DNA of 63,075 bases, the filler included, from Pelomyxa schiedti (taxonomy: Eukaryota; Protista; Evosea): the NCBI GenBank assembly GCA_020536535.1. It is 7 parts of 7 records of this genome, joined end to end, with 100 filler letters (N's around TTAATTAATTAA, not from the genome) between each part and the next. Parts side by side here need not be neighbours in the genome. Positions count along the whole stretch, not along the records: positions 23,844 to 48,857 come from JAHLWZ010000538.1; 6 more parts are not named here. One strand, given 5' to 3'. The translations under genes were made by a program, and so were the position numbers. Position 1 is the first letter of the stretch. Every line of letters starts with the position of its first letter. The notes below the pieces were generated by a model. The model was not told the origin of the DNA, did not search any database, and saw nothing but the letters and a program-made list of their open reading frames with translations. This document shows positions 1-63,075 of this stretch, piece after piece.

Positions 1-972
1 GGGGGGGAAGGTGGCAGGCAGAAGAGGATACCGAGATGGAACCAGCGAACGTGGTCTGAGACCAAGAGCACGAGTGGGAATAACTCGCTGTTGCGACCTG
101 GTGTTGAACGCACCCTGGGTTGTATCCCCATGTGCTGTCGATCGTGTCGTCATCAGAGTCGATGACATGAATAGCATAGGCGCTGTTGTTTTGGGTGTGG
201 TGGTCGTTAGGAAAAATTTGTGGAGAGGGGATCAATCGTACTCATCCCACAGGCCATAAACATCAGGTTCGTCAGTTTTACACACAGCACTCTGAACGAC
301 GTTGCCGGAGGCATAAGTCCAACCAATGTCGTACTCCACACAGTTCTCTGACCAGAAATAGTGCATGTCAACCACCTTGTCACCGGTCTTTTCTGTGAAC
401 AGTTAGTTAGTGAGAGCTCGTTCGTCACTACTCAAAAAGTCCCAAACAAAAAGCCCACGTAAAAAGGTGCGCGGTTGGGTTGATATTTAATAAGGTGCGT
501 AATATTCTTTAATGAAGGTTGGAAGTCGACTCGAAACATACCCACGACGGTTGGACCAGGGAAAGAATAAACGGCCTGCCACTTTGGGTTGGCGGGAGCA
601 CATTCCACGGTCACGTAAGAGTAACTGTCATAATCCCAGAAGCAACCGTCGGCGTACCCGCTCCACCTCGTGCCGTCCACCTCCTCCGAGAAGTATGAGC
701 ACGAACCTCGGCACCCGTCCAGTGTATCTGCGTCGCAGCTGTACACCTGTTTTTTGTTTGTTGTTGTGTTGTTGTGTTGTTGTGTTGTTGTGTTGTTGTG
801 TTGTTGTGTTGATTCTTCTGGGGTAATCGATTGATGGAGGGGGATACCTCGACGTCGGCGTAAGAGTCGTCGGCGGAGCACGTGACGTGATAAGAGTCGG
901 TTGTGATGTCGGAATCGTGGCACTCGGGCGAGTAATAGTTCCAGTGCTTCTTGGGTGTTGTGCACGTCGAGT
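1..972 (-). CDS. Internal exons of a Cys-rich secreted/surface protein; diverged allele or paralogue of the gene at 7074-10171 (partial)
   Basis: About 205-972 aligns with 10172-10917 with scattered substitutions and indels. It has the same spliced peptides ([25 protein letters not shown]..., [25 protein letters not shown]...). Confidence 0.6.
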
Positions 973-1072
973 NNNNNNNNNNNNNNNNNNNNNNNNNNNN
1001 NNNNNNNNNNNNNNNNNNNNNNNNNNNNNNNNNNNNNNNNNNNNNNNNNNNNNNNNNNNNNNNNNNNNNNNN

Positions 1073-1595
1073 CTCTCATCAGCCTTTTCATACGACGTGG
1101 CCCACACAATGCTGCATGGAGCAACCACAAGTACAACCTACAAGAATCGATTGTCAACGAAAGTTCGATCCCATCATCCAGAAATAACGAGAATAATGGG
1201 GAAACAAAAAACCATACGGAGGTGACAATGAGCACTAGACCGAAAGGCACTGAGGGAGACCAACAGTGACACCCTTTTCTGTGGTGTTCCTCCTTGTTGC
1301 TGCCGCCGCCGTTACCGTGCTTGTTGTTGTTGCTGTTGCGAGGTGCGCCCTTTGTTGCGATGGCCCTGGCCTCGTTCATGCTGGCCTGGTCCTCGATCAG
1401 CTCCTGGCGGTACTCGTCGGCGACGTGGGTGGCCATCACGGCGGCGTCCATCATGACCACCACCTGAGCCTGCTGGCTGCTGGCGTTGGTGTTGGCCGTG
1501 GACGGTGCTGCGCTCTCTGCTCGCACAATCACGGATGACGATGGCAGAGGAGGGGTGCTGTTGTCCTGGGGTTGTACCTTGTTCCCTTTGGGCAT
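1073..1595 (-). CDS. 5' part of a membrane protein of unknown function (truncated by gap)
   Basis: ATG at 1595 (MPKGNKVQPQDNS...). A low-complexity N-terminus is followed by the hydrophobic segment VPFGLVLIVTS, a gtatg...gtag intron, and VVLVVAPCSIVWATSYE. Confidence 0.55.
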
Positions 1596-1846
1596 TTTTG
1601 GTTCTGCTGGCTTGCTGGCTTTGCAGTGTTGGTTCGGGGGGGTTTGTGGCTTTTTTTTGTTTTGCGTTGTGTGTTTTGTGTTTTGTGTTTTCTGTTCTTA
1701 CTTGTTGTTTTTTTTGTAGGACGAGAAAAGACTGAGGCGAAACACTCAATCTCAGGGATTTCGTTGATCAGTCTCCTTCGGGGAATGCGGGTTTTCAACC
1801 ACACAGTGAACTCCAGATTTTGTTGATTCCCGAGAGTCAAAACCAA

Positions 1847-4378
1847 TTAAAATAAGGTTCTTTCGGGTGTGTCGCCTGGAAAGGAACCCAGGGGAAGAAG
1901 TGACATGGATTCGGGTGTGATCCCGAAGAAGGAAATGAGCCACTGTATCATTCTGCCTGTGTGTTTGCTGTTGTCCTGTGTGTTTCTTGTGGAAAGTTGG
2001 TCAGTTAGCACATACATAAGGTCAGCCAGGTGGCTGGGTGTTGGTGGTGATCCAAGGGCTTCTGCTGGGGTCAGTAGGAAGTATTCTGTGTACCACTTGA
2101 GCTCTGGGAAGTGGGACGGGCCGTGGGTGAACAGTGAGAGGAATAGGGATGAGGGGTCACTGAGGTATCCTTTGTTGAGCCTGAACTTGTTGGCGAACCA
2201 AATGGCACAGCTGAGGTGGTTTGTATCAAGGAACTTGGTGAACAATTTCTTCATGTCATCTGATTGGAATTCACAGCAGCAGGGAGATAGGTTCCCAAGT
2301 GCAACCATCATGGGAAGCCGGTAGGTGCTACAGAGTGAGTACCATAGGTCCGGAAGAACAAGGGCTGGTGTTACATGGAAGTACTGCAGAGTCCACAGTA
2401 CTAGTAGTGATTTCTTTGGATCCGTGGTTTGCTTTGCCATGTCAAAAGAAAGAGCCTGACTGACCACCTTCTGCATTGGCAGAAAGGCAACCAACTTGTG
2501 CAAGTCAAAGAAGTTGGAAAGGCACTGCAGCCTCTCAGGGCTGGGGTCGACAGCAGAAATCATGGAAAGAATATCATGTTCGGTAGAGTAGCCTCTATTT
2601 AGTACATATGGAATAACCTCAGCTAGAAAGTTCTCTCTGTCTGGAAAATTGGACCATGATGGCTTGGTAATGAAAGTATCCAGCATAAACAGATACTGGG
2701 CCCTTTGGAAGGTAGAAGAGAATGTATCTAATAGCCACCTAAACGGGCCCACTAATGTGTGTGACCAGCAGTCGGAAATTACTTGAAACAGGTCACTTTC
2801 ACTCCACTTGAAATTCTGTGATAGGAATCCTGCAGCTCTGAACCTACAAGGGTTTGCAACCTGGCTTTCCAAGTAACTTTGGACTGTAGAAACGGCCAGC
2901 AAAGATTCTTCATGCACTTCTTCCTCTCTTAAGGTAAATGTTGCATGCAGCCACGCTAGTGATTCTACAGAATCTTGTATGCACAATCTCACAGCCACCT
3001 TTTTTATTGTTTCTCGGCTCACATGTGATGGTGCACATCTTTCCAGTAACACCTTGTACGTTTCAAGATTGATAGACTTCAATAGTATGGCGTTTATAAC
3101 ATCAGGAACTTGGTCTGGCATCCCTCCACATAGAACTTGTACATATTTGGTATTACCAGTTTCGCAGGCTGTCAGTAGGTTTTCCTCCCACCACTTCACA
3201 GAGTAAAAAACAGTGATTTTCAGGTGCTCGTCAATAGTGGAGTAATTAAGTGCTTCCCAGGCCTTCGATGCCATAGCTGCATTATATTTGTCCCTAAAGA
3301 ACATAAACGCTTCAGCACAACCTGAGGATGCAGCTTTCCTCAGGGGGATCGTTAATTCCCAGTCCGTAGTCTCATAGAAGTCCCAAATGAACTCCAGCAA
3401 AGCAACATTCCCAGAAGAGGAGGCATTTCTCAGAGCTTTATGACCATGCAACACCCAAGTATCAGGTGGTAGGGACTCCAGAATCCACTTCACGCCTTTC
3501 AATTGCCCCACTGAGCAGCATGCATACAGGGCCGTAATTATCTCCGCTTCTTCAGTTTCTGTCCACGCTCCCCTTGTCCCAAAAACGGTATCCATTACCC
3601 AGCGAGCAAACTTCATGTTCCCGTGGCCCAGGCTGTACACCAACGGGCCAGCAGCGGAAGGCTTCAGCCACGAGTAAGCCACTTTATCCACCACGTTCCT
3701 CACGGCGCCGCACTCAAAGACCACCTCAGACCCTACGTTCCTCCACTCCAAGCAGTCCCTTGTCTCCACAACCTCCCTCGCGGGAGCGTGCTCGAGCAGC
3801 CACCTTGCCACCTCCGTGTTCCCGTGGGTAGCCGCGGCGTTCATGGCCCTGTCCCAGCCCCCCCACTTGCCGACCAGCGCCTTGGAGACCAGAGCCAGCA
3901 GAGGGAACATGGCGCCGGTCGAGCCCAGCAGCAGCGCCTCCTCGGCGCCCTCGTAGTGCCTCAGGTGCGACGCCAGCCGCGAGTCTCTCACGGCCTCGCT
4001 GCACATTCTGTCCATGCAGTCGCACATTGGCCGCGAGGACTCCTCGCCCCACCTGCTTTCCGCGCCGTCGCCGCACACTCGGTTCCACTCTGATTGTGTG
4101 TAGTATTCCGGCCGGAACCCGTTCCTCAGTCCAGGAACCAGCACGGGAAACACAAACTTCCACAAGAACGAGGACACCCACAGCACCCTCTCGGCCTTGT
4201 TGTTGTGGTTATTGTGCACAGCGGTATCATTTTCTCTCAGCCCTTGTACTCCTGAGTCACCGGGAATAACTACATTATGGGGCGCACTACAACAAGCACC
4301 GTCGTAGTCGTCATCGCCGAAGCCGAACGAGCGTAGGAACGACGACGCAGTGTCGTTTGACGTTGTCGAAGTACACAT
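1847..4378 (-). CDS. Intronless degenerate ankyrin-repeat-like protein (about 843 aa)
   Basis: Long ORF, first ATG at 4378. Ankyrin-like motifs: AMNAAATHGNTEVARWLLE, ALYACCSVGQLKGVKWIL, ALRNASSSGNVALLEF, LLTACETGNTKYVQVL. Confidence 0.75.
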   Translation of the reverse strand: MCTSTTSNDTASSFLRSFGFGDDDYDGACCSAPHNVVIPGDSGVQGLRENDTAVHNNHNNKAERVLWVSSFLWKFVFPVLVPGLRNGFRPEYYTQSEWNRVCGDGAESRWGEESSRPMCDCMDRMCSEAVRDSRLASHLRHYEGAEEALLLGSTGAMFPLLALVSKALVGKWGGWDRAMNAAATHGNTEVARWLLEHAPAREVVETRDCLEWRNVGSEVVFECGAVRNVVDKVAYSWLKPSAAGPLVYSLGHGNMKFARWVMDTVFGTRGAWTETEEAEIITALYACCSVGQLKGVKWILESLPPDTWVLHGHKALRNASSSGNVALLEFIWDFYETTDWELTIPLRKAASSGCAEAFMFFRDKYNAAMASKAWEALNYSTIDEHLKITVFYSVKWWEENLLTACETGNTKYVQVLCGGMPDQVPDVINAILLKSINLETYKVLLERCAPSHVSRETIKKVAVRLCIQDSVESLAWLHATFTLREEEVHEESLLAVSTVQSYLESQVANPCRFRAAGFLSQNFKWSESDLFQVISDCWSHTLVGPFRWLLDTFSSTFQRAQYLFMLDTFITKPSWSNFPDRENFLAEVIPYVLNRGYSTEHDILSMISAVDPSPERLQCLSNFFDLHKLVAFLPMQKVVSQALSFDMAKQTTDPKKSLLVLWTLQYFHVTPALVLPDLWYSLCSTYRLPMMVALGNLSPCCCEFQSDDMKKLFTKFLDTNHLSCAIWFANKFRLNKGYLSDPSSLFLSLFTHGPSHFPELKWYTEYFLLTPAEALGSPPTPSHLADLMYVLTDQLSTRNTQDNSKHTGRMIQWLISFFGITPESMSLLPLGSFPGDTPERTLF

Positions 4379-4626
4379 GATCCGCTCGGTTCCGTTTGTG
4401 AAAACTCGTAACTGATGGTAGACTCTGGGTCCTGGAGTGTTGCGCCGTAGCACCTCCAAAATGTGAAAGCTTCCTTTACTGAAGGGAAGAGGAGAGCTCC
4501 TCAAAGGAGAGCGTCAAACGCTTATCTCGTATCTACAACGGTTCCGTAAATTGAACGGGTTTTTTTTTTTGAAAGAAAAGAAAGGACGGGTAGACACACA
4601 GGGGCAACACACAGGTGAATAACGCA

Positions 4627-5854
4627 ATGCCGCGAGGGAGATCGTCAAGAAAGAAGGACCAGGAAACGTCATTTGCGGTGTATGTGTACCGCGTGTTGAA
4701 ACAAGTGCACCCCGACGTTGGGATCTCAAAGAAGGCAATGCAGGCACGTCCCGTTGCCACTCTTCTCTGTTTTGTTATTTAATTTTCTTTGTTTTTTGTT
4801 TTTTTGGTTAAACTGGAAAGTTAAACAATGGCCTGAATCCATCATCCCTTTTGTTTTTTTTTACCCCCTCCCGGCCACGACCCTCCCTCAACACTCCATC
4901 TGAGCCTTATGTTTAAACTAAACTGAAAAACGTCTGCTGCAGATCATGAACGACTATGTAAATGATAACTTGAGAAAAGTGGCGAAGGAGGCTTCTTTGT
5001 TGTGTAAAATTAATCATCTTGGAACACTTGGCAGTAGGGAGGTACGACCAAACAGCTTCAACCGAGAACTGACATCATTGTAGATACAGACTGCAGTTCG
5101 TCTGGTTCTTGTTTCAGAACTAGCAAAACACGCGATATCTGAGGGGACCAAAGTATCGAATTGTTCTCCAATTCCCCTAAAAAAAATTTTTCCAACAGGC
5201 TGTTACCAAATACAATGGAGATGCAGATTCTGTGGATTCCGATGGCGCACTACCCAGTAAAGCTAAGGAGGTTGACAGTACTGATGAGGAGGATTCTGGT
5301 GTGAAATGGAATGAAAATGACGATGGAGTTGCAAGGCCCGACCGCTCTACTGCTGCATATCGCAAACCAAGGTGCGCTACTCGTTCTGCCAAGGCCGGTC
5401 TCCAGTTTCCTATAGGAAGAATTACGAAGTTGCTCAAGGAGGGTCACTATAGCAAGCGGATAGGCGGAAGTACCCAAATATAATCTGCTATGTGAAACAC
5501 TAACCTCTCACAAGCTGCTTCCGTTTACCTTGCTGCCGTGTTAGAGTACCTTGTAGCTGAAGTACTAGAACTTGCCGGCAATGCCTCCAAAGATCTGCAG
5601 GTGAAGCGCATTACCCCCAGGCATCTTCAACTCGCTATCCGCGGTGATGAGGAGCTGGACAAGGTGTGCATCTTACCCAACGGCAACTCTCTAACATAAT
5701 CCAGTTAATGAAACACTGTACTATCGCCGGCGGAGGAGTCATACCTCACATCCACAAGGCCCTGATCCCTAACATGCCTCCATCCAAAGCAAACGAAGGA
5801 GACTCTGAGAACGAAGGTTGTTCCTCACCCCAGTGCTCCACACAAGAGTTCTGA
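4627..5854 (+). CDS. H2B-H2A: Fused histone H2B-H2A doublet (284 aa, 6 exons: 4627-4743, 4943-5041, 5084-5152, 5199-5469, 5515-5663, 5705-5854)
   Basis: Spliced H2B: [39 protein letters not shown]|IMNDYVND...GSRE|[23 protein letters not shown]|AVTKY. It continues without a stop through an acidic linker into H2A: [14 protein letters not shown]...[49 protein letters not shown]|[20 protein letters not shown]...STQEF*. Confidence 0.93.
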
Positions 5855-6097
5855 AAACAACCACCAAGGGTTATTTTTCAATAAATAACAAAACAAACAA
5901 AATAAAAACCGGTTGATCAAACGGCGACGTTTGAACCGTTATTATCAAACCGCGCCTTAGAAGAAACCAAATAAAAAAAATACAACAACAAAAAAAAACA
6001 ACGCCATCAGCGCTCAATTAAAGAGCGAAACGCCACCGCACCGAAAGCAGCTCGCCGGCACGCGACACGCCGAAACCACACAGAACAACATAACATT

Positions 6098-6679
6098 ATG
6101 GGAAACAACCTGGTGGCGCTGGACACGGCGGACTGCGACGCGTGCCTGGACTCTGGGCCCGACTGCACCTACTGCCGCGGCAGCTCGTTCTTCGACTCGG
6201 CGAGCGCGTGCCTGTGCAACCCGGACCCGTGGGAGGACTGCGACGACGTCGCGTTCGGCAGCCGCGCGTACCGCACCCACGTCGCGTGCAGCCCCGGCGA
6301 GACCGCCGCCGTCGTGCTGGCCTGCATCCTGATCCCCGCCGCCATTCTCACTTGTGGGATAGTGGCATGCTGCTGCTGCTGCCGCCGCAGCCACAAGAAG
6401 AAGACTGAGGGCGATGGGAAGTACGAGGCCTCGTATGATGGTGTTGGTGTTGTGACTGTTGGTGGTGGTATCACTGCTGTACCTATGGTTCAGATTTCGA
6501 CTGGTGGTGGCGGGATGACGCCTGTCGGTGTGGAGGCCACTGTGTATACGAACAATGTGGGATTCGCGCCTCCTGTGACGGTTCCAGCTCCTTATGATCC
6601 TATGTATGCACAATACTCGCATGACGGGGGTGCAGTGCCATCTGCGTATCCACCGGCCACAAGTACCTTGCCCAAGTAG
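6098..6679 (+). CDS. Small single-pass membrane protein with Cys-rich ectodomain, juxtamembrane poly-Cys and Pro/Tyr-rich tail
   Basis: 193-aa ATG ORF: CDACLDSGPDCTYC..., TM segment AAVVLACILIPAAILTCGIVA, CCCCC then a basic stretch RRSHKKK. GC3-rich codons in the 5' half. Confidence 0.75.
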   Translation: MGNNLVALDTADCDACLDSGPDCTYCRGSSFFDSASACLCNPDPWEDCDDVAFGSRAYRTHVACSPGETAAVVLACILIPAAILTCGIVACCCCCRRSHKKKTEGDGKYEASYDGVGVVTVGGGITAVPMVQISTGGGGMTPVGVEATVYTNNVGFAPPVTVPAPYDPMYAQYSHDGGAVPSAYPPATSTLPK

Positions 6680-7073
6680 GCCCCCGTCCCCTTCCCAATA
6701 ATTATTACTGACTGGCACCCCCAAACAAAAAAAAAAAGGTGTTATGGGTGTGAACAGCCCATTGATGGGGACAAGTTGATATGTGATGATCAGCAGTGGC
6801 ACAAATCTTGCTTCTTGTCACACCAGCAACAGAACGTGTAGTATCATTTACACCTCGTTTTCATCCAACAAGTTACACAAGTGGATTTTGAACATTTATT
6901 TATTGTAAAATTCGAATTCTACATCCACGAAGTTTTCTTTTCTTGTTGTGTGTAGATCTGAACAACCACAATTCCGGTAAAAATGTAATTTAGAATTACA
7001 AGAAGCCCCAAGGATTTAAAAGCGAGGAACCAACCCAAAAACATCAAAATTAAAAAATAAACAAGCAAAGAGG

Positions 7074-10000
7074 ATGAGGAGCGCACTTCTGGTGTCCCTT
7101 TTGTTGTTCTTCAGCACCACGTCGGCCATATGGGAAGAAACTATCTACTACGAAATGACAGGTATGCGTTTTTTTTCCGCCCTTTAAACCGTTTGAACCT
7201 AAAAACCTTCGCAGACTCGGACTCATGCAGCAGCCCTATCTACGTGGAAGTGGAACAGACTTCGACTTGCTACGCATCCACCGATTGCTATTGGGGGTCT
7301 GACTATAATTCCTGGACTCACTGCCTCGACGAGATGCCAGCAATCGATTCCTACTTTGATGAGCCGTATGTTTTGGAATTCCTTCTTCCGTCGGCTTACT
7401 TTGTTTGCAAGTTATTATTCTTACATTCTATGGACGGATGAGTGCAACGGAAAAGAGGTGTTTCAGTTCATCGTAGCCAAGGAATCCTGTGTTATGTCTT
7501 CTTATATGAGCACCTACCGGGGTTGGAAATGCAACCAAGCCCAAGGCGAAATCACTGTAGATTCCCCTCAAGAATTTTTCGGTCTTTTCTGACTCCTCCC
7601 AGAAAACAGGCAACTACGACGACTCCACATGCGCCGCAGGGTACGATTATGATACACTTACTCCTTACTACGGGTATCGCCACGGCGAATGCTTCTACTC
7701 CTCGGGAAGCGGCTACTATTCTGTGGATTGTGATGCTGCCAGCACAGCAACCGCGGGCTATCAGCTCATCACCTACCACCCAATTCTAAGTGAAGGTGTG
7801 TGCTTGTCCAGATCGCATTCTTTCGCCCATAACATCGCAACAGTTGGAGCCTGTGATGGAACCACAGCGATCCTCGGGTACGAGTACTATTACACTGATG
7901 ATTGCGCCTCCTATGACTGCGTTGCTGGCCCCACTTGGATGGAGACCTGGTCATGTGTTGCTACCGAGCCCAGCCCATGGACTCTCATTTCTGACACCAC
8001 GAACCCGTGTGTCCCTCCACGCTTCATTGTGTTCTCTGACAGGAGAGTTTTCCAGACCATTTGTGCTGAGATATTTCTCTCACAATGATAACTTCTGCAG
8101 CAGTGATGAGTTGACCTCCACTGAAGTGTGGGCCTCAACTTGCATGGCAACTTCTGCCAGTACTTCGATTAATATTGTTGAAACCAGTTCCTACCTGAAC
8201 GTCAGTTACATTTTTGTCTCATTTCATCTCAACTCACCATCAATCGCCAGTTTGAAGTCTTTAATTACGCTGCTGATTGTACAAGTTATTACACGACAGA
8301 ACAATACATTTACAAAGGTGGAGATGAAACAGTTCCCGGCTGCTTCAGAACTACATCATCTGATGGAATGTATTACTCACTGTCCCAAGAGCAGAGTTTT
8401 AACAAGGCATACCAGACGATCGAGTACTTTGCCGGTGTCAACACATCAGGTGTGTCTGGGAACTTTTAATCTGGCTTCCCGTTTATTTTTCCACACAGCA
8501 ACCAAGATCATGATTGAGCAGTTCTACACTGAGCACTGTCTTACACAGACGGACGATGGCGGATTGTCCTTCGCAAACTGGATCTGCACAGACGCCGAGA
8601 ATCTCCCTGATCCATTTGACTATTGGGACGAGTGTGTACCTTCAGCGAGTTCAAACGCGCACTAACGATATGCCTCAGTGCTATTTTGGAGTTGTACTTT
8701 GGAACGGAGGCTTCGTCGTGCAGCGAAGGCAATGACTGGTTGTTCAGAAGGGCAATGACTCGAGATTGCGTTGCCGATCAAGACTCGTCGAAAGGATACT
8801 CGCACTTTGGTTGCTCATCAACTGCCACCTCATCTGATTTGAGGGTGTGTTTTCTTTTCTCCACTTTGGAAAGCCACACACACATATATATATATTTTAT
8901 ATTTCGCATTAATCAAAAAGAACAGTTCTGGTCCAACGGTGATGCCAATTGCACTGGAGGAACTTATTCCTACATTGATTACTCTTCCTCCAGTGGCATG
9001 AAAATGGACTACTGCCTCGCTGGTGCCTACGCGGACTACAGCTTCTCCGAGCTTCACTGTGATCCACCCAACCCAGCTTATCAAATCATGAAGACATACA
9101 CTGATGCCGCAAAGAGTACTTTCTCTCCCTCCTCACATCGTCACACTATGTGCAGCAACAAAATTTCTCATATGAGCTTTCTTTCGCAGCGGAGCTTATT
9201 TCCGTTGAAGTGTTTTACACAGACTACTGCACCGAGGTTGAACCAACGTCATCCAACTTCGCGTTCGACTACACATGCCAAGCCTCAATCGACACACTCA
9301 CAATCGACATTGACATGTGAGACTTCTTCCCTGTTTTTAATAATATTATATATATATATATCCGGCCTACGGCGCGATCGTCCTCTGACTTTTCATTATT
9401 GAAACCAACCAACCAACCAACCAACCAACCAACCAACCAACCAACCAACCAACCAACCAACCAACCAACCAACCAACCAACCAACCAACCAACCAACCAA
9501 CCAACCAACCAACCAACCAACCACACACACACATACAGGGCGATCACAGTCACACGGTTCTCAGACTCGACGTGCACAACACCCAAGAAGCACTGGAACT
9601 ATTACTCGCCCGAGTGCCACGATTCCGACATCACAACCGACTCTTATCACGTCACGTGCTCCGCCGACGACTCTTACGCCGACGTAGAGGTATCCCCCTC
9701 CATCAATCGATTACCCCATAAGAATCAACACAACAACACAACAACACAACAACAAACACACACAACAGGTGTACAGCTGCGACGCAGACACGCTGGACGG
9801 GTGCCGAGGTTCGTGCTCATACTTCTCGGAGGAGGTCGACGCCACGAGGTGGAGCGGGTACGCCGACGGTTGCTTCTGGGATTATGACAGTTACTCTTAC
9901 GTGACTGTGGAATGTGCTCCCGCCAACCCAAAGTGGCAGGCCGTTTATTCTTTCCCTGGTCCAACCGTCGTTGGTATGTTTCGAGTCGACTTCCAACCTT

Positions 10001-10171
10001 CATTAAAGAATATTACGCACCTTATTAAATATCAATCAACCCAACCGCGCACCTTTTTACGTGGGCTTTTTGTTTGGGACTTTTTGAGTAGTGACGAACG
10101 AGCTCACTAACTAACTGTTCACAGAAAAGACCGGTGACAAGGTGGTTGACATGCACTATTTCTGGTCAGAG
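7074..10171 (+). CDS. Large multi-exon Cys/Tyr/Asp-rich secreted or surface protein, truncated at the palindrome centre
   Basis: ATG 7074 gives signal peptide [18 protein letters not shown], followed by a gtatg intron. Successive exons carry repeated 'Y.D..C...C' modules ([37 protein letters not shown]). Confidence 0.7.
9403..9522 (+). repeat. (AACC)30 microsatellite, probably intronic
   Basis: Perfect tetranucleotide tandem repeat just upstream of a ...catacag acceptor. Confidence 0.95.
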
Positions 10172-13100
10172 GTGAGGGAAAAATTTGTGGAGAGGATCAA
10201 TCATACTCATCCCACAGGGCATAAACATCAGGTTCGTCAGTTGTGCACACAGCACTCTGAACGACGTTGCCGGAGGCATAAGTCCAACCAATGTCATACT
10301 CCACACAGTTCTCTGACCAGAAATAGTGCATGTCAACCACCTTGTCACCGGTCTTTTCTGTGAACAGTTAGTTAGTGAGCTCGTTCGTCACTACTCAAAA
10401 AGTCCCAAACAAAAAGCCCACGTAAAAAGGTGCGCGGTTGGGTTGATTGATATTTAATAAGGTGCGTAATATTCTTTAATGAAGGTTGGAAGTCGACTCG
10501 AAACATACCAACGACGGTTGGACCAGGGAAAGAATAAACGGCCTGCCACTTTGGGTTGGCGGGAGCACATTCCACAGTCACGTAAGAGTAACTGTCATAA
10601 TCCCAGAAGCAACCGTCGGCGTACCCGCTCCACCTCGTGGCGTCGACCTCCTCCGAGAAGTATGAGCACGAACCTCGGCACCCGTCCAGCGTGTCTGCGT
10701 CGCAGCTGTACACCTGTTGTGTGTGTTTGTTGTTGTGTTGTTGTGTTGTTGTGTTGATTCTTATGGGGTAATCGATTGATGGAGGGGGATACCTCTACGT
10801 CGGCGTAAGAGTCGTCGGCGGAGCACGTGACGTGATAAGAGTCGGTTGTGATGTCGGAATCGTGGCACTCGGGCGAGTAATAGTTCCAGTGCTTCTTGGG
10901 TGTTGTGCACGTCGAGTCTGAGAACCGTGTGACTGTGATCGCCCTGTATGTGTGTGTGTGGTTGGTTGGTTGGTTGGTTGGTTGGTTGGTTGGTTGGTTG
11001 GTTGGTTGGTTGGTTGGTTGGTTGGTTGGTTGGTTGGTTGGTTGGTTGGTTGGTTGGTTGGTTGGTTGGTTGGTTGGTTTCAATAATGAAAAGTCAGAGG
11101 ACGATCGCGCCGTAGGCCGGATATATATATATATAATATTATTAAAAACAGGGAAGAAGTCTCACATGTCAATGTCGATTGTGAGTGTGTCGATTGAGGC
11201 TTGGCATGTGTAGTCGAACGCGAAGTTGGATGACGTTGGTTCAACCTCGGTGCAGTAGTCTGTGTAAAACACTTCAACGGAAATAAGCTCCGCTGCGAAA
11301 GAAAGCTCATATGAGAAATTTTGTTGCTGCACATAGTGTGACGATGTGAGGAGGGAGAGAAAGTACTCTTTGCGGCATCAGTGTATGTCTTCATGATTTG
11401 ATAAGCTGGGTTGGGTGGATCACAGTGAAGCTCGGAGAAGCTGTAGTCCGCGTAGGCACCAGCGAGGCAGTAGTCCATTTTCATGCCACTGGAGGAAGAG
11501 TAATCAATGTAGGAATAAGTTCCTCCAGTGCAATTGGCATCACCGTTGGACCAGAACTGTTCTTTTTGATTAATGCGAAATATAAAATATATATATATGT
11601 GTGTGTGGCTTTCCAAAGTGGAGAAAAGAAAACACACCCTCAAATCAGATGAGGTGGCAGTTGATGAGCAACCAAAGTGCGAGTATCCTTTCGACGAGTC
11701 TTGATCGGCAACGCAATCTCGAGTCATTGCCCTTCTGAACAACCAGTCATTGCCTTCGCTGCACGACGAAGCCTCCGTTCCAAAGTACAACTCCAAAATA
11801 GCACTGAGGCATATCGTTAGTGCGCGTTTGAACTCGCTGAAGGTACACACTCGTCCCAATAGTCAAATGGATCAGGGAGATTCTCGGCGTCTGTGCAGAT
11901 CCAGTTTGCGAAGGACAATCCGCCATCGTCCGTCTGTGTAAGACAGTGCTCAGTGTAGAACTGCTCAATCATGATCTTGGTTGCTGTGTGGAAAAATAAA
12001 CGGGAAGCCAGATTAAAAGTTCCCAGACACACCTGATGTGTTGACACCGGCAAAGTACTCGATCGTCTGGTATGCCTTGTTAAAACTCTGCTCTTGGGAC
12101 AGTGAGTAATACATTCCATCAGATGATGTAGTTCTGAAGCAGCCGGGAACTGTTTCATCTCCACCTTTGTAAATGTATTGTTCTGTCGTGTAATAACTTG
12201 TACAATCAGCAGCGTAATTAAAGACTTCAAACTGGCGATTGATGGTGAGTTGAGATGAAATGAGACAAAAATGTAACTGACGTTCAGGTAGGAACTGGTT
12301 TCAACAATATTAATCGAAGTACTGGCAGAAGTTGCCATGCAAGTTGAGGCCCACACTTCAGTGGAGGTCAACTCATCACTGCTGCAGAAGTTATCATTGT
12401 GAGAGAAATATCTCAGCACAAATGGTCTGGAAAACTCTCCTGTCAGAGAACACAATGAAGCGTGGAGGGACACACGGGTTCGTGGTGTCAGAAATGAGAG
12501 TCCATGGGCTGGGCTCGGTAGCAACACATGACCAGGTCTCCATCCAAGTGGGGCCAGCAACGCAGTCATAGGAGGCGCAATCATCAGTGTAATAGTACTC
12601 GTACCCGAGGATCGCTGTGGTTCCATCACAGGCTCCAACTGTTGCGATGTTATGGGCGAAAGAATGCGATCTGGACAAGCACACACCTTCACTTAGAATT
12701 GGGTGGTAGGTGATGAGCTGATAGCCCGCGGTTGCTGTGCTGGCAGCATCACAATCCACAGAATAGTAGCCGCTTCCCGAGGAGTAGAAGCATTCGCCGT
12801 GGCGATACCCGTAGTAAGGAGTAAGTGTATCATAATCGTACCCTGCGGCGCATGTGGAGTCGTCGTAGTTGCCTGTTTTCTGGGAGGAGTCAGAAAAGAC
12901 CGAAAAATTCTTGAGGGGAATCTACAGTGATTTCGCCTTGGGCTTGGTTGCATTTCCAACCCCGGTAGGTGCTCATATAAGAAGACATAACACAGGATTC
13001 CTTGGCTACGATGAACTGAAACACCTCTTTTCCGTTGCACTCATCCGTCCATAGAATGTAAGAATAATAACTTGCAAACAAAGTAAGCCGACGGAAGAAG

Positions 13101-13408
13101 GAATTCCAAAACATACGGCTCATCAAAGTAGGAATCGATTGCTGGCATCTCGTCGAGGCAGTGAGTCCAGGAATTATAGTCAGACCCCCAATAGCAATCG
13201 GTGGATGCGTAGCAAGTCGAAGTCTGTTCCACTTCCACGTAGATAGGGCTGCTGCATGAGTCCGAGTCTGCGAAGGTTTTTAGGTTCAAACGGTTTAAAG
13301 GGCGGAAAAAAAACGCATACCTGTCATTTCGTAGTAGATAGTTTCTTCCCATATGGCCGACGTGGTGCTGAAGAACAACAAAAGGGACACCAGAAGTGCG
13401 CTCCTCAT
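10172..13408 (-). CDS. Mirror copy of the Cys-rich secreted protein; its reading frame continues through the palindrome spacer
   Basis: Exact reverse complement of 7074-10171. The spacer 10172-10310 continues the exon (...[28 protein letters not shown]...). Confidence 0.65.
10960..11079 (+). repeat. (GGTT)30 microsatellite, mirror of 9403-9522
   Basis: Perfect tandem repeat. Confidence 0.95.
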
Positions 13409-13802
13409 CCTCTTTGCTTGTTTATTTTTTAATTTTGATGTTTTTGGGTTGGTTCCTCGCTTTTAAATCCTTGGGGCTTCTTGTAATTCTAAATTACATT
13501 TTTACCGGAATTGTGGTTGTTCAGATCTACACACAACAAGAAAAGAAAACTTCGTGGATGTAGAATTCGAATTTTACAATAAATAAATGTTCAAAATCCA
13601 CTTGTGTAACTTGTTGGATGAAAACGAGGTGTAAATGATACTACACGTTCTGTTGCTGGTGTGACAAGAAGCAAGATTTGTGCCACTGCTGATCATCACA
13701 TATCAACTTGTCCCCATCAATGGGCTGTTCACACCCATAACACCTTTTTTTTTTTGTTTGGGGGTGCCAGTCAGTAATAATTATTGGGAAGGGGACGGGG
13801 GC

Positions 13803-14384
13803 CTACTTGGGCAAGGTACTTGTGGCCGGTGGATACGCAGATGGCACTGCACCCCCGTCATGCGAGTATTGTGCATACATAGGATCATAAGGAGCTGGAA
13901 CCGTCACAGGAGGCGCGAATCCCACATTGTTCGTATACACAGTGGCCTCCACACCGACAGGCGTCATCCCGCCACCACCAGTCGAAATCTGAACCATAGG
14001 TACAGCAGTGATACCACCACCAACAGTCACAACACCAACACCATCATACGAGGCCTCGTACTTCCCATCGCCCTCAGTCTTCTTCTTGTGGCTGCGGCGG
14101 CAGCAGCAGCAGCATGCCACTATCCCACAAGTGAGAATGGCGGCGGGGATCAGGATGCAGGCCAGCACGACGGCGGCGGTCTCGCCGGGGCTGCACGCGA
14201 CGTGGGTGCGGTACGCGCGGCTGCCGAACGCGACGTCGTCGCAGTCCTCCCACGGGTCCGGGTTGCACAGGCACGCGCTCGCCGAGTCGAAGAACGAGCT
14301 GCCGCGGCAGTAGGTGCAGTCGGGCCCAGAGTCCAGGCACGCGTCGCAGTCCGCCGTGTCCAGCGCCACCAGGTTGTTTCCCAT
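13803..14384 (-). CDS. Mirror copy of the small Cys-rich membrane protein
   Basis: Identical translation to 6098-6679. Confidence 0.7.
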   Translation of the reverse strand: MGNNLVALDTADCDACLDSGPDCTYCRGSSFFDSASACLCNPDPWEDCDDVAFGSRAYRTHVACSPGETAAVVLACILIPAAILTCGIVACCCCCRRSHKKKTEGDGKYEASYDGVGVVTVGGGITAVPMVQISTGGGGMTPVGVEATVYTNNVGFAPPVTVPAPYDPMYAQYSHDGGAVPSAYPPATSTLPK

Positions 14385-14627
14385 AATGTTATGTTGTTCT
14401 GTGTGGTTTCGGCGTGTCGCGTGCCGGCGAGCTGCTTTCGGTGCGGTGGCGTTTCGCTCTTTAATTGAGCGCTGATGGCGTTGTTTTTTTTTGTTGTTGT
14501 ATTTTTTTTATTTGGTTTCTTCTAAGGCGCGGTTTGATAATAACGGTTCAAACGTCGCCGTTTGATCAACCGGTTTTTATTTTGTTTGTTTTGTTATTTA
14601 TTGAAAAATAACCCTTGGTGGTTGTTT

Positions 14628-15855
14628 TCAGAACTCTTGTGTGGAGCACTGGGGTGAGGAACAACCTTCGTTCTCAGAGTCTCCTTCGTTTGCTTTGGAT
14701 GGAGGCATGTTAGGGATCAGGGCCTTGTGGATGTGAGGTATGACTCCTCCGCCGGCGATAGTACAGTGTTTCATTAACTGGATTATGTTAGAGAGTTGCC
14801 GTTGGGTAAGATGCACACCTTGTCCAGCTCCTCATCACCGCGGATAGCGAGTTGAAGATGCCTGGGGGTAATGCGCTTCACCTGCAGATCTTTGGAGGCA
14901 TTGCCGGCAAGTTCTAGTACTTCAGCTACAAGGTACTCTAACACGGCAGCAAGGTAAACGGAAGCAGCTTGTGAGAGGTTAGTGTTTCACATAGCAGATT
15001 ATATTTGGGTACTTCCGCCTATCCGCTTGCTATAGTGACCCTCCTTGAGCAACTTCGTAATTCTTCCTATAGGAAACTGGAGACCGGCCTTGGCAGAACG
15101 AGTAGCGCACCTTGGTTTGCGATATGCAGCAGTAGAGCGGTCGGGCCTTGCAACTCCATCGTCATTTTCATTCCATTTCACACCAGAATCCTCCTCATCA
15201 GTACTGTCAACCTCCTTAGCTTTACTGGGTAGTGCGCCATCGGAATCCACAGAATCTGCATCTCCATTGTATTTGGTAACAGCCTGTTGGAAAAATTTTT
15301 TTTAGGGGAATTGGAGAACAATTCGATACTTTGGTCCCCTCAGATATCGCGTGTTTTGCTAGTTCTGAAACAAGAACCAGACGAACTGCAGTCTGTATCT
15401 ACAATGATGTCAGTTCTCGGTTGAAGCTGTTTGGTCGTACCTCCCTACTGCCAAGTGTTCCAAGATGATTAATTTTACACAACAAAGAAGCCTCCTTCGC
15501 CACTTTTCTCAAGTTATCATTTACATAGTCGTTCATGATCTGCAGCAGACGTTTTTCAGTTTAGTTTAAACATAAGGCTCAGATGGAGTGTTGAGGGAGG
15601 GTCGTGGCCGGGAGGGGGTAAAAAAAAACAAAAGGGATGATGGATTCAGGCCATTGTTTAACTTTCCAGTTTAACCAAAAAAACAAAAAACAAAGAAAAT
15701 TAAATAACAAAACAGAGAAGAGTGGCAACGGGACGTGCCTGCATTGCCTTCTTTGAGATCCCAACGTCGGGGTGCACTTGTTTCAACACGCGGTACACAT
15801 ACACCGCAAATGACGTTTCCTGGTCCTTCTTTCTTGACGATCTCCCTCGCGGCAT
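14628..15855 (-). CDS. H2B-H2A: Mirror copy of the fused histone H2B-H2A doublet
   Basis: Reverse complement of 4627-5854 within the palindrome arm. Confidence 0.88.
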
Positions 15856-16103
15856 TGCGTTATTCACCTGTGTGTTGCCCCTGTGTGTCTACCCGTCCTT
15901 TCTTTTCTTTCAAAAAAAAAAACCCGTTCAATTTACGGAACCGTTGTAGATACGAGATAAGCGTTTGACGCTCTCCTTTGAGGAGCTCTCCTCTTCCCTT
16001 CAGTAAAGGAAGCTTTCACATTTTGGAGGTGCTACGGCGCAACACTCCAGGACCCAGAGTCTACCATCAGTTACGAGTTTTCACAAACGGAACCGAGCGG
16101 ATC

Positions 16104-18635
16104 ATGTGTACTTCGACAACGTCAAACGACACTGCGTCGTCGTTCCTACGCTCGTTCGGCTTCGGCGATGACGACTACGACGGTGCTTGTTGTAGTGCGC
16201 CCCATAATGTAGTTATTCCCGGTGACTCAGGAGTACAAGGGCTGAGAGAAAATGATACCGCTGTGCACAATAACCACAACAACAAGGCCGAGAGGGTGCT
16301 GTGGGTGTCCTCGTTCTTGTGGAAGTTTGTGTTTCCCGTGCTGGTTCCTGGACTGAGGAACGGGTTCCGGCCGGAATACTACACACAATCAGAGTGGAAC
16401 CGAGTGTGCGGCGACGGCGCGGAAAGCAGGTGGGGCGAGGAGTCCTCGCGGCCAATGTGCGACTGCATGGACAGAATGTGCAGCGAGGCCGTGAGAGACT
16501 CGCGGCTGGCGTCGCACCTGAGGCACTACGAGGGCGCCGAGGAGGCGCTGCTGCTGGGCTCGACCGGCGCCATGTTCCCTCTGCTGGCTCTGGTCTCCAA
16601 GGCGCTGGTCGGCAAGTGGGGGGGCTGGGACAGGGCCATGAACGCCGCGGCTACCCACGGGAACACGGAGGTGGCAAGGTGGCTGCTCGAGCACGCTCCC
16701 GCGAGGGAGGTTGTGGAGACAAGGGACTGCTTGGAGTGGAGGAACGTAGGGTCTGAGGTGGTCTTTGAGTGCGGCGCCGTGAGGAACGTGGTGGATAAAG
16801 TGGCTTACTCGTGGCTGAAGCCTTCCGCTGCTGGCCCGTTGGTGTACAGCCTGGGCCACGGGAACATGAAGTTTGCTCGCTGGGTAATGGATACCGTTTT
16901 TGGGACAAGGGGAGCGTGGACAGAAACTGAAGAAGCGGAGATAATTACGGCCCTGTATGCATGCTGCTCAGTGGGGCAATTGAAAGGCGTGAAGTGGATT
17001 CTGGAGTCCCTACCACCTGATACTTGGGTGTTGCATGGTCATAAAGCTCTGAGAAATGCCTCCTCTTCTGGGAATGTTGCTTTGCTGGAGTTCATTTGGG
17101 ACTTCTATGAGACTACGGACTGGGAATTAACGATCCCCCTGAGGAAAGCTGCATCCTCAGGTTGTGCTGAAGCGTTTATGTTCTTTAGGGACAAATATAA
17201 TGCAGCTATGGCATCGAAGGCCTGGGAAGCACTTAATTACTCCACTATTGACGAGCACCTGAAAATCACTGTTTTTTACTCTGTGAAGTGGTGGGAGGAA
17301 AACCTACTGACAGCCTGCGAAACTGGTAATACCAAATATGTACAAGTTCTATGTGGAGGGATGCCAGACCAAGTTCCTGATGTTATAAACGCCATACTAT
17401 TGAAGTCTATCAATCTTGAAACGTACAAGGTGTTACTGGAAAGATGTGCACCATCACATGTGAGCCGAGAAACAATAAAAAAGGTGGCTGTGAGATTGTG
17501 CATACAAGATTCTGTAGAATCACTAGCGTGGCTGCATGCAACATTTACCTTAAGAGAGGAAGAAGTGCATGAAGAATCTTTGCTGGCCGTTTCTACAGTC
17601 CAAAGTTACTTGGAAAGCCAGGTTGCAAACCCTTGTAGGTTCAGAGCTGCAGGATTCCTATCACAGAATTTCAAGTGGAGTGAAAGTGACCTGTTTCAAG
17701 TAATTTCCGACTGCTGGTCACACACATTAGTGGGCCCGTTTAGGTGGCTATTAGATACATTCTCTTCTACCTTCCAAAGGGCCCAGTATCTGTTTATGCT
17801 GGATACTTTCATTACCAAGCCATCATGGTCCAATTTTCCAGACAGAGAGAACTTTCTAGCTGAGGTTATTCCATATGTACTAAATAGAGGCTACTCTACC
17901 GAACATGATATTCTTTCCATGATTTCTGCTGTCGACCCCAGCCCTGAGAGGCTGCAGTGCCTTTCCAACTTCTTTGACTTGCACAAGTTGGTTGCCTTTC
18001 TGCCAATGCAGAAGGTGGTCAGTCAGGCTCTTTCTTTTGACATGGCAAAGCAAACCACGGATCCAAAGAAATCACTACTAGTACTGTGGACTCTGCAGTA
18101 CTTCCATGTAACACCAGCCCTTGTTCTTCCGGACCTATGGTACTCACTCTGTAGCACCTACCGGCTTCCCATGATGGTTGCACTTGGGAACCTATCTCCC
18201 TGCTGCTGTGAATTCCAATCAGATGACATGAAGAAATTGTTCACCAAGTTCCTTGATACAAACCACCTCAGCTGTGCCATTTGGTTCGCCAACAAGTTCA
18301 GGCTCAACAAAGGATACCTCAGTGACCCCTCATCCCTATTCCTCTCACTGTTCACCCACGGCCCGTCCCACTTCCCAGAGCTCAAGTGGTACACAGAATA
18401 CTTCCTACTGACCCCAGCAGAAGCCCTTGGATCACCACCAACACCCAGCCACCTGGCTGACCTTATGTATGTGCTAACTGACCAACTTTCCACAAGAAAC
18501 ACACAGGACAACAGCAAACACACAGGCAGAATGATACAGTGGCTCATTTCCTTCTTCGGGATCACACCCGAATCCATGTCACTTCTTCCCCTGGGTTCCT
18601 TTCCAGGCGACACACCCGAAAGAACCTTATTTTAA
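16104..18635 (+). CDS. Mirror copy of the ankyrin-repeat-like protein
   Basis: Identical translation to 1847-4378. Confidence 0.72.
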   Translation: MCTSTTSNDTASSFLRSFGFGDDDYDGACCSAPHNVVIPGDSGVQGLRENDTAVHNNHNNKAERVLWVSSFLWKFVFPVLVPGLRNGFRPEYYTQSEWNRVCGDGAESRWGEESSRPMCDCMDRMCSEAVRDSRLASHLRHYEGAEEALLLGSTGAMFPLLALVSKALVGKWGGWDRAMNAAATHGNTEVARWLLEHAPAREVVETRDCLEWRNVGSEVVFECGAVRNVVDKVAYSWLKPSAAGPLVYSLGHGNMKFARWVMDTVFGTRGAWTETEEAEIITALYACCSVGQLKGVKWILESLPPDTWVLHGHKALRNASSSGNVALLEFIWDFYETTDWELTIPLRKAASSGCAEAFMFFRDKYNAAMASKAWEALNYSTIDEHLKITVFYSVKWWEENLLTACETGNTKYVQVLCGGMPDQVPDVINAILLKSINLETYKVLLERCAPSHVSRETIKKVAVRLCIQDSVESLAWLHATFTLREEEVHEESLLAVSTVQSYLESQVANPCRFRAAGFLSQNFKWSESDLFQVISDCWSHTLVGPFRWLLDTFSSTFQRAQYLFMLDTFITKPSWSNFPDRENFLAEVIPYVLNRGYSTEHDILSMISAVDPSPERLQCLSNFFDLHKLVAFLPMQKVVSQALSFDMAKQTTDPKKSLLVLWTLQYFHVTPALVLPDLWYSLCSTYRLPMMVALGNLSPCCCEFQSDDMKKLFTKFLDTNHLSCAIWFANKFRLNKGYLSDPSSLFLSLFTHGPSHFPELKWYTEYFLLTPAEALGSPPTPSHLADLMYVLTDQLSTRNTQDNSKHTGRMIQWLISFFGITPESMSLLPLGSFPGDTPERTLF

Positions 18636-18886
18636 TTGGTTTTGACTCTCGGGAATCAACAAAATCTGGAGTTCACTGTGTGGTTGAAAACCCGCATTCC
18701 CCGAAGGAGACTGATCAACGAAATCCCTGAGATTGAGTGTTTCGCCTCAGTCTTTTCTCGTCCTACAAAAAAAACAACAAGTAAGAACAGAAAACACAAA
18801 ACACAAAACACACAACGCAAAACAAAAAAAAGCCACAAACCCCCCCGAACCAACACTGCAAAGCCAGCAAGCCAGCAGAACCAAAA

Positions 18887-19409
18887 ATGCCCAAAGGGAA
18901 CAAGGTACAACCCCAGGACAACAGCACCCCTCCTCTGCCATCGTCATCCGTGATTGTGCGAGCAGAGAGCGCAGCACCGTCCACGGCCAACACCAACGCC
19001 AGCAGCCAGCAGGCTCAGGTGGTGGTCATGATGGACGCCGCCGTGATGGCCACCCACGTCGCCGACGAGTACCGCCAGGAGCTGATCGAGGACCAGGCCA
19101 GCATGAACGAGGCCAGGGCCATCGCAACAAAGGGCGCACCTCGCAACAGCAACAACAACAAGCACGGTAACGGCGGCGGCAGCAACAAGGAGGAACACCA
19201 CAGAAAAGGGTGTCACTGTTGGTCTCCCTCAGTGCCTTTCGGTCTAGTGCTCATTGTCACCTCCGTATGGTTTTTTGTTTCCCCATTATTCTCGTTATTT
19301 CTGGATGATGGGATCGAACTTTCGTTGACAATCGATTCTTGTAGGTTGTACTTGTGGTTGCTCCATGCAGCATTGTGTGGGCCACGTCGTATGAAAAGGC
19401 TGATGAGAG
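18887..19409 (+). CDS. Mirror copy of the membrane protein 5' part (truncated at scaffold end)
   Basis: Reverse complement of 1073-1595. Confidence 0.5.
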
Positions 19410-19509
19410 NNNNNNNNNNNNNNNNNNNNNNNNNNNNNNNNNNNNNNNNNNNNTTAATTAATTAANNNNNNNNNNNNNNNNNNNNNNNNNNNNNNNNNNN
19501 NNNNNNNNN
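19410..19509. other. Artificial scaffold linker N44-TTAATTAATTAA-N44 (also at 23744-23843, 48858-48957, 51944-52043, 56717-56816, 58820-58919)
   Basis: An identical 12-mer with stops in all six frames, centred in a 100-nt N run, occurs six times. Confidence 0.98.
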
Positions 19510-19914
19510 AGCCAATAATAGCACCATGCAGTACTGACTCACTACGTAACAATTGATGGGGATGACAGGTACATAATTCCATTGGGGATACTCACACCAC
19601 TTGAGGAACTCCTGGAGCACGACCCAGGTGGCGATGAGAACCAGTGCAAACTCATTGTTGTCATTATTAGAGTACTTCTTCCTTTTCTGTGTCAAAGGCA
19701 TTATTAAAACTGGCAGGCACTTGAAAAAATTCTGGCCACAGACACAGAAACTCCAAGCAAGCTTTGGGCAAGTTATTACAACAACAGACTTGGGAATGCT
19801 TTGTATTTACTGCAAAGCAATGGAAACCAAACCGTTGTTTCAATGGCAACCAAGTTGCTTGCAAAATATGATCCTGACAAGGTGGGTGCTGAGGAGAGAA
19901 TGGACACAGAGTAA
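19510..19914 (+). CDS. 3' end of importin-alpha-like ARM-repeat protein, copy A (partial)
   Basis: Near-identical to about 21153-21620; ends ...LLQSNGNQTVVSMATKLLAKYDPDKVGAEERMDTE*. Confidence 0.6.
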
Positions 19915-20122
19915 ATGTAATAAAACCATTTGTTAGCCTTACATCTTTATCAGGATGATTTGAACGAAAATGACAAAGGAGCACAGGTGAGAGAGTTTAT
20001 TGAGAATGTCACTGTTTATCTCTTGCAACTCAACTTTCGGCGACTCGGGTTGTGTGATGAAATGTGATGTTTTCATGATCATCAGTATTTTCCCTCTCAT
20101 TCACGCGCACACATTTATTTTG

Positions 20123-20562
20123 ATGATGCTTCTGGGGAACCGCAGGGGAACCACTGGGACCAGCGCGGCCACCAACGTTGGTGTTATTGACTCGGGATTT
20201 GCGGAGAGCATCGTTCGAAACATCTACGACTTGAAAACGCTGTCAGCCCTCGACAGGGTCAACAAACTATTCCACTCCTTCGCTTCAGTGTATGTATCCA
20301 TGTGGTTTGTCCCAATGCAGCGAATTAATTAATTAATGACTGAGGGGTGTGTTGTGGTGACAATTGTTAACATTCAACAAAGAAAGCTGAAGGCACTCCG
20401 GACAGAGGGTTGTGTGAAGTGGGTGACAGAACGACCACCATTGCCGAAGCCTGGAATTTGGGTTGGGATCACAGGGATCAAGGTGTGTGTGATTGGGGAC
20501 ACTGAATCCGGAAAGACCTGCATTGTGGATCGGCTCGCTGGCAGAGATTTGCGGGAGGTGCA
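20123..20562 (+). CDS. F-box-like/Rab-like small GTPase, copy A, 5' part (gap-truncated)
   Basis: MMLLGNRRGT...; P-loop KVCVIGDTESGKT; paralogue or allele of 21830-22997. Confidence 0.7.
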
Positions 20563-20662
20563 NNNNNNNNNNNNNNNNNNNNNNNNNNNNNNNNNNNNNN
20601 NNNNNNNNNNNNNNNNNNNNNNNNNNNNNNNNNNNNNNNNNNNNNNNNNNNNNNNNNNNNNN

Positions 20663-21620
20663 CTCCGATCAGTGCCGGAGAAGCTCAGGAAAGTGAACAC
20701 CCAGATTCAACTTATTTTCTCACAAACAAACAGAGCGTAATCGACGCCGGTATTTTTGAAGCTCTGATCCCGTTGTATGAACAAAAAAAACCCTCTTCCT
20801 CCGTGTGTGTTCACATTTTACCTCATGTCAGCTTGCTTGGGGCCAATAAGCTATTTATGAAGGAGTCATGTTGGGTGGTGTGTAGTATCATACAGTCAAG
20901 CACTGATCTCTTCTTTCCACAACACACAGCTCTCTAACCTTGCCGGTGGCACAAAGTAAGTAGCAATACTAGTGGCAATCTAATCATGGCACCACACAAA
21001 ACCAACAGGGAACAAGTGACAGCACTTTGCAAGAGTGGAGTTGTTCCACACGTTGTGAAATGCTTGGCATCAGATGATGTGGAAATTCGCCGTGAGGCGT
21101 GCTGGGTCATCTGCAATTGCATTGACACTGACGATCCTCAAGTCCTTCAGTAAGCCAATAATAGCACCATGCAGTACTGACTCACTACGTAACAATTGAT
21201 GGGGATGACAGGTACATAATTCCATTGGGGATACTCACACCACTTGAGGAACTCCTGGAGCACGACCCAGGTGACGATGAGAACCAGTGCAAACTCATTG
21301 TTGTCATTATTAGAGTACTTCTTCCTTTTCTGTGTCAAAGGCATTATTAAAACTGGCAGGCACTTGAAACAATTCTGGCCACAGACACAGAAACTCCAAG
21401 CAAGCTTTGGGCAAGTTATTACAACAGACTTGGGAATGCTTTGTATTTACTGCAGAGCAATGGAAACCAAACCGTTGTTTCAATGGCAATCAAGTTGCTT
21501 GCAAGATATGATCCTGACAAGGTGGTTACCTCTGCTGATGACGACGAAGATAACCAAAAAAGAAGCAACACAAAGACAAACACAACTTCAGGTGCTGAGG
21601 AGAGAATGGACACAGAGTAA
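20663..21620 (+). CDS. Importin-alpha-like ARM-repeat protein, copy B (3' part, multi-exon)
   Basis: Spliced ARM motifs SVIDAGIFEALIPL, KESCWVV..SNLAGGTK|EQVTALCKSGVVPHVVKCLASDDVEIRREACWVICNC. C-terminal LLQSNGNQTVVSMAIKLLARY plus an acidic tail. Confidence 0.7.
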
Positions 21621-21829
21621 AACCATTTGTTAGCCTTACATCTTTATCAGTATGATTTGAACGAAAATGACAAAGGAGCATAGGTGAGAGAGTTTATTGA
21701 GAATGTCACTGTTTTTTTTATCTCTCCCCTAACTTTCGGCGACTCGGGTTGTCAACAAGTGTGATGAAATGTGATGTTTTCATGATCAACAGTATTTTCC
21801 CTCTCATTCACGCGCACACATTTATTTTG

Positions 21830-22997
21830 ATGATGCTTCTGGGGAACCGCAGGGGAACCCCTGGGACCAGCGCGGCCACCAACGTTGTTATTGACCCGGG
21901 ATTCGCGGAGAACATCGTTCGTAACATCTACGACTTGAAAACGTTGTCAGCCCTCGACAGGGTCAACAAACTATTCCACTCCTTCGCTTCAATGTATGTA
22001 TCTATGTCGCTTGTCCCAACACAGCGAATTAATTAATCAATGACTGAGGGGTGTGTTGTGGTGACAATTGTTAACATTCAACAAAGAAAGCTGAAGGCAC
22101 TTCACACAGAGAGTTGTGTGAAGTGGGTGACAGAACGACCACCACTGCCGAAGCCTGGAATTTGGGTTGGGATCACAGGGATCAAGGTGTGTGTGATTGG
22201 GGACACTGAATCCGGAAAGACCTGCATTGTGGATCGGCTCGCTGGCAGAGATTTGCGGGAGGTGCATGAACCCACAAAAGGAGCATGTCAGGTGACTGCC
22301 ATTGCTCCTTTGGATGGAGGGACTGTCAAGTTAGAACTCTTGGGTGTCTTTCCACGACCGCCTTATTTATTCATATCTATGATTTATCTAAACAATAAAT
22401 AAGTAATACACCTTCAATTGGCAATTCCAACTCTTTCTTCAGACACTGGCGGACAGGAAAAATTCCGCTCACTGGTGGGTGGTTAATCAATTGTTTTGTT
22501 CTAACAAATTATGGCAGTGGCCAATGTTCTACCGGAAATCTGCTGCCATTCTTCTTGTGTATGATGTGTCAAACAGTGCATCTCTCATCGCATTAAAAAC
22601 AGTCCTCACTGAAATTCGTATACTTGACGCCACAATCAAGGTTTTCGAACACAACATCCCACCCACTGAAAAAAACAAACAGTTTCTCCTGTGTGGAAAC
22701 AAGGCGGATACGAAAGGCACTACTGCATTACTCTCAGCTCATTGTGGAGAGACAGTAACATATTCACAGGGCCTTGAGTTTGCACAATCCTGCCACTGTG
22801 ATGGGTTCCTTGAAGTGTCTGCAAAGACCATGAAGAACATTCCAGAGCTCCTCACAGCGCTTGGACACTTGGCACTGGAACACATTGCTACTCGCAACAA
22901 CCCTGACACAGAGTCAGGCAAGATGCCCAGAGGAAGCAGGAGGCCACTGGGTGGCCACCATACAATTTACGTTGCACCTCCCTGCATGTTGATGTGA
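21830..22997 (+). CDS. Rab-like small GTPase with F-box-like N-terminus and C-terminal CaaX (multi-exon)
   Basis: G1 GDTESGKT, G3 DTGGQEKFRSL|WPMFYR, AAILLVYDVS, G4 GNKAD, G5 EVSAK, C-terminus CMLM*. Confidence 0.85.
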
Positions 22998-23194
22998 GGA
23001 AAAGAAAGCAAACAAGCATTCTTTTGCATAGGAAATAGTGGATTTAACTTAAGGCTAGTGATGGTCCGAATCCACCTCGAGGAAAACGGTTGGANNNNNN
23101 NNNNNNNNNNNNNNNNNNNNNNNNNNNNNNNNNNNNNNNNNNNNNNNNNNNNNNNNNNNNNNNNNNNNNNNNNNNNNNNNNNNNNNNNNNNNNN

Positions 23195-23519
23195 AAAAAA
23201 CAAACAGTTTCTCCTGTGTGGAAACAAGGCGGATACGAAAGGCACTACTGCATTACTCTCAGCTCATTGTGGAGAGACAGTAACATATTCACAGGGCCTT
23301 GAGTTTGCACAATCCAGCCACTGTGATGGGTTCCTTGAAGTGTCTGCAAAGACCATGAAGAACATTCCAGAGCTCCTCACAGCACTTGGACACTTGGCAC
23401 TGGAACATATTGCTACTCGCAACAACCCTGACACAGAGTCAGGCAAGATACCCAAAGGAAGCAGGAGGCCACTGGGTGGCCACTCTACAGTTTACGCACC
23501 TCCCTGCATGTTGATGTGA
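23195..23519 (+). CDS. Last exon of a second Rab-like GTPase copy
   Basis: FLLCGNKAD...EVSAK...PPCMLM*, slightly diverged from 22683-22997. Confidence 0.75.
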
Positions 23520-23843
23520 GGAAAAGAAAGCAAACAAGCATTCTTTTGCATAGGAAATAGTGGATTTAACTTAAGGCTAGTGATGGTCAGAATCCACCTC
23601 AAGGAAAACGGTTGGACGAGTCTCACCATCTGATGGAGGAGTACATGGTGAGGGCTCAAGGTGCAAGGCGGGTGAAGAGGTTTCCAGTGAAGGCACATCT
23701 GTGGATTGTTCATCTGTAAAAAAAGTTAGGATTATGTGGGTGGNNNNNNNNNNNNNNNNNNNNNNNNNNNNNNNNNNNNNNNNNNNNTTAATTAATTAAN
23801 NNNNNNNNNNNNNNNNNNNNNNNNNNNNNNNNNNNNNNNNNNN

Positions 23844-26968
<3,125 letters not shown>

Positions 26969-27014
26969 TTGCTTGCAAGCACCCCACTGTTTAACTTATC
27001 CTTTTTTTTTTTGA

Positions 27015-30000
27015 TTAGATGGCTTTGGTGATTCTGCAGGCACAGGCCTTGAACTCAGGGATTGCGGCTACTGGGTCGAGAGCGTCGTTGGTGAGTATGT
27101 TGCAGGGTGCCTCCGCGAAGTGGAATGGAAGGAACACCACGCCCACGCGCACCCGCGAGGGCACGAGGGCCACGGCCGTGATCGAGCCGCGGGCGGTCGT
27201 GATCGTGACCTGGTCGCGGTCGCGGACTCCCAGCGCCTCCGCGTCGTGGGTGCTGATCTCCACGTGTGTCGTGGGCGCGAGCCGGTTCAGTCCCTGTGTC
27301 GCGGGATATCAGTGCGCAATCAGTTTGTGAGATGTTGTATGAGTAGTCGTGTAGTTTTGTGGTTTGATGTGTTAGTGGAATGTGGGGGCTTGGTGTTTTT
27401 TTTTTTTGTTGGGCAACATACGGGGCATTTTCGGGACATTGTGCCGGTGTGATATTGGTACAAGAGACGCCTAAATCGGTCGGAGTGAGAAGGGAACAGG
27501 GAGGAGGGAAATTAGGGGAGGGAATAATACCCGGTGGTCATGAGAAGTGGGAATTCGGGACTTGGTGTTTCTGCCGGCTCTCGGAATGGGACAGCTGAAA
27601 ACAGGCCCTTTTTGGTTTTTCCAGTGGGTTCATTTGTATTTCAAGTGAAGAATAGAGAATGTGTTACCTTGCCTCTAGTGAATTTCCCATCTTTATGTAA
27701 GTATGGAGTCCCTGGGTGGTTTGCATTTGGGCACGGCCATTGTAATCCCTTTACATTAACTCGTTTGTTGGTGATTCCCTCATAAGAGGGTGTCAGGGCG
27801 TTGATTTCATCCTTTGGTAGCATAAAATTAAACTAAATAAAAAGACCTGTTTAGAAACAATACCAGTATCTCATATGCATTTGCGTAGCAAAGGTGGAAC
27901 CTCATCCGATTAGCAAAATCAACCAGAATTTCCCAGTCCTGCCTTACTCCAGGGGGCGGTGCCATTGCCCTCTGAACGCGCACACATCGCCTTTCAGTAT
28001 TTGTGAAAGTTCTGTTTTATGTGAGCTCAAACTTGTGTGATTGCAATTCACTTACCCAGTTTTCTCAAACAAACTTGCAGCGGGAAGCACGACATGTGCC
28101 AACTTTGCTGTCTCAGTAAGAAATATATCTTGAACAACAAAAAACTCCAGTCGCTTCAGTGCTTGCTCAACGTGATGGAGATTTGGGTCACTAAGCATTG
28201 GATTTTCTCCCATGCAGTAGATGGCCTTTATCTTTCCCTCATACGCTAGGTTGATTGCCTGTGTTATGGTATTTCCCACCTTGAAGACTGTAAGATATTC
28301 GCAATATAACAGCTTTCAACCTTGCTTGACAGTGTCACTCCCCAAGCTCTCTCAAACTTAGCCTTAACGGCAGGGTCAGTGACTCTCTGGTAGCCTGAAA
28401 AAACATTGGGCAATGCTCCCATATCACAGGCACCTTGCACATTATTTTGTCCTCTGAGAGGATTGACACCTGTTGATGGCCGTCCAATCTGACCCTAATA
28501 TTATTGAATTAAACGTCGGCACCTTCGATGACATAGGCATACACATAGCATGGCCAGGTTTGCGAGTGTCAATACGTTATCAACCCCGGTTGAGTGCTGC
28601 GTGATGCCCATCGAAAAGATAATGCTACCTACATGGAAATAAGTGATGCGGGTATGTAAGCTTTTTCATACTTTTGCTGCTTGTTGCATACAATCTTGCA
28701 GCTTTTCTTATGTCAGATGCTAATACTCCTGTGATGAGCTCTGCTGCCTCGGGAGTATACTTCCCAACCTACACAGTTGTTTCGTTTATAGGTGGTCATG
28801 TTTTTGTTGCTAACCTCAGTCTCAAAGGTAGTAAAATTTTCGGTACATTCGTCAATGAACTTCTTGGCCATCAATCTCTCAGATATGATTACATTCATCA
28901 TGGCATTGAATAAAAACACGTCAGTTCCTGGTCTATGAGCCATGTGCAAACAGGCAAAAGCCTTTTTTGTGGTAAACACTTGGTTTCATATGATGAAAAG
29001 AACTTATACAGTTAAATTTATGGATCGAGGATCAGCCACGATCAGTTTTGCACCTCGTTTAGCTGCAGCTTTTATCCGGAGTCCAATGATTGGATGTGTC
29101 TCAGTAGTATTAGAACCTTTGAGACTATTAAAAAAAACCGATTATCGGTAAAAAGTAAGACACCTGTAACCAGTATGCAGTCGGCAAACTCAAGTTCATC
29201 AATTGTGTTAGTCATGGCACCACTTCCAAATGCAGTTGCCAGACCAGCTACAGTTGAAGCATGACATAGCCTTGCACAGTGGTCTACATTATTTGTCCCA
29301 AAGACACCCCGAAACACTTTCTGGAACAGGAAATTCTCTTCATTTGTAACTTTTGCTGATGAAAAGCCTTGGATCACTTCACTTCCATCTCTAGCTTTAA
29401 TCTGTTTCCAAGAATAAATAAATAACCTTGGCAAATAGAAAGAAACATGGTACCTCGGAGAACTTCGCAGCAACTAAAGTCATAGCCTCATCCCAAGAGC
29501 AGGGTACAAGAACTCCATTCTTTCTAATCAAGGGAGTTGTTAAACGCTCCTTAGACGTATTGTAGTCCTTGTTTTGGGTTAGTAAGGGAGAGTGCATTGA
29601 GTACATACAATTAATCCAAATCGGCCCTTGACACACAACTGCCCATGTGATGCATCAGAGGAAGTATCCCCCTTTATTGCGATTGGGAATCCATTCCGTT
29701 TGTGAATTTGTATCCCACATCCACAACCTATCGGCAATGTGAATTCACACTTTTTTTCTTAGAGCATACCACAATAGGAACACGTGGAGGCGATAACCGC
29801 ATCGGGAGATAGTTCTTTCAGTGCCGGGTAAAGAGCATTCGTCGGACAAGAATCCACGCAGGTTCCACATGATTCGCATGCATGTGCTGACCACTTTCCA
29901 TTCCGTGTACTTGTGTCAACTGCATTCCATCTCATACTACACATGTCTTCAATGGCATTGACATTTCGGACCCCAGAACAAACGTTGAAGCACTCTCCGC

Positions 30001-32696
30001 AGCGAATGCACTTGTCCAGATCTCTATGAATAAATTCATTGGCTACTTCGAGTGCCTGGGGTTTAACAGGAATTACTGTTTTGCTCTCAACTCCGACGCT
30101 ATTAGCAACCTATGTTGAAATTAGTGTACGCACGAAGATTCAATTTCATGTGCACCTGGCGCAGCACACATGTTCTTGGATTTCCACATCCACATTGTAG
30201 GCACCGTGAAGCCTCGTTTTGTGCTGTCTTCAGATCAAAAGGAGTTGTGATGGGAGTGAAAGTCAGGGGTGCTTCCGTTGGTGAATGGATATCTACTCTT
30301 GTATGGTTCCTTGCTAAAAGGGGAGTAGTGGAGAAGTATGGCACTCTTTTAGGGCCAGATAACACCGAGTTCTGAGAGTGAAGTAACTCTGGCAGTGTTC
30401 CTCGGCTGTGGTAATACTTGAGACTATCAAATTCCTCCTTCAGAAGGCCATAAGAAAACCAAGATAAATGCTTGAAACGGGAGGTACCTCGGCTGTCTGG
30501 TTGTTGACCACTCCCGTTGTCAGCAACTCATTGATGGCTGATGCTGCAATTCTTGCAGAATTGACACTTTGCACAACTGTCACTGGGGATAACACAGCGT
30601 CACCGCCTGCAAAGACTCCAATGCACTTTTGCAGTGGGTTCGTTTTCCCAATTTCGATTGCATAGGTTTTGGGGTCAACTCTAATACAGTTCCCCTAGAA
30701 CACGCATTACAAGGGCGGGTAGCTTCCACAAGAGGAACGTATACCCGTTGGTTCAGAGCAATTCCAAGTTTATTGCACAAGCCAGTGTCAAGGCGCTGAC
30801 CAATTGCGATGATTACCGTGTCAACCACATATGAGTACTCGGTTCCAGGAATTGAAATTGCAAAATCGAAGATATCCGCAGTTTTTGGTCGCTTCCTATA
30901 CTGAATTTCCAGGTGATCACTGCCATCAAGTCCTTTTTGTTGCATTATTTTCATAGGTTGAGCAAGGCAATCCAGCTTGATTCCCTCCTCGAGGCATTCC
31001 TGGATTTCCGTAGGATGTGCGGGCATGTTTTCTCTGCAATCGATATAAGATTGATTATGGGAAAAGGTTCACCTCTTCAAGATACAACTTAGTACTACTG
31101 ATGACGCTCCCATACGAACGCAAGATCGAGCTACATCAGCAGAAACATTTCCACCACCAATCACGACTACACGTTTTCCAATTGGTGGTGGAACTCCACA
31201 AGCAACTTTCTCAAGAAAGTCGACGCCTCCCAGTACACCCTGTATGGGAAAGTAAATATCGAAAAGCAGTAAAAAGCTTCCCTTACAGGGAGATCGCTTC
31301 CCGGAAACCTAAGCATAGTGGGGAGCTGTGATCCAATGGCAATGTAAACCGCATCAAAGTCCCTTTTCAATTCCTCCAATGTGATATTTGTTCCCAGCCT
31401 CATATTACAACGAATATCCACCTGAAACAATTATTGAGGAAATGAAATGAGTAGAAATGAGTCTCTCTTACCCCGAAATCAGTGCAAAGGTAGTTAATTT
31501 CATCATCAAGATCAACTTTAGACAGCCTGTATTCTGGAATACCATACCGTAACATTCCACCGGGAAGAGGGTGTCCTTCAAAAACGACCGCTTTGTGGCC
31601 AAATCTCGTCAAAAAATGTGCTAAAAAGAGAAAGGCATGGAGTCAGATATTTTCGGAATTAGAATAATAATACACAATACCGCAGGCTAACCCGGCTGGC
31701 CCGCCACCCACAATCCCAACTGTTTTCCCAGTTGGTGGCTGTATTGTGGGTCTCAATCTTCCATTATCTCTGTCAATCAGTTTTGTTAAAAAAACAAAAG
31801 AAACAGGGGAATAACACAAAACGAAAGACGAACCAAACGGGAAAAAAAACCAAGTAAAACGACACGCACCCACCGTAAAAACAAAAAAAAAAAAAAAAAA
31901 AAAACTGTCGCGGACGTGACATGGCATGCCTATTATACAAGTACAAGAACCTCTTCACGTCGTTTATGTTAACGGGCTCGTCTATCACGTTCCTCCTGCA
32001 CGCGTCCTCACAAAACCGTGGGCACACAGTCCCGCACACCAACGAGAATGGGTTCCGCTCAACAACGCACAGCAGCGCCTCTTGGTATCGCCCTTCCCGC
32101 ACAAGCCGAAGGAAATCCCCGGCTGGCACTCTGTGTTATGTGTTGACGGTTCAGAGTGATATAAAACTATGGGGGAAAAAAAAGGCCTACTCACTTGCAT
32201 GGGCACGCCATCTGGCATGGTGGGTAACAATCCCCAATGTGGTTATCCAGAATCTGGAACCCCCTGTTCAGTGCAAAAATAACCCTTCAATAAATGGAAA
32301 AGCACCCACAGTTTGTAGCATTCGTTTCTGAGCGTCCCTGGCCGCCGCGGAACAGAACGACACGATGGTCCCCTTTGGCATGTCGGCGGCCCTCTCCGCT
32401 GCGGCGTCCCTCGCGACCCCAGCGGGGCTCCCCGGGAGCGTGAACTCGGCCCACACCGCCGCCGTGTTGCACCAGGGCGGGGCGCCCCCCGTGGCCTGCC
32501 TGTGCCTCTGCTGCGACGCCGCGGTGGCCCCCACTTGGTGCGGGGGCCTCCTGGTCAGGCTGGGCAGGGAAATCCCCGCCCGGGAGGCCACGGCAGCCAC
32601 GGAGTCCTCTGTGCCTGGGGGGATGGTGACTGTGGTGCCATCGATGACGATGGTGGTGTCGGGGCGCGGTGGTGGCTGTTGTTGTGGGGTCTGCAT
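27015..32696 (-). CDS. fdhF: Mo/W-bis-PGD formate dehydrogenase alpha-like protein fused to a GltD/SfrB-type FAD/NAD(P)H oxidoreductase and Fe-S domains; about 25 spliceosomal introns
   Basis: Spliced order: degenerate 2Fe-2S fold; [15 protein letters not shown]; [15 protein letters not shown]; [10 protein letters not shown]; [13 protein letters not shown]; [12 protein letters not shown]; [10 protein letters not shown]; [11 protein letters not shown]; [12 protein letters not shown]; CSYCGCGC...LCVKG; [14 protein letters not shown]; [15 protein letters not shown]; [12 protein letters not shown]; TFTNTERR; [15 protein letters not shown]; GVVFLPFHF...NILT...IPEFKACA. Confidence 0.93.
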
Positions 32697-33005
32697 CAGT
32701 TACCTCCACAGTGTTGTTGTTCTTCGGCGTTGGTCGAATTCTTGGTTGGTCTGTTCGTGGTTGTGTTCTTCACATTCCTGTGAAGAACCAGGAATATTCT
32801 CACCCATTTTGGTTTACGTTACACTCGCGGCGTGGAACCGGGTTCACTACGGTCGTGGCGTAATCAAACGAATTACAAGTGTAACTTCTTGATGATTCCC
32901 CGAATCACTGTGTCAGAGAGACTCGATCCAGAGGACAATCACCCAAAAACACAAGGAACTCCCAACACCCAGACCTTCTTTTCTCAGTCTTCTTGCGAAT
33001 CAGAG

Positions 33006-34287
33006 ATGAATGGGGCTAGCTGGTTGTGCGATGACGTGCCAATGGAAGCGTCGAGGGTGCTGTTGTGGAAGCAGCGCAGTGAGGAGTTGTCCCATAATGT
33101 CGCTAGCCACGTGGGCGCCGACAGGTTGTCTTCGGCTGCGATCGAGTGTCAGCAGTACCGCGGGTACTTGGCCGGATTGGGCTCCCATAATTGGATCAAC
33201 ACCGAAACACTGTCAACTACAACGACAACACAGTTGAGTGACAACAATTGCCAGAAAACACGTGGAAACGAAATACTGTGTGTACGTGTTGCTTTCTTTT
33301 TATTTTCTTTATATAGAGGTTGATATATATTTGCTGGGATTAGGACACCTAATGTAATTTTAGTGATTTGGGGTAATTACAATATGCAGCTTCTACCCAT
33401 TTGGGGGGGTTGATGTGATCCACCCTCTGTGGCTTTTTGGGCATGTGAAGCACGTTGTGTTTAGCTCCGCGGAAATATTTGGGGCATCTGAAGATTCTGT
33501 TGTGCGGGATTTGAACACTTTGTGTGAATCCGGGTCCAAATACTTACAACTGGTAGATTTGCTTTTTTCTTTCAAATTCTGCTTCATCGTGCTTCCAACT
33601 AATTCCTCGCAGGGCATGGGTGCAACTATGTTTGACTCCTTTGCTGATTTACAACAACTGCAGGATACTTATGGAATGAGTGGAGTTGGAGCAATGGCTT
33701 TGATAAGATTGGTTATAGTTGGAAATCAGCAGGTGAATAATATTACCATTTTATTTATTCACTTTATTATGAAGATAATGAATGTTCTCCTGTTCTCCTT
33801 TCGAGAAAACGGAGCAATAGCATTTAAGCGGCCCGGGGAAGGCATATTTTGTCCGCACGCATTAGTAATAACACAGGATGCGGGCTCCTCAGAACCAACA
33901 ACCCCTAGATACATGTGGTATCTTCCCACCTTAGTTTTCAATTCTGTAATCGTTAGAAGGTTCTTATACCACAATATCCACATTCCCGATCCAACAATAG
34001 ATGCTGTATTTTCCAGTCTTAACCCAAGCATAGTTCTATTTAAATCAGCACCTGAAACACTCTTCAACACTGCCAACTCTGAAACTCTCAACAGGCGAGT
34101 ATACACACCACTCAGGAAAGGCTTTGTGTGTGTTACAGACAGCTCGCAAGGGTTCTCCACCATGTTCCCTGACCACCTACAACCCTTTGTGACCAGTACC
34201 TCCAGCATCCATTCTATCGACTTCCACGCCATGACAGGACACAAATTTGGATATGGCGATATCATATTCTGGTTCCCTGTCCACTGA
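33006..34287 (+). CDS. Hypothetical multi-exon protein, divergently transcribed from the FDH gene
   Basis: ATG 33006 (MNGASWLCDDVPME...). Open exons are separated by AT-rich GT-AG introns; ends ...GHKFGYGDIIFWFPVH*. No recognisable domain. Confidence 0.6.
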
Positions 34288-34381
34288 CTCCTTGTCACCA
34301 ATCAACCTTGCTCTTTGTAAAAAGGTCTTTTTGTAAATGGTTTTTTTTTTCCCGATTCTTTCTACGCAAACATCAGGTTAC

Positions 34382-36675
34382 CTAGGTATGATTTTTCCCG
34401 GCAGAAAGTTTGGATTCAAGCCACAAGGAACCAGACGGCTTTCCAGTTGCAACACACTGTTGTTTCACATAAAGCTGTATCGAATCAAGGTCACTCAATT
34501 GAAGGAAATTCTCAAAAAGCCACTGTGCCATGTCCACAAAACCAGAGGTGCAACAAATCACCAACGGGAGGTTGCTGTTGTATGTCATATCCCCTGCTGT
34601 GATGTTGAACACATTCGCCAGTGACTTAAGACGCTCAAGGTCACCGTGTCTGCAGCAATGAAGCAGTGTCCTTTTCATAAGCACGTTTCCTTCTGGGGTC
34701 GTTGGATGCAGTGAGAATGGAGGGTGTGCTTTGTTTGGAATGTAATCGTGGAGAATCCAGTCAACAACCTCCAGCTTCCCTTCAGAGAATGCAGTGATTG
34801 CACACAGTTGTATGGTTGCTTCACTAAAGCGGTAGTCATCGCACAGCCACTGAAGAAAGGACAGGTTTCCAGCCAAGCAACTGGATGTGATCAACTTGTT
34901 GAGTTCATTCTGTAACGGTGAGGATGTAAACACAGAGCGGCCACACTGCCAGGCCATCCATTTGGTGAACTCCAAGTCCCAAGTTGATGCCACCGCTGCG
35001 AATACACTGCTCTTATCAGGGCCCCACAGTTTACCGAATGAGGGAAAGGTGGAAATCCAGTGAACAATTTCGACGTGGTGGTGGGAGCATAATGACAGTA
35101 TTTGCTCCTTGGTCACATCAAATGGCTCTGGGATGTTGAACGTCTTGATGAGCCACTGACAGGCCGCCAGGTTGCCACTCGCGAGGCACTCGTGAACGAA
35201 TTCCAAGTGGTGTTTCTGCTGCCTGTCATGCTGTGAGAACTGGGAGTTGAACCACTCGGCAAACTCGATGTTGCCATGACGGCAAATCAGACCAAAACAC
35301 TTTGTTGTAGCTTCAGGGAAAGGGAACCTCCCATTCTTGAGCCTCTTCAGAACGTGTTGTGCCATCTCGAAAGAGTTTCTTGTTGCGAGTGCTTGAAGCA
35401 TCTCTGAAATGTCCATGTCTGCATCACATATCGCAGGCATTTTTTGCAGTACCCACTCGAAGGAATCAACGTCAGCAGTTCTGCAGCAGAGTACCAAAAA
35501 TGATTGAACCCATTCACTGTCACAAGATGGAAAGGTTTCAACCAGCCATTTGACCACCTCTACGTGCCCAGAAGAGATAGCCACAGTCTTGGCTGCAAAA
35601 ACCTCCAAGTCAGAGGATAAGGTGAGCCCAAGTTCATCAAAAAGCCACTTTGCAATGTGAACATGGCCACTTCGACACACCCTTTGGAGCAGTGCGGAGC
35701 CAGAGAATCTTGGAGCGAATGATGCCGGCGTAATATGAATGGTTTCTTTGAGCCAGTAAGCAACCTCTTTGTGCCCCTTTACGCATGCCTCAATGAACAA
35801 ATCAACGCAGCGGTCGTTGTCAGTAAAATTAGAAGGGAACTTTTCATAAAGAAGTTGGGTGATTTCGAGGCACCCGGTTCTGCAACTTGCAATACAATAT
35901 TGCTGGAGAGAGCGTTGTGTCACTGTTGGCGAATGAGAATGTTGAAGGGGAATAAATAAATACGTACAGTCAATTGGCCCCTTTTCAACAAGAACATATC
36001 TCACAAAGGGAATGTTGCCGGATTCTATTGCTACTTGCAAATGATCTGAAAAATACAGCCCAGCATACCCACATTTCTTTTTTAAAAACACAGAGTGAGG
36101 CTCGAAGAGCATTGAAAGAAGAGTCACCAAAAAATAAAACGCACCTTCTCCAGGGCTTTCCCAAATGGGAGTGCATAAGGGATTTCCGCAACAGGACCAA
36201 TGGCAAGGTACGCATCCACTTGTTTCAGCACCATTCCACGAATGCGGTACAGCAATGGGAAAAAAGTGACTGCAATAGTTATCAAGTCCCTCACAACTTG
36301 ACGATGTTCCTTCCTTCACCAATAAATAAGAAGTTCACATCCCACAGCCCAAAGCGATATCAATAAATAAATGAAAGAAAAAGAGCGAGTGGCGTACAAG
36401 TAAAAGTCCTGGTCGGCGGCACCACCGCGTGCGCCACCCACAAGTACGAACTCCCTTGGTATCACCGACTGCATTATCAGGTGCGACCACGCCACAACGT
36501 GCTCAGCACCCACACGGTCCCTCACTTCGACGTCAACCTGTGCCTCCTCGTTGAGGATGATATTGGTCGTTGTTTCTGTTGTCGTTTGATGTGGTTGTTC
36601 GTACTGTTGTTGTTGTTGCTGTTGCTGCTGTTGCTGTTGTTGTTGTTGTGTGTCCCTCGAACCGACGCTCCCCAT
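34382..36675 (-). CDS. Degenerate ankyrin-repeat-like protein, tandem paralogue 1
   Basis: Exon 1 MGSVGSRDT...polyQ. A long terminal exon has repeats ASCRTGCLEITQLL, EACVKGHKEVAYWL, VCRSGHVHIAKWL, ICRHGNIEFAEW, CCTSGFVDMAQWL. Confidence 0.8.
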
Positions 36676-36778
36676 ACTTTTTTGTAGTTCTCGTCTTCGT
36701 TGTTACGAGAATGATCATTTTTTTTTTCTTTTCTATTGTTTCCAAGAGAACCACGTCGACGATCGGGCTTCTGCGGCG

Positions 36779-39121
36779 TTACGAACCACTTTTGAAGGAG
36801 GAGAGTTTTGAGCGAAGCCACAAGGAACCAGACATGTTGCCAGTTGCAACACACTGTTGTTTCACATAAGGCTCCACGTCATCGAGGTCACTCAATTGAA
36901 GGAAATTCTCAAAAAGCCACTGTGCCATGTCCACAAAACCAGAGGTGCAACAAATCACCAACGGGAGGTTGCTGTTGTACCTCACCTCATCTGCTGTGAT
37001 GTGGAACACATTCGCCAGTGACTTGGCCCGCTCCAGGTCACTGTGTCTGCAGCAGTGCATCAGTGTCTTTTTCACAAGTGTGTTTCCTTCTGGAGTTGTG
37101 GGATGTAACGATTGGGACAGGGAAGAGCTGGGTGGTGCTTTGTTTGGAATGTAGTCGTGCAGAATCCAGTCAATGATTTCTAACTTTCCAGAAGAGAATG
37201 CAGTGATTGCACACAGTTGTATGGTTGCTTCATCAAAGGTGAAGTCATCACACAGCCACTGAAGGAAGGACAGGTTTCCAGCCAAGCAACTGGATGTGAT
37301 CAACCTGTTGAGTTCATTCTGTAACAGTGAGGATTCCGAATCGACTGAGTGGCTGCATTGCAAGGCCATCCATTTGGTGAACTCCAAATCCCACGTTGAT
37401 GCCACTGCTGCAAATGCACTGCACTTTTCACTTGGAAGCAGTTCCTGGAATGATGGAAAGGTGGAAATCCAGTGAACAATTTCGACGTGGTGCTTGGAGC
37501 ATAGTAACAGTATTTCCTCCTTCGTCACATCAAATGGCTCTGGGATGTTGAACGTCTTGATGATCCACTGACAGGCCGCCAGGTTTCCACTCGCAAGACC
37601 CTCGTGAACGAATTCCAAGTGGTGTTTCTGCTGCCTGTCATGTTGTGAGAACTGGGAGTTGAACCACTCGGCAAACTCGATGTTTCCCTGACGGCAAATC
37701 AGACCAAAACACTTTGTTGATGCCGCAGGCTGCAGGAACCTCCCATTCTTGAGCCTCTTCAGAACGTGTTGTGCCATCTCAAAAGAGTTTCTTTCTGCGA
37801 GGGTCTGAAAAATCTCTGAAATGTCCATGTCTGCATCACATATCGCAGGCATTTTTTGCAGAATCCACTCGAAGGAATCAACGTCGGCAGTTTTGCAACA
37901 GCACACCAAATATCGTGGAATATACTCAGCTTTTGAAGAAGGGAAGGTTTCAATCAGCCATTTGACCATCTCCATGCGACCAGAACTGAGAGCCCAACTC
38001 TTGATGGAAGAAACATCAAAGCTTGTGAGTGTGAACCCAAGTCCGCGAAGCCACTTTGCAGTCTGATTGTGACCCTGGAAACATACGTTTGAGAGTAATT
38101 CATGGGCAGGGATCTTTGGCTCGCTCCCTGGGAGAGATTCCATAGAAAAACTGACAGCATCTCTGAGCCATGATGCAACTTCTGTGTGACCATTTATACA
38201 TGCTTCAATGAACATATCAGCACAATGCTTGTTTACAGAAAAATGAGAAGGGAACTTCTCATAAAGAAGCTGAGTGATATCAAGGTGCCCATGGCAGCAA
38301 CTTGCTTCGCAATAGTGCTGAAGAGGATAGTGAGTAACTGTTGACGAATGTCAGTAGGGGAAGGAGGAGAAATACATACTGTCAATTGGCCCTTTTTCAA
38401 CAAGAACATATTTCACAAAGGGAGTATTGCCTGAAGAAATGGCCGTTCGCAGGTGCTCAATTAAATTAGTTCCAGAAGGCTCAAATTTCTTTTTTAAAAA
38501 CACAGAGTGAGGCTCGAGGAGAGTATTGCTAGTAGTGCTATTTCTTCAGGCAAGTTTACACACCATCTCCACAGCTTTTGCAAATGGGAGTGCATAAGGG
38601 AGCGACGCAGTAACACCAAGGACAAGGTACACATCCACTTGTCTCAGAACAATTCCACGAATGCGGTACAGCAATGGAAAAAATGTTAGTGCAATGGTTA
38701 TCAAGTCCCTCACAACTCGGCGATGTTCCTTCCTTTACAAAAAAAATAAAACATTTCAAAATGTTAATTAATTAAATTATTAAAATTAATGAATAATTAA
38801 AATATTTTATAATAATTTTAATAATTAATAATGAATATTTATTTCAACAATTCACTGCACCCACAATCCCAAACCCAAAGTATTAATATTAAAACAAATG
38901 AGGGAAGGAACGAACTCCAAACTGGACAAATCCGAGTTGGTCGTGCTGCTGCCCACAAGTACGAACTCCCTTGGTATCACCGATTGCATTATCAGGTGCG
39001 ACCACGACACAACGTAATCAGCACCCACACGATCCCTCACTTCAACATCAGCCTTACAATTGTTCTTTTCATAACTACTGCTCCTCGTTGTTGTTGGTTC
39101 CCTAGACCCGACGCTCCCCAT
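36779..39121 (-). CDS. Degenerate ankyrin-repeat-like protein, tandem paralogue 2
   Basis: Exon 1 MGSVGSREPT...; protein highly similar to 34382-36675 with the same exon layout. Confidence 0.8.
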
Positions 39122-39555
39122 CAACTTATTGGCTCAACGAACGGATTTTTACAGGAACCTGCTTTTTGGTTCAAAACACCTATATCTAGGTGTCCAGCTG
39201 TAATGACAACGTTCGTAAGTAACTTGCCAAGCAAAAATAGTAAGTGGAGCAGTTCCACTGTGATTTCGAATCACACCCAGAGTGGGTTCCAAGCTGTTCC
39301 CAAAGGGTGGTCTCAAAGTGTGAAAAAACACTACCCAAGTGGAGAAGGTGGAGGTAAAATCACAATGGGCTCGATGTGGGAGCTCCCAATGTGGACACAC
39401 AGTGGTCCCCAGGTGGTCCCTGTTCCAGCCCCTCTGCCCCATGTACTTTATGAAAGCAAATAATTTTTTTTCTTTTGCCTGAAGTGGAAAACCAACTTCA
39501 GGCCAGGAATGGAAGCGTGGAGTGCAGGAGCCCAGGGGTGGGGTGGGGTGTAGGA

Positions 39556-39670
39556 GTGAGAGAGCAAGAGCGTGAGAGAGCGAGAGCGAGAGCGAGAGCG
39601 TGAGAGAGCGAGAGCGTGAGAGCGAGTGAGAGCGAGAGCGTGAGAGCGAGTGAGAGCGAGAGCGAGAGCA
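39556..39670 (+). repeat. Imperfect (GAGAGC/GTGAGA)n simple repeat
   Basis: Tandem purine-rich hexamers. Confidence 0.85.
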
Positions 39671-39856
39671 AGGGCTGTTAGTGCCGAGGTGAAGTGGGTG
39701 GAGGCGGAAGTAAAGCCTGACATTGCACTCTGTGCATCAGCCCTTCTGGCATCCAGGGTCCTGTTGTCGTTGAGTGGGGTGATGTTAAAAAGGGAATGTA
39801 CCTTGGTCATAGATTGAGGCAGGTCGGCCTACACCAAAATAATATCTTGAAAAAGT

Positions 39857-39887
<31 letters not shown>

Positions 39888-41615
39888 GCCACCAACCAGA
39901 AGGAGGTCACAAAGACCCAGAAATGCAGAAAAGGGCAGGGACAGTCTTCGCATTTACCTGTCATGGTTTAGTGGGGGTGATCATACAAAGAGAGAGGGGG
40001 ATTTACCTTCTTGGTGATGACAGGCTTTCATCTCATCAGCTGGCATTTGCTACACCTGGTCTCAAGTGTGAGAAATCGAAAAAGAAAAACAGAGAAATAC
40101 CTGCAGTTCAAGTTTGCCTTGCTTGGATGCCACAGAAATCGAAAAAGAAAAAAAGGAGGAGTCACACAAATGCGGGAAAAGAAAAAATCTGGGATTGGAG
40201 GTGAGGCAATACTGGGGGGAGGGGGGAACAATGAAAAGGCGAAAACCTGATGAGGAAAAGCGGAGCAGAGCTGCACACGCAATTCCCCTGAGTGGCGTCA
40301 GTCGGGGATACCTATTATGTTTAAGTTTGGGGTGATGAAAAGGAGAGGGGGATTTACCATGGTGACCAGGCTGTCATGGCAAGTCCAGTCCACCACCAAC
40401 TGTACAAGGTGAAACGAGAAAAAGAAGAAATAAGAAACCATACCAGTGGCTGGCTGAGCTGCTGAAAGTCACAGAGGGCCCCAATGCCAACACTCCCATG
40501 TGCATACAGCGTGAATGCAGAAAAGGACCTAGAGGGGAGTTATATATTTGGGGGGGGACTCAAGAAGAGGAATACCGGTGGAATGGAGCCAACCCGCACA
40601 CACACACATTCTGCTGACATCGGCAACACCACCTGGTTTTCAAATGTGAGAAGTCGAAAAAGAAAAATGGAGAAGAGAAATGGAAACATACCGCTGTGCC
40701 CCTTCTCCTCGTCATGGAATCTTCAATGACCTGTGTTGTTGTGAGAACAAGAACAAAAACAGAAAGAAGACTAAGCTAAACGAAAACGAAATAAAACAAA
40801 CACGAAAAACAAAGCAAAACAAAAAGAACTTGATTGAAGCGTTGCCTCAACAGTTTGGGAAAAAAAAACAAAAGCAAAACCGAGAAACAACAACAAAAGA
40901 CCGGTGGACAAAACACAATAAAATTATAAACAAACAAAGAAAACATCGGGAAAAAAAAACCGATACCGAACAACAGAACGTTCTGGCATGGCACCAAAAT
41001 GCGACGGTCTGTCGCACCAGTCACCCACCCGCGTGACACGCACCACACCAGCAACCAAACGGCATTAAGTTTTATTTGTTCTTCTTCTTTGCAACTGGAA
41101 ACGGAAGATACAGAAACAACATGTTCCCCGAAAATCCACACTCTCAGCACCAAGTCAGATCGTCTTGCTGCAGTCGGCACCAACTGAGAGGAGACAAGTG
41201 TATAAACAATCAACTCAGTTAATTAATCCTGGGCGCGTTGGTCCCTTCCCGGTCGGAGCGAATCGACTTCTGAGTCTGACTTAGTGGGATGGAGAGATCC
41301 CCACTTTGGGTTTCGACTACCAATTTGGGTACAAATTCAGCTCCCCAATGTTCACACAAATTGTCTTAAATCTCCCCGATCCCATCCAAATTGGGGAACT
41401 TGCACACACTTTGGAATCAGGGTGAAGAAGCAAGCCAATTGCTCTCGCTCTCTCGCTTGCTCCTGCTGCGCACCCACCCACCACTCCACTGGCTCCCGCC
41501 TCTACATGATTACCGGAAAGGCAGTGACGACCTGTTCAGGTGCTGGACCTGTTTTGAGTTGAGAGGATTCCGTTTTGAAGAAGAACAGTTTTTATGGGTT
41601 GGCTTCACATTCACT

Positions 41616-44320
41616 TCACAACAAATTAATTTTGTCCTTGATGATTGCACGGCATTCAGGGCACTTCTTCATGACTGTGGCACACTGTGTGTTGTTGTTT
41701 TGTTGTTTTGAGTAAATGGACAAACAGACTGCAAAAAAAAAAAAGAAAGAAAGAGTACAGACACACACAGACAAACCTGGGAGCACAGGACCATGTGACC
41801 ACAAGGCTGCAACTGCACGTTTGGTGGCCTCTCATCACACTCCATGCAAACGTTGCTGATGCTGTTGTGCCTGTTGTTGTTCACCATCACCACCGAGGAA
41901 ACATAGGCTTGTGTCCCAGCGACGAGCGTCGTGGTGGCTGTGCATCCTGGAAGATTGCCATCAGTAGCAGCAGCAGAGCGCCCCGTTGGTGTTGATGATT
42001 CTGGACTGTGATTACGTTGCTGAATGGAATATTGATGAGAGGGTGTTGCCGATGATGTTGCTTTGGAAACCATGAGATCAAACATGGCTTGTTGAGACTG
42101 AGGGAGCAACTCAGAGAGCTGAGACCACACACAAGGCACTCCAATGAACCTCTCATCACCCTCCAGCCCTCGCTGAAGCTCCAACTTGCCTTTGTGTTTC
42201 CTCTGAAGCTCTGAACATTCTCTCTGTGTTTCCTTGATCGCCTTGTGGAGTTCGCCTCCAATTGAAACCTGCTCAGACAGCTCCTTTGACAGCACCGTGT
42301 GTTTGTCAGCAAGCTTTGTGCACTCCTCAAAATGGCACCTCTGGAGCTGCGCCAGTGTGTCAGTGAGAGCACACAGCAACTGGAATGGTGGTGTGAAAGA
42401 TGGATCACTTTGATGAAGCTGTGGTTCATTCACCGGCAGAGGTTTCATCAGAATGCCATCCACTGTGTTGTCATGATCACCCTCTGTGTTGTTTGTCAAA
42501 TAAAAGTACTGTGTGCATTTTTGTTTTTACCTGCTTCTTCATTTGGAACCATCTCCATTTCTGATGTTGTTGATGTCAATGTGGAGGAGGACTTGATTCC
42601 CCATACTTTTTTTGTGAGTGTTGAGATGTTCCTGGCACACTCCTGGATCTCAGACTCACTGTTCCGCACTGTCAGTGTCTGCCCAAGGACCTTCCTGCAT
42701 GCGACATCTGATTCGTTGAGTTTCTTTTCCAATGTTGCCTTCAGATCAGTGAGTTCCTTCAGCCTTGATGCCAGTGCCTCGTTGCTTTCAGTGGCTCCTT
42801 GGAGTCTCTGCTTCAGTTTTGCCAGCGATTCCTCAAGCAAGACAAAGTTAGGCGACGATTCCTGCAACTGGGATTGGAAGAGTGTGGTCAACGTGGCAGC
42901 TTCCTTCAGTTCAGGGTGTGCTTTCCCCATAATAATTGCTGATGTTTCCTTTGTTTCTTGTTTCTTTTGGAGTTGCTCTTGCAATTGTTGGAGCTTTTTG
43001 TTCACCTCGTTGAGTTGATCAGCATGCTGTTGGTTGTTTCTTTCTGTGACTTTCTGTGTTGAAAAGAATAAGACACATGAAAATTTTTGCATGTGGCGCA
43101 CACCTGCTGCTCCTTTTCAGCAGCTTGCATTTCTTCTTCCATTTTTGCTTTGAGCTCACTTTTTTCTTTGATGTGTTCTTGCTTCAGTTTCTGTTTTGTT
43201 TTGATTTGTTTTGTTTTGTTTGTGAACCAAAACAAAGGAGCAGCCACATCCAACCACCCCACAAAAGAAAAGTACCACACACCTCAATCTGTTGATTGTG
43301 TTCAAACAGTGGAGGTGATGATCCCATTCGATGTTGCACCTCTGAATTCCAACTTTGGAACAGGTTGTCGTTGAGGGTGCCCTTCAGGACATACGACAGT
43401 GACACTGTTGCAACACCCTCACCACGGCACTCCCATCCACTCCCATTACCATCCCCATCTTGTGTGAACGTGCCTTCAAACTTGTCACCGTTTGACCACC
43501 TCCTTGTCCCCTTGGTGGGCACTCCACTCACCCACAACCCAGTGAATGATGATCCATCCCTGCTCCATGTCTTTGTTCCTTCACCATTCTCCTTGCCACC
43601 AACCCACTGGCCATCATACCTGTCACCATTTGCCCACAGCCTCACACCCTGACCATGGAATGCATCATCCTTCCACTCACCAACATAACTCCCACCCTTG
43701 CTGTTGTTGCCTCCATCGCCACCACCGCCAAACAGGATACTCCCTGTTCCACATTTCATTCCGTGATCAAATTGACCATTGTAGATGTCACCCAAGCCAT
43801 CAGGTGACTTCCACGTTCCCACACCGTGCCACTTGCCCCTGTCCCACTCACCCTCATACACCGTGACCATTGCTTCTGTGGCCCCCCCCTTGACTGCCCT
43901 CCTTTGCACACCCCACCCCTGCGTCTCAGGACAGTTTGCGGTTGCGTTCCACACCCACTCGCCATCCCACACATCCACACCGTTGCTGTCGTGCCACGTT
44001 CCCCTTTTCCAGTGGTCATCCCTCCACAGCCCCTCGTACCAGCTGCCATCGGCACAGTGTTCCACACCCCACCCATCCGGCTTGTTGTTGAGGCACTCTC
44101 CCTCGTGGGTGTCCCCATTGTGCCACTTGTACACCCCTCGGCCCGTCATGGCTCCGTTGAGCCACACACCGTAGTGCGTGTCGCCGTCTGGCACTTTTGC
44201 GGTGCCCCTGCCGTCGGGTTTGCCATCGACCACCCGACCAGTGTACGTTGCACCAGGCATTACCAAAATGTTGTCAACAACCATTGTCACCACACTGACG
44301 GCTTGTTTGTTTGCATCCAT
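41616..44320 (-). CDS. MORN-repeat / coiled-coil / C-terminal RING (C3HC4, IAP-like) putative E3 ligase, copy 1
   Basis: MORN repeats (YTGRVVDGKPDGRG, YEGEWDRGKWHGVG, YVGEWKDDAFHGQG), heptad-rich E/K/Q exons, RING CMECDERPPNVQLQPCGHMVLCSQ|CATVMKKCPECR. Confidence 0.88.
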
Positions 44321-44521
44321 GGTTGATGGGAAAAAATGGTTGGTCTGAAGACACGATTCCAGTTTGGGGTGGTTTCCCTGAAGCTTTTTCTCGTCATGCA
44401 GTACAAGGAAGAAAAAGGGAATCGCAGCCGACTACCATTGTCACAACTGGTAATGCCTTGGTAATGCCAGGGGGTGGTTGTTGTTTGTTATTTAAATAAG
44501 AAAGAGTGTTTTTTTAAGCAA

Positions 44522-44632
44522 CTACAAATGAATTTTGTCCTTGATGAGGGTGTGACAATGAGGGCACTTCTTCATCACTGCTGCACCCTGTTTGTTGTAA
44601 ATCAGTGATGAAAAAATGATGAAAGGGAAAAA
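44522..44632 (-). pseudogene. Remnant last exon and partial intron of a third MORN-RING paralogue
   Basis: Encodes ...AAVMKKCPHCHTLIKDKIHL*. It matches 46108-46224, then similarity stops abruptly at about 44633. Confidence 0.75.
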
Positions 44633-45111
44633 GCTCGTGTACTTGCTAAAGTACACACAACTCCAGCCTCACCACACCATCTGTGGACTGACGCCAACAT
44701 ATCTACATGCATTTTTACACTCTATTACCACCACCAACGCTGAATGTCCGGCGCCACCTGAAACGTTCCACATACCATACCGCGGCAACCTCATGATTTA
44801 TCGACCACTACTGACCATTACCATCACCCAACATCCGTCAAAAACACATTCTGCGGTGTTAGCTTCTGTGGGCTCGAGAATAAGTCCCACAGAGGAAGAA
44901 AACGAGTGAGAGTGAAGAGAATAAAGAGTGTTCTCTTGTTTGTTCTCGTCGTTGTTGTGTAAAGGGGATAAAAAGGTGTGTAAAATCTCGCAGAGCGGTT
45001 GTGTGATTGGGTTAAAAGGCTGCAATGTTCAAATGGATTCTCAGACAAGTGTGCATGTAATCAAAACCGCCTGCCATGTTGTTGTTGCTGTATTTGTGTA
45101 CCCAGCTGCAC

Positions 45112-45535
45112 TGTGCGCTGATCATTACCTTCGCTGTCTCATTCTGGTAATAGTCCAGATTCGGCTCAGTCCTCAGTCTCTCCAATCCCACTAAAGTGCA
45201 GACTTCAGAGCCTCGTGAGCAAGGCCAAGTTCGTGTACTTTGTGGAAGTACACACATTCCCCCTCCTGTTGAGCGTGATGAGAATCACCCAGCGTTAGTG
45301 TAAGAGTTCATTGATAAAAGAGTAAAATTCACAGAGATGGTGTTGACGTGTTGCCGTTGGTCTGCAATTAGTGTGGCGTAGGCCACTGTGTACTTCCACA
45401 AAGTACATGAACTTGGCCTTGCTCGCGAGGCTCTGAAGTCTGGCGCACTTTAGCGGGATGATTGGAGAGACTGAGGACTGAGCCGAATCTGGACTATTAC
45501 CAGAATGAGACAGCGAAGGTAATGATCAGCGCACA
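45112..45535. repeat. Imperfect inverted repeat (arms about 45112-45254 and 45387-45535+, running into a gap) with GTGTACTT-N5-AAGTACA hairpins at the inner ends
   Basis: Arms are reverse complements with a few substitutions and two 3-nt indels. Confidence 0.85.
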
Positions 45536-45635
45536 NNNNNNNNNNNNNNNNNNNNNNNNNNNNNNNNNNNNNNNNNNNNNNNNNNNNNNNNNNNNNNNNN
45601 NNNNNNNNNNNNNNNNNNNNNNNNNNNNNNNNNNN

Positions 45636-46027
45636 TACATTCTTTTTATCTCCAGTCCCTCACTTTTTGGCAGAGAAACTGACAGCAGCCAAATGCTAAG
45701 AATCAGAAAATACTACCGAAAATACTCTGGTCTCAATGGTAGTCTCACCTTTGTTTTTGCGCCACCTGATCAAGGGGAGTCCGAGACGATGATGAGGCTG
45801 GAGTACTGATCACTCTCAAGTCACTTTTGACATACCGTAACTGTACCCACCCCCGCAATGACACACTGGTGCTCTGTGACCTTGAGGATGATGAAAAGCT
45901 GCACCCAGACCTCAAAAAGTACAAAAAGCTCACAAAGAAGGCCAAGAAGAGCAAAAAAAGCCCAGGAAAGGACAAGAAGTCAACAAAGAGAAGAAAATCT
46001 AGGTCAGAGTCCAGCTCCGACAGCTAA
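45636..46027 (+). other. 3' end of a gene or pseudogene with a Lys/Ser-rich tail (partial)
   Basis: ...LVLCDLEDDEKLHPDLKKYKKLTKKAKKSKKSPGKDKKSTKRRKSRSESSSDS*. Upstream in-frame stops occur, then a gap. Confidence 0.35.
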
Positions 46028-46107
46028 TAAACATCACAGGCAAACACCACTAGTGAAAAATACAGTTTGTACTAAGAAAAGACCAATCCAAAGTTTTTTT
46101 TTTGTAT

Positions 46108-48709
46108 CTACAAATGAATTTTGTCCTTGATGAAGGTGCGACAATGAGGGCACTTCTTCATGACTGCTGCACACTGTTGTGTTGTTTTTTGTGTCTTGAT
46201 GAAAAAAATGATGAAAGGGAAAAATAAAACACATACCTGGGAGCACAGGACAACGTGGCCACAGGGCTGCAACTGCACGTTGGGTAGCCTCTCTTCACAT
46301 TCCACACAAATGTTGCTCTCATTGTTGTTGCAATTTGGCACTGATGAGAGCAAGACTGGTGACACTGATGATGTTGTGGCAGTGCATCCTGGAAGAGTGG
46401 TTCCTCCTGCTGCTGTTGATGCTGTTGTCATTGATGGCAACCTTGGTTGTTGTTGTTGCTGGCTACCACCAAAACAGGCAGATGATGATAACCTTGCCTT
46501 GGAAAGGCTCAACTCCACGATGGCTTGTTGAGCCTGAGGGAGCAACTCAGAGAGCTGAGACCACACACCAGGCACTCCAATGAACCTCTCATCACCCTCC
46601 AGCCCTCGCTGAAGCTCCAACTTGCCTTTGTGTTTCCTCTGGAGCTCTGAACATTCTCTCTGTGTTTCCTTGATCGCCTTGTGGAGTTCGCCTCCAATTG
46701 AAACCTGCTCAGACAGCTCCTTTGACAGCACCGTGTGTTTGTTGGCGAGCTTTGTGCACTCCTCAAAATGGCACCTCTGGAGCTGCGCCAGTGTGTCAGT
46801 GAGAGCACGCAGCAACTGGAATGGTGGTGTGAAAGATGGATCACTTTGATGGCGCTGTGGTTCATTCACCGGCAGAGGTTTCATCAGAATGCCATCCACA
46901 GTGTTATCATCACCCTCTTATTGTTTGTCAAATAAAAGTACTGTGTGCATTTTTGTTTTTACCTTCTTCTTCTTTTGGAACCATCTCCATTTCTGATGAT
47001 GTTGATGTCAATGTGGAGGACTTGATTCCCCATACTTTTTTTGTGAGTGTTGAGATGTTCCTGGCACACTCTTGGATCTCAGACTCGCTGTTATGCGCCG
47101 TCAGTGTCTGCCCAAGGAGCTTCTTGCATGCAGAATCTGATTCGTTGAGTTTCATCACCAGTGTTCCTTTCAGTTCAGTGAGTTTCTTCAGGTGTGATGC
47201 CAGTTCCTCATTGGATTCTGTTGCTCTCTGGAGATTGTCATTCACTTTTGTCAGTGATTCCTTGAGCAGGACGAACTGTGGTGCCAAAATCAGCAACTGA
47301 GACTGGAGCAACTGTGCTGATTCAAAGGCTTCACTCAATTCAGGATGGGAGGTTGCCACAAGACTCGTTGACTTCCTTTCATCATCTTCTTCTTGCTTTT
47401 TTTGAAGTTGGTCTTGCAGTTGTTGGAGCTTTTTCTTCACTTGGTTGAGTTGCTCACTGTGCTGTTCATTATTTCTTTCTGTGATTTGCTTCAAAGAAAG
47501 AAACAGATGTGTGAGAATCAATAAATTGAGAGAAAAGAGAGAGAGCAAGCAAGACACAAGCAAGAGATTACACTCACTTTTTTGGCTGCTTTCATTTCTT
47601 CTTTCTGTTTTGCCTCAAGGTCACTTTTCTCCTTTGTGAACTCTTTTTTCAGTTTCTGTGTTTTTTGTGAGCCAAAAATAAAAAAAAGAAAATAACACAC
47701 ACTGACCTCAATCAGCTGACAGTGTTCAAACTGCGGAAGTGATGATCCCATTTGATGTTGCACTCCTGGGCACCTCGCACCTTGAAACAAGTTGTTGTTG
47801 TTGAGGGTGCCCTTCAGATTGGATGATGATGGCGATGGTGGTGACAGTGTTGCAACACCCTCACCACCGCGGCACCCATTTTGTGTGAATGTGCCTTCAA
47901 ACATGTCACCGTTTGGCCACCTCCTCATTCCCTTTGTTGGCACACCACCCTCCCACAACCCAGTGAACGATGATCCATCCCTGCTCCACGTTTTGGTTCC
48001 TTCACCATGCTCCTTCCCGGCCACCCACTGGCCGTCGTACCTGTCACCGTTTGCCCACAGCCTCACACCCCAACCATGGAACACGTCATCCTTCCACTCA
48101 CCAACATAACTCCCACCACCTCCTTCTGGGTTGCTGTTGCTGTTGTTGTTGCCTCCATAGTCACCACCACCACCAAACAGGATACTCCCTGTTCCACATT
48201 TCATTCCGTGATCGAATTGACCATGGTAGATGTCACCCGAGCCATCAGGTGACACCCACGTTCCCACACCGTGCCACTTGTGCCTGTCCCACTCACCCTC
48301 ATACACCATCGCCATTGCTCCTGTGGCCCCCCCCCCCTTTGGTTGTCATCCTCCTTTGCACACCCCACCCCTGCATGTCATGACAATTTGCGGTTGCGTT
48401 CCACACCCACTCGCCATCCCACACATCCACACCGTTGCTGTGGTGCAAGGTTCCCCTTTTCCAGTGGTCGTCCCTCCACAGCCCCTCGTACCAGCTGCCA
48501 TGGGCCCAGTGGTGCACACCCCACCCATCCCTCTTGCCATTGAGCCACACACCGTCGCACGTGTGGCCGTTTGGCAATTTTATGGTGCCCCTGCCGTCGG
48601 GTTTGCCATCGACCACCCGACCAGTGTATGTCGCGCCACCAGGCACCACTGACGTGTCGTCGACAACCATGGTCGCAGCATCCACTCGTTCGTTGGTTGC
48701 CGCTGCCAT
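46108..48709 (-). CDS. MORN-repeat / coiled-coil / RING protein, copy 2 (one frameshift in a G11 run at 48327-48337)
   Basis: Paralogue of 41616-44320; RING CVECEERLPNVQLQPCGHVVLCSQ|CAAVMKKCPHCR. Confidence 0.82.
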
Positions 48710-48957
48710 TACGGTGATGAAATGGATTGATGATGCACAAGAAACACCATCAACCACAACGAAACCAGATAGCGGAATCCTCATCTGCCTGCTTCTCTTT
48801 GTTCACCAACGATTCGACATCACTTGCTATCGCACGCAGTGACATGACCTACCAAGANNNNNNNNNNNNNNNNNNNNNNNNNNNNNNNNNNNNNNNNNNN
48901 NTTAATTAATTAANNNNNNNNNNNNNNNNNNNNNNNNNNNNNNNNNNNNNNNNNNNN

Positions 48958-49078
48958 CTCCTCACTGTGGGTGAAGGACGGTGTCGTAGTTGCGTGATGC
49001 GGGCAGATGATGTTTCTCAAGAGTAAACAGTTTCCTGTATTGCCCTCATAATGAGCAGGTTACAAATCAGGGTGGCTC
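48958..49078 (+). repeat. 121-bp exact terminal direct repeat (second copy 51823-51943)
   Basis: The scaffold starts and ends with the same 121 nt. Another exact 121-nt duplication flanks the internal gap (50541-50661 and 50762-50882). Confidence 0.93.
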
Positions 49079-51943
49079 ATGCACTTTGAGTGGTATGTCT
49101 TGAGGTGGAAGTTGGTTTTTCATGATACCCAGGCAAAGAACGATGACCACCAACCTGCGTAGTAGAAGAATCTGAGAAGCACTGGTGAGTTTCCTTCCAA
49201 TTTTACAATTCGTAATGAAAATGGTTCTCCTCAGAATCGTGCTGATGTGGAATCCAATCCAGGAATCCATCCATTCAGTGTAGTTTCAGTCTGTCAGAAT
49301 CAAAGCTCGATGTTATACTGTAATCAAGGTCAAAGTGCGGGATATATCTCCTGGTGATGAAGTTATGCCATAGAGCAACAAAAAGGACATATAAAGCTGT
49401 GATGTGTGCAACATGCAACAGTATTAGCCAAGGTTGATTACAAAGGTGAAGTACCCTTGTTGATCACGAATCCTAGAAGACAACAAAGTCGACTCAACAT
49501 AAATGCGCTCAATCTTGTGTGTACAAAAGTAGGGCCAATTCCTCCTACCTATACAATTGGGTCAATAGGAATTGAATCCAAAGTAGCCAAACCTACCTAA
49601 TCCGGTTGATATTTCGATCAAGAAGGCGCCTCAGGATGATGAAAAAAAACTCTTCGAAGGAAAGAACTGATTCTCAGAAGTTGTCCTTGAATCATTTGGA
49701 CCCGAAAAGTCAAAATCGAGTGAAACAACTTCTGGAGGAATATCTGGATATTATCAGTGATGGCGAAACTACTGGGAAAAACAGAGACCACATGAGAGCG
49801 ATACTGGAGATACTCCTCCGATTGCATTACCGATGTATCGTAAAGCACCGGAGATAAACAGAACCATAGAGGAGGAAGTCAAGAAAGGTCTAGCCTCAGG
49901 AGTAATAGAACCTTCTGTATCTCCATAGGCAGCACCAGTCGTGCTTGTGAAAAAAATCCACTTGTCGATTCTGTGTGGATTACAGAAAACTGAATGGTGT
50001 AACCAAGAAGATGGCGTATCCAATGCCAAGAATTGAGGACATGCTAGACGCACTAGGTGGCAATAATTGATTGGTTCACAGGGCTCGATTTGAAAGCTGG
50101 CTATTGGCAAGTCGAATTGTCCAAAAGAGCGAAGGAAAAATCAGCTTTTCGAACAAGATCGGGATTATACCAATTTGCTGTAATGAGTTTCGGTTTAGTC
50201 AATGTGTAATGAGTCAATGCACCTGCCACTTTTCAGAAATTAATGTATCTAATTCTAGCGGGATTGACTCCTCCTGCACACTGTTTGGTATATATCGATG
50301 ATGTAATCATATTCTCGCGAGGAACCCTGGTTGAACACCTATCTTGGGTGAGGAAGGTATTTGGTTGCTTGAGAAAAGCAGGATTACAAGTAAACTTGGG
50401 AAAGTGTCATTTGCAAAATCAGAGAATTGCGATATCTAGGACATTTGATCTCGAGCAATGGTGTAAAACCAGATCCAGCCAAAATTCAAGCAATTCAAAA
50501 TCTACAGCCGCCTGTAAATCAGAAACGTGTGAGAAGCTTTTTAGGAATTGTAGGATATTACCAACGATTCATCAAAGGCTTTGCCAAAATAGCTAGTCCA
50601 TTGGAAGAATTAAAGAAAAAAGGATATAGTGAATGGCATTGGGAAGAAGCAGAGCAAAAGGNNNNNNNNNNNNNNNNNNNNNNNNNNNNNNNNNNNNNNN
50701 NNNNNNNNNNNNNNNNNNNNNNNNNNNNNNNNNNNNNNNNNNNNNNNNNNNNNNNNNNNNNTTAGGAATTGTAGGATATTACCAACGATTCATCAAAGGC
50801 TTTGCCAAAATAGCTAGTCCATTGGAAGAATTAAAGAAAAAAGGATATAGTGAATGGCATTGGGAAGAAGCAGAGCAAAAGGCGTTTGAGAAATTGAAGT
50901 GAAAGTTTATCAAGGCGCTCCAATTTTACAATATCCACAATGGGATAAGCCTTTTACTGTTGAAACTGATGCTTCAATAACTGCTATATCTGCAACATTG
51001 ACGCAAAGGGATGATGAAGGACAGATCCATCATCCTATTGCATTTGCAAGCTGCAAACTGCGAGGTGCAGAAGTCAGATATCATATTACACAGTTAGAAG
51101 CATTAGCTGTTGGAGATGCCGTGCAACATTTTCAGCCATACATTTGGGGAAACATTTCACAGTAATAACAGATGCCAAATCTCTGGCTAAGCTGAATCAA
51201 GTACAAGGAAATTCACGATTGGCTAGATGGTCATTGTTACTTCAAGAATATGACCATGAAGTGATACATAGACCTGGACATCTTAATACTTCAGATGGCT
51301 TTACAAGAGCTGAAACCAAAGAACCCAGAACTGAAGATACTTTCTGATGTAGTCAAAGAAAGGTAATTATTCTGTGTTGAAAGACATGCCTGAAGATGAA
51401 CGCTTCAAATACATGGTTCAGAAAGAGATCTTTTTGTCCTTGAATACGATACTCTTTATGGCAAGTACCTAAACCAGCTAAAGTTAGTAAAAACGAACTC
51501 CAAGATCGCGATTATGCATACCTAGAGGAAACATCAAGCTCCGATTGATGCAAAAATCACCATGATGACTTAAAAGGTGGTGGTCATTGAAGTGGTGCCA
51601 AGATGTATACATTGTTCTGTCCGAAAAATATTGGTGGCCAACTATATGTTTCAAGACCTCAAAGAATGGGTCAAAACCTGTCCTGAATGTCAGAAATTTC
51701 GAAAACACATGCCAATCTATCAACCAAAAAGTATATTATTAGCTACTGAACCAAATGAGTATGTAGCTATTATTGACTTGTGGGGACCATTTCCAGAAGA
51801 GAACGATTATCACCAGAAGAATCTCCTCACTGTGGGTGAAGGACGGTGTCGTAGTTGCGTGATGCGGGCAGATGATGTTTCTCAAGAGTAAACAGTTTCC
51901 TGTATTGCCCTCATAATGAGCAGGTTACAAATCAGGGTGGCTC
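48958..51943 (+). mobile_element. Decayed Ty3/gypsy-type LTR-retrotransposon pol fragment (RT, RNase H, start of integrase)
   Basis: SGVIEPSVSP*AAPVVLVKK, RFCVDYRKLN...YPMPRIEDML, DLKAGYWQ, VYIDDVIIFS, YLGHLIS, SFLGIVGYYQRFIKGFA, FTVETDAS, LARWSLLLQEYD, WVKTCPECQK, IDLWGPFP. Multiple stops and frameshifts; no LTR seen. Confidence 0.92.
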
Positions 51944-52156
51944 NNNNNNNNNNNNNNNNNNNNNNNNNNNNNNNNNNNNNNNNNNNNTTAATTAATTAAN
52001 NNNNNNNNNNNNNNNNNNNNNNNNNNNNNNNNNNNNNNNNNNNGCACTCGTGCCACATTGCCGTCGCACCTCCACATCATTGGACAAACTTGTTGCGCTG
52101 CTGACTGCCGTCACCACTGCGGGTAGGAGCCTGGCGGGGCTGCGCCTCCCACAGTG

Positions 52157-54566
52157 CTAGTAATCATCAAGATCTCCTGCAATCGATTCTGAATCTCCTC
52201 TTCTTAACTCACTGAAGTCATCAAGGTCTTCAACAGTGAGACCAAGCCTGTCCATTGTTAACCGCGCATGCAGTGGCGTTGCTACTACAATTTTCATGAA
52301 GCCAAAGGACTGGATGGTGACTTCCCTGTTGATGTCTGGGAAAAGCCTCAGCATCATTTTCCATGTGGCCAAGCTGATGTCATGTGATACTAATTGATGG
52401 GCTTCACCCAACACCTGTGGTGTTGGTTGGAGTGTCTCTTATGGGAGATTGGGATGCGGATGAAAAGGGAAATAGAATACATACAAGAGAAAGTGGGGGG
52501 TCAAACAAGTTTACAAGCCACTCAGCACAACCACGCTTGTTTTTGGCAATCAACCCAATGAGAATTCTGATGATGGTAGGTACACTGCCCTGTGTTGTGC
52601 CACATGTGTACATTGTCAACCACTTGGCAAATTTGCTTGAGTGTTGGTTGTAGCTGAGAAAATTCAAGCACTCTTCCATTTCTGACTGTGAGAATTCCGC
52701 AATAGAGAGCAGTTCTTTGAGGCAGGCCAGCTCTTGGAACTCCATAGCTTCTTTGAGCAAACTGAGAAGAAGGTCGTGATGTACAGAAGGGTTCAAGGGG
52801 AACTTCTTGAGAACAGCAAAAATGAAGTTCAAGTATTCGGGGCAGGGAGTAGCTATTGACTCCTGCACTGCAGTGACCACATCAGACTGACTGCAGTCAA
52901 TGTCGCATGTCCCTGAATGGTGAGTGAACAGCCACTCAAGCCAGCCTTCCCGGCAGCTAATGTAACATCTGAAGAACAGAGAAAGGGAAACTTTTGGTTT
53001 TGTTCTTCTGCTGGTGAAGAAGTACTTTTCCAGCCACTGAGCAGTTAATTCGTTCTGCTCTGCCAAGGCCCAGTGGAGAGATAAAATCAAATCATCGTTG
53101 CTCATAGGACTGGCCTCTTGCTTGAACAACCACTCAACAAACACCACGTTGTCATGCTTTCCTGCACATGCCATAACAAAGTCCTCTGCTCGTGGCACAA
53201 CACCCTTTTCCTCAACAAACCACTTTCCCAGTTGCACATCACCACACACCCTGCATGATAAGTTCCACCAGTTCCACAATTTTTTCGTGTGGTTGCAGCC
53301 AGAGAGTGCCCACTTTATTACAGTAGCATGTTTTGGCAGCCAAAACTTTGAAAGGAACTTCACTTCAGGAATGGAAAAGTTATTACTGAGCCACTTGCAC
53401 ACCTCAACAATCTCATCAGCTGAAGCACCCCTGGCCATGGGAACAGATTTTGCCATTACCATTTTCCAATGTGGGAAACTCCTCACAAAGGATTTCACAC
53501 CAGATACACCATTCTTAAGCTCCAGGACAGAACTGATAGAAGTATCATCATCCAAGCCAAACGTGTCCACCAACCACTTGATGATGTGGAGGTGCCCGTT
53601 TCTTGATGCCTCTGTGAGGCACCCTTCCAGCAGCTTGTTGTTTGGTCCGTCATCTAATGGGAATACAGAGCACAGGATCCACTCCAATGCATCAAGGTGC
53701 CCATTGGAACAGACCTGCCCCACGATGTGGGATATTCCCTTCTCACTCCATAATTCATCACAAAGATAAGTTCCCTCCTCCAAACCACTGCGAAGATGCC
53801 ATGTGAACTTCTTCACTCAGTTATAAATTGTTAAAGCCGAATAATTTAACTTTAATAAGTTTCTTAGGGTAACTTTTAGTTATAGCTTGGCAATAAAGTG
53901 ATATTATATTAAGTGACTATTCTAACCCAAGAAAAGGCAAGTAAAAACCTCCGCCTCCATCTCAATCTCTGGCCACAACGGTGGGATTTTACCCAGGGGG
54001 CCACCCGCACCCCCCTCCTCCAGTCCCAATCTCGGTTCCGATTCCACCAGTGGTGGCCAGCCCTCACACCCATTCTCCACGAACATCTGCGCCGCCCGCA
54101 GGTGCCCAGCCCCGCACAACCCAGCCAGAACCGCAACCTGCTCCTTTGCCCTGCGCCGCCTGCTCCCTCCTCCCCCGCCCCCGCTCCCGCTCCCTCGCTC
54201 TCCCCCCTCCACTCCTCCTCCTCCCCCTCCTCCCCCCGGGGCCCCCCTGCGGGAGATCATCCAGGCCACGCACCTGGGGCACAGGGACGCCGCGGCGGCC
54301 TCGACGGCGGCGCGGTGGTGCGACCCGCCGGGGCCAGGGGGCGAGCGGGAGACGGCGCGGCAGGCCAGGGCCACGAGGGGGAACAGGGCCTCCGCGGTGG
54401 CCAGCACGCACGACGCCGCGGCGCGGGGGAGCCCCCGGCCCCCCACCTTGTGGCGGGCCGCCGCGGGCCGCAGAACCCACGGTACCACAACTTGGTCCCA
54501 AACTATCCGTGCCATCCGCGTGATGTGCTGTTTCTCTATCTCTTTGTGCCGTTCCGTAGCGGTCAT
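52157..54566 (-). CDS. Degenerate ankyrin-repeat-like protein (2 or more introns)
   Basis: MTATERH...MARIVWDQVVVPWVL; motifs LAGLCGAGHLRAAQMFV, VCSNGHLDALEWIL, EASRNGHLHIIKWLV; AT-rich intron at about 53818-53939. Confidence 0.75.
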
Positions 54567-54869
54567 ACGTCTTCCGCCTTGATTTTTTTCCTAAGAAAAA
54601 AGAGAATTTTCTGAAGAGCTGCGGCAATGTGTTTTGGATCGGAACGGATGATCCTGGATCTGGGGAGCTCACACTACAGGTGGTGAGACCCACTGGTTCA
54701 GACTCTTAAGGAAAGTCGATTAGAGATCTGATAGAACTCTGTTCTAAGTTTGCAATTGCAGAAGGGAGACGACACGGAAAATCAATTGCTTTATTTTTTC
54801 CTTCAATTTCCTCGGAATTAACCAAAGGGCACCAGGCCGTATCGCCGTAGATCCCGCACGTAGCGCAAC

Positions 54870-55921
54870 ATGGTACGGTTTCAAGCCCCCAAGATGATGC
54901 TATCAAAACGCTCCTAAACGCGACTATGTCGCGTTTTACGCTACTTTTTTTATTTTTTTGTGTAGCCTTTGGTCGGTTGGAGGATTAATTGGTATTTTTG
55001 TGTTGTAGGGTATCGACCTTAAACACCGACACTTGAAGCGCCACATTCGCCATGAGACAAGGAGCCAGGATCCCTACCTGCGCTTGCTCATCAAGGCATG
55101 CCTCTTTATTCAACAACGCCTTTTTTTTTTTATCTTACCCACCACAATTTTACAAAAACAGCTCTATCGCTACCTTGCACGACGCACAAGGTCAAAATTC
55201 GCCAAGGTTATTTTGCACAGAATGTACATGAGCAGGGTTAATCGCCCAGTCATGTCCGTGTCCAGGGTGTCGAAGTTCATACCCACTGTAAAGAAAGGGA
55301 AAGCCATCGCATGTGTCGTAGGAAAGGTCAGTTTCTCACAGCTAAGCCTACCCAACCTGAAACCAACATCACTATCGAGGTTTTGAATGATGAGAGACTC
55401 CTTGACCTTCCCAAGATGTGTGTTTGCGCTCTCGAGTTTTCCGAACAAGCCCGCGCACGCATCCTCAAAGCCGGTGGTTGCTGCATGACCTTTGACCAGT
55501 TGGCACTCACCAGGCCAACAGGTTTCTTCTGCCCCTTTCTTTTCTTAACCAACAAACACTTACCCTCCTTTTACAACCGCAGGTTCCAATACTTTCCTCC
55601 TTAGAGGATCACCAAAGGCCCGACACTGCACACGCTCATGGGGTAAACCCGCCGGTACACCCGGCAGCCACGCCAGGTATAAAATCCTCCTTATATTATA
55701 ATTATGTATATACTAAACCTCAAATTAAAACAAACCGGCTTCCGTACCCTGTATCCTTTATTAAATTATATTACACAATATTGAAGAGTAGTATTGTATT
55801 AATTTTATTTCTCTTGTCTAACCGCATTGTCCACAGACCCCGTGTCGAGAAGGGAGCCAAAACAGGACGCAAATTCGAGCGTGCTCGTGGACGCCGCAAA
55901 TCATGTGGCTTCAGAGTCTAA
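54870..55921 (+). CDS. RPL18: 60S ribosomal protein eL18 (6 exons; ATG-only first coding exon)
   Basis: M|GIDLKH...[11 protein letters not shown]|[29 protein letters not shown]...VVGK|VLNDERLL...[24 protein letters not shown]|GSNTFLLRG...GTPGSHA|RPRV...[18 protein letters not shown]. Confidence 0.96.
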
Positions 55922-56086
55922 AAAAAAAGAACAAAGAAGATACCATTTTGTTTGCAGAATTACCAGCCCCCTTCTGTTGAAGTGACTATTTGTAATGTCT
56001 CCTTGGTGTTCGAGTCCAAACTTTTCTGAGAAAGAGATCTTCCTTCAATTTCTGTAGATCCTTCCTCACAAAGCAGTGGCACACGC

Positions 56087-56716
56087 ATGGGGCAGGTCGT
56101 TGCTTCCCACGAATGCGACGAAACGAAGGAGGCTATAGAGCGAGAAAGAAAACGCGGTCTCTTTCACCTGCACTGCGTCCTTGACGCCAGGCGACGGCCA
56201 GCGAGCTACGGCACAGACAACGCCAGACCCGCCGTTCGACGCATCATCACCAAGCTCGCATGCTCTGTCATCGACGGCGGCAAACTCGACAAGGTCAGGA
56301 AGCAGCTTTGATTAAATTTAATTTAATGTAGTTAAAACGGAGACAAATTATTTGAATTTTAACAACGCGCTCCCCCTAATTAAAATTGATACAAATTTTA
56401 ACAACAAACACCGACACACCACGGTTAGGAAGCAAAGCTTGCCGCCAAGACTCCACCGCATTGCATTCTATATAACAACTAATTATTTTAACTTTAACAA
56501 CAAACTCAACAGTCACAAAGGTCAGGAAGCTCGCGGCCAAGACACCGCCCGGCGACGAGCGCGCCGTGGCGTGGTGCATGTACAAGCCCACGCAAGACAC
56601 CACGTTCAGCGTGATCAAGATATGCGCGAAGCTCGGCCGGCTCGACGAGATGAACGCCATCCTGGAGGCGTGGAGCGAGAGGCGGCCCAACGGAGCCGAG
56701 ATTGTGGCCTCGCTGG
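56087..56716 (+). CDS. 5' part of a hypothetical protein (exons 56087-56293, 56521-56716; truncated)
   Basis: MGQVVAS...GKLDK|VRKLAAKTPPGDERAVAWCMYK...; in-frame GT-AG splice, GC3-rich exons. Confidence 0.6.
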
Positions 56717-57501
56717 NNNNNNNNNNNNNNNNNNNNNNNNNNNNNNNNNNNNNNNNNNNNTTAATTAATTAANNNNNNNNNNNNNNNNNNNNNNNNNNNN
56801 NNNNNNNNNNNNNNNNGATTTTTTTTTTGTGACGGAGCGTCGTGGTGCGACTTTTGTTGTTGGTGGCTGCCAACGAGTATCGGCACAGGTACTGTCACTT
56901 GCTTTGGCGTCGCACCCTCGTTGTGCAATCTCCACCGATGGCGTGTAGATGGAGAGGGAATCGCACAATTGCAGTGGTTAAGTTGTGGGACGACATGGTA
57001 TTGGGCTCCACACTGGGGTTCATGGTTTGAAAGTTTGACGGTGGTGGCCAAATTTACACATCACATCTGGATTCATCAGGTGCTTGTCCTTATGCGCTGT
57101 GGGGGTGAGAGGTGCTTTGTCGTTACCACTACAGCTGATTTTGCAGAGCAGTGTGGATTATCCCGAGAGTACCAGAACTGTGGAACCTGTTCCATCCAAA
57201 GTGGGCAGGTCTCCGCTTTAAGTGTCACAGTTAACTCTCTGTTCTGTATCTTACACAGCACCCAATTGGGTTTGCAGAAATTTGGGACTGCAACAATTCC
57301 AGTCAACCACTTTCTCTGATCAAGTTCGGTACCCACTATAACTCTTGTGGAAATTCAGGGTTCCTATTTCAGTGTAACCACAATGAAATATCTGTGTCCT
57401 CACTATTGCAGTGCAGGGCTTTCTTACTGTTGTTCAAAGTTCCACAACTTGGTTCAAGAAGTTTTTTTCGTTTTTCGCTTCTAGAAAATACAACAACGGT
57501 G

Positions 57502-58635
57502 ATGGAGGTAGTGCCACGGATTGATGCTCGCCAACAGATTGTGGGATTGATGTGCGGAGCAATTCCGAGGTGTGGATCGACAAGCGCGTGTCGGGTGATG
57601 GCCGTGATCCCCTCCCTCCTCCGGCTCCTGGCCCACCGGTGGGTCATGAACCCAGACGGCCTTTACGCTTTCACGCTGTGGGACAACGGGGGCTCCTGCA
57701 GCACGAGGCAATTATGGGTTCGAGTGTCACACACCCTGGGTGTTGTTGACAGTGGATGGTTCTTTTTTACAGGAACACAGAATGAGGGAATATTTGCTGT
57801 TGGGGCCATTGGATTGGATAGCATTGTGAGTATTTGCCAAGATACTGTTTATGTTGTTGGGATTGATGGGACGCACCAAATGTCCTACTGCACTGATCGC
57901 GCTAGGATGAAGGTTTGCTGCAATTCAAAGTGGCTTGTGGTTGTGAAATGGGAGTCCCAACTGTTGATATGGAGTGTGGGGACTCAAGGCGGTCATACTG
58001 CGTTCTCTTCTCATCCTCATTTGGCAATAGCTGGAAAGGCTGTCGAAAAGGCAAAGTTCACAAAGGAGAGTGATGATGTACTTATGTTGTTATGCAAACA
58101 CCGCTCTACTTTCCTCTACTCAATAGTGAGCGTCGATGTGCCTGCATCCTTGAAGAGAAGCTCCTTGGTCACCCTCAGGGAGGTGAAGTTCCCATCTGAT
58201 ATGACAAGGAGGGTGGATGGATTTCTGGTCTCAAATGGCATGCTTTGGGTAGTTTTATATGAGTTATTTGCAGATGGGTACAAGCTCCGTTGTGTTGATA
58301 GTGGTGAATACTGCACATTTTCAGGAGGGGGAAAAATCAGAACGATGGGCTGTGAGCACTTCTGTGTATTCAATAAAACCAGTTCATCAGGCACTGTGTA
58401 CATTGCCTCAAAACCACCGAAAGCTGTCTTCTCTTTTGAGAACCCCTGCTATGACCCACACATGCAACTTCAATCATGGAACATGGGCATCCTTGCAACC
58501 GGGGAATCCCGACCCCCAGGGTCCCCCATCGCCTCAGTTGTGATTCAAAATGCCTTCCATGGCCTTACACAAGCTTCCCTCAAGTTCCCCTCCAGGTTCA
58601 CACTCACCGAAGGTTGGTTGCCACCTCAAGACTGA
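57502..58635 (+). CDS. Intronless hypothetical protein, beta-rich C-terminal part
   Basis: 377-aa ATG ORF MEVVPRIDARQQIVGLMCGAIPRCG...; no known domain recognised. Confidence 0.7.
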   Translation: MEVVPRIDARQQIVGLMCGAIPRCGSTSACRVMAVIPSLLRLLAHRWVMNPDGLYAFTLWDNGGSCSTRQLWVRVSHTLGVVDSGWFFFTGTQNEGIFAVGAIGLDSIVSICQDTVYVVGIDGTHQMSYCTDRARMKVCCNSKWLVVVKWESQLLIWSVGTQGGHTAFSSHPHLAIAGKAVEKAKFTKESDDVLMLLCKHRSTFLYSIVSVDVPASLKRSSLVTLREVKFPSDMTRRVDGFLVSNGMLWVVLYELFADGYKLRCVDSGEYCTFSGGGKIRTMGCEHFCVFNKTSSSGTVYIASKPPKAVFSFENPCYDPHMQLQSWNMGILATGESRPPGSPIASVVIQNAFHGLTQASLKFPSRFTLTEGWLPPQD

Positions 58636-58708
58636 TGTACAAACCAATTTTCGGATTGTGATTTGCAAAAAACGAAACAGAATCAAAACAGTACCGATAC
58701 AAATTAAC

Positions 58709-58819
58709 ATGGCGGACTCAGGGTGCGTTGAGCCCAAGCGAGACTGTCCCCACCTCGTCGCCCACTACGCTCCCCTAGATTCGAATGACACATCGACATT
58801 AGATGGTGTGGCGTGTATT
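58709..58819 (+). CDS. Start of a possible zf-UBP (HDAC6/USP-type zinc finger) protein (truncated)
   Basis: MADSGCVEPKRDCPHLVAH... resembles the 'V.P...CPHL' start of ZnF-UBP domains; only 37 codons are visible. Confidence 0.4.
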
Positions 58820-58919
58820 NNNNNNNNNNNNNNNNNNNNNNNNNNNNNNNNNNNNNNNNNNNNTTAATTAATTAANNNNNNNNNNNNNNNNNNNNNNNNN
58901 NNNNNNNNNNNNNNNNNNN

Positions 58920-61513
58920 CAAGGTGATCCCAGCATGAGGCATGAGAATGGCAAGTGATTTGTGAGTGCACAGTTCATTCCTGAAAAATGATTTGTCACT
59001 TGGTATTTTCTCCACATACTCAGACGGGAGACTGTGAAAATAGATCAGAGAGCAGATTTGTTTGGTTCTTTGGTTGGTTTCCCAAAAGAAAGGGAGGAAA
59101 AATGAACACACCCTGGAATTACAATTGCACCAAGAGGGTGGATAATGTTTGGGTGATTTGGAACCAATGAGAGGGTAACGCACTCAGCCATGTATTTCTG
59201 CCTCAGCATTGTCTGCTGTGGTGTATTTTCCCAGTTGAAAAGAACTTTCATCACCATGTCTCTCCCTCTCTTTGTTGTTGTGGATGAGGTTGTGAGAGCA
59301 CTGCTTCTGATGCTGTTGTTGTCAAATGCAGTGAGGTATTGAACCTTGAACGCAGCTGCATGTGAACCAGTTCCAAGGAGTTTCTCAACCCTGAAGTCAG
59401 GTGCAGTTGCTGTAATCAGTGATGTCATCGTGTTGATGATGTCCTATGTTGTTGTATGGGTGTCTATTTGAAGGATGAAGGTGTTGGCAGAAAAGAACCT
59501 GGAATGATGTGGACCTGTCAACTTCCGCCTTCAGAGATTTGTTCAGATTGGCAACTGAGATACGTTCTTGGGCAAGTGTTGCTTCCACCTCATGGCAATG
59601 ATTCTCAAGTTGCACTGTTCTGTGATGGAGCTAAAAAAATTATGTAATTTGTAAGTAATTGATTGAGACACATGTGATTTTTTTTTTCTTACCACTCTGC
59701 CTTGTTGTTGCATTTCTTCAGGGTGAAGTATCTTGGCAGCACCTCTGTGTCCACACAGAGCAGCCTCCTCCAACCACCGACGTGACTGATCCATGTCACG
59801 CTCCACACCGTCGCCATCCCTGAGGCACACACCAAGGTGGAACATGGAGATTATATCACCACCTTCTGCAGCCATCTTGAAGTATTTGACAGCCAGTTCC
59901 TTGTCCATTGGGGCACCACAGTCACCTCTTTGGCAAAAAACTCCCAATTCTCCCAGTGCCTCTGCACCATAATCGGAAATATCATCATACAACACACGAG
60001 CCTTTTTGAGGTCACCAACACCCCTTTCATAAAAATATCCAAGGAAAGCAGCGGCTCTGCAGTAGTCTTTTGAAGCAGAATTGAGGATGCCAAGTGCCTC
60101 TCCAACATCCCTGTCCACACCACAACCCCACAAGTAACACCACCCAAGGTACGGAGTGCCATCATTACAGGCCGGCTTGCCATCATTAAAGGCTGACTTG
60201 CCAGTATTCGACCTCTGGAACAGCGACACTGCCTTTGTCCAGTTCCTTCTTACACCCTCACCCAGCAAATAACACACACCAAGGCTCACTGGACGCACCC
60301 ACTCAGGTGCCTTGTAGAGTGACACAGCCTTGCGTTGATCCCGCTCCACACCCACTCCATGCTGGTAGCACCACCCCAGTGAACACATTGCAGGCTCATT
60401 CTTCCTGTCAGCAGCCAGGGTCCATGCTCGAACAGCCCTTTCCATGTCATGATTCCGCTTGTATGCATCCCCAATGTTGCACAGGCCGCAATCATCGTTG
60501 GCAGCCTGGAACAAATGCATTGCCTTGCGCAGGTGTATGGGTAGGCCATTCTCACCCTTCATGTACATGCAGGCCAGATCGCTCATGGCCTCGTGATTTC
60601 CACCTTCACTAGCCTGTTTCAACAACGAGATTCCTTCAGTAATCTGAGTAGTAATCTGAGTAAACCCATTCTTTGGCTCCAGGTAACAACGCGAGAGTTC
60701 CACCATGGCGTTGGTGTTGTGGCCAACAACAGCCCGCTGCAAAAGTGAAATGCCTTTGGGGGAGTTTGGGAGGCCGCCACACCTCCTATCCAAGAAACAG
60801 CGGGCAAGGACACACATTGCATTGGTGTCACCAGAATCAACTTTCCTAATGAGATCCACCATGAAACTAGCGCCAGCACTTCCACGTTCCACAGCCAGTT
60901 GCAACAGAGACATGGCTTTGCGATCATCCTGTGGCAAACCATACGCTGGCCCCAGATAAGCATCAGCGAGTTTCACCATAGCTTGGGTGTTGTTGCCAGA
61001 AACAGCCTGCAGCAACAGCGAAACACCTTTGTTGTGGTCTTGAGTCAGCCCATACTTCGGCTCCAGGTAACCCTCGGCAAGAATCAGCATTGCCTCGGTA
61101 TTGTTTCTGGCAATGGCCTGCTCCAGCAGCAATACACCTTCAGCGGGTCCTTTGCAGGGTACAGTCTCAGGCAGGTATGTTGTCCCCAGGTAAAACCCAG
61201 CCAGCTTCACCATGGCTTTGGTGTTGTTTCCAGCAATGGCCTGCTGCAGAAGTGACATAGCTTTGGTGTAGTCCTGTGTCAACCCGTACCTTGGTGCCAG
61301 GTAAGCCTCAGCAAGCTTAAACATTGCTTCAGTGTTGTTGCCGTTGACAGCTTGCTGCAGAAGCGACAGGCCCTTGGTGTAGCTCCCGGGGTCTTTTACG
61401 TCAAACGCGGTTGGGAGGTAGGACAGAGCGAGGTCGTACATTGCCTCGCTGTCACCTTCACCAACTTTCTCCATGAGCTCCTCCATGTACCTGGACTCGT
61501 CTGTGGTCGTCAT
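58920..61513 (-). CDS. Sel1-repeat / coiled-coil / protein kinase (PINK1-like N-lobe); 3' end truncated
   Basis: More than 10 Sel1 repeats (AMCSLGWCYQHGVGVERDQRKAVSLY, SMFHLGVCLRDGDGVERDMDQSRRWLEEAA), a short coiled coil, then LLGTGSHAAAF, MVMKVLFNWE, HPNIIH, KSLAILMPHAGITL. Confidence 0.88.
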
Positions 61514-62399
61514 CTTCGTCGCTCTCGATTCTTTTTGATTTGATGTGGAGAGTCTGATGAGTGGGAAACTGCAAAACACAAGAAAACAATGGAAGGAAAA
61601 GACCACAAGGAGGGTAGAGTCACACATGCTCCTCCTTCTTCTTGAGATCAGAGATCCGTTCTGTTTCCCGTGCCTGCCTAGTGTGTCGTGTGTCATATCA
61701 GTTCATGTACGTGTTGCATGGAGAATGGAATGTCGATGTGTGTTGTATGTTGTGCGGTTGTGTACCCCTTACTATTTCTAAGCAATCCTTAAGGTGGCTT
61801 TTTTTTTTTAATGTTAAATACAGAATTAACATGCAGTCTCCTCCTCAACACCACAGGTTCCTTCCTATGCTCCAAAACAAATAACTAATAATTGGCTCTC
61901 CTAGGCCTGTTGTGCGAAGAAGTTCAGCAATTCCAATGCTGTTTTTTCAGTGCAGGGATTTTCATGTTGGAGCACCCTGGGAATCCTGCAGAAATGTGAA
62001 ACAAAGGTTAAGGTAATCATTACTTGGAATTCCAATTACAATAGTTAATTCTAATTTAGGGTTGATGAACCAATTTTATGACAAACCTGGGAGTGAAATT
62101 GATACGTAGCTTGTTGATTGGTGTGCACAGACAGGATGCAACCAAAACATTAGGTACATATTCCTAAATAATAATAATAATAATAATAATTACCATGCCT
62201 ATTTCATAGAGATATATCATGAGTCGAATTCGCTATCCAAGTAAGTACTTGACAGTTAATATTACACAAATACAAGCCAATCAACCAATAAATACAACTG
62301 AAAATGAATAAATAGAGCGGTAACAATGCTACACAGCTTTGGATGATTTGATTTCCAAGCTTCAAATTCACATATCTAGCATTCTCACAAACGCGGGAA

Positions 62400-63075
62400 T
62401 TCCCCCATTCACTTGCCGGGTATTGTATGCATGATTCCCATCATTTCCGGACTAATTGTCGCAGGACGCGTGCTGCCAGTGCCGGAAATGTCCGCTTCAG
62501 TGCAGGTAATATCCTCGAAAATTGCCGGTTGAGAACACGATTCCGCGGTATCACTCTCGTAGTGCCATAACAATCAAGGCTCCGCCATGCCGGATTCTCT
62601 CTCGCCGCCACTGTGCTGAGAATTTTTTTGAGATAGTTTCGGATGACGACTGCTGTTGGATGAACAGCCCAATTTTCTTACCACTTATTCTTGAGCCACA
62701 AAGGAATCATCATAAATACCCAAACTCGGCACTCATTCTCGAATCTGGAACCAATACCTACAGTCCTACCACCATCACAGTGTTTTGTGATCGTAACAAT
62801 TTAGATGACTTGCTGAGCTCAGGAGGCAGAGCTCTCGCAACAACGGCATACCAAATTCAAACTCATGAATCCATCCACAATTGACTGGACATGGTCGTCG
62901 TCCCCGGCTGGCTCGACACCGCCTCCGTCCACCCCGACAGCGACGACGACGGCGGCGATTGGTGCCGAGGCCACGTCGACGTGTTCCGGGCGGCCGAGGC
63001 GATGTTCCCCCTCGCGGCCCTCGCCTCCCGCCGCGTCCTCGCCCGCCCGCACGGCCACGCACCCGGCAGCCGAGG
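62400..63075 (-). CDS. Possible multi-exon hypothetical gene (partial)
   Basis: GC-rich open region at the window end with plausible gtatg/gtatt donors; frame not resolved. Confidence 0.25.

What the first reader, a model, noticed from the sequence alone, without database searches (positions are those of the whole stretch)
4627..5854. Cellular, intron-containing H2B-H2A histone doublet
Seen: a complete H2B fold ends ...SEGTK|AVTKY and runs in the same exon (5199-5469), without a stop, through about 55 residues into a complete H2A fold, so the fusion does not depend on a splice guess. Acidic-patch residues and the H2B ubiquitination-site Lys (AVTKY) are retained. Established: eukaryotic core histones are normally separate polypeptides, and H2B-H2A doublets in this order are typical of giant viruses such as Marseilleviridae. 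Inference: both halves look eukaryote-like and carry five introns, so this is probably an independent cellular fusion that forces a fixed variant H2A-H2B pair into nucleosomes.
Basis: partly seen in the sequence, partly recalled or inferred. Interest (0 to 1): 0.9.

Follow-up and report, generated by a model that had tools for sequence, protein, structure and literature searches.

The report
Expressed cellular H2B-H2A fused histone gene
The anaerobic amoeba Pelomyxa schiedti has an intron-containing, transcribed and correctly spliced nuclear gene (one of three such genes) that encodes histones H2B and H2A as one polypeptide; this architecture was known from giant viruses, and the recent literature says it has not been observed in eukaryotes.

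Summary
Window 4627-5854 (+) is a six-exon gene. Its 284-aa product is a public record, KAH3767910.1, named only "histone H2A [Pelomyxa schiedti]". It holds a complete H2B fold, a roughly 55-60-residue disordered acidic linker and a complete H2A fold. The H2B end (AVTKY), the linker and the H2A N-terminus lie in one exon (5199-5469).

Single-cell RNA-seq contigs join exons 2-6 exactly at the predicted GT-AG sites with no mismatch. Exon 1 is supported by purifying selection in a second allele, a conserved intron position and the public annotation, not directly by RNA.

The genome holds two more divergent H2B-H2A genes on contigs C612 and C930. They share intron positions with the window gene but not with the separate H2B, H2A(.X) and H2A.Z genes, which also exist.

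The H2A half leans towards H2A.Z. An AlphaFold model superposes on engineered single-chain H2B-H2A dimers (TM up to 0.98).

The origin is unresolved: a cellular fusion or an old transfer to or from giant viruses. Related doublets occur in one MMETSP transcript and in metagenomes. Use in nucleosomes is inferred, not shown.

Reviews state that no eukaryotic histone fusion is confirmed, so interest is high.

The parts
4627..4743 (+). Exon 1: start codon, short basic N-tail and H2B helix alpha1/L1 (MPRGRSS...GISKKAMQ). The donor of intron 1 is GC (GCACGT).
   Evidence: H2B alpha1, 41 bits to PDB H2B. A second allele on C2955 differs at 1 of 117 nt here, against about 12% differences in the flanking non-coding DNA. 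The paralog on C612 has an intron at the same position.
4744..4942 (+). Intron 1, 199 nt, GC-AG. Its removal is not directly shown in RNA.
   Evidence: In the second allele it carries 9 mismatches and 40 gap columns in 202. A weak hint from RNA: the X3 cDNA 5' end reads AA+TGCAG before exon 2, which fits the exon 1 end AATGCAG but not the intron end GCTGCAG.
4943..5041 (+). Exon 2: H2B helix alpha2 and L2 ([10 protein letters not shown]...GTLGSRE).
   Evidence: RNA contigs X3 and X4 cover it and splice it to exon 3.
5042..5083 (+). Intron 2, 42 nt, GT-AG, removed in RNA.
   Evidence: joint 5039/5082, cut +2.
5084..5152 (+). Exon 3: H2B helix alpha3 and most of alphaC ([23 protein letters not shown]).
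5153..5198 (+). Intron 3, 46 nt, GT-AG, removed in RNA. All three doublet paralogs have an intron at this position (EGTK|AVT); the separate H2B genes do not.
5199..5469 (+). Exon 4, the fusion exon: the H2B C-terminus AVTKY, a roughly 55-60-residue acidic disordered linker with no in-frame Met, then the H2A N-terminal segment, alpha1 and L1.
   Evidence: RNA contigs cover 5199-5469 without any difference. The linker has pLDDT below 50 and net charge -4; there is no Met between residues 41 and 237.
5470..5514 (+). Intron 4, 45 nt, phase 1, GT-AG, removed in RNA in X3, X4 and X5. The position is shared by all three doublets.
5515..5663 (+). Exon 5: H2A helices alpha2-alpha3, H2A.Z-like ([33 protein letters not shown]), with the H2A acidic-patch residues.
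   Evidence: (Histone, 5.9e-9).
5664..5704 (+). Intron 5, 41 nt, GT-AG, removed in RNA. The position is shared with the C930 paralog.
5705..5854 (+). Exon 6: H2A docking domain ([18 protein letters not shown]), a C-terminal tail ending TQEF, and the stop codon.
   Evidence: (Histone_H2A_C, 3.5e-10).
5855..5876 (+). Start of the 3' UTR, covered by the same RNA contigs. Beyond 5876 a low-complexity stretch was skipped by the read tool.
14628..15855 (-). An identical second copy of the whole gene in the other arm of the contig's perfect palindrome. It is not independent evidence and is probably an amplification or assembly artefact.

Best explanation
This is a genuine, expressed nuclear gene of Pelomyxa schiedti. 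It is one member of a small lineage-specific family of three divergent paralogs, plus a second allele. Each member encodes a natural single-chain H2B-H2A dimer.

Proposed mechanism:
- Shown (predicted model only): the N-terminal H2B fold and the C-terminal H2A fold of one chain pair in the normal histone handshake, while the acidic linker of roughly 55-60 residues stays disordered.
- Inferred: the 31-kDa product is handed to chaperones or remodellers and inserted next to an (H3-H4)2 tetramer as one pre-paired unit. The H2A half is an H2A/H2A.Z hybrid that leans towards H2A.Z and ends in TQEF.
- Inferred: a nucleosome carrying it therefore always holds this particular H2B variant with this particular H2A variant in 1:1 ratio. 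It would lack a long basic H2B N-tail and a free basic H2A N-tail, and the H2B ubiquitination lysine would be internal.
- Shown: separate H2B, H2A.X-type H2A and H2A.Z genes persist, so the doublets would be variants and not the bulk histones.
- Open: whether the fusion arose in the amoeba lineage or was exchanged with giant viruses.
For: Gene model and identity with the public protein.

Two histone folds plus the H2A C-terminal domain.

Spliced RNA contigs join exons 2 to 6 exactly, in two runs of one sample. A third run from another study covers the linker to the 3' UTR.

No in-frame Met lies between residues 41 and 237, so H2A cannot be translated on its own.

The second allele on C2955 shows 1 difference in 216 exonic nt against 106 in 861 non-coding columns, which indicates purifying selection on exons 1 and 2.

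Two further complete doublet genes exist, C612 (248 aa) and C930 (369 aa). They share intron positions (SRE|IQT, EGTK|AVT, phase 1 in IGG|T, ELxK|) and a (K/E)(H/S)CT motif. None of these is found in the separate genes.

The host's separate histone genes have introns of 43-62 nt, the same class as the doublet's 41-46 nt.

H3 and H4 are separate genes, and no NCLDV capsid gene was found in the assembly.

AF2 model: both folds have pLDDT above 90 and the linker below 50. Foldseek's best matches are engineered single-chain H2B-H2A and H2B-H2A.Z dimers, with target-normalised TM-score 0.93-0.98.

The acidic patch, the DNA-contact arginines and the docking motif are conserved.
Against: There is no protein-level evidence, so cleavage in the linker or non-chromatin use cannot be excluded.

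The RNA evidence consists of assembled contigs, not raw reads. The contigs that link the H2B exons to the H2A exons come from one sample of the same study as the genome.

Exon 1-exon 2 splicing is not directly seen. Both cDNA 5' ends carry a template-switch adaptor inside the gene.

The H2A-domain tree marginally rejects one clade for all three doublets (AU p = 0.03). C930 sits weakly with virus-type multiplets in both trees. A single cellular origin is therefore not established.

The acidic linker and the loss of basic tails could weaken DNA wrapping.
Confidence: 0.6

Rival explanations
1. The doublet family was acquired from a giant virus (Nucleocytoviricota) that already carried an H2B-H2A doublet. 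It was then domesticated in the amoeba nucleus, where it gained spliceosomal introns and duplicated. The gene is cellular now, but the fusion event was viral.
For: H2B-to-H2A order is the viral arrangement (PMC8357426, PMC9145170). The C930 paralog groups with metagenomic, virus-type doublets and triplets in both domain trees (94/93 and 83/80, unstarred). The closest full-length relatives include doublets on dense, intronless TARA scaffolds whose neighbouring genes have no Pfam hit. The nearest ESM Atlas cluster mixes Eukaryota and Nucleocytoviricota. Amoebae are classic giant-virus hosts (general knowledge).
Against: Identity to clearly viral-type multiplets is only 37-46% over the full length, and 27% to the Melbournevirus doublet. 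Identity to ordinary eukaryotic H2B and H2A is 62-74% per domain. C5 and C612 fall inside the H2A.Z clade with the host's own H2A.Z (98/99). The tail ends in an H2A.X-like TQEF, and the host's separate H2A ends in SQEL. The AVTK(Y/F)N junction residue is shared with the host's separate H2B genes. No NCLDV capsid gene was found in the assembly (this negative is weak). The branches involved are long, so attraction between long branches is possible.
Confidence: 0.22
2. The gene encodes a polyprotein precursor. The fused product is cut in the acidic linker, so the cell ends up with separate H2B and H2A.Z-like histones made in exact 1:1 ratio. The fusion would then serve co-expression, not chromatin structure.
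For: The linker is long (about 55-60 residues), predicted disordered and contains basic pairs (for example RKPR) that could be protease sites (sequence). Linker length and sequence are not conserved among the paralogs: 19, 31 and 60 residues.
Against: No known histone is made this way. The paralogs with 19- and 31-residue basic linkers resemble viral and engineered single-chain dimers that work uncut (PMC8357426; PDB matches). No conserved cleavage motif is seen across the three linkers.
Confidence: 0.1
3. The product is a soluble, non-nucleosomal H2A-H2B dimer mimic. It could act as a decoy or adaptor for acidic-patch or H2A-H2B binding factors, or for ubiquitin signalling, and would not be a building block of nucleosomes.
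For: The basic tails are lost, the linker is acidic and the pI is 8.8, against about 10 for the other doublets. Ubiquitin genes lie next to both other paralogs, and in C930 one may be fused in frame.
Against: DNA-contact and H3-H4 docking residues are conserved as in nucleosomal H2A.Z and H2B. The fold model matches nucleosome-competent dimers.
Confidence: 0.05
4. The feature is an artefact or a dead gene: a mis-assembly of amplified single-cell DNA, a chimeric contig or a pseudogene.
For: The contig is a perfect 9.1-kb palindrome, typical of amplification chimeras. The genome comes from single-cell amplification.
Against: The junction lies inside one exon that RNA contigs from three runs in two studies cover without a single difference. 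The second allele is conserved in the exons only. Two divergent paralogs on contigs of 44 and 51 kb have the same architecture. The reading frame is intact.
Confidence: 0.03

Closest known systems
Marseilleviridae / Melbournevirus H2B-H2A histone doublets (PDB 7n8n; PMC8357426, PMC12297534)
   Same: One polypeptide in H2B-then-H2A order, with intramolecular pairing. The model aligns to 7n8n_B with target-normalised TM-score 0.83. The tails are reduced.
   Different: The viral genes have no introns and act in cytoplasmic virus factories and virions. Sequence identity is only 27%. The Pelomyxa halves are 62-74% identical to ordinary eukaryotic histones. The gene is nuclear, has five spliceosomal introns, and coexists with separate H2A, H2A.Z and H2B genes.
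Metagenomic Nucleocytoviricota histone repeats: doublets, H2B-H2A-H3 triplets and quadruplets (PMC11222145, PMC9145170). Here these are IMG/VR locus L048 and metagenome loci L053-L060 and L087.
   Same: The same domain order and AVTK junction. The C930 paralog groups weakly with them.
   Different: They are 37-46% identical to the window protein, have no introns, and sit on virus-like contigs, for example next to an H4 gene and a packaging-ATPase-like ORF in L048.
Eukaryote-like doublets of unknown host: MMETSP transcript P0228, ENA P0217, and TARA P0264 and P0266
   Same: They are 52-60% identical over the full length. P0217 and P0228 share the H2A/H2A.Z hybrid H2A half and fall in the same 98/99 clade. 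P0228 is a polyadenylated mRNA and shares a Cys-rich C-terminal motif.
   Different: The source organisms are unknown. The TARA examples lie among dense genes without Pfam hits and are probably viral. No introns are known, and the linker sequences are unrelated.
Engineered single-chain H2B-H2A and H2B-H2A.Z chimeras used in structural biology (for example PDB 6w4l, 4nft, 7dlx, 6k0c)
   Same: The same topology. The AF2 model superposes with target-normalised TM-score 0.93-0.98 at about 50% identity. This shows that such a fusion is compatible with a native H2A-H2B dimer.
   Different: Those are laboratory constructs with short linkers. This is a natural gene with a long acidic linker.
Dedicated H2A.Z/H2B.Z variant pairs of apicomplexans and trypanosomes (from general knowledge; not tested here)
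   Same: The idea of a fixed variant H2B partnered with an H2A.Z-type histone.
   Different: There the two are separate proteins. Here the pairing is covalent.

Membership tests
Core histone H2B | Histone fold alpha1-L1-alpha2-L2-alpha3 plus alphaC, ending ...SEGTKAVTKY | tested here: met
   Pfam Histone matches residues 1-100. PDB H2B matches. The domain is 62-70% identical to eukaryotic H2B. The AF2 model has helices at 17-27, 35-62, 70-80 and 83-102 with pLDDT above 93.
Core histone H2B | Long basic N-terminal tail | tested here: not met
   Only about 16 residues precede alpha1 ([16 protein letters not shown]), whereas PDB H2B aligns from its residue 24 onward.
Histone H2A (family level) | Histone fold plus the H2A C-terminal docking domain (PF16211), the AGLQFP motif and the acidic-patch residues | tested here: met
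   Histone_H2A_C scores 2.2e-13. PDB H2A and H2A.Z score 140-150 bits. E196, E201, E204, D230, E231 and E232 are conserved.
Histone variant H2A.Z | H2A.Z-type alpha2-alpha3 and docking sequence ([27 protein letters not shown]...[11 protein letters not shown]), and grouping with H2A.Z in trees | tested here: met
   The sequence carries this motif. It falls in a 98/99 clade with Pelomyxa and Populus H2A.Z. PDB H2A.Z scores about 9 bits above H2A. Only a few H2A.Z reference sequences were available for the tree.
Histone variant H2A.Z | The H2A.Z L1 loop (one residue longer, SHGRVGAT type) and the one-residue deletion before the docking segment | tested here: not met
   L1 reads [13 protein letters not shown], which has the H2A/H2A.X length and type; the best PDB match for exon 4 is H2AX. 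[13 protein letters not shown] has the H2A length, not the H2A.Z length (alignment; comparison with the host H2A.Z). It is therefore a hybrid and not a standard H2A.Z.
Histone variant H2A.X | C-terminal SQ(E/D)-hydrophobic motif | tested here: inconclusive
   The window gene ends in TQEF: Thr replaces Ser, but it is still an S/T-Q site. Paralog C612 ends in SPQEF. The host's separate H2A ends in SQEL.
Viral (Nucleocytoviricota) H2B-H2A doublet histones | H2B and H2A folds in one polypeptide, in that order | tested here: met
Viral (Nucleocytoviricota) H2B-H2A doublet histones | Encoded in a giant-virus genome, without introns, and closest in sequence to viral doublets | tested here: not met
   The gene has five spliceosomal introns, four of them confirmed in RNA. 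It sits in a host assembly with host-like intron sizes. No NCLDV capsid gene was found. Identity is 27-46% to viral doublets against 62-74% to eukaryotic histones.
Nucleosomal histone (functional membership) | Incorporation into nucleosomes with H3-H4 and DNA | not testable with these tools
   Only inferred, from conserved residues and from the fold model's match to nucleosome-competent dimers.

The most novel reading that the evidence does not exclude
Fused H2B-H2A histones are a living cellular feature of Archamoebae, and perhaps of other protists such as the MMETSP organism. They have existed long enough to duplicate and diverge. The proposed pre-LECA ratchet that locked eukaryotic histones into separate proteins would then not be absolute. 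Cellular doublets of this kind could be the source, or the surviving sister, of the eukaryote-like doublets seen in giant viruses, rather than the reverse.
Probability: 0.2. Interest if true: 0.95.

Novelty: new variant of a known kind. Interest (0 to 1): 0.82.

Why it matters
Current accounts of nucleosome origins use fused viral histones as stand-ins for a lost intermediate. [quoted passage not shown] From this they argue for an irreversible split before the last eukaryotic common ancestor.

Pelomyxa schiedti provides a spliced, expressed, multi-copy H2B-H2A family in a free-living amoeba, alongside normal separate histones. This gives the first cellular system in which several questions can be tested directly:
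- Is a covalent H2A-H2B dimer compatible with eukaryotic chaperones, SWR1-type exchange, tail-based signalling and ubiquitination?
- What does a nucleosome with an obligate variant pair do?
- In which direction did histone genes move between amoebae and giant viruses?

The case also shows that public annotation hides such genes, since this one is labelled simply "histone H2A".

Tried and rejected
- My first exon translations were off by one base and were redone.
- The search for homologous proteins with exon 4 alone found only one H2A, from Selenidium, because of the tool's length and word limits.
- Most two-stretch hits of the exhaustive search were mis-annotated tandem H2A-H2A proteins of animals and plants, not doublets. 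The animal "H2AX-like" proteins of about 260 aa are presumably the mis-spliced gene clusters that PMC9145170 describes. I did not inspect them.
- A viral-contig scan with the single protein found nothing. With an alignment of doublets it found one H2B-H2A-H3 triplet and single H2B genes on 1.8-2.5-Mb contigs, which I take to be pandoraviruses.
- L065, the nearest H2B in the tree, is two separate tandem genes (H2B, then H2A.X with its own ATG), not a doublet.
- Recent gene conversion from the host H2A.Z gene was rejected. Read side by side, the two DNA sequences differ at many synonymous sites.
- An exact look-up of the 5'-truncated product (residues 41-284) found no record.
- No paper links Pelomyxa schiedti to histone doublets.
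- A search for H4-H3 doublets in this genome found H3 and H4 only on different contigs.
- The NCLDV capsid family gave no match, but that search also matched nothing in the control genomes, so it is a weak negative.
- The H2B-domain tree is largely unresolved (87 columns).
- Complex prediction was not used, because the single-chain model already answered the pairing question.
Full report
**What is there.** The region 4627-5854 (+) holds a six-exon gene. The exons are 4627-4743, 4943-5041, 5084-5152, 5199-5469, 5515-5663 and 5705-5854. The introns are 199 nt (GC-AG) and 42, 46, 45 and 41 nt (GT-AG).

- Exons 1-3 encode an H2B fold with only a short N-tail.
- Exon 4 starts with the H2B C-terminus AVTKY. 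It continues without a stop through an acidic stretch into the H2A N-terminal segment, alpha1 and L1.
- Exons 5-6 encode H2A alpha2-alpha3, the docking domain and a tail ending in TQEF.

Pfam and PDB searches on the single exons confirm H2B alpha1, the H2A N-terminus, the Histone domain and Histone_H2A_C. The exhaustive protein search returned a 284-aa public protein, P0002, that is identical to this model, with exon 4 at residues 96-185. The record is KAH3767910.1/KAH3767915.1, "histone H2A [Pelomyxa schiedti]", on a single contig of 19,409 nt. The organism is therefore the free-living anaerobic amoeba Pelomyxa schiedti (Archamoebae). The public annotation does not mention the fusion.

**Expression and splicing.** Seven public runs hold the stretch. 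I laid four of them on 4400-6100.

- Two single-cell RNA-seq runs, X3 and X4, come from one sample in the same study as the genome. Each gives one contig that runs exon 2, exon 3, exon 4, exon 5, exon 6 and 3' UTR. Introns 2-5 are removed exactly at the predicted sites, with no mismatch and no gap.
- A contig of X5, from a different study, covers 5292-5870 and is spliced at introns 4 and 5.
- The DNA run X1 agrees with the window over 4400-5876 without any difference.

A single spliced mRNA therefore carries the H2B exons and the H2A exons. The protein has no Met between residues 41 and 237, so H2A cannot be translated separately.

Limits: these are assembled contigs, not raw reads. Both RNA contigs end 5' in a template-switch adaptor, at 4938 and 4979, so exon 1-exon 2 splicing is not directly shown. 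The X3 end reads AA+TGCAG before exon 2. This fits the end of exon 1 (AATGCAG) and not the end of the intron (GCTGCAG), but two bases are only a weak hint.

**Independent support for exon 1.** A short contig, C2955, is a 90%-identical second allele or copy of window 3987-5058. Exons 1 and 2 differ at 1 of 216 nt with no gaps. The upstream region and intron 1 show 29 mismatches and 77 gap columns in 861 columns. That is the signature of coding exons separated by an intron. The C612 paralog has a GT-AG intron at the same codon position.

**A family, not a single gene.** Searching the whole assembly (52.4 Mb, 5,337 contigs) with Pfam Histone, Histone_H2A_C and the exon peptides revealed two more H2B-H2A genes. 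One is on C612 (minus strand, 20651-21719; 5 exons, 248 aa). The other is on C930 (plus strand, 4929-6399; 6 exons, 369 aa). Both have intact frames and GT/GC-AG introns.

The three genes are only 53-61% identical per domain, yet they share intron positions:
- after ...SRE (all three);
- between EGTK and AVT (all three);
- phase 1 in the L1/alpha2 junction of H2A (all three);
- after ELxK (C5 and C930);
- after KKAMx (C5 and C612).

They also share a (K/E)(H/S)CT motif ahead of the docking glycines. None of these introns occurs in the separate genes:
- canonical H2B on C150;
- H2B with an acidic tail on C1109;
- an H2A.X-type H2A ending in SQEL on C248;
- H2A.Z on C828.

The separate genes' introns are 43-62 nt (one is 123 nt), the same size class as the doublets'. 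H3 and H4 genes lie on different contigs, and I saw no H4-H3 doublet.

**A note on method.** The spliced models of the two paralogs and of the four separate genes have no reference. They were searched only exon by exon, by reference. The joined proteins were not sent to any search or fold tool. They were joined only inside scripts, for local alignment and trees. The window's own spliced product was used through its public record, P0002.

**What kind of H2A and H2B.** The H2B half is 62-70% identical to ordinary eukaryotic H2B and has no specific close relative.

The H2A half is a hybrid. L1 and the start of alpha2 are of the H2A/H2A.X type and length. Alpha2-alpha3 and the docking motif are H2A.Z-like. 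The spacing before the docking segment has the H2A length. PDB H2A.Z sequences score about 9 bits above H2A and H2A.X.

In the H2A-domain tree (41 rows, 103 columns):
- C5 and C612 pair at 97/86.
- They lie in a 98/99 clade with Pelomyxa and Populus H2A.Z and with two other eukaryote-like doublets, P0217 and P0228.
- C930 falls with metagenomic, virus-type multiplets (94/93, unstarred).
- Holding the three Pelomyxa doublets together costs 27.6 log-likelihood units (AU p = 0.03).

The H2B tree (87 columns) is mostly unresolved. It again pairs C5 with C612 (91/87) and places C930 weakly with the viral-type set (83/80). Shared introns argue for one origin of all three doublets, while the H2A tree argues against a simple history. 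Partial conversion by the separate genes, or long-branch artefacts, could reconcile the two. I could not decide between them. DNA comparison excludes recent conversion from the host H2A.Z gene, because the two sequences differ at many synonymous sites (read side by side).

**Relatives elsewhere.** Full-length relatives at 52-60% identity are an MMETSP transcript (P0228), an ENA contig (P0217) and two doublets on TARA scaffolds (P0264, P0266). P0228 is polyadenylated, and its Cys-rich C-terminal motif resembles the window protein's. The TARA doublets have no introns and sit among tightly packed genes without Pfam hits, which suggests giant viruses. Clearly virus-type repeats are more distant. 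They include an IMG/VR H2B-H2A-H3 triplet with a neighbouring H4 gene, and metagenomic doublets at 37-46% identity. The Melbournevirus doublet is 27% identical in the structural alignment. No NCLDV capsid gene was found in the assembly (weak negative).

**Structure.** AlphaFold2 was run on a 12-sequence doublet alignment. Both folds have pLDDT above 90 and the linker (about residues 101-150) is below 50; pTM is 0.67. Foldseek's best PDB matches are engineered single-chain H2B-H2A and H2B-H2A.Z dimers, with target-normalised TM-score 0.93-0.98 and rmsd down to 0.6 Å. The model therefore predicts an ordinary intramolecular H2A-H2B handshake.

The acidic-patch residues of H2A (E196, E201, E204, D230, E231, E232) and of H2B (E84, E92), and the AVTK lysine, are conserved. 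The linker has 60 residues and net charge -4. The protein is 31.0 kDa with pI 8.8.

**Most likely mechanism.**
- Shown (predicted model): the chain folds on itself into a pre-paired variant dimer.
- Inferred: the dimer is delivered and inserted as one unit beside the (H3-H4)2 tetramer.
- Inferred: this fixes the H2B variant to an H2A.Z-leaning H2A in 1:1 ratio. It also removes the free basic H2A N-tail and most of the H2B N-tail, and leaves the H2B ubiquitination lysine internal.

Rivals are a viral origin of the fusion, cleavage of a polyprotein, a soluble non-nucleosomal role, and an artefact. The artefact is essentially excluded by the RNA contigs, the second allele and the paralogs.

**Comparison with what is known.** Doublet histones are established in archaea and giant viruses. 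Reviews and primary papers state that no eukaryotic histone fusion is confirmed, and that candidates are mis-spliced gene clusters (PMC9145170). [quoted passage not shown] A third review says that "as a rule" eukaryotes lack them (PMC10919886). I found no paper on Pelomyxa histones.

The sequence is public, but the architecture, its expression and the gene family appear undescribed. I rate it a new variant of a known kind. I put the probability that the gene and the fused mRNA are real above 0.9. I put about 0.6 on the nucleosomal single-chain function. The origin is open.

Noticed in passing
window 1073-10171 and 10311-19409: The contig is a perfect 9,099-nt inverted repeat (100% complementary) around a 139-nt spacer, so every gene in it, including the doublet, appears twice. 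This looks like a snap-back chimera from single-cell genome amplification rather than biology. GenBank carries two protein accessions for the same product.
   Followed up: partly
G000 contig C2955:1-1039 (locus L034), aligned with window 3987-5058: A second allele or copy at 90% identity. Exons 1-2 are almost unchanged (1 difference in 216 nt), while intron 1 and the upstream region have many substitutions and indels.
   Followed up: yes
G000 C930:5866-6738 (locus L043:1867-2739): The C930 doublet has a long C-terminal tail of SPFG/FG-like repeats. Directly downstream lies a ubiquitin-family ORF (Pfam 9e-26). A candidate 42-nt GT-AG intron (6372-6413) would join it in frame, giving a 469-aa H2B-H2A-ubiquitin-like protein. 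There is no RNA check.
   Followed up: partly
G000 C612:21853-22620 (locus L038), minus strand: A three-repeat polyubiquitin gene, with a divergent third repeat, lies immediately upstream of the C612 doublet on the same strand. This is the second case of a ubiquitin gene next to a doublet.
   Followed up: no
G000 C248:~11560-12010 (locus L041), minus strand: The separate major H2A of this genome ends in ...SQSQEL after a small terminal intron, so it is an H2A.X-type histone. The window doublet ends in TQEF and the C612 doublet in SPQEF.
   Followed up: partly
G000 C1109:~9050-9570 (locus L039), plus strand: This is a second separate H2B. A long Ser/Ala-rich reading frame lies upstream of the fold (gene start not determined), and about 45 very acidic residues follow AVTKFN at the C-terminus. 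It may be another H2B variant.
   Followed up: no
window 4744-4749 and G000 C612 intron 2: The same rare GC donor (GCACGT) is used in intron 1 of the window gene and in intron 2 of the C612 paralog.
   Followed up: no
window 1847-4504, minus strand: The upstream neighbour is an intron-free 885-aa ORF with ankyrin repeats (Pfam Ank_3, 1.9e-7). The other ORFs of the contig have no Pfam match. An RNA contig (X3) also covers 6010-6100, so the downstream neighbour appears to be transcribed.
   Followed up: partly
locus L046 (JGI 3300016982, Ga0186035_108983), 17-925: A polyadenylated MMETSP transcript encodes a 302-aa H2B-H2A doublet with a partial internal repeat of H2B alpha3-alphaC in its linker. 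The source organism could not be identified with the tools at hand.
   Followed up: partly
run X7 (bee metagenome) and runs X5 and X6 (study P2): Runs from other studies hold 11-28% of the stretch's sampled words. X5 proved to be a spliced transcript of this gene.
   Followed up: partly

Follow-up and report, generated by a model that had tools for sequence, protein, structure and literature searches.

Among metal-dependent formate dehydrogenases (FDHs), R. capsulatus FdsGBA and M. extorquens FDH1 reach NAD via a separate FMN/NuoF subunit and FdhF reaches H2 via a hydrogenase, while the metal-free NAD-dependent FDHs have an unrelated fold. For eukaryotes, only the SO, XO and mARC families of Mo enzymes are recognized (PMC6147048). 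In the amoeba Pelomyxa schiedti, Pelo_6878 has been listed as FdhF under the name "formate hydrogenlyase" and is described, in a single sentence that leaves its flavin module unmentioned, as cleaving formate to CO2 and H2 with no reducing equivalents yielded (PMC10579272); the "FdhF" of PMC8887013 is another protein, Pelo_718. A eukaryotic FdhF-like gene is therefore not new, and the novelty that the first-pass annotation of this DNA had claimed is lost in part, but its one-piece design and its distant eukaryotic relatives appear undescribed. In the literature searched, we found neither a eukaryotic clade spanning Stygiella, Trimastix and environmental contigs, nor the shared intron positions, loss of the [2Fe-2S] site A1, replacement of YRR by C[IV]L and Stygiella MobA fusion reported below, nor a biochemical study of the prokaryotic single-chain GltD-FdhA fusions.

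Results

Pelo_6878 lies on the minus strand at positions 27015..32696 of the window (the whole 63,075-nt stretch analysed, filler included, which joins seven parts of the genome), in the part taken from JAHLWZ010000538.1; all coordinates below are window positions on that strand. The gene runs from an ATG at 32696 to a stop codon ending at 27015 and encodes KAH3761291.1 (1435 aa) in 25 exons separated by 24 introns whose lengths range from 39 to 169 nt (median 49). All introns can be drawn as GT-AG with continuous phase, giving 4299 nt of coding sequence with no in-frame stop in exons or split codons, and the translations of all 25 exons occur, collinear, in the NCBI protein. The NCBI model differs once: intron 3 (31770..31929, GC-AG) starts there with the GC donor at 31929, which adds three residues to give 1435 aa; the alternative GT donor at 31938 was rejected and the GC donor is better supported, as the divergent orthologue L168 has an intron at the same position. 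At least 15 of the 24 intron positions are shared with L168, the neighbouring genes (an intron-split Y-family polymerase, ankyrin and MORN genes) are eukaryotic, and GC3 is 0.49, similar to that of a neighbour gene. The introns, neighbours and conserved intron positions confirm that Pelo_6878 is a genuine eukaryotic nuclear gene, and the proposal of one collinear, intron-rich gene thus stands. In three relatives (L002, L003 and L004) both halves are likewise read in one uninterrupted ORF per contig, probably from transcripts. Whole-protein analyses used the database protein (P0315), and searches with our own spliced model were run one exon at a time.

The C-terminal half contains a complete FdhF-type catalytic region, as first proposed. 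The FS0 ligands C765 and C768 are encoded at the end of exon 11 and C772 and C800 in exon 12 (29609..29727), together with the conserved K802, completing the FS0 motif (CSYCGCGC...LCVKG) and its neighbouring Lys. Exons 13-22 (27668..29567) encode the molybdopterin oxidoreductase core (PF00384, aa 816-1238), with the active-site segment in exon 14 (29164..29401), where the HCARLCH motif holds the metal ligand C892 (TGT, 29264-29266) and H893 (29261-29263); the codon of the catalytic R1085 (28453..28455) lies in exon 19, in the RGQNNVQG part of the motif LRGQNNVQG. The TGT codon led us to reject selenocysteine as the metal ligand. Exons 23-25 (27015..27607) encode the bis-PGD dinucleotide-binding domain (PF01568) and the stop codon. 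C892, H893 and R1085 are conserved in all 75 prokaryotic homologues aligned. In a profile search, KAH3761291.1 scored 802.6 against the TIGR01591 Fdh-alpha model (cut-off 666.25) and below cut-off against the NasC, NapA and FdnG models, nitrate-reductase models included. All six Pfam domains predicted beforehand were recovered (Fer4_20, Pyr_redox_2, Fer4, Molybdop_Fe4S4, Molybdopterin and Molydop_binding). The closest PDB structures are FDHs for the C-terminal half and NfnA/StnC for the N-terminal half, and the FDH half is better conserved than the flavin half (76% versus 63% identity to the homologue P0252). Pfam found no hydrogenase domain within the chain, and none was seen among the subset of ORFs scanned in this part of the window.

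Exon 1 (32310..32696, aa 1-129) encodes a [2Fe-2S]-ferredoxin-like domain with a weak Fer2_4 match that has lost the cluster cysteine motif (A1); this motif is missing from all four eukaryotic N-termini (Pelo_6878 and three others), and 70 of 75 prokaryotic homologues have it. The first-pass annotation mentions neither this loss nor the replaced YRR motif described below. Inspection by eye revealed no obvious targeting peptide in this exon. The other cluster sites were assigned by alignment to NfnA and StnC (PMC11829005, PMC10482914). Exons 2-3 (31930..32253) provide H134 and C138 (A3), C142 and C193 (A6), and C146, C185, C189 and K208 (A7), and the K208 codon (31953..31955) aligns with Lys170, the ligand of the FAD-proximal cluster of NfnA/StnC, a lysine that 73 of 75 prokaryotic homologues share. 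Exon 10 (30156..30437) adds a linker with C640 and C643 (A6) and C645 and C651 (A3), and exon 11 (29770..30109) the 2x[4Fe-4S] dicluster C689/692/695/699 and C733/736/739/743 (A2, A4) ahead of the start of FS0. Ligands for six [4Fe-4S] sites are thus conserved, among them those of the site with a Lys ligand.

Between these segments, exons 4-9 (30488..31769) encode GltD/NfnL-like FAD- and pyridine-nucleotide-binding Rossmann folds, supported by a Pyr_redox_2 match and by an AlphaFold model (726 residues, pLDDT 87) for which the best Foldseek matches are StnC (8OH5) and NfnA (9BOV) at TM 0.76-0.77. The second dinucleotide-binding loop reads GGGNVS (31141..31158), where the last position is Ala in 74 of 75 prokaryotic homologues, and C392-I393-L394 (31078..31086) replaces a Y-R-R motif whose residues are found in 75, 71 and 75 of these 75 homologues, respectively. 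The C[IV]L substitution also occurs in P0252, P0192 and L168, making four divergent sequences with Pelo_6878. Both NADPH-specific features, the GxGxxA loop and the Arg pair of YRR, which contacts the 2'-phosphate of NADPH, are therefore absent, and the label of NAD(P)H flavin module given in the first-pass annotation needs refining as to the coenzyme. A GltD-like subfamily with C-L-E at this position probably prefers NAD; C[IV]L lacks the acidic residue that these proteins carry at the end of the second strand, so this comparison gives no positive sign of NAD preference. Grouping with the C-L-E proteins had a support of 0.53 in the domain tree, and a swap of the nucleotide-binding domain from that subfamily is conceivable. 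The Arg equivalent to NfnB R201 and StnC R239, by offset R277, is retained.

In phylogenetic analyses, Pelo_6878 clusters with sequences from Stygiella (Discoba), Trimastix (Metamonada) and environmental contigs, apart from prokaryotes, with support of 100/100 for the full-length rows and an SH-aLRT of 86 for Trimastix, which is represented by the FDH half only. The lateral transfer to a eukaryote proposed at the outset is thus genuine but not amoeba-specific. The Stygiella branch retains the NADP motif, the Pelomyxa branch has C[IV]L, and the Stygiella-branch enzyme carries a fused MobA-like domain. Over 100 single-chain homologues are present in prokaryotes, the best full-length identity to a named prokaryote being ~47%, and GltD-DMSOR fusions had already been tabulated (PMC6147048), so the idea that the fusion was a eukaryotic innovation had to be abandoned. 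Among the genome and metagenome matches listed, there were only generic GltD-like loci (~35-48% identity) and neither a close donor nor the C[IV]L motif. A close Aerophobetes homologue lies behind nuoE/nuoF-like genes, while other homologues stand alone. Several candidates were set aside: the first 390 aa of the Trimastix entry, rejected as a real domain, have no Pfam match and probably reflect antisense reading of a chimeric contig, L169 and L170 are bacterial-type genes with frameshifts, and L171 is a split bacterial-type gene adjoining mobA and fdhD.

The eukaryotic maturation pathway that had been implied is borne out in part: MobA (Pelo_18822) and a NifU-FdhD fusion (Pelo_10620) are host-encoded (PMC10579272, PMC8887013), but the cofactor list published for P. 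schiedti does not include equivalents of the core Moco synthesis genes MoaA/C/E and MoeA. The host account also lists a Moco sulfurase, four xanthine dehydrogenases, which imply that the host uses Moco, two pyruvate formate-lyases (PFLs) and NADH-type long hydrogenases. The NifU-FdhD fusion localized to mitochondria in yeast; Pelo_6878 looks cytosolic, which counts against the reading favoured below. P. schiedti harbours three prokaryotic endosymbionts, at least two of which have FDH genes, and its methanogen encodes FdhAB without a recognized formate transporter (PMC10579272). Formate oxidation would add to the NADH load of this fermenting host, a further point against that reading.

Discussion

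We consider it reasonably probable, from motifs, fold and phylogeny, that Pelo_6878 is a stand-alone, probably cytosolic, host-encoded and long-domesticated Mo/W-bis-PGD formate:NAD(P)+ oxidoreductase that probably leans toward NAD. In our model, formate would be oxidized at the Cys892-ligated metal with the help of His893 and Arg1085, and electrons would pass from FS0/A5 via A4, A2, A3, A6 and A7 to FAD, which would hand a hydride to the pyridine nucleotide; the order of the clusters and the Lys ligand are modelled on PMC11829005, and the non-bifurcating FAD on PMC10482914. Because the A1 branch to BfuBC-type partners is gone, the chain would end at its own flavin, which may be non-bifurcating as in StnC. 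The loss of the Arg pair makes us lean slightly toward NAD, or toward use of both coenzymes, over NADP only in the Pelomyxa-branch enzyme. Formate may come from PFL and one-carbon metabolism, the products would be CO2 and NADH, and the NADH-linked long hydrogenases could then release H2 to the methanogen, so that formate would be converted to H2 in two soluble steps via the NAD pool.

The same enzyme might have the reverse net direction and act as an NADH-driven electron sink that reduces CO2 to formate, with symbionts removing the product, as in the shuttle put forward in the first-pass annotation. Metal FDHs are reversible, the CO2 reductase subunit FdhF (7QV7) is among the nearest relatives of solved structure, the host must re-oxidize NADH and depends on a methanogen encoding FdhAB, and a shift to NAD would suit a sink. 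However, the step from NADH to formate is ~100 mV uphill at standard state and requires very low formate, which counts against this direction. Since the host already produces formate via PFL and the methanogen has no recognized formate transporter (PMC10579272), we regard net CO2 reduction as unlikely. The published name implies instead that Pelo_6878 is the FDH arm of an HDCR-like formate-to-H2 complex (PMC10579272), or else a ferredoxin donor, possibly bifurcating, with a vestigial nucleotide site; loss of YRR, retention of R277 and the NuoG-type long hydrogenases of the host would fit. Yet the chain lacks the coupled hydrogenase that defines formate hydrogenlyase and HDCR, even if a partner in trans is conceivable, and it has lost the [2Fe-2S] site that would face a partner; its nucleotide-binding fold is complete and modelled with confidence, four divergent sequences share C[IV]L and the StnC FAD is non-bifurcating, all of which make such a complex quite doubtful.

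That the protein is a cofactor-free or re-purposed oxidoreductase similar to NfnA, StnC or NuoG, or acts on another substrate in a host unable to build bis-PGD, seems improbable: the same layout occurs without pterin in NfnA and StnC, and the published list lacks core Moco synthesis genes, but Pelo_6878, unlike those two proteins, has preserved the metal ligand, the His, the Arg, Lys802 and the C-terminal bis-PGD domain, MobA and FdhD are host-encoded, and the FDH half is the more conserved. A symbiont or contaminant sequence mis-assembled into the host genome, which the FDH genes of at least two of the three endosymbionts and the prokaryotic nature of the family might suggest, is already effectively refuted by the 24 spliceosomal-type introns, the eukaryotic neighbours, the GC3 of 0.49, the L168 introns and a best identity of only ~47%.

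If the stand-alone formate:NAD(P)+ oxidoreductase is active, the DMSO-reductase family and bis-PGD assembly would be added to eukaryotic biochemistry, and the published redox map of Pelomyxa would be revised, with formate turnover tied to the NAD(P) pool and not redox-neutral. The so far unexplained NifU-FdhD fusion would then probably have Pelo_6878 as its client. We give even chances to the broader proposal that one laterally acquired, active bis-PGD FDH family, a fourth eukaryotic molybdo/tungsto class, is common to anaerobic protists from three or more supergroups (Amoebozoa, Discoba and Metamonada). Eukaryotes would have reshaped it into a self-contained, one-chain formate:NAD(P)+ oxidoreductase by losing the partner cluster, by altering the coenzyme site in one branch and by fusing MobA to it in another, making formate a redox currency of their anaerobic metabolism. 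Occurrence in three supergroups adds FDH to the "anaerobic toolkit" genes, and a single-polypeptide, Cys-type, NAD(P)-linked metal FDH would be a simple candidate for studies of cofactor regeneration and CO2 reduction.

Compared with the prokaryotic single-chain GltD-FdhA fusions (~1350-1410 aa) of Ca. Aerophobetes, Vibrio, Photobacterium, Shewanella, Dehalococcoidia and Thermoplasmata, Pelo_6878 has the same domain order and catalytic residues at 41-47% identity; these fusions keep the [2Fe-2S] site and YRR, some beside nuoE/nuoF-like partner genes, whereas Pelo_6878 has neither motif. With NfnA (9BOV, 9N5U) and StnC (8OH5), the NADPH-binding subunits of Bfu-family transhydrogenases, it shares the permuted layout of an NfnL-like insert in a NuoG-like scaffold and clusters A2-A7 including the Lys-ligated one (TM 0.76-0.77 over the 726 residues modelled), but not A1, the cluster that links a Bfu A subunit to BfuB; NfnA and StnC keep A1, bind NADPH, need BfuBC and have no pterin site, whereas the FDH site of Pelo_6878 is intact. 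The catalytic module is homologous to FdsGBA (6TG9), FDH1 (7VW6), E. coli FdhF (1AA6) and HDCR FdhF (7QV7) at E <=1e-158, but a fused FAD module takes the place of the separate NAD-reaching subunit, and the metal ligand is Cys where FdhF has selenocysteine. Finally, Pelo_6878 is like the SO, XO and mARC enzymes in having a eukaryotic host and differs from them in cofactor class.

Results

Three-frame reading with a splice-site list resolves the minus strand from 32696 to 27015 into 25 exons and 24 introns (39-169 nt, median 49), with continuous exon phases and no stops in the spliced model, in agreement with the intron-rich gene described by the first-pass annotation. All 25 exon translations lie collinearly in P0315 (KAH3761291.1, 'formate dehydrogenase subunit alpha [Pelomyxa schiedti]', 1435 aa), the sole discrepancy being a GC donor at intron 3, and the 25,014-nt contig of P0315 equals this piece in length; this database protein, retrieved with a Trimastix homologue as query, served for all whole-protein analyses. 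Exon-by-exon Pfam scans recovered the predicted domains in order and the metal-ligand Cys codon (TGT, 29264-29266) lies within HCARLCH as had been read; the feature is real and was accurately described.

The C-terminal half scores above the Fdh-alpha equivalog cut-off, its best solved-structure matches are formate dehydrogenases (FDHs), and it keeps C892, H893, R1085, K802 and FS0, none of which varies among the 75 prokaryotic homologues compared. By every sequence test P0315 belongs to the FdhF/FdhA family. The N-terminal half had been likened to GltD, SfrB and NfnB; it does contain an NAD(P)H-type FAD domain, but it is laid out like NfnA and StnC, not plain GltD. An alignment-based model of this half (pLDDT 87) matches NfnA and StnC at TM 0.76-0.77, and the published cluster scheme (PMC11829005), mapped onto P0315, finds ligands for clusters A2 to A7, with K208 as the counterpart of the Lys170 ligand. 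The A1 cysteines, kept in 70 of 75 prokaryotic homologues, are missing from each of the four eukaryote-clade proteins whose N-terminus is represented, and on this ground we rejected a complete Bfu A subunit as the identity of P0315.

The coenzyme site is also altered. Prokaryotic homologues almost always have a Y-R-R motif here; C-[IV]-L takes its place in P0315, its closest relative P0252, the environmental protein P0192 and the orthologue on metagenome contig L168, with no acidic residue in place of the lost Arg pair, and the nucleotide-binding loop ends in Ser instead of the prokaryotic Ala; Stygiella retains Y-R-R. The Arg pair is presumably the binder of the NADP 2'-phosphate. Judged from these residues, the Pelomyxa-branch enzyme would probably prefer NAD or accept both coenzymes.

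The gene lies near ankyrin and MORN genes and an intron-split Y-family polymerase gene, and its GC3 is in line with that of its neighbour. L168 (450-5340; ENA ERZ21831265), an unrelated contig from a eukaryote, probably an archamoeba, carries a full-length orthologue (~40-68% identity by block). A script places the orthologue's introns, mostly 34-46 nt, at 15 of the 24 Pelomyxa positions and finds five positions empty; inspection by eye adds two to each count. Its exon 1 holds one additional intron, and there are some long-read frameshifts. The eukaryotic neighbours, the matching GC3 and the common intron positions argue against contamination, which we regard as very remote, and the sequence evidence points to a host gene rather than a symbiont gene. 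Relatives on three JGI contigs (L002, L003 and L004) are single uninterrupted ORFs with UTR-like ends; these look like transcripts and, as sequences, show the flavin and FDH halves in one reading frame in the family.

Several neighbouring features deserve mention, the genes among them all on the minus strand. The intron-split Y-family (IMS) DNA polymerase gene (~24540-26968) begins ~50 nt past the FDH stop codon, and its N-terminal part is low-complexity with a zinc-knuckle-like motif. A tandem of two long, similar ankyrin-repeat ORFs (34382-36322 and 36779-38215; first ORF scanned) is apparently intron-poor, and a duplicated gene pair (~41600-44320 and 46030-48784; one ORF scanned) combines MORN repeats with a coiled coil and, at the C-terminus, a RING-like motif. 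A (GTT)n microsatellite occupies the edge of the piece (23844-23963).

Best matches of the active-site exon include proteins of Trimastix marina and of Stygiella incarcerata in EukProt, whose transcriptomes may contain bacterial reads. The Stygiella protein P0015 has the full architecture plus a C-terminal MobA-like domain with a degenerate glycine loop (residues 1380-1589); in the environmental relative P0185 (L001, JGI) this domain (residues 1105-1307) has an intact-looking loop. FDH is not mentioned in the Stygiella paper (PMC4989108). Residues 1-390 of the Trimastix entry P0001 have no Pfam matches and, by eye, look like a different transcript, for S-adenosylmethionine synthetase, read in antisense; the contig is therefore probably chimeric, leaving the Trimastix flavin half unobserved.

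In unrooted, long-branched trees of each half and of the full chain, with prokaryotes subsampled, the P0252 intein excised beforehand and P0185, P0192 and P0252 counted as eukaryotic by inference only, eukaryote and putative eukaryote sequences group on one side of a branch, with SH-aLRT 96 for the flavin half (LG+C20 PMSF), 86 for the FDH half, Trimastix included, and 100/100 over the whole length (LG+F+G4, 35 rows). The common A1 loss, a sequence character, lends this grouping independent support.

P0252 (L002:135-5681, L003:49-5595; 63% identity in the flavin half, 76% in the FDH half) carries a 431-aa intein-like insert (residues 856-1286) inside the active-site motif, four residues ahead of the metal ligand. 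The insert starts with Cys, ends with Asn, is followed by Cys at +1 and has a weak LAGLIDADG match (E 5e-4). Neither formate nor Pelomyxa is mentioned in the intein paper PMC10710043.

Discussion

Prokaryotic single-chain homologues are common and the same fusion type is present in PMC6147048, so the flavin-FDH fusion is older than its transfer to eukaryotes. No donor lineage was identified among the matches listed in genome and metagenome scans, and within protists the family may be either old with patchy loss or moved between protists. One close homologue, from an Aerophobetes cluster, sits behind nuoE/nuoF-like genes in an operon with moeA (L006:5679-13367), a candidate Bfu complex that would unite a working FDH site with an NADPH module; two other homologues stand alone. 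Among further fusions, P0035 joins RnfD-like and FDH parts, and P0190 and P0147 have two FDH-like units.

Novelty in eukaryotes, as claimed by the first-pass annotation, stands in part. The gene was already noticed: KAH3761291.1 is Pelo_6878, listed as FdhF in the supplement of PMC10579272, whose text names it formate hydrogenlyase and says that it gives no reducing equivalents, so a eukaryotic gene of this kind was on record before our analysis. We rejected the formate hydrogenlyase identity for this chain, which carries no hydrogenase domain. In the literature searched, which covered few subscription journals, we found no description of the architecture and relatives of Pelo_6878 and no biochemistry of the undescribed part, the remodelled single-chain variant common to anaerobic protists of three supergroups. 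The FdhF of PMC8887013 is a different molybdopterin oxidoreductase, Pelo_718, which lies outside the window and was so labelled in that paper's supplement in 2022; the portion available shows no FDH active-site motif, and on that portion P. schiedti may have two bis-PGD enzymes, Pelo_718 being the second. A NifU-FdhD fusion, a possible FDH activator 'uniquely in eukaryotes', is discussed in PMC8887013 and PMC10711303.

Alongside the residues, fold and gene structure established here, we propose that formate would be oxidised at the metal site, that electrons would pass along A5-A4-A2-A3-A6-A7 to FAD, and that the FAD hydride would reduce NAD(P)+ without bifurcation, by analogy to StnC, for which a non-bifurcating flavin has been argued (PMC10482914). 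Our favoured, though far from certain, prediction is a formate:NAD(P)+ oxidoreductase converting formate to CO2 and NADH, from which H2 would be made for a methanogen. The enzymes listed for P. schiedti (MobA, Moco sulfurase, four xanthine dehydrogenases, two pyruvate formate-lyases and NADH-type long hydrogenases) fit this route. Running the same chemistry toward net CO2 reduction is an unlikely alternative, and a hydrogenase- or ferredoxin-coupled role slightly more so. Core Moco synthesis genes are absent from the published curated P. schiedti list. A cofactor-free or re-purposed protein seems improbable.

In NfnA, the [2Fe-2S] cluster A1 is the electron exit toward the bifurcating partner, and the branch A2-A4-A5 is dead-ended because the pterin site is incomplete (PMC11829005). 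In P0315 this arrangement is reversed: the pterin site is intact while the A1 cysteines are missing.
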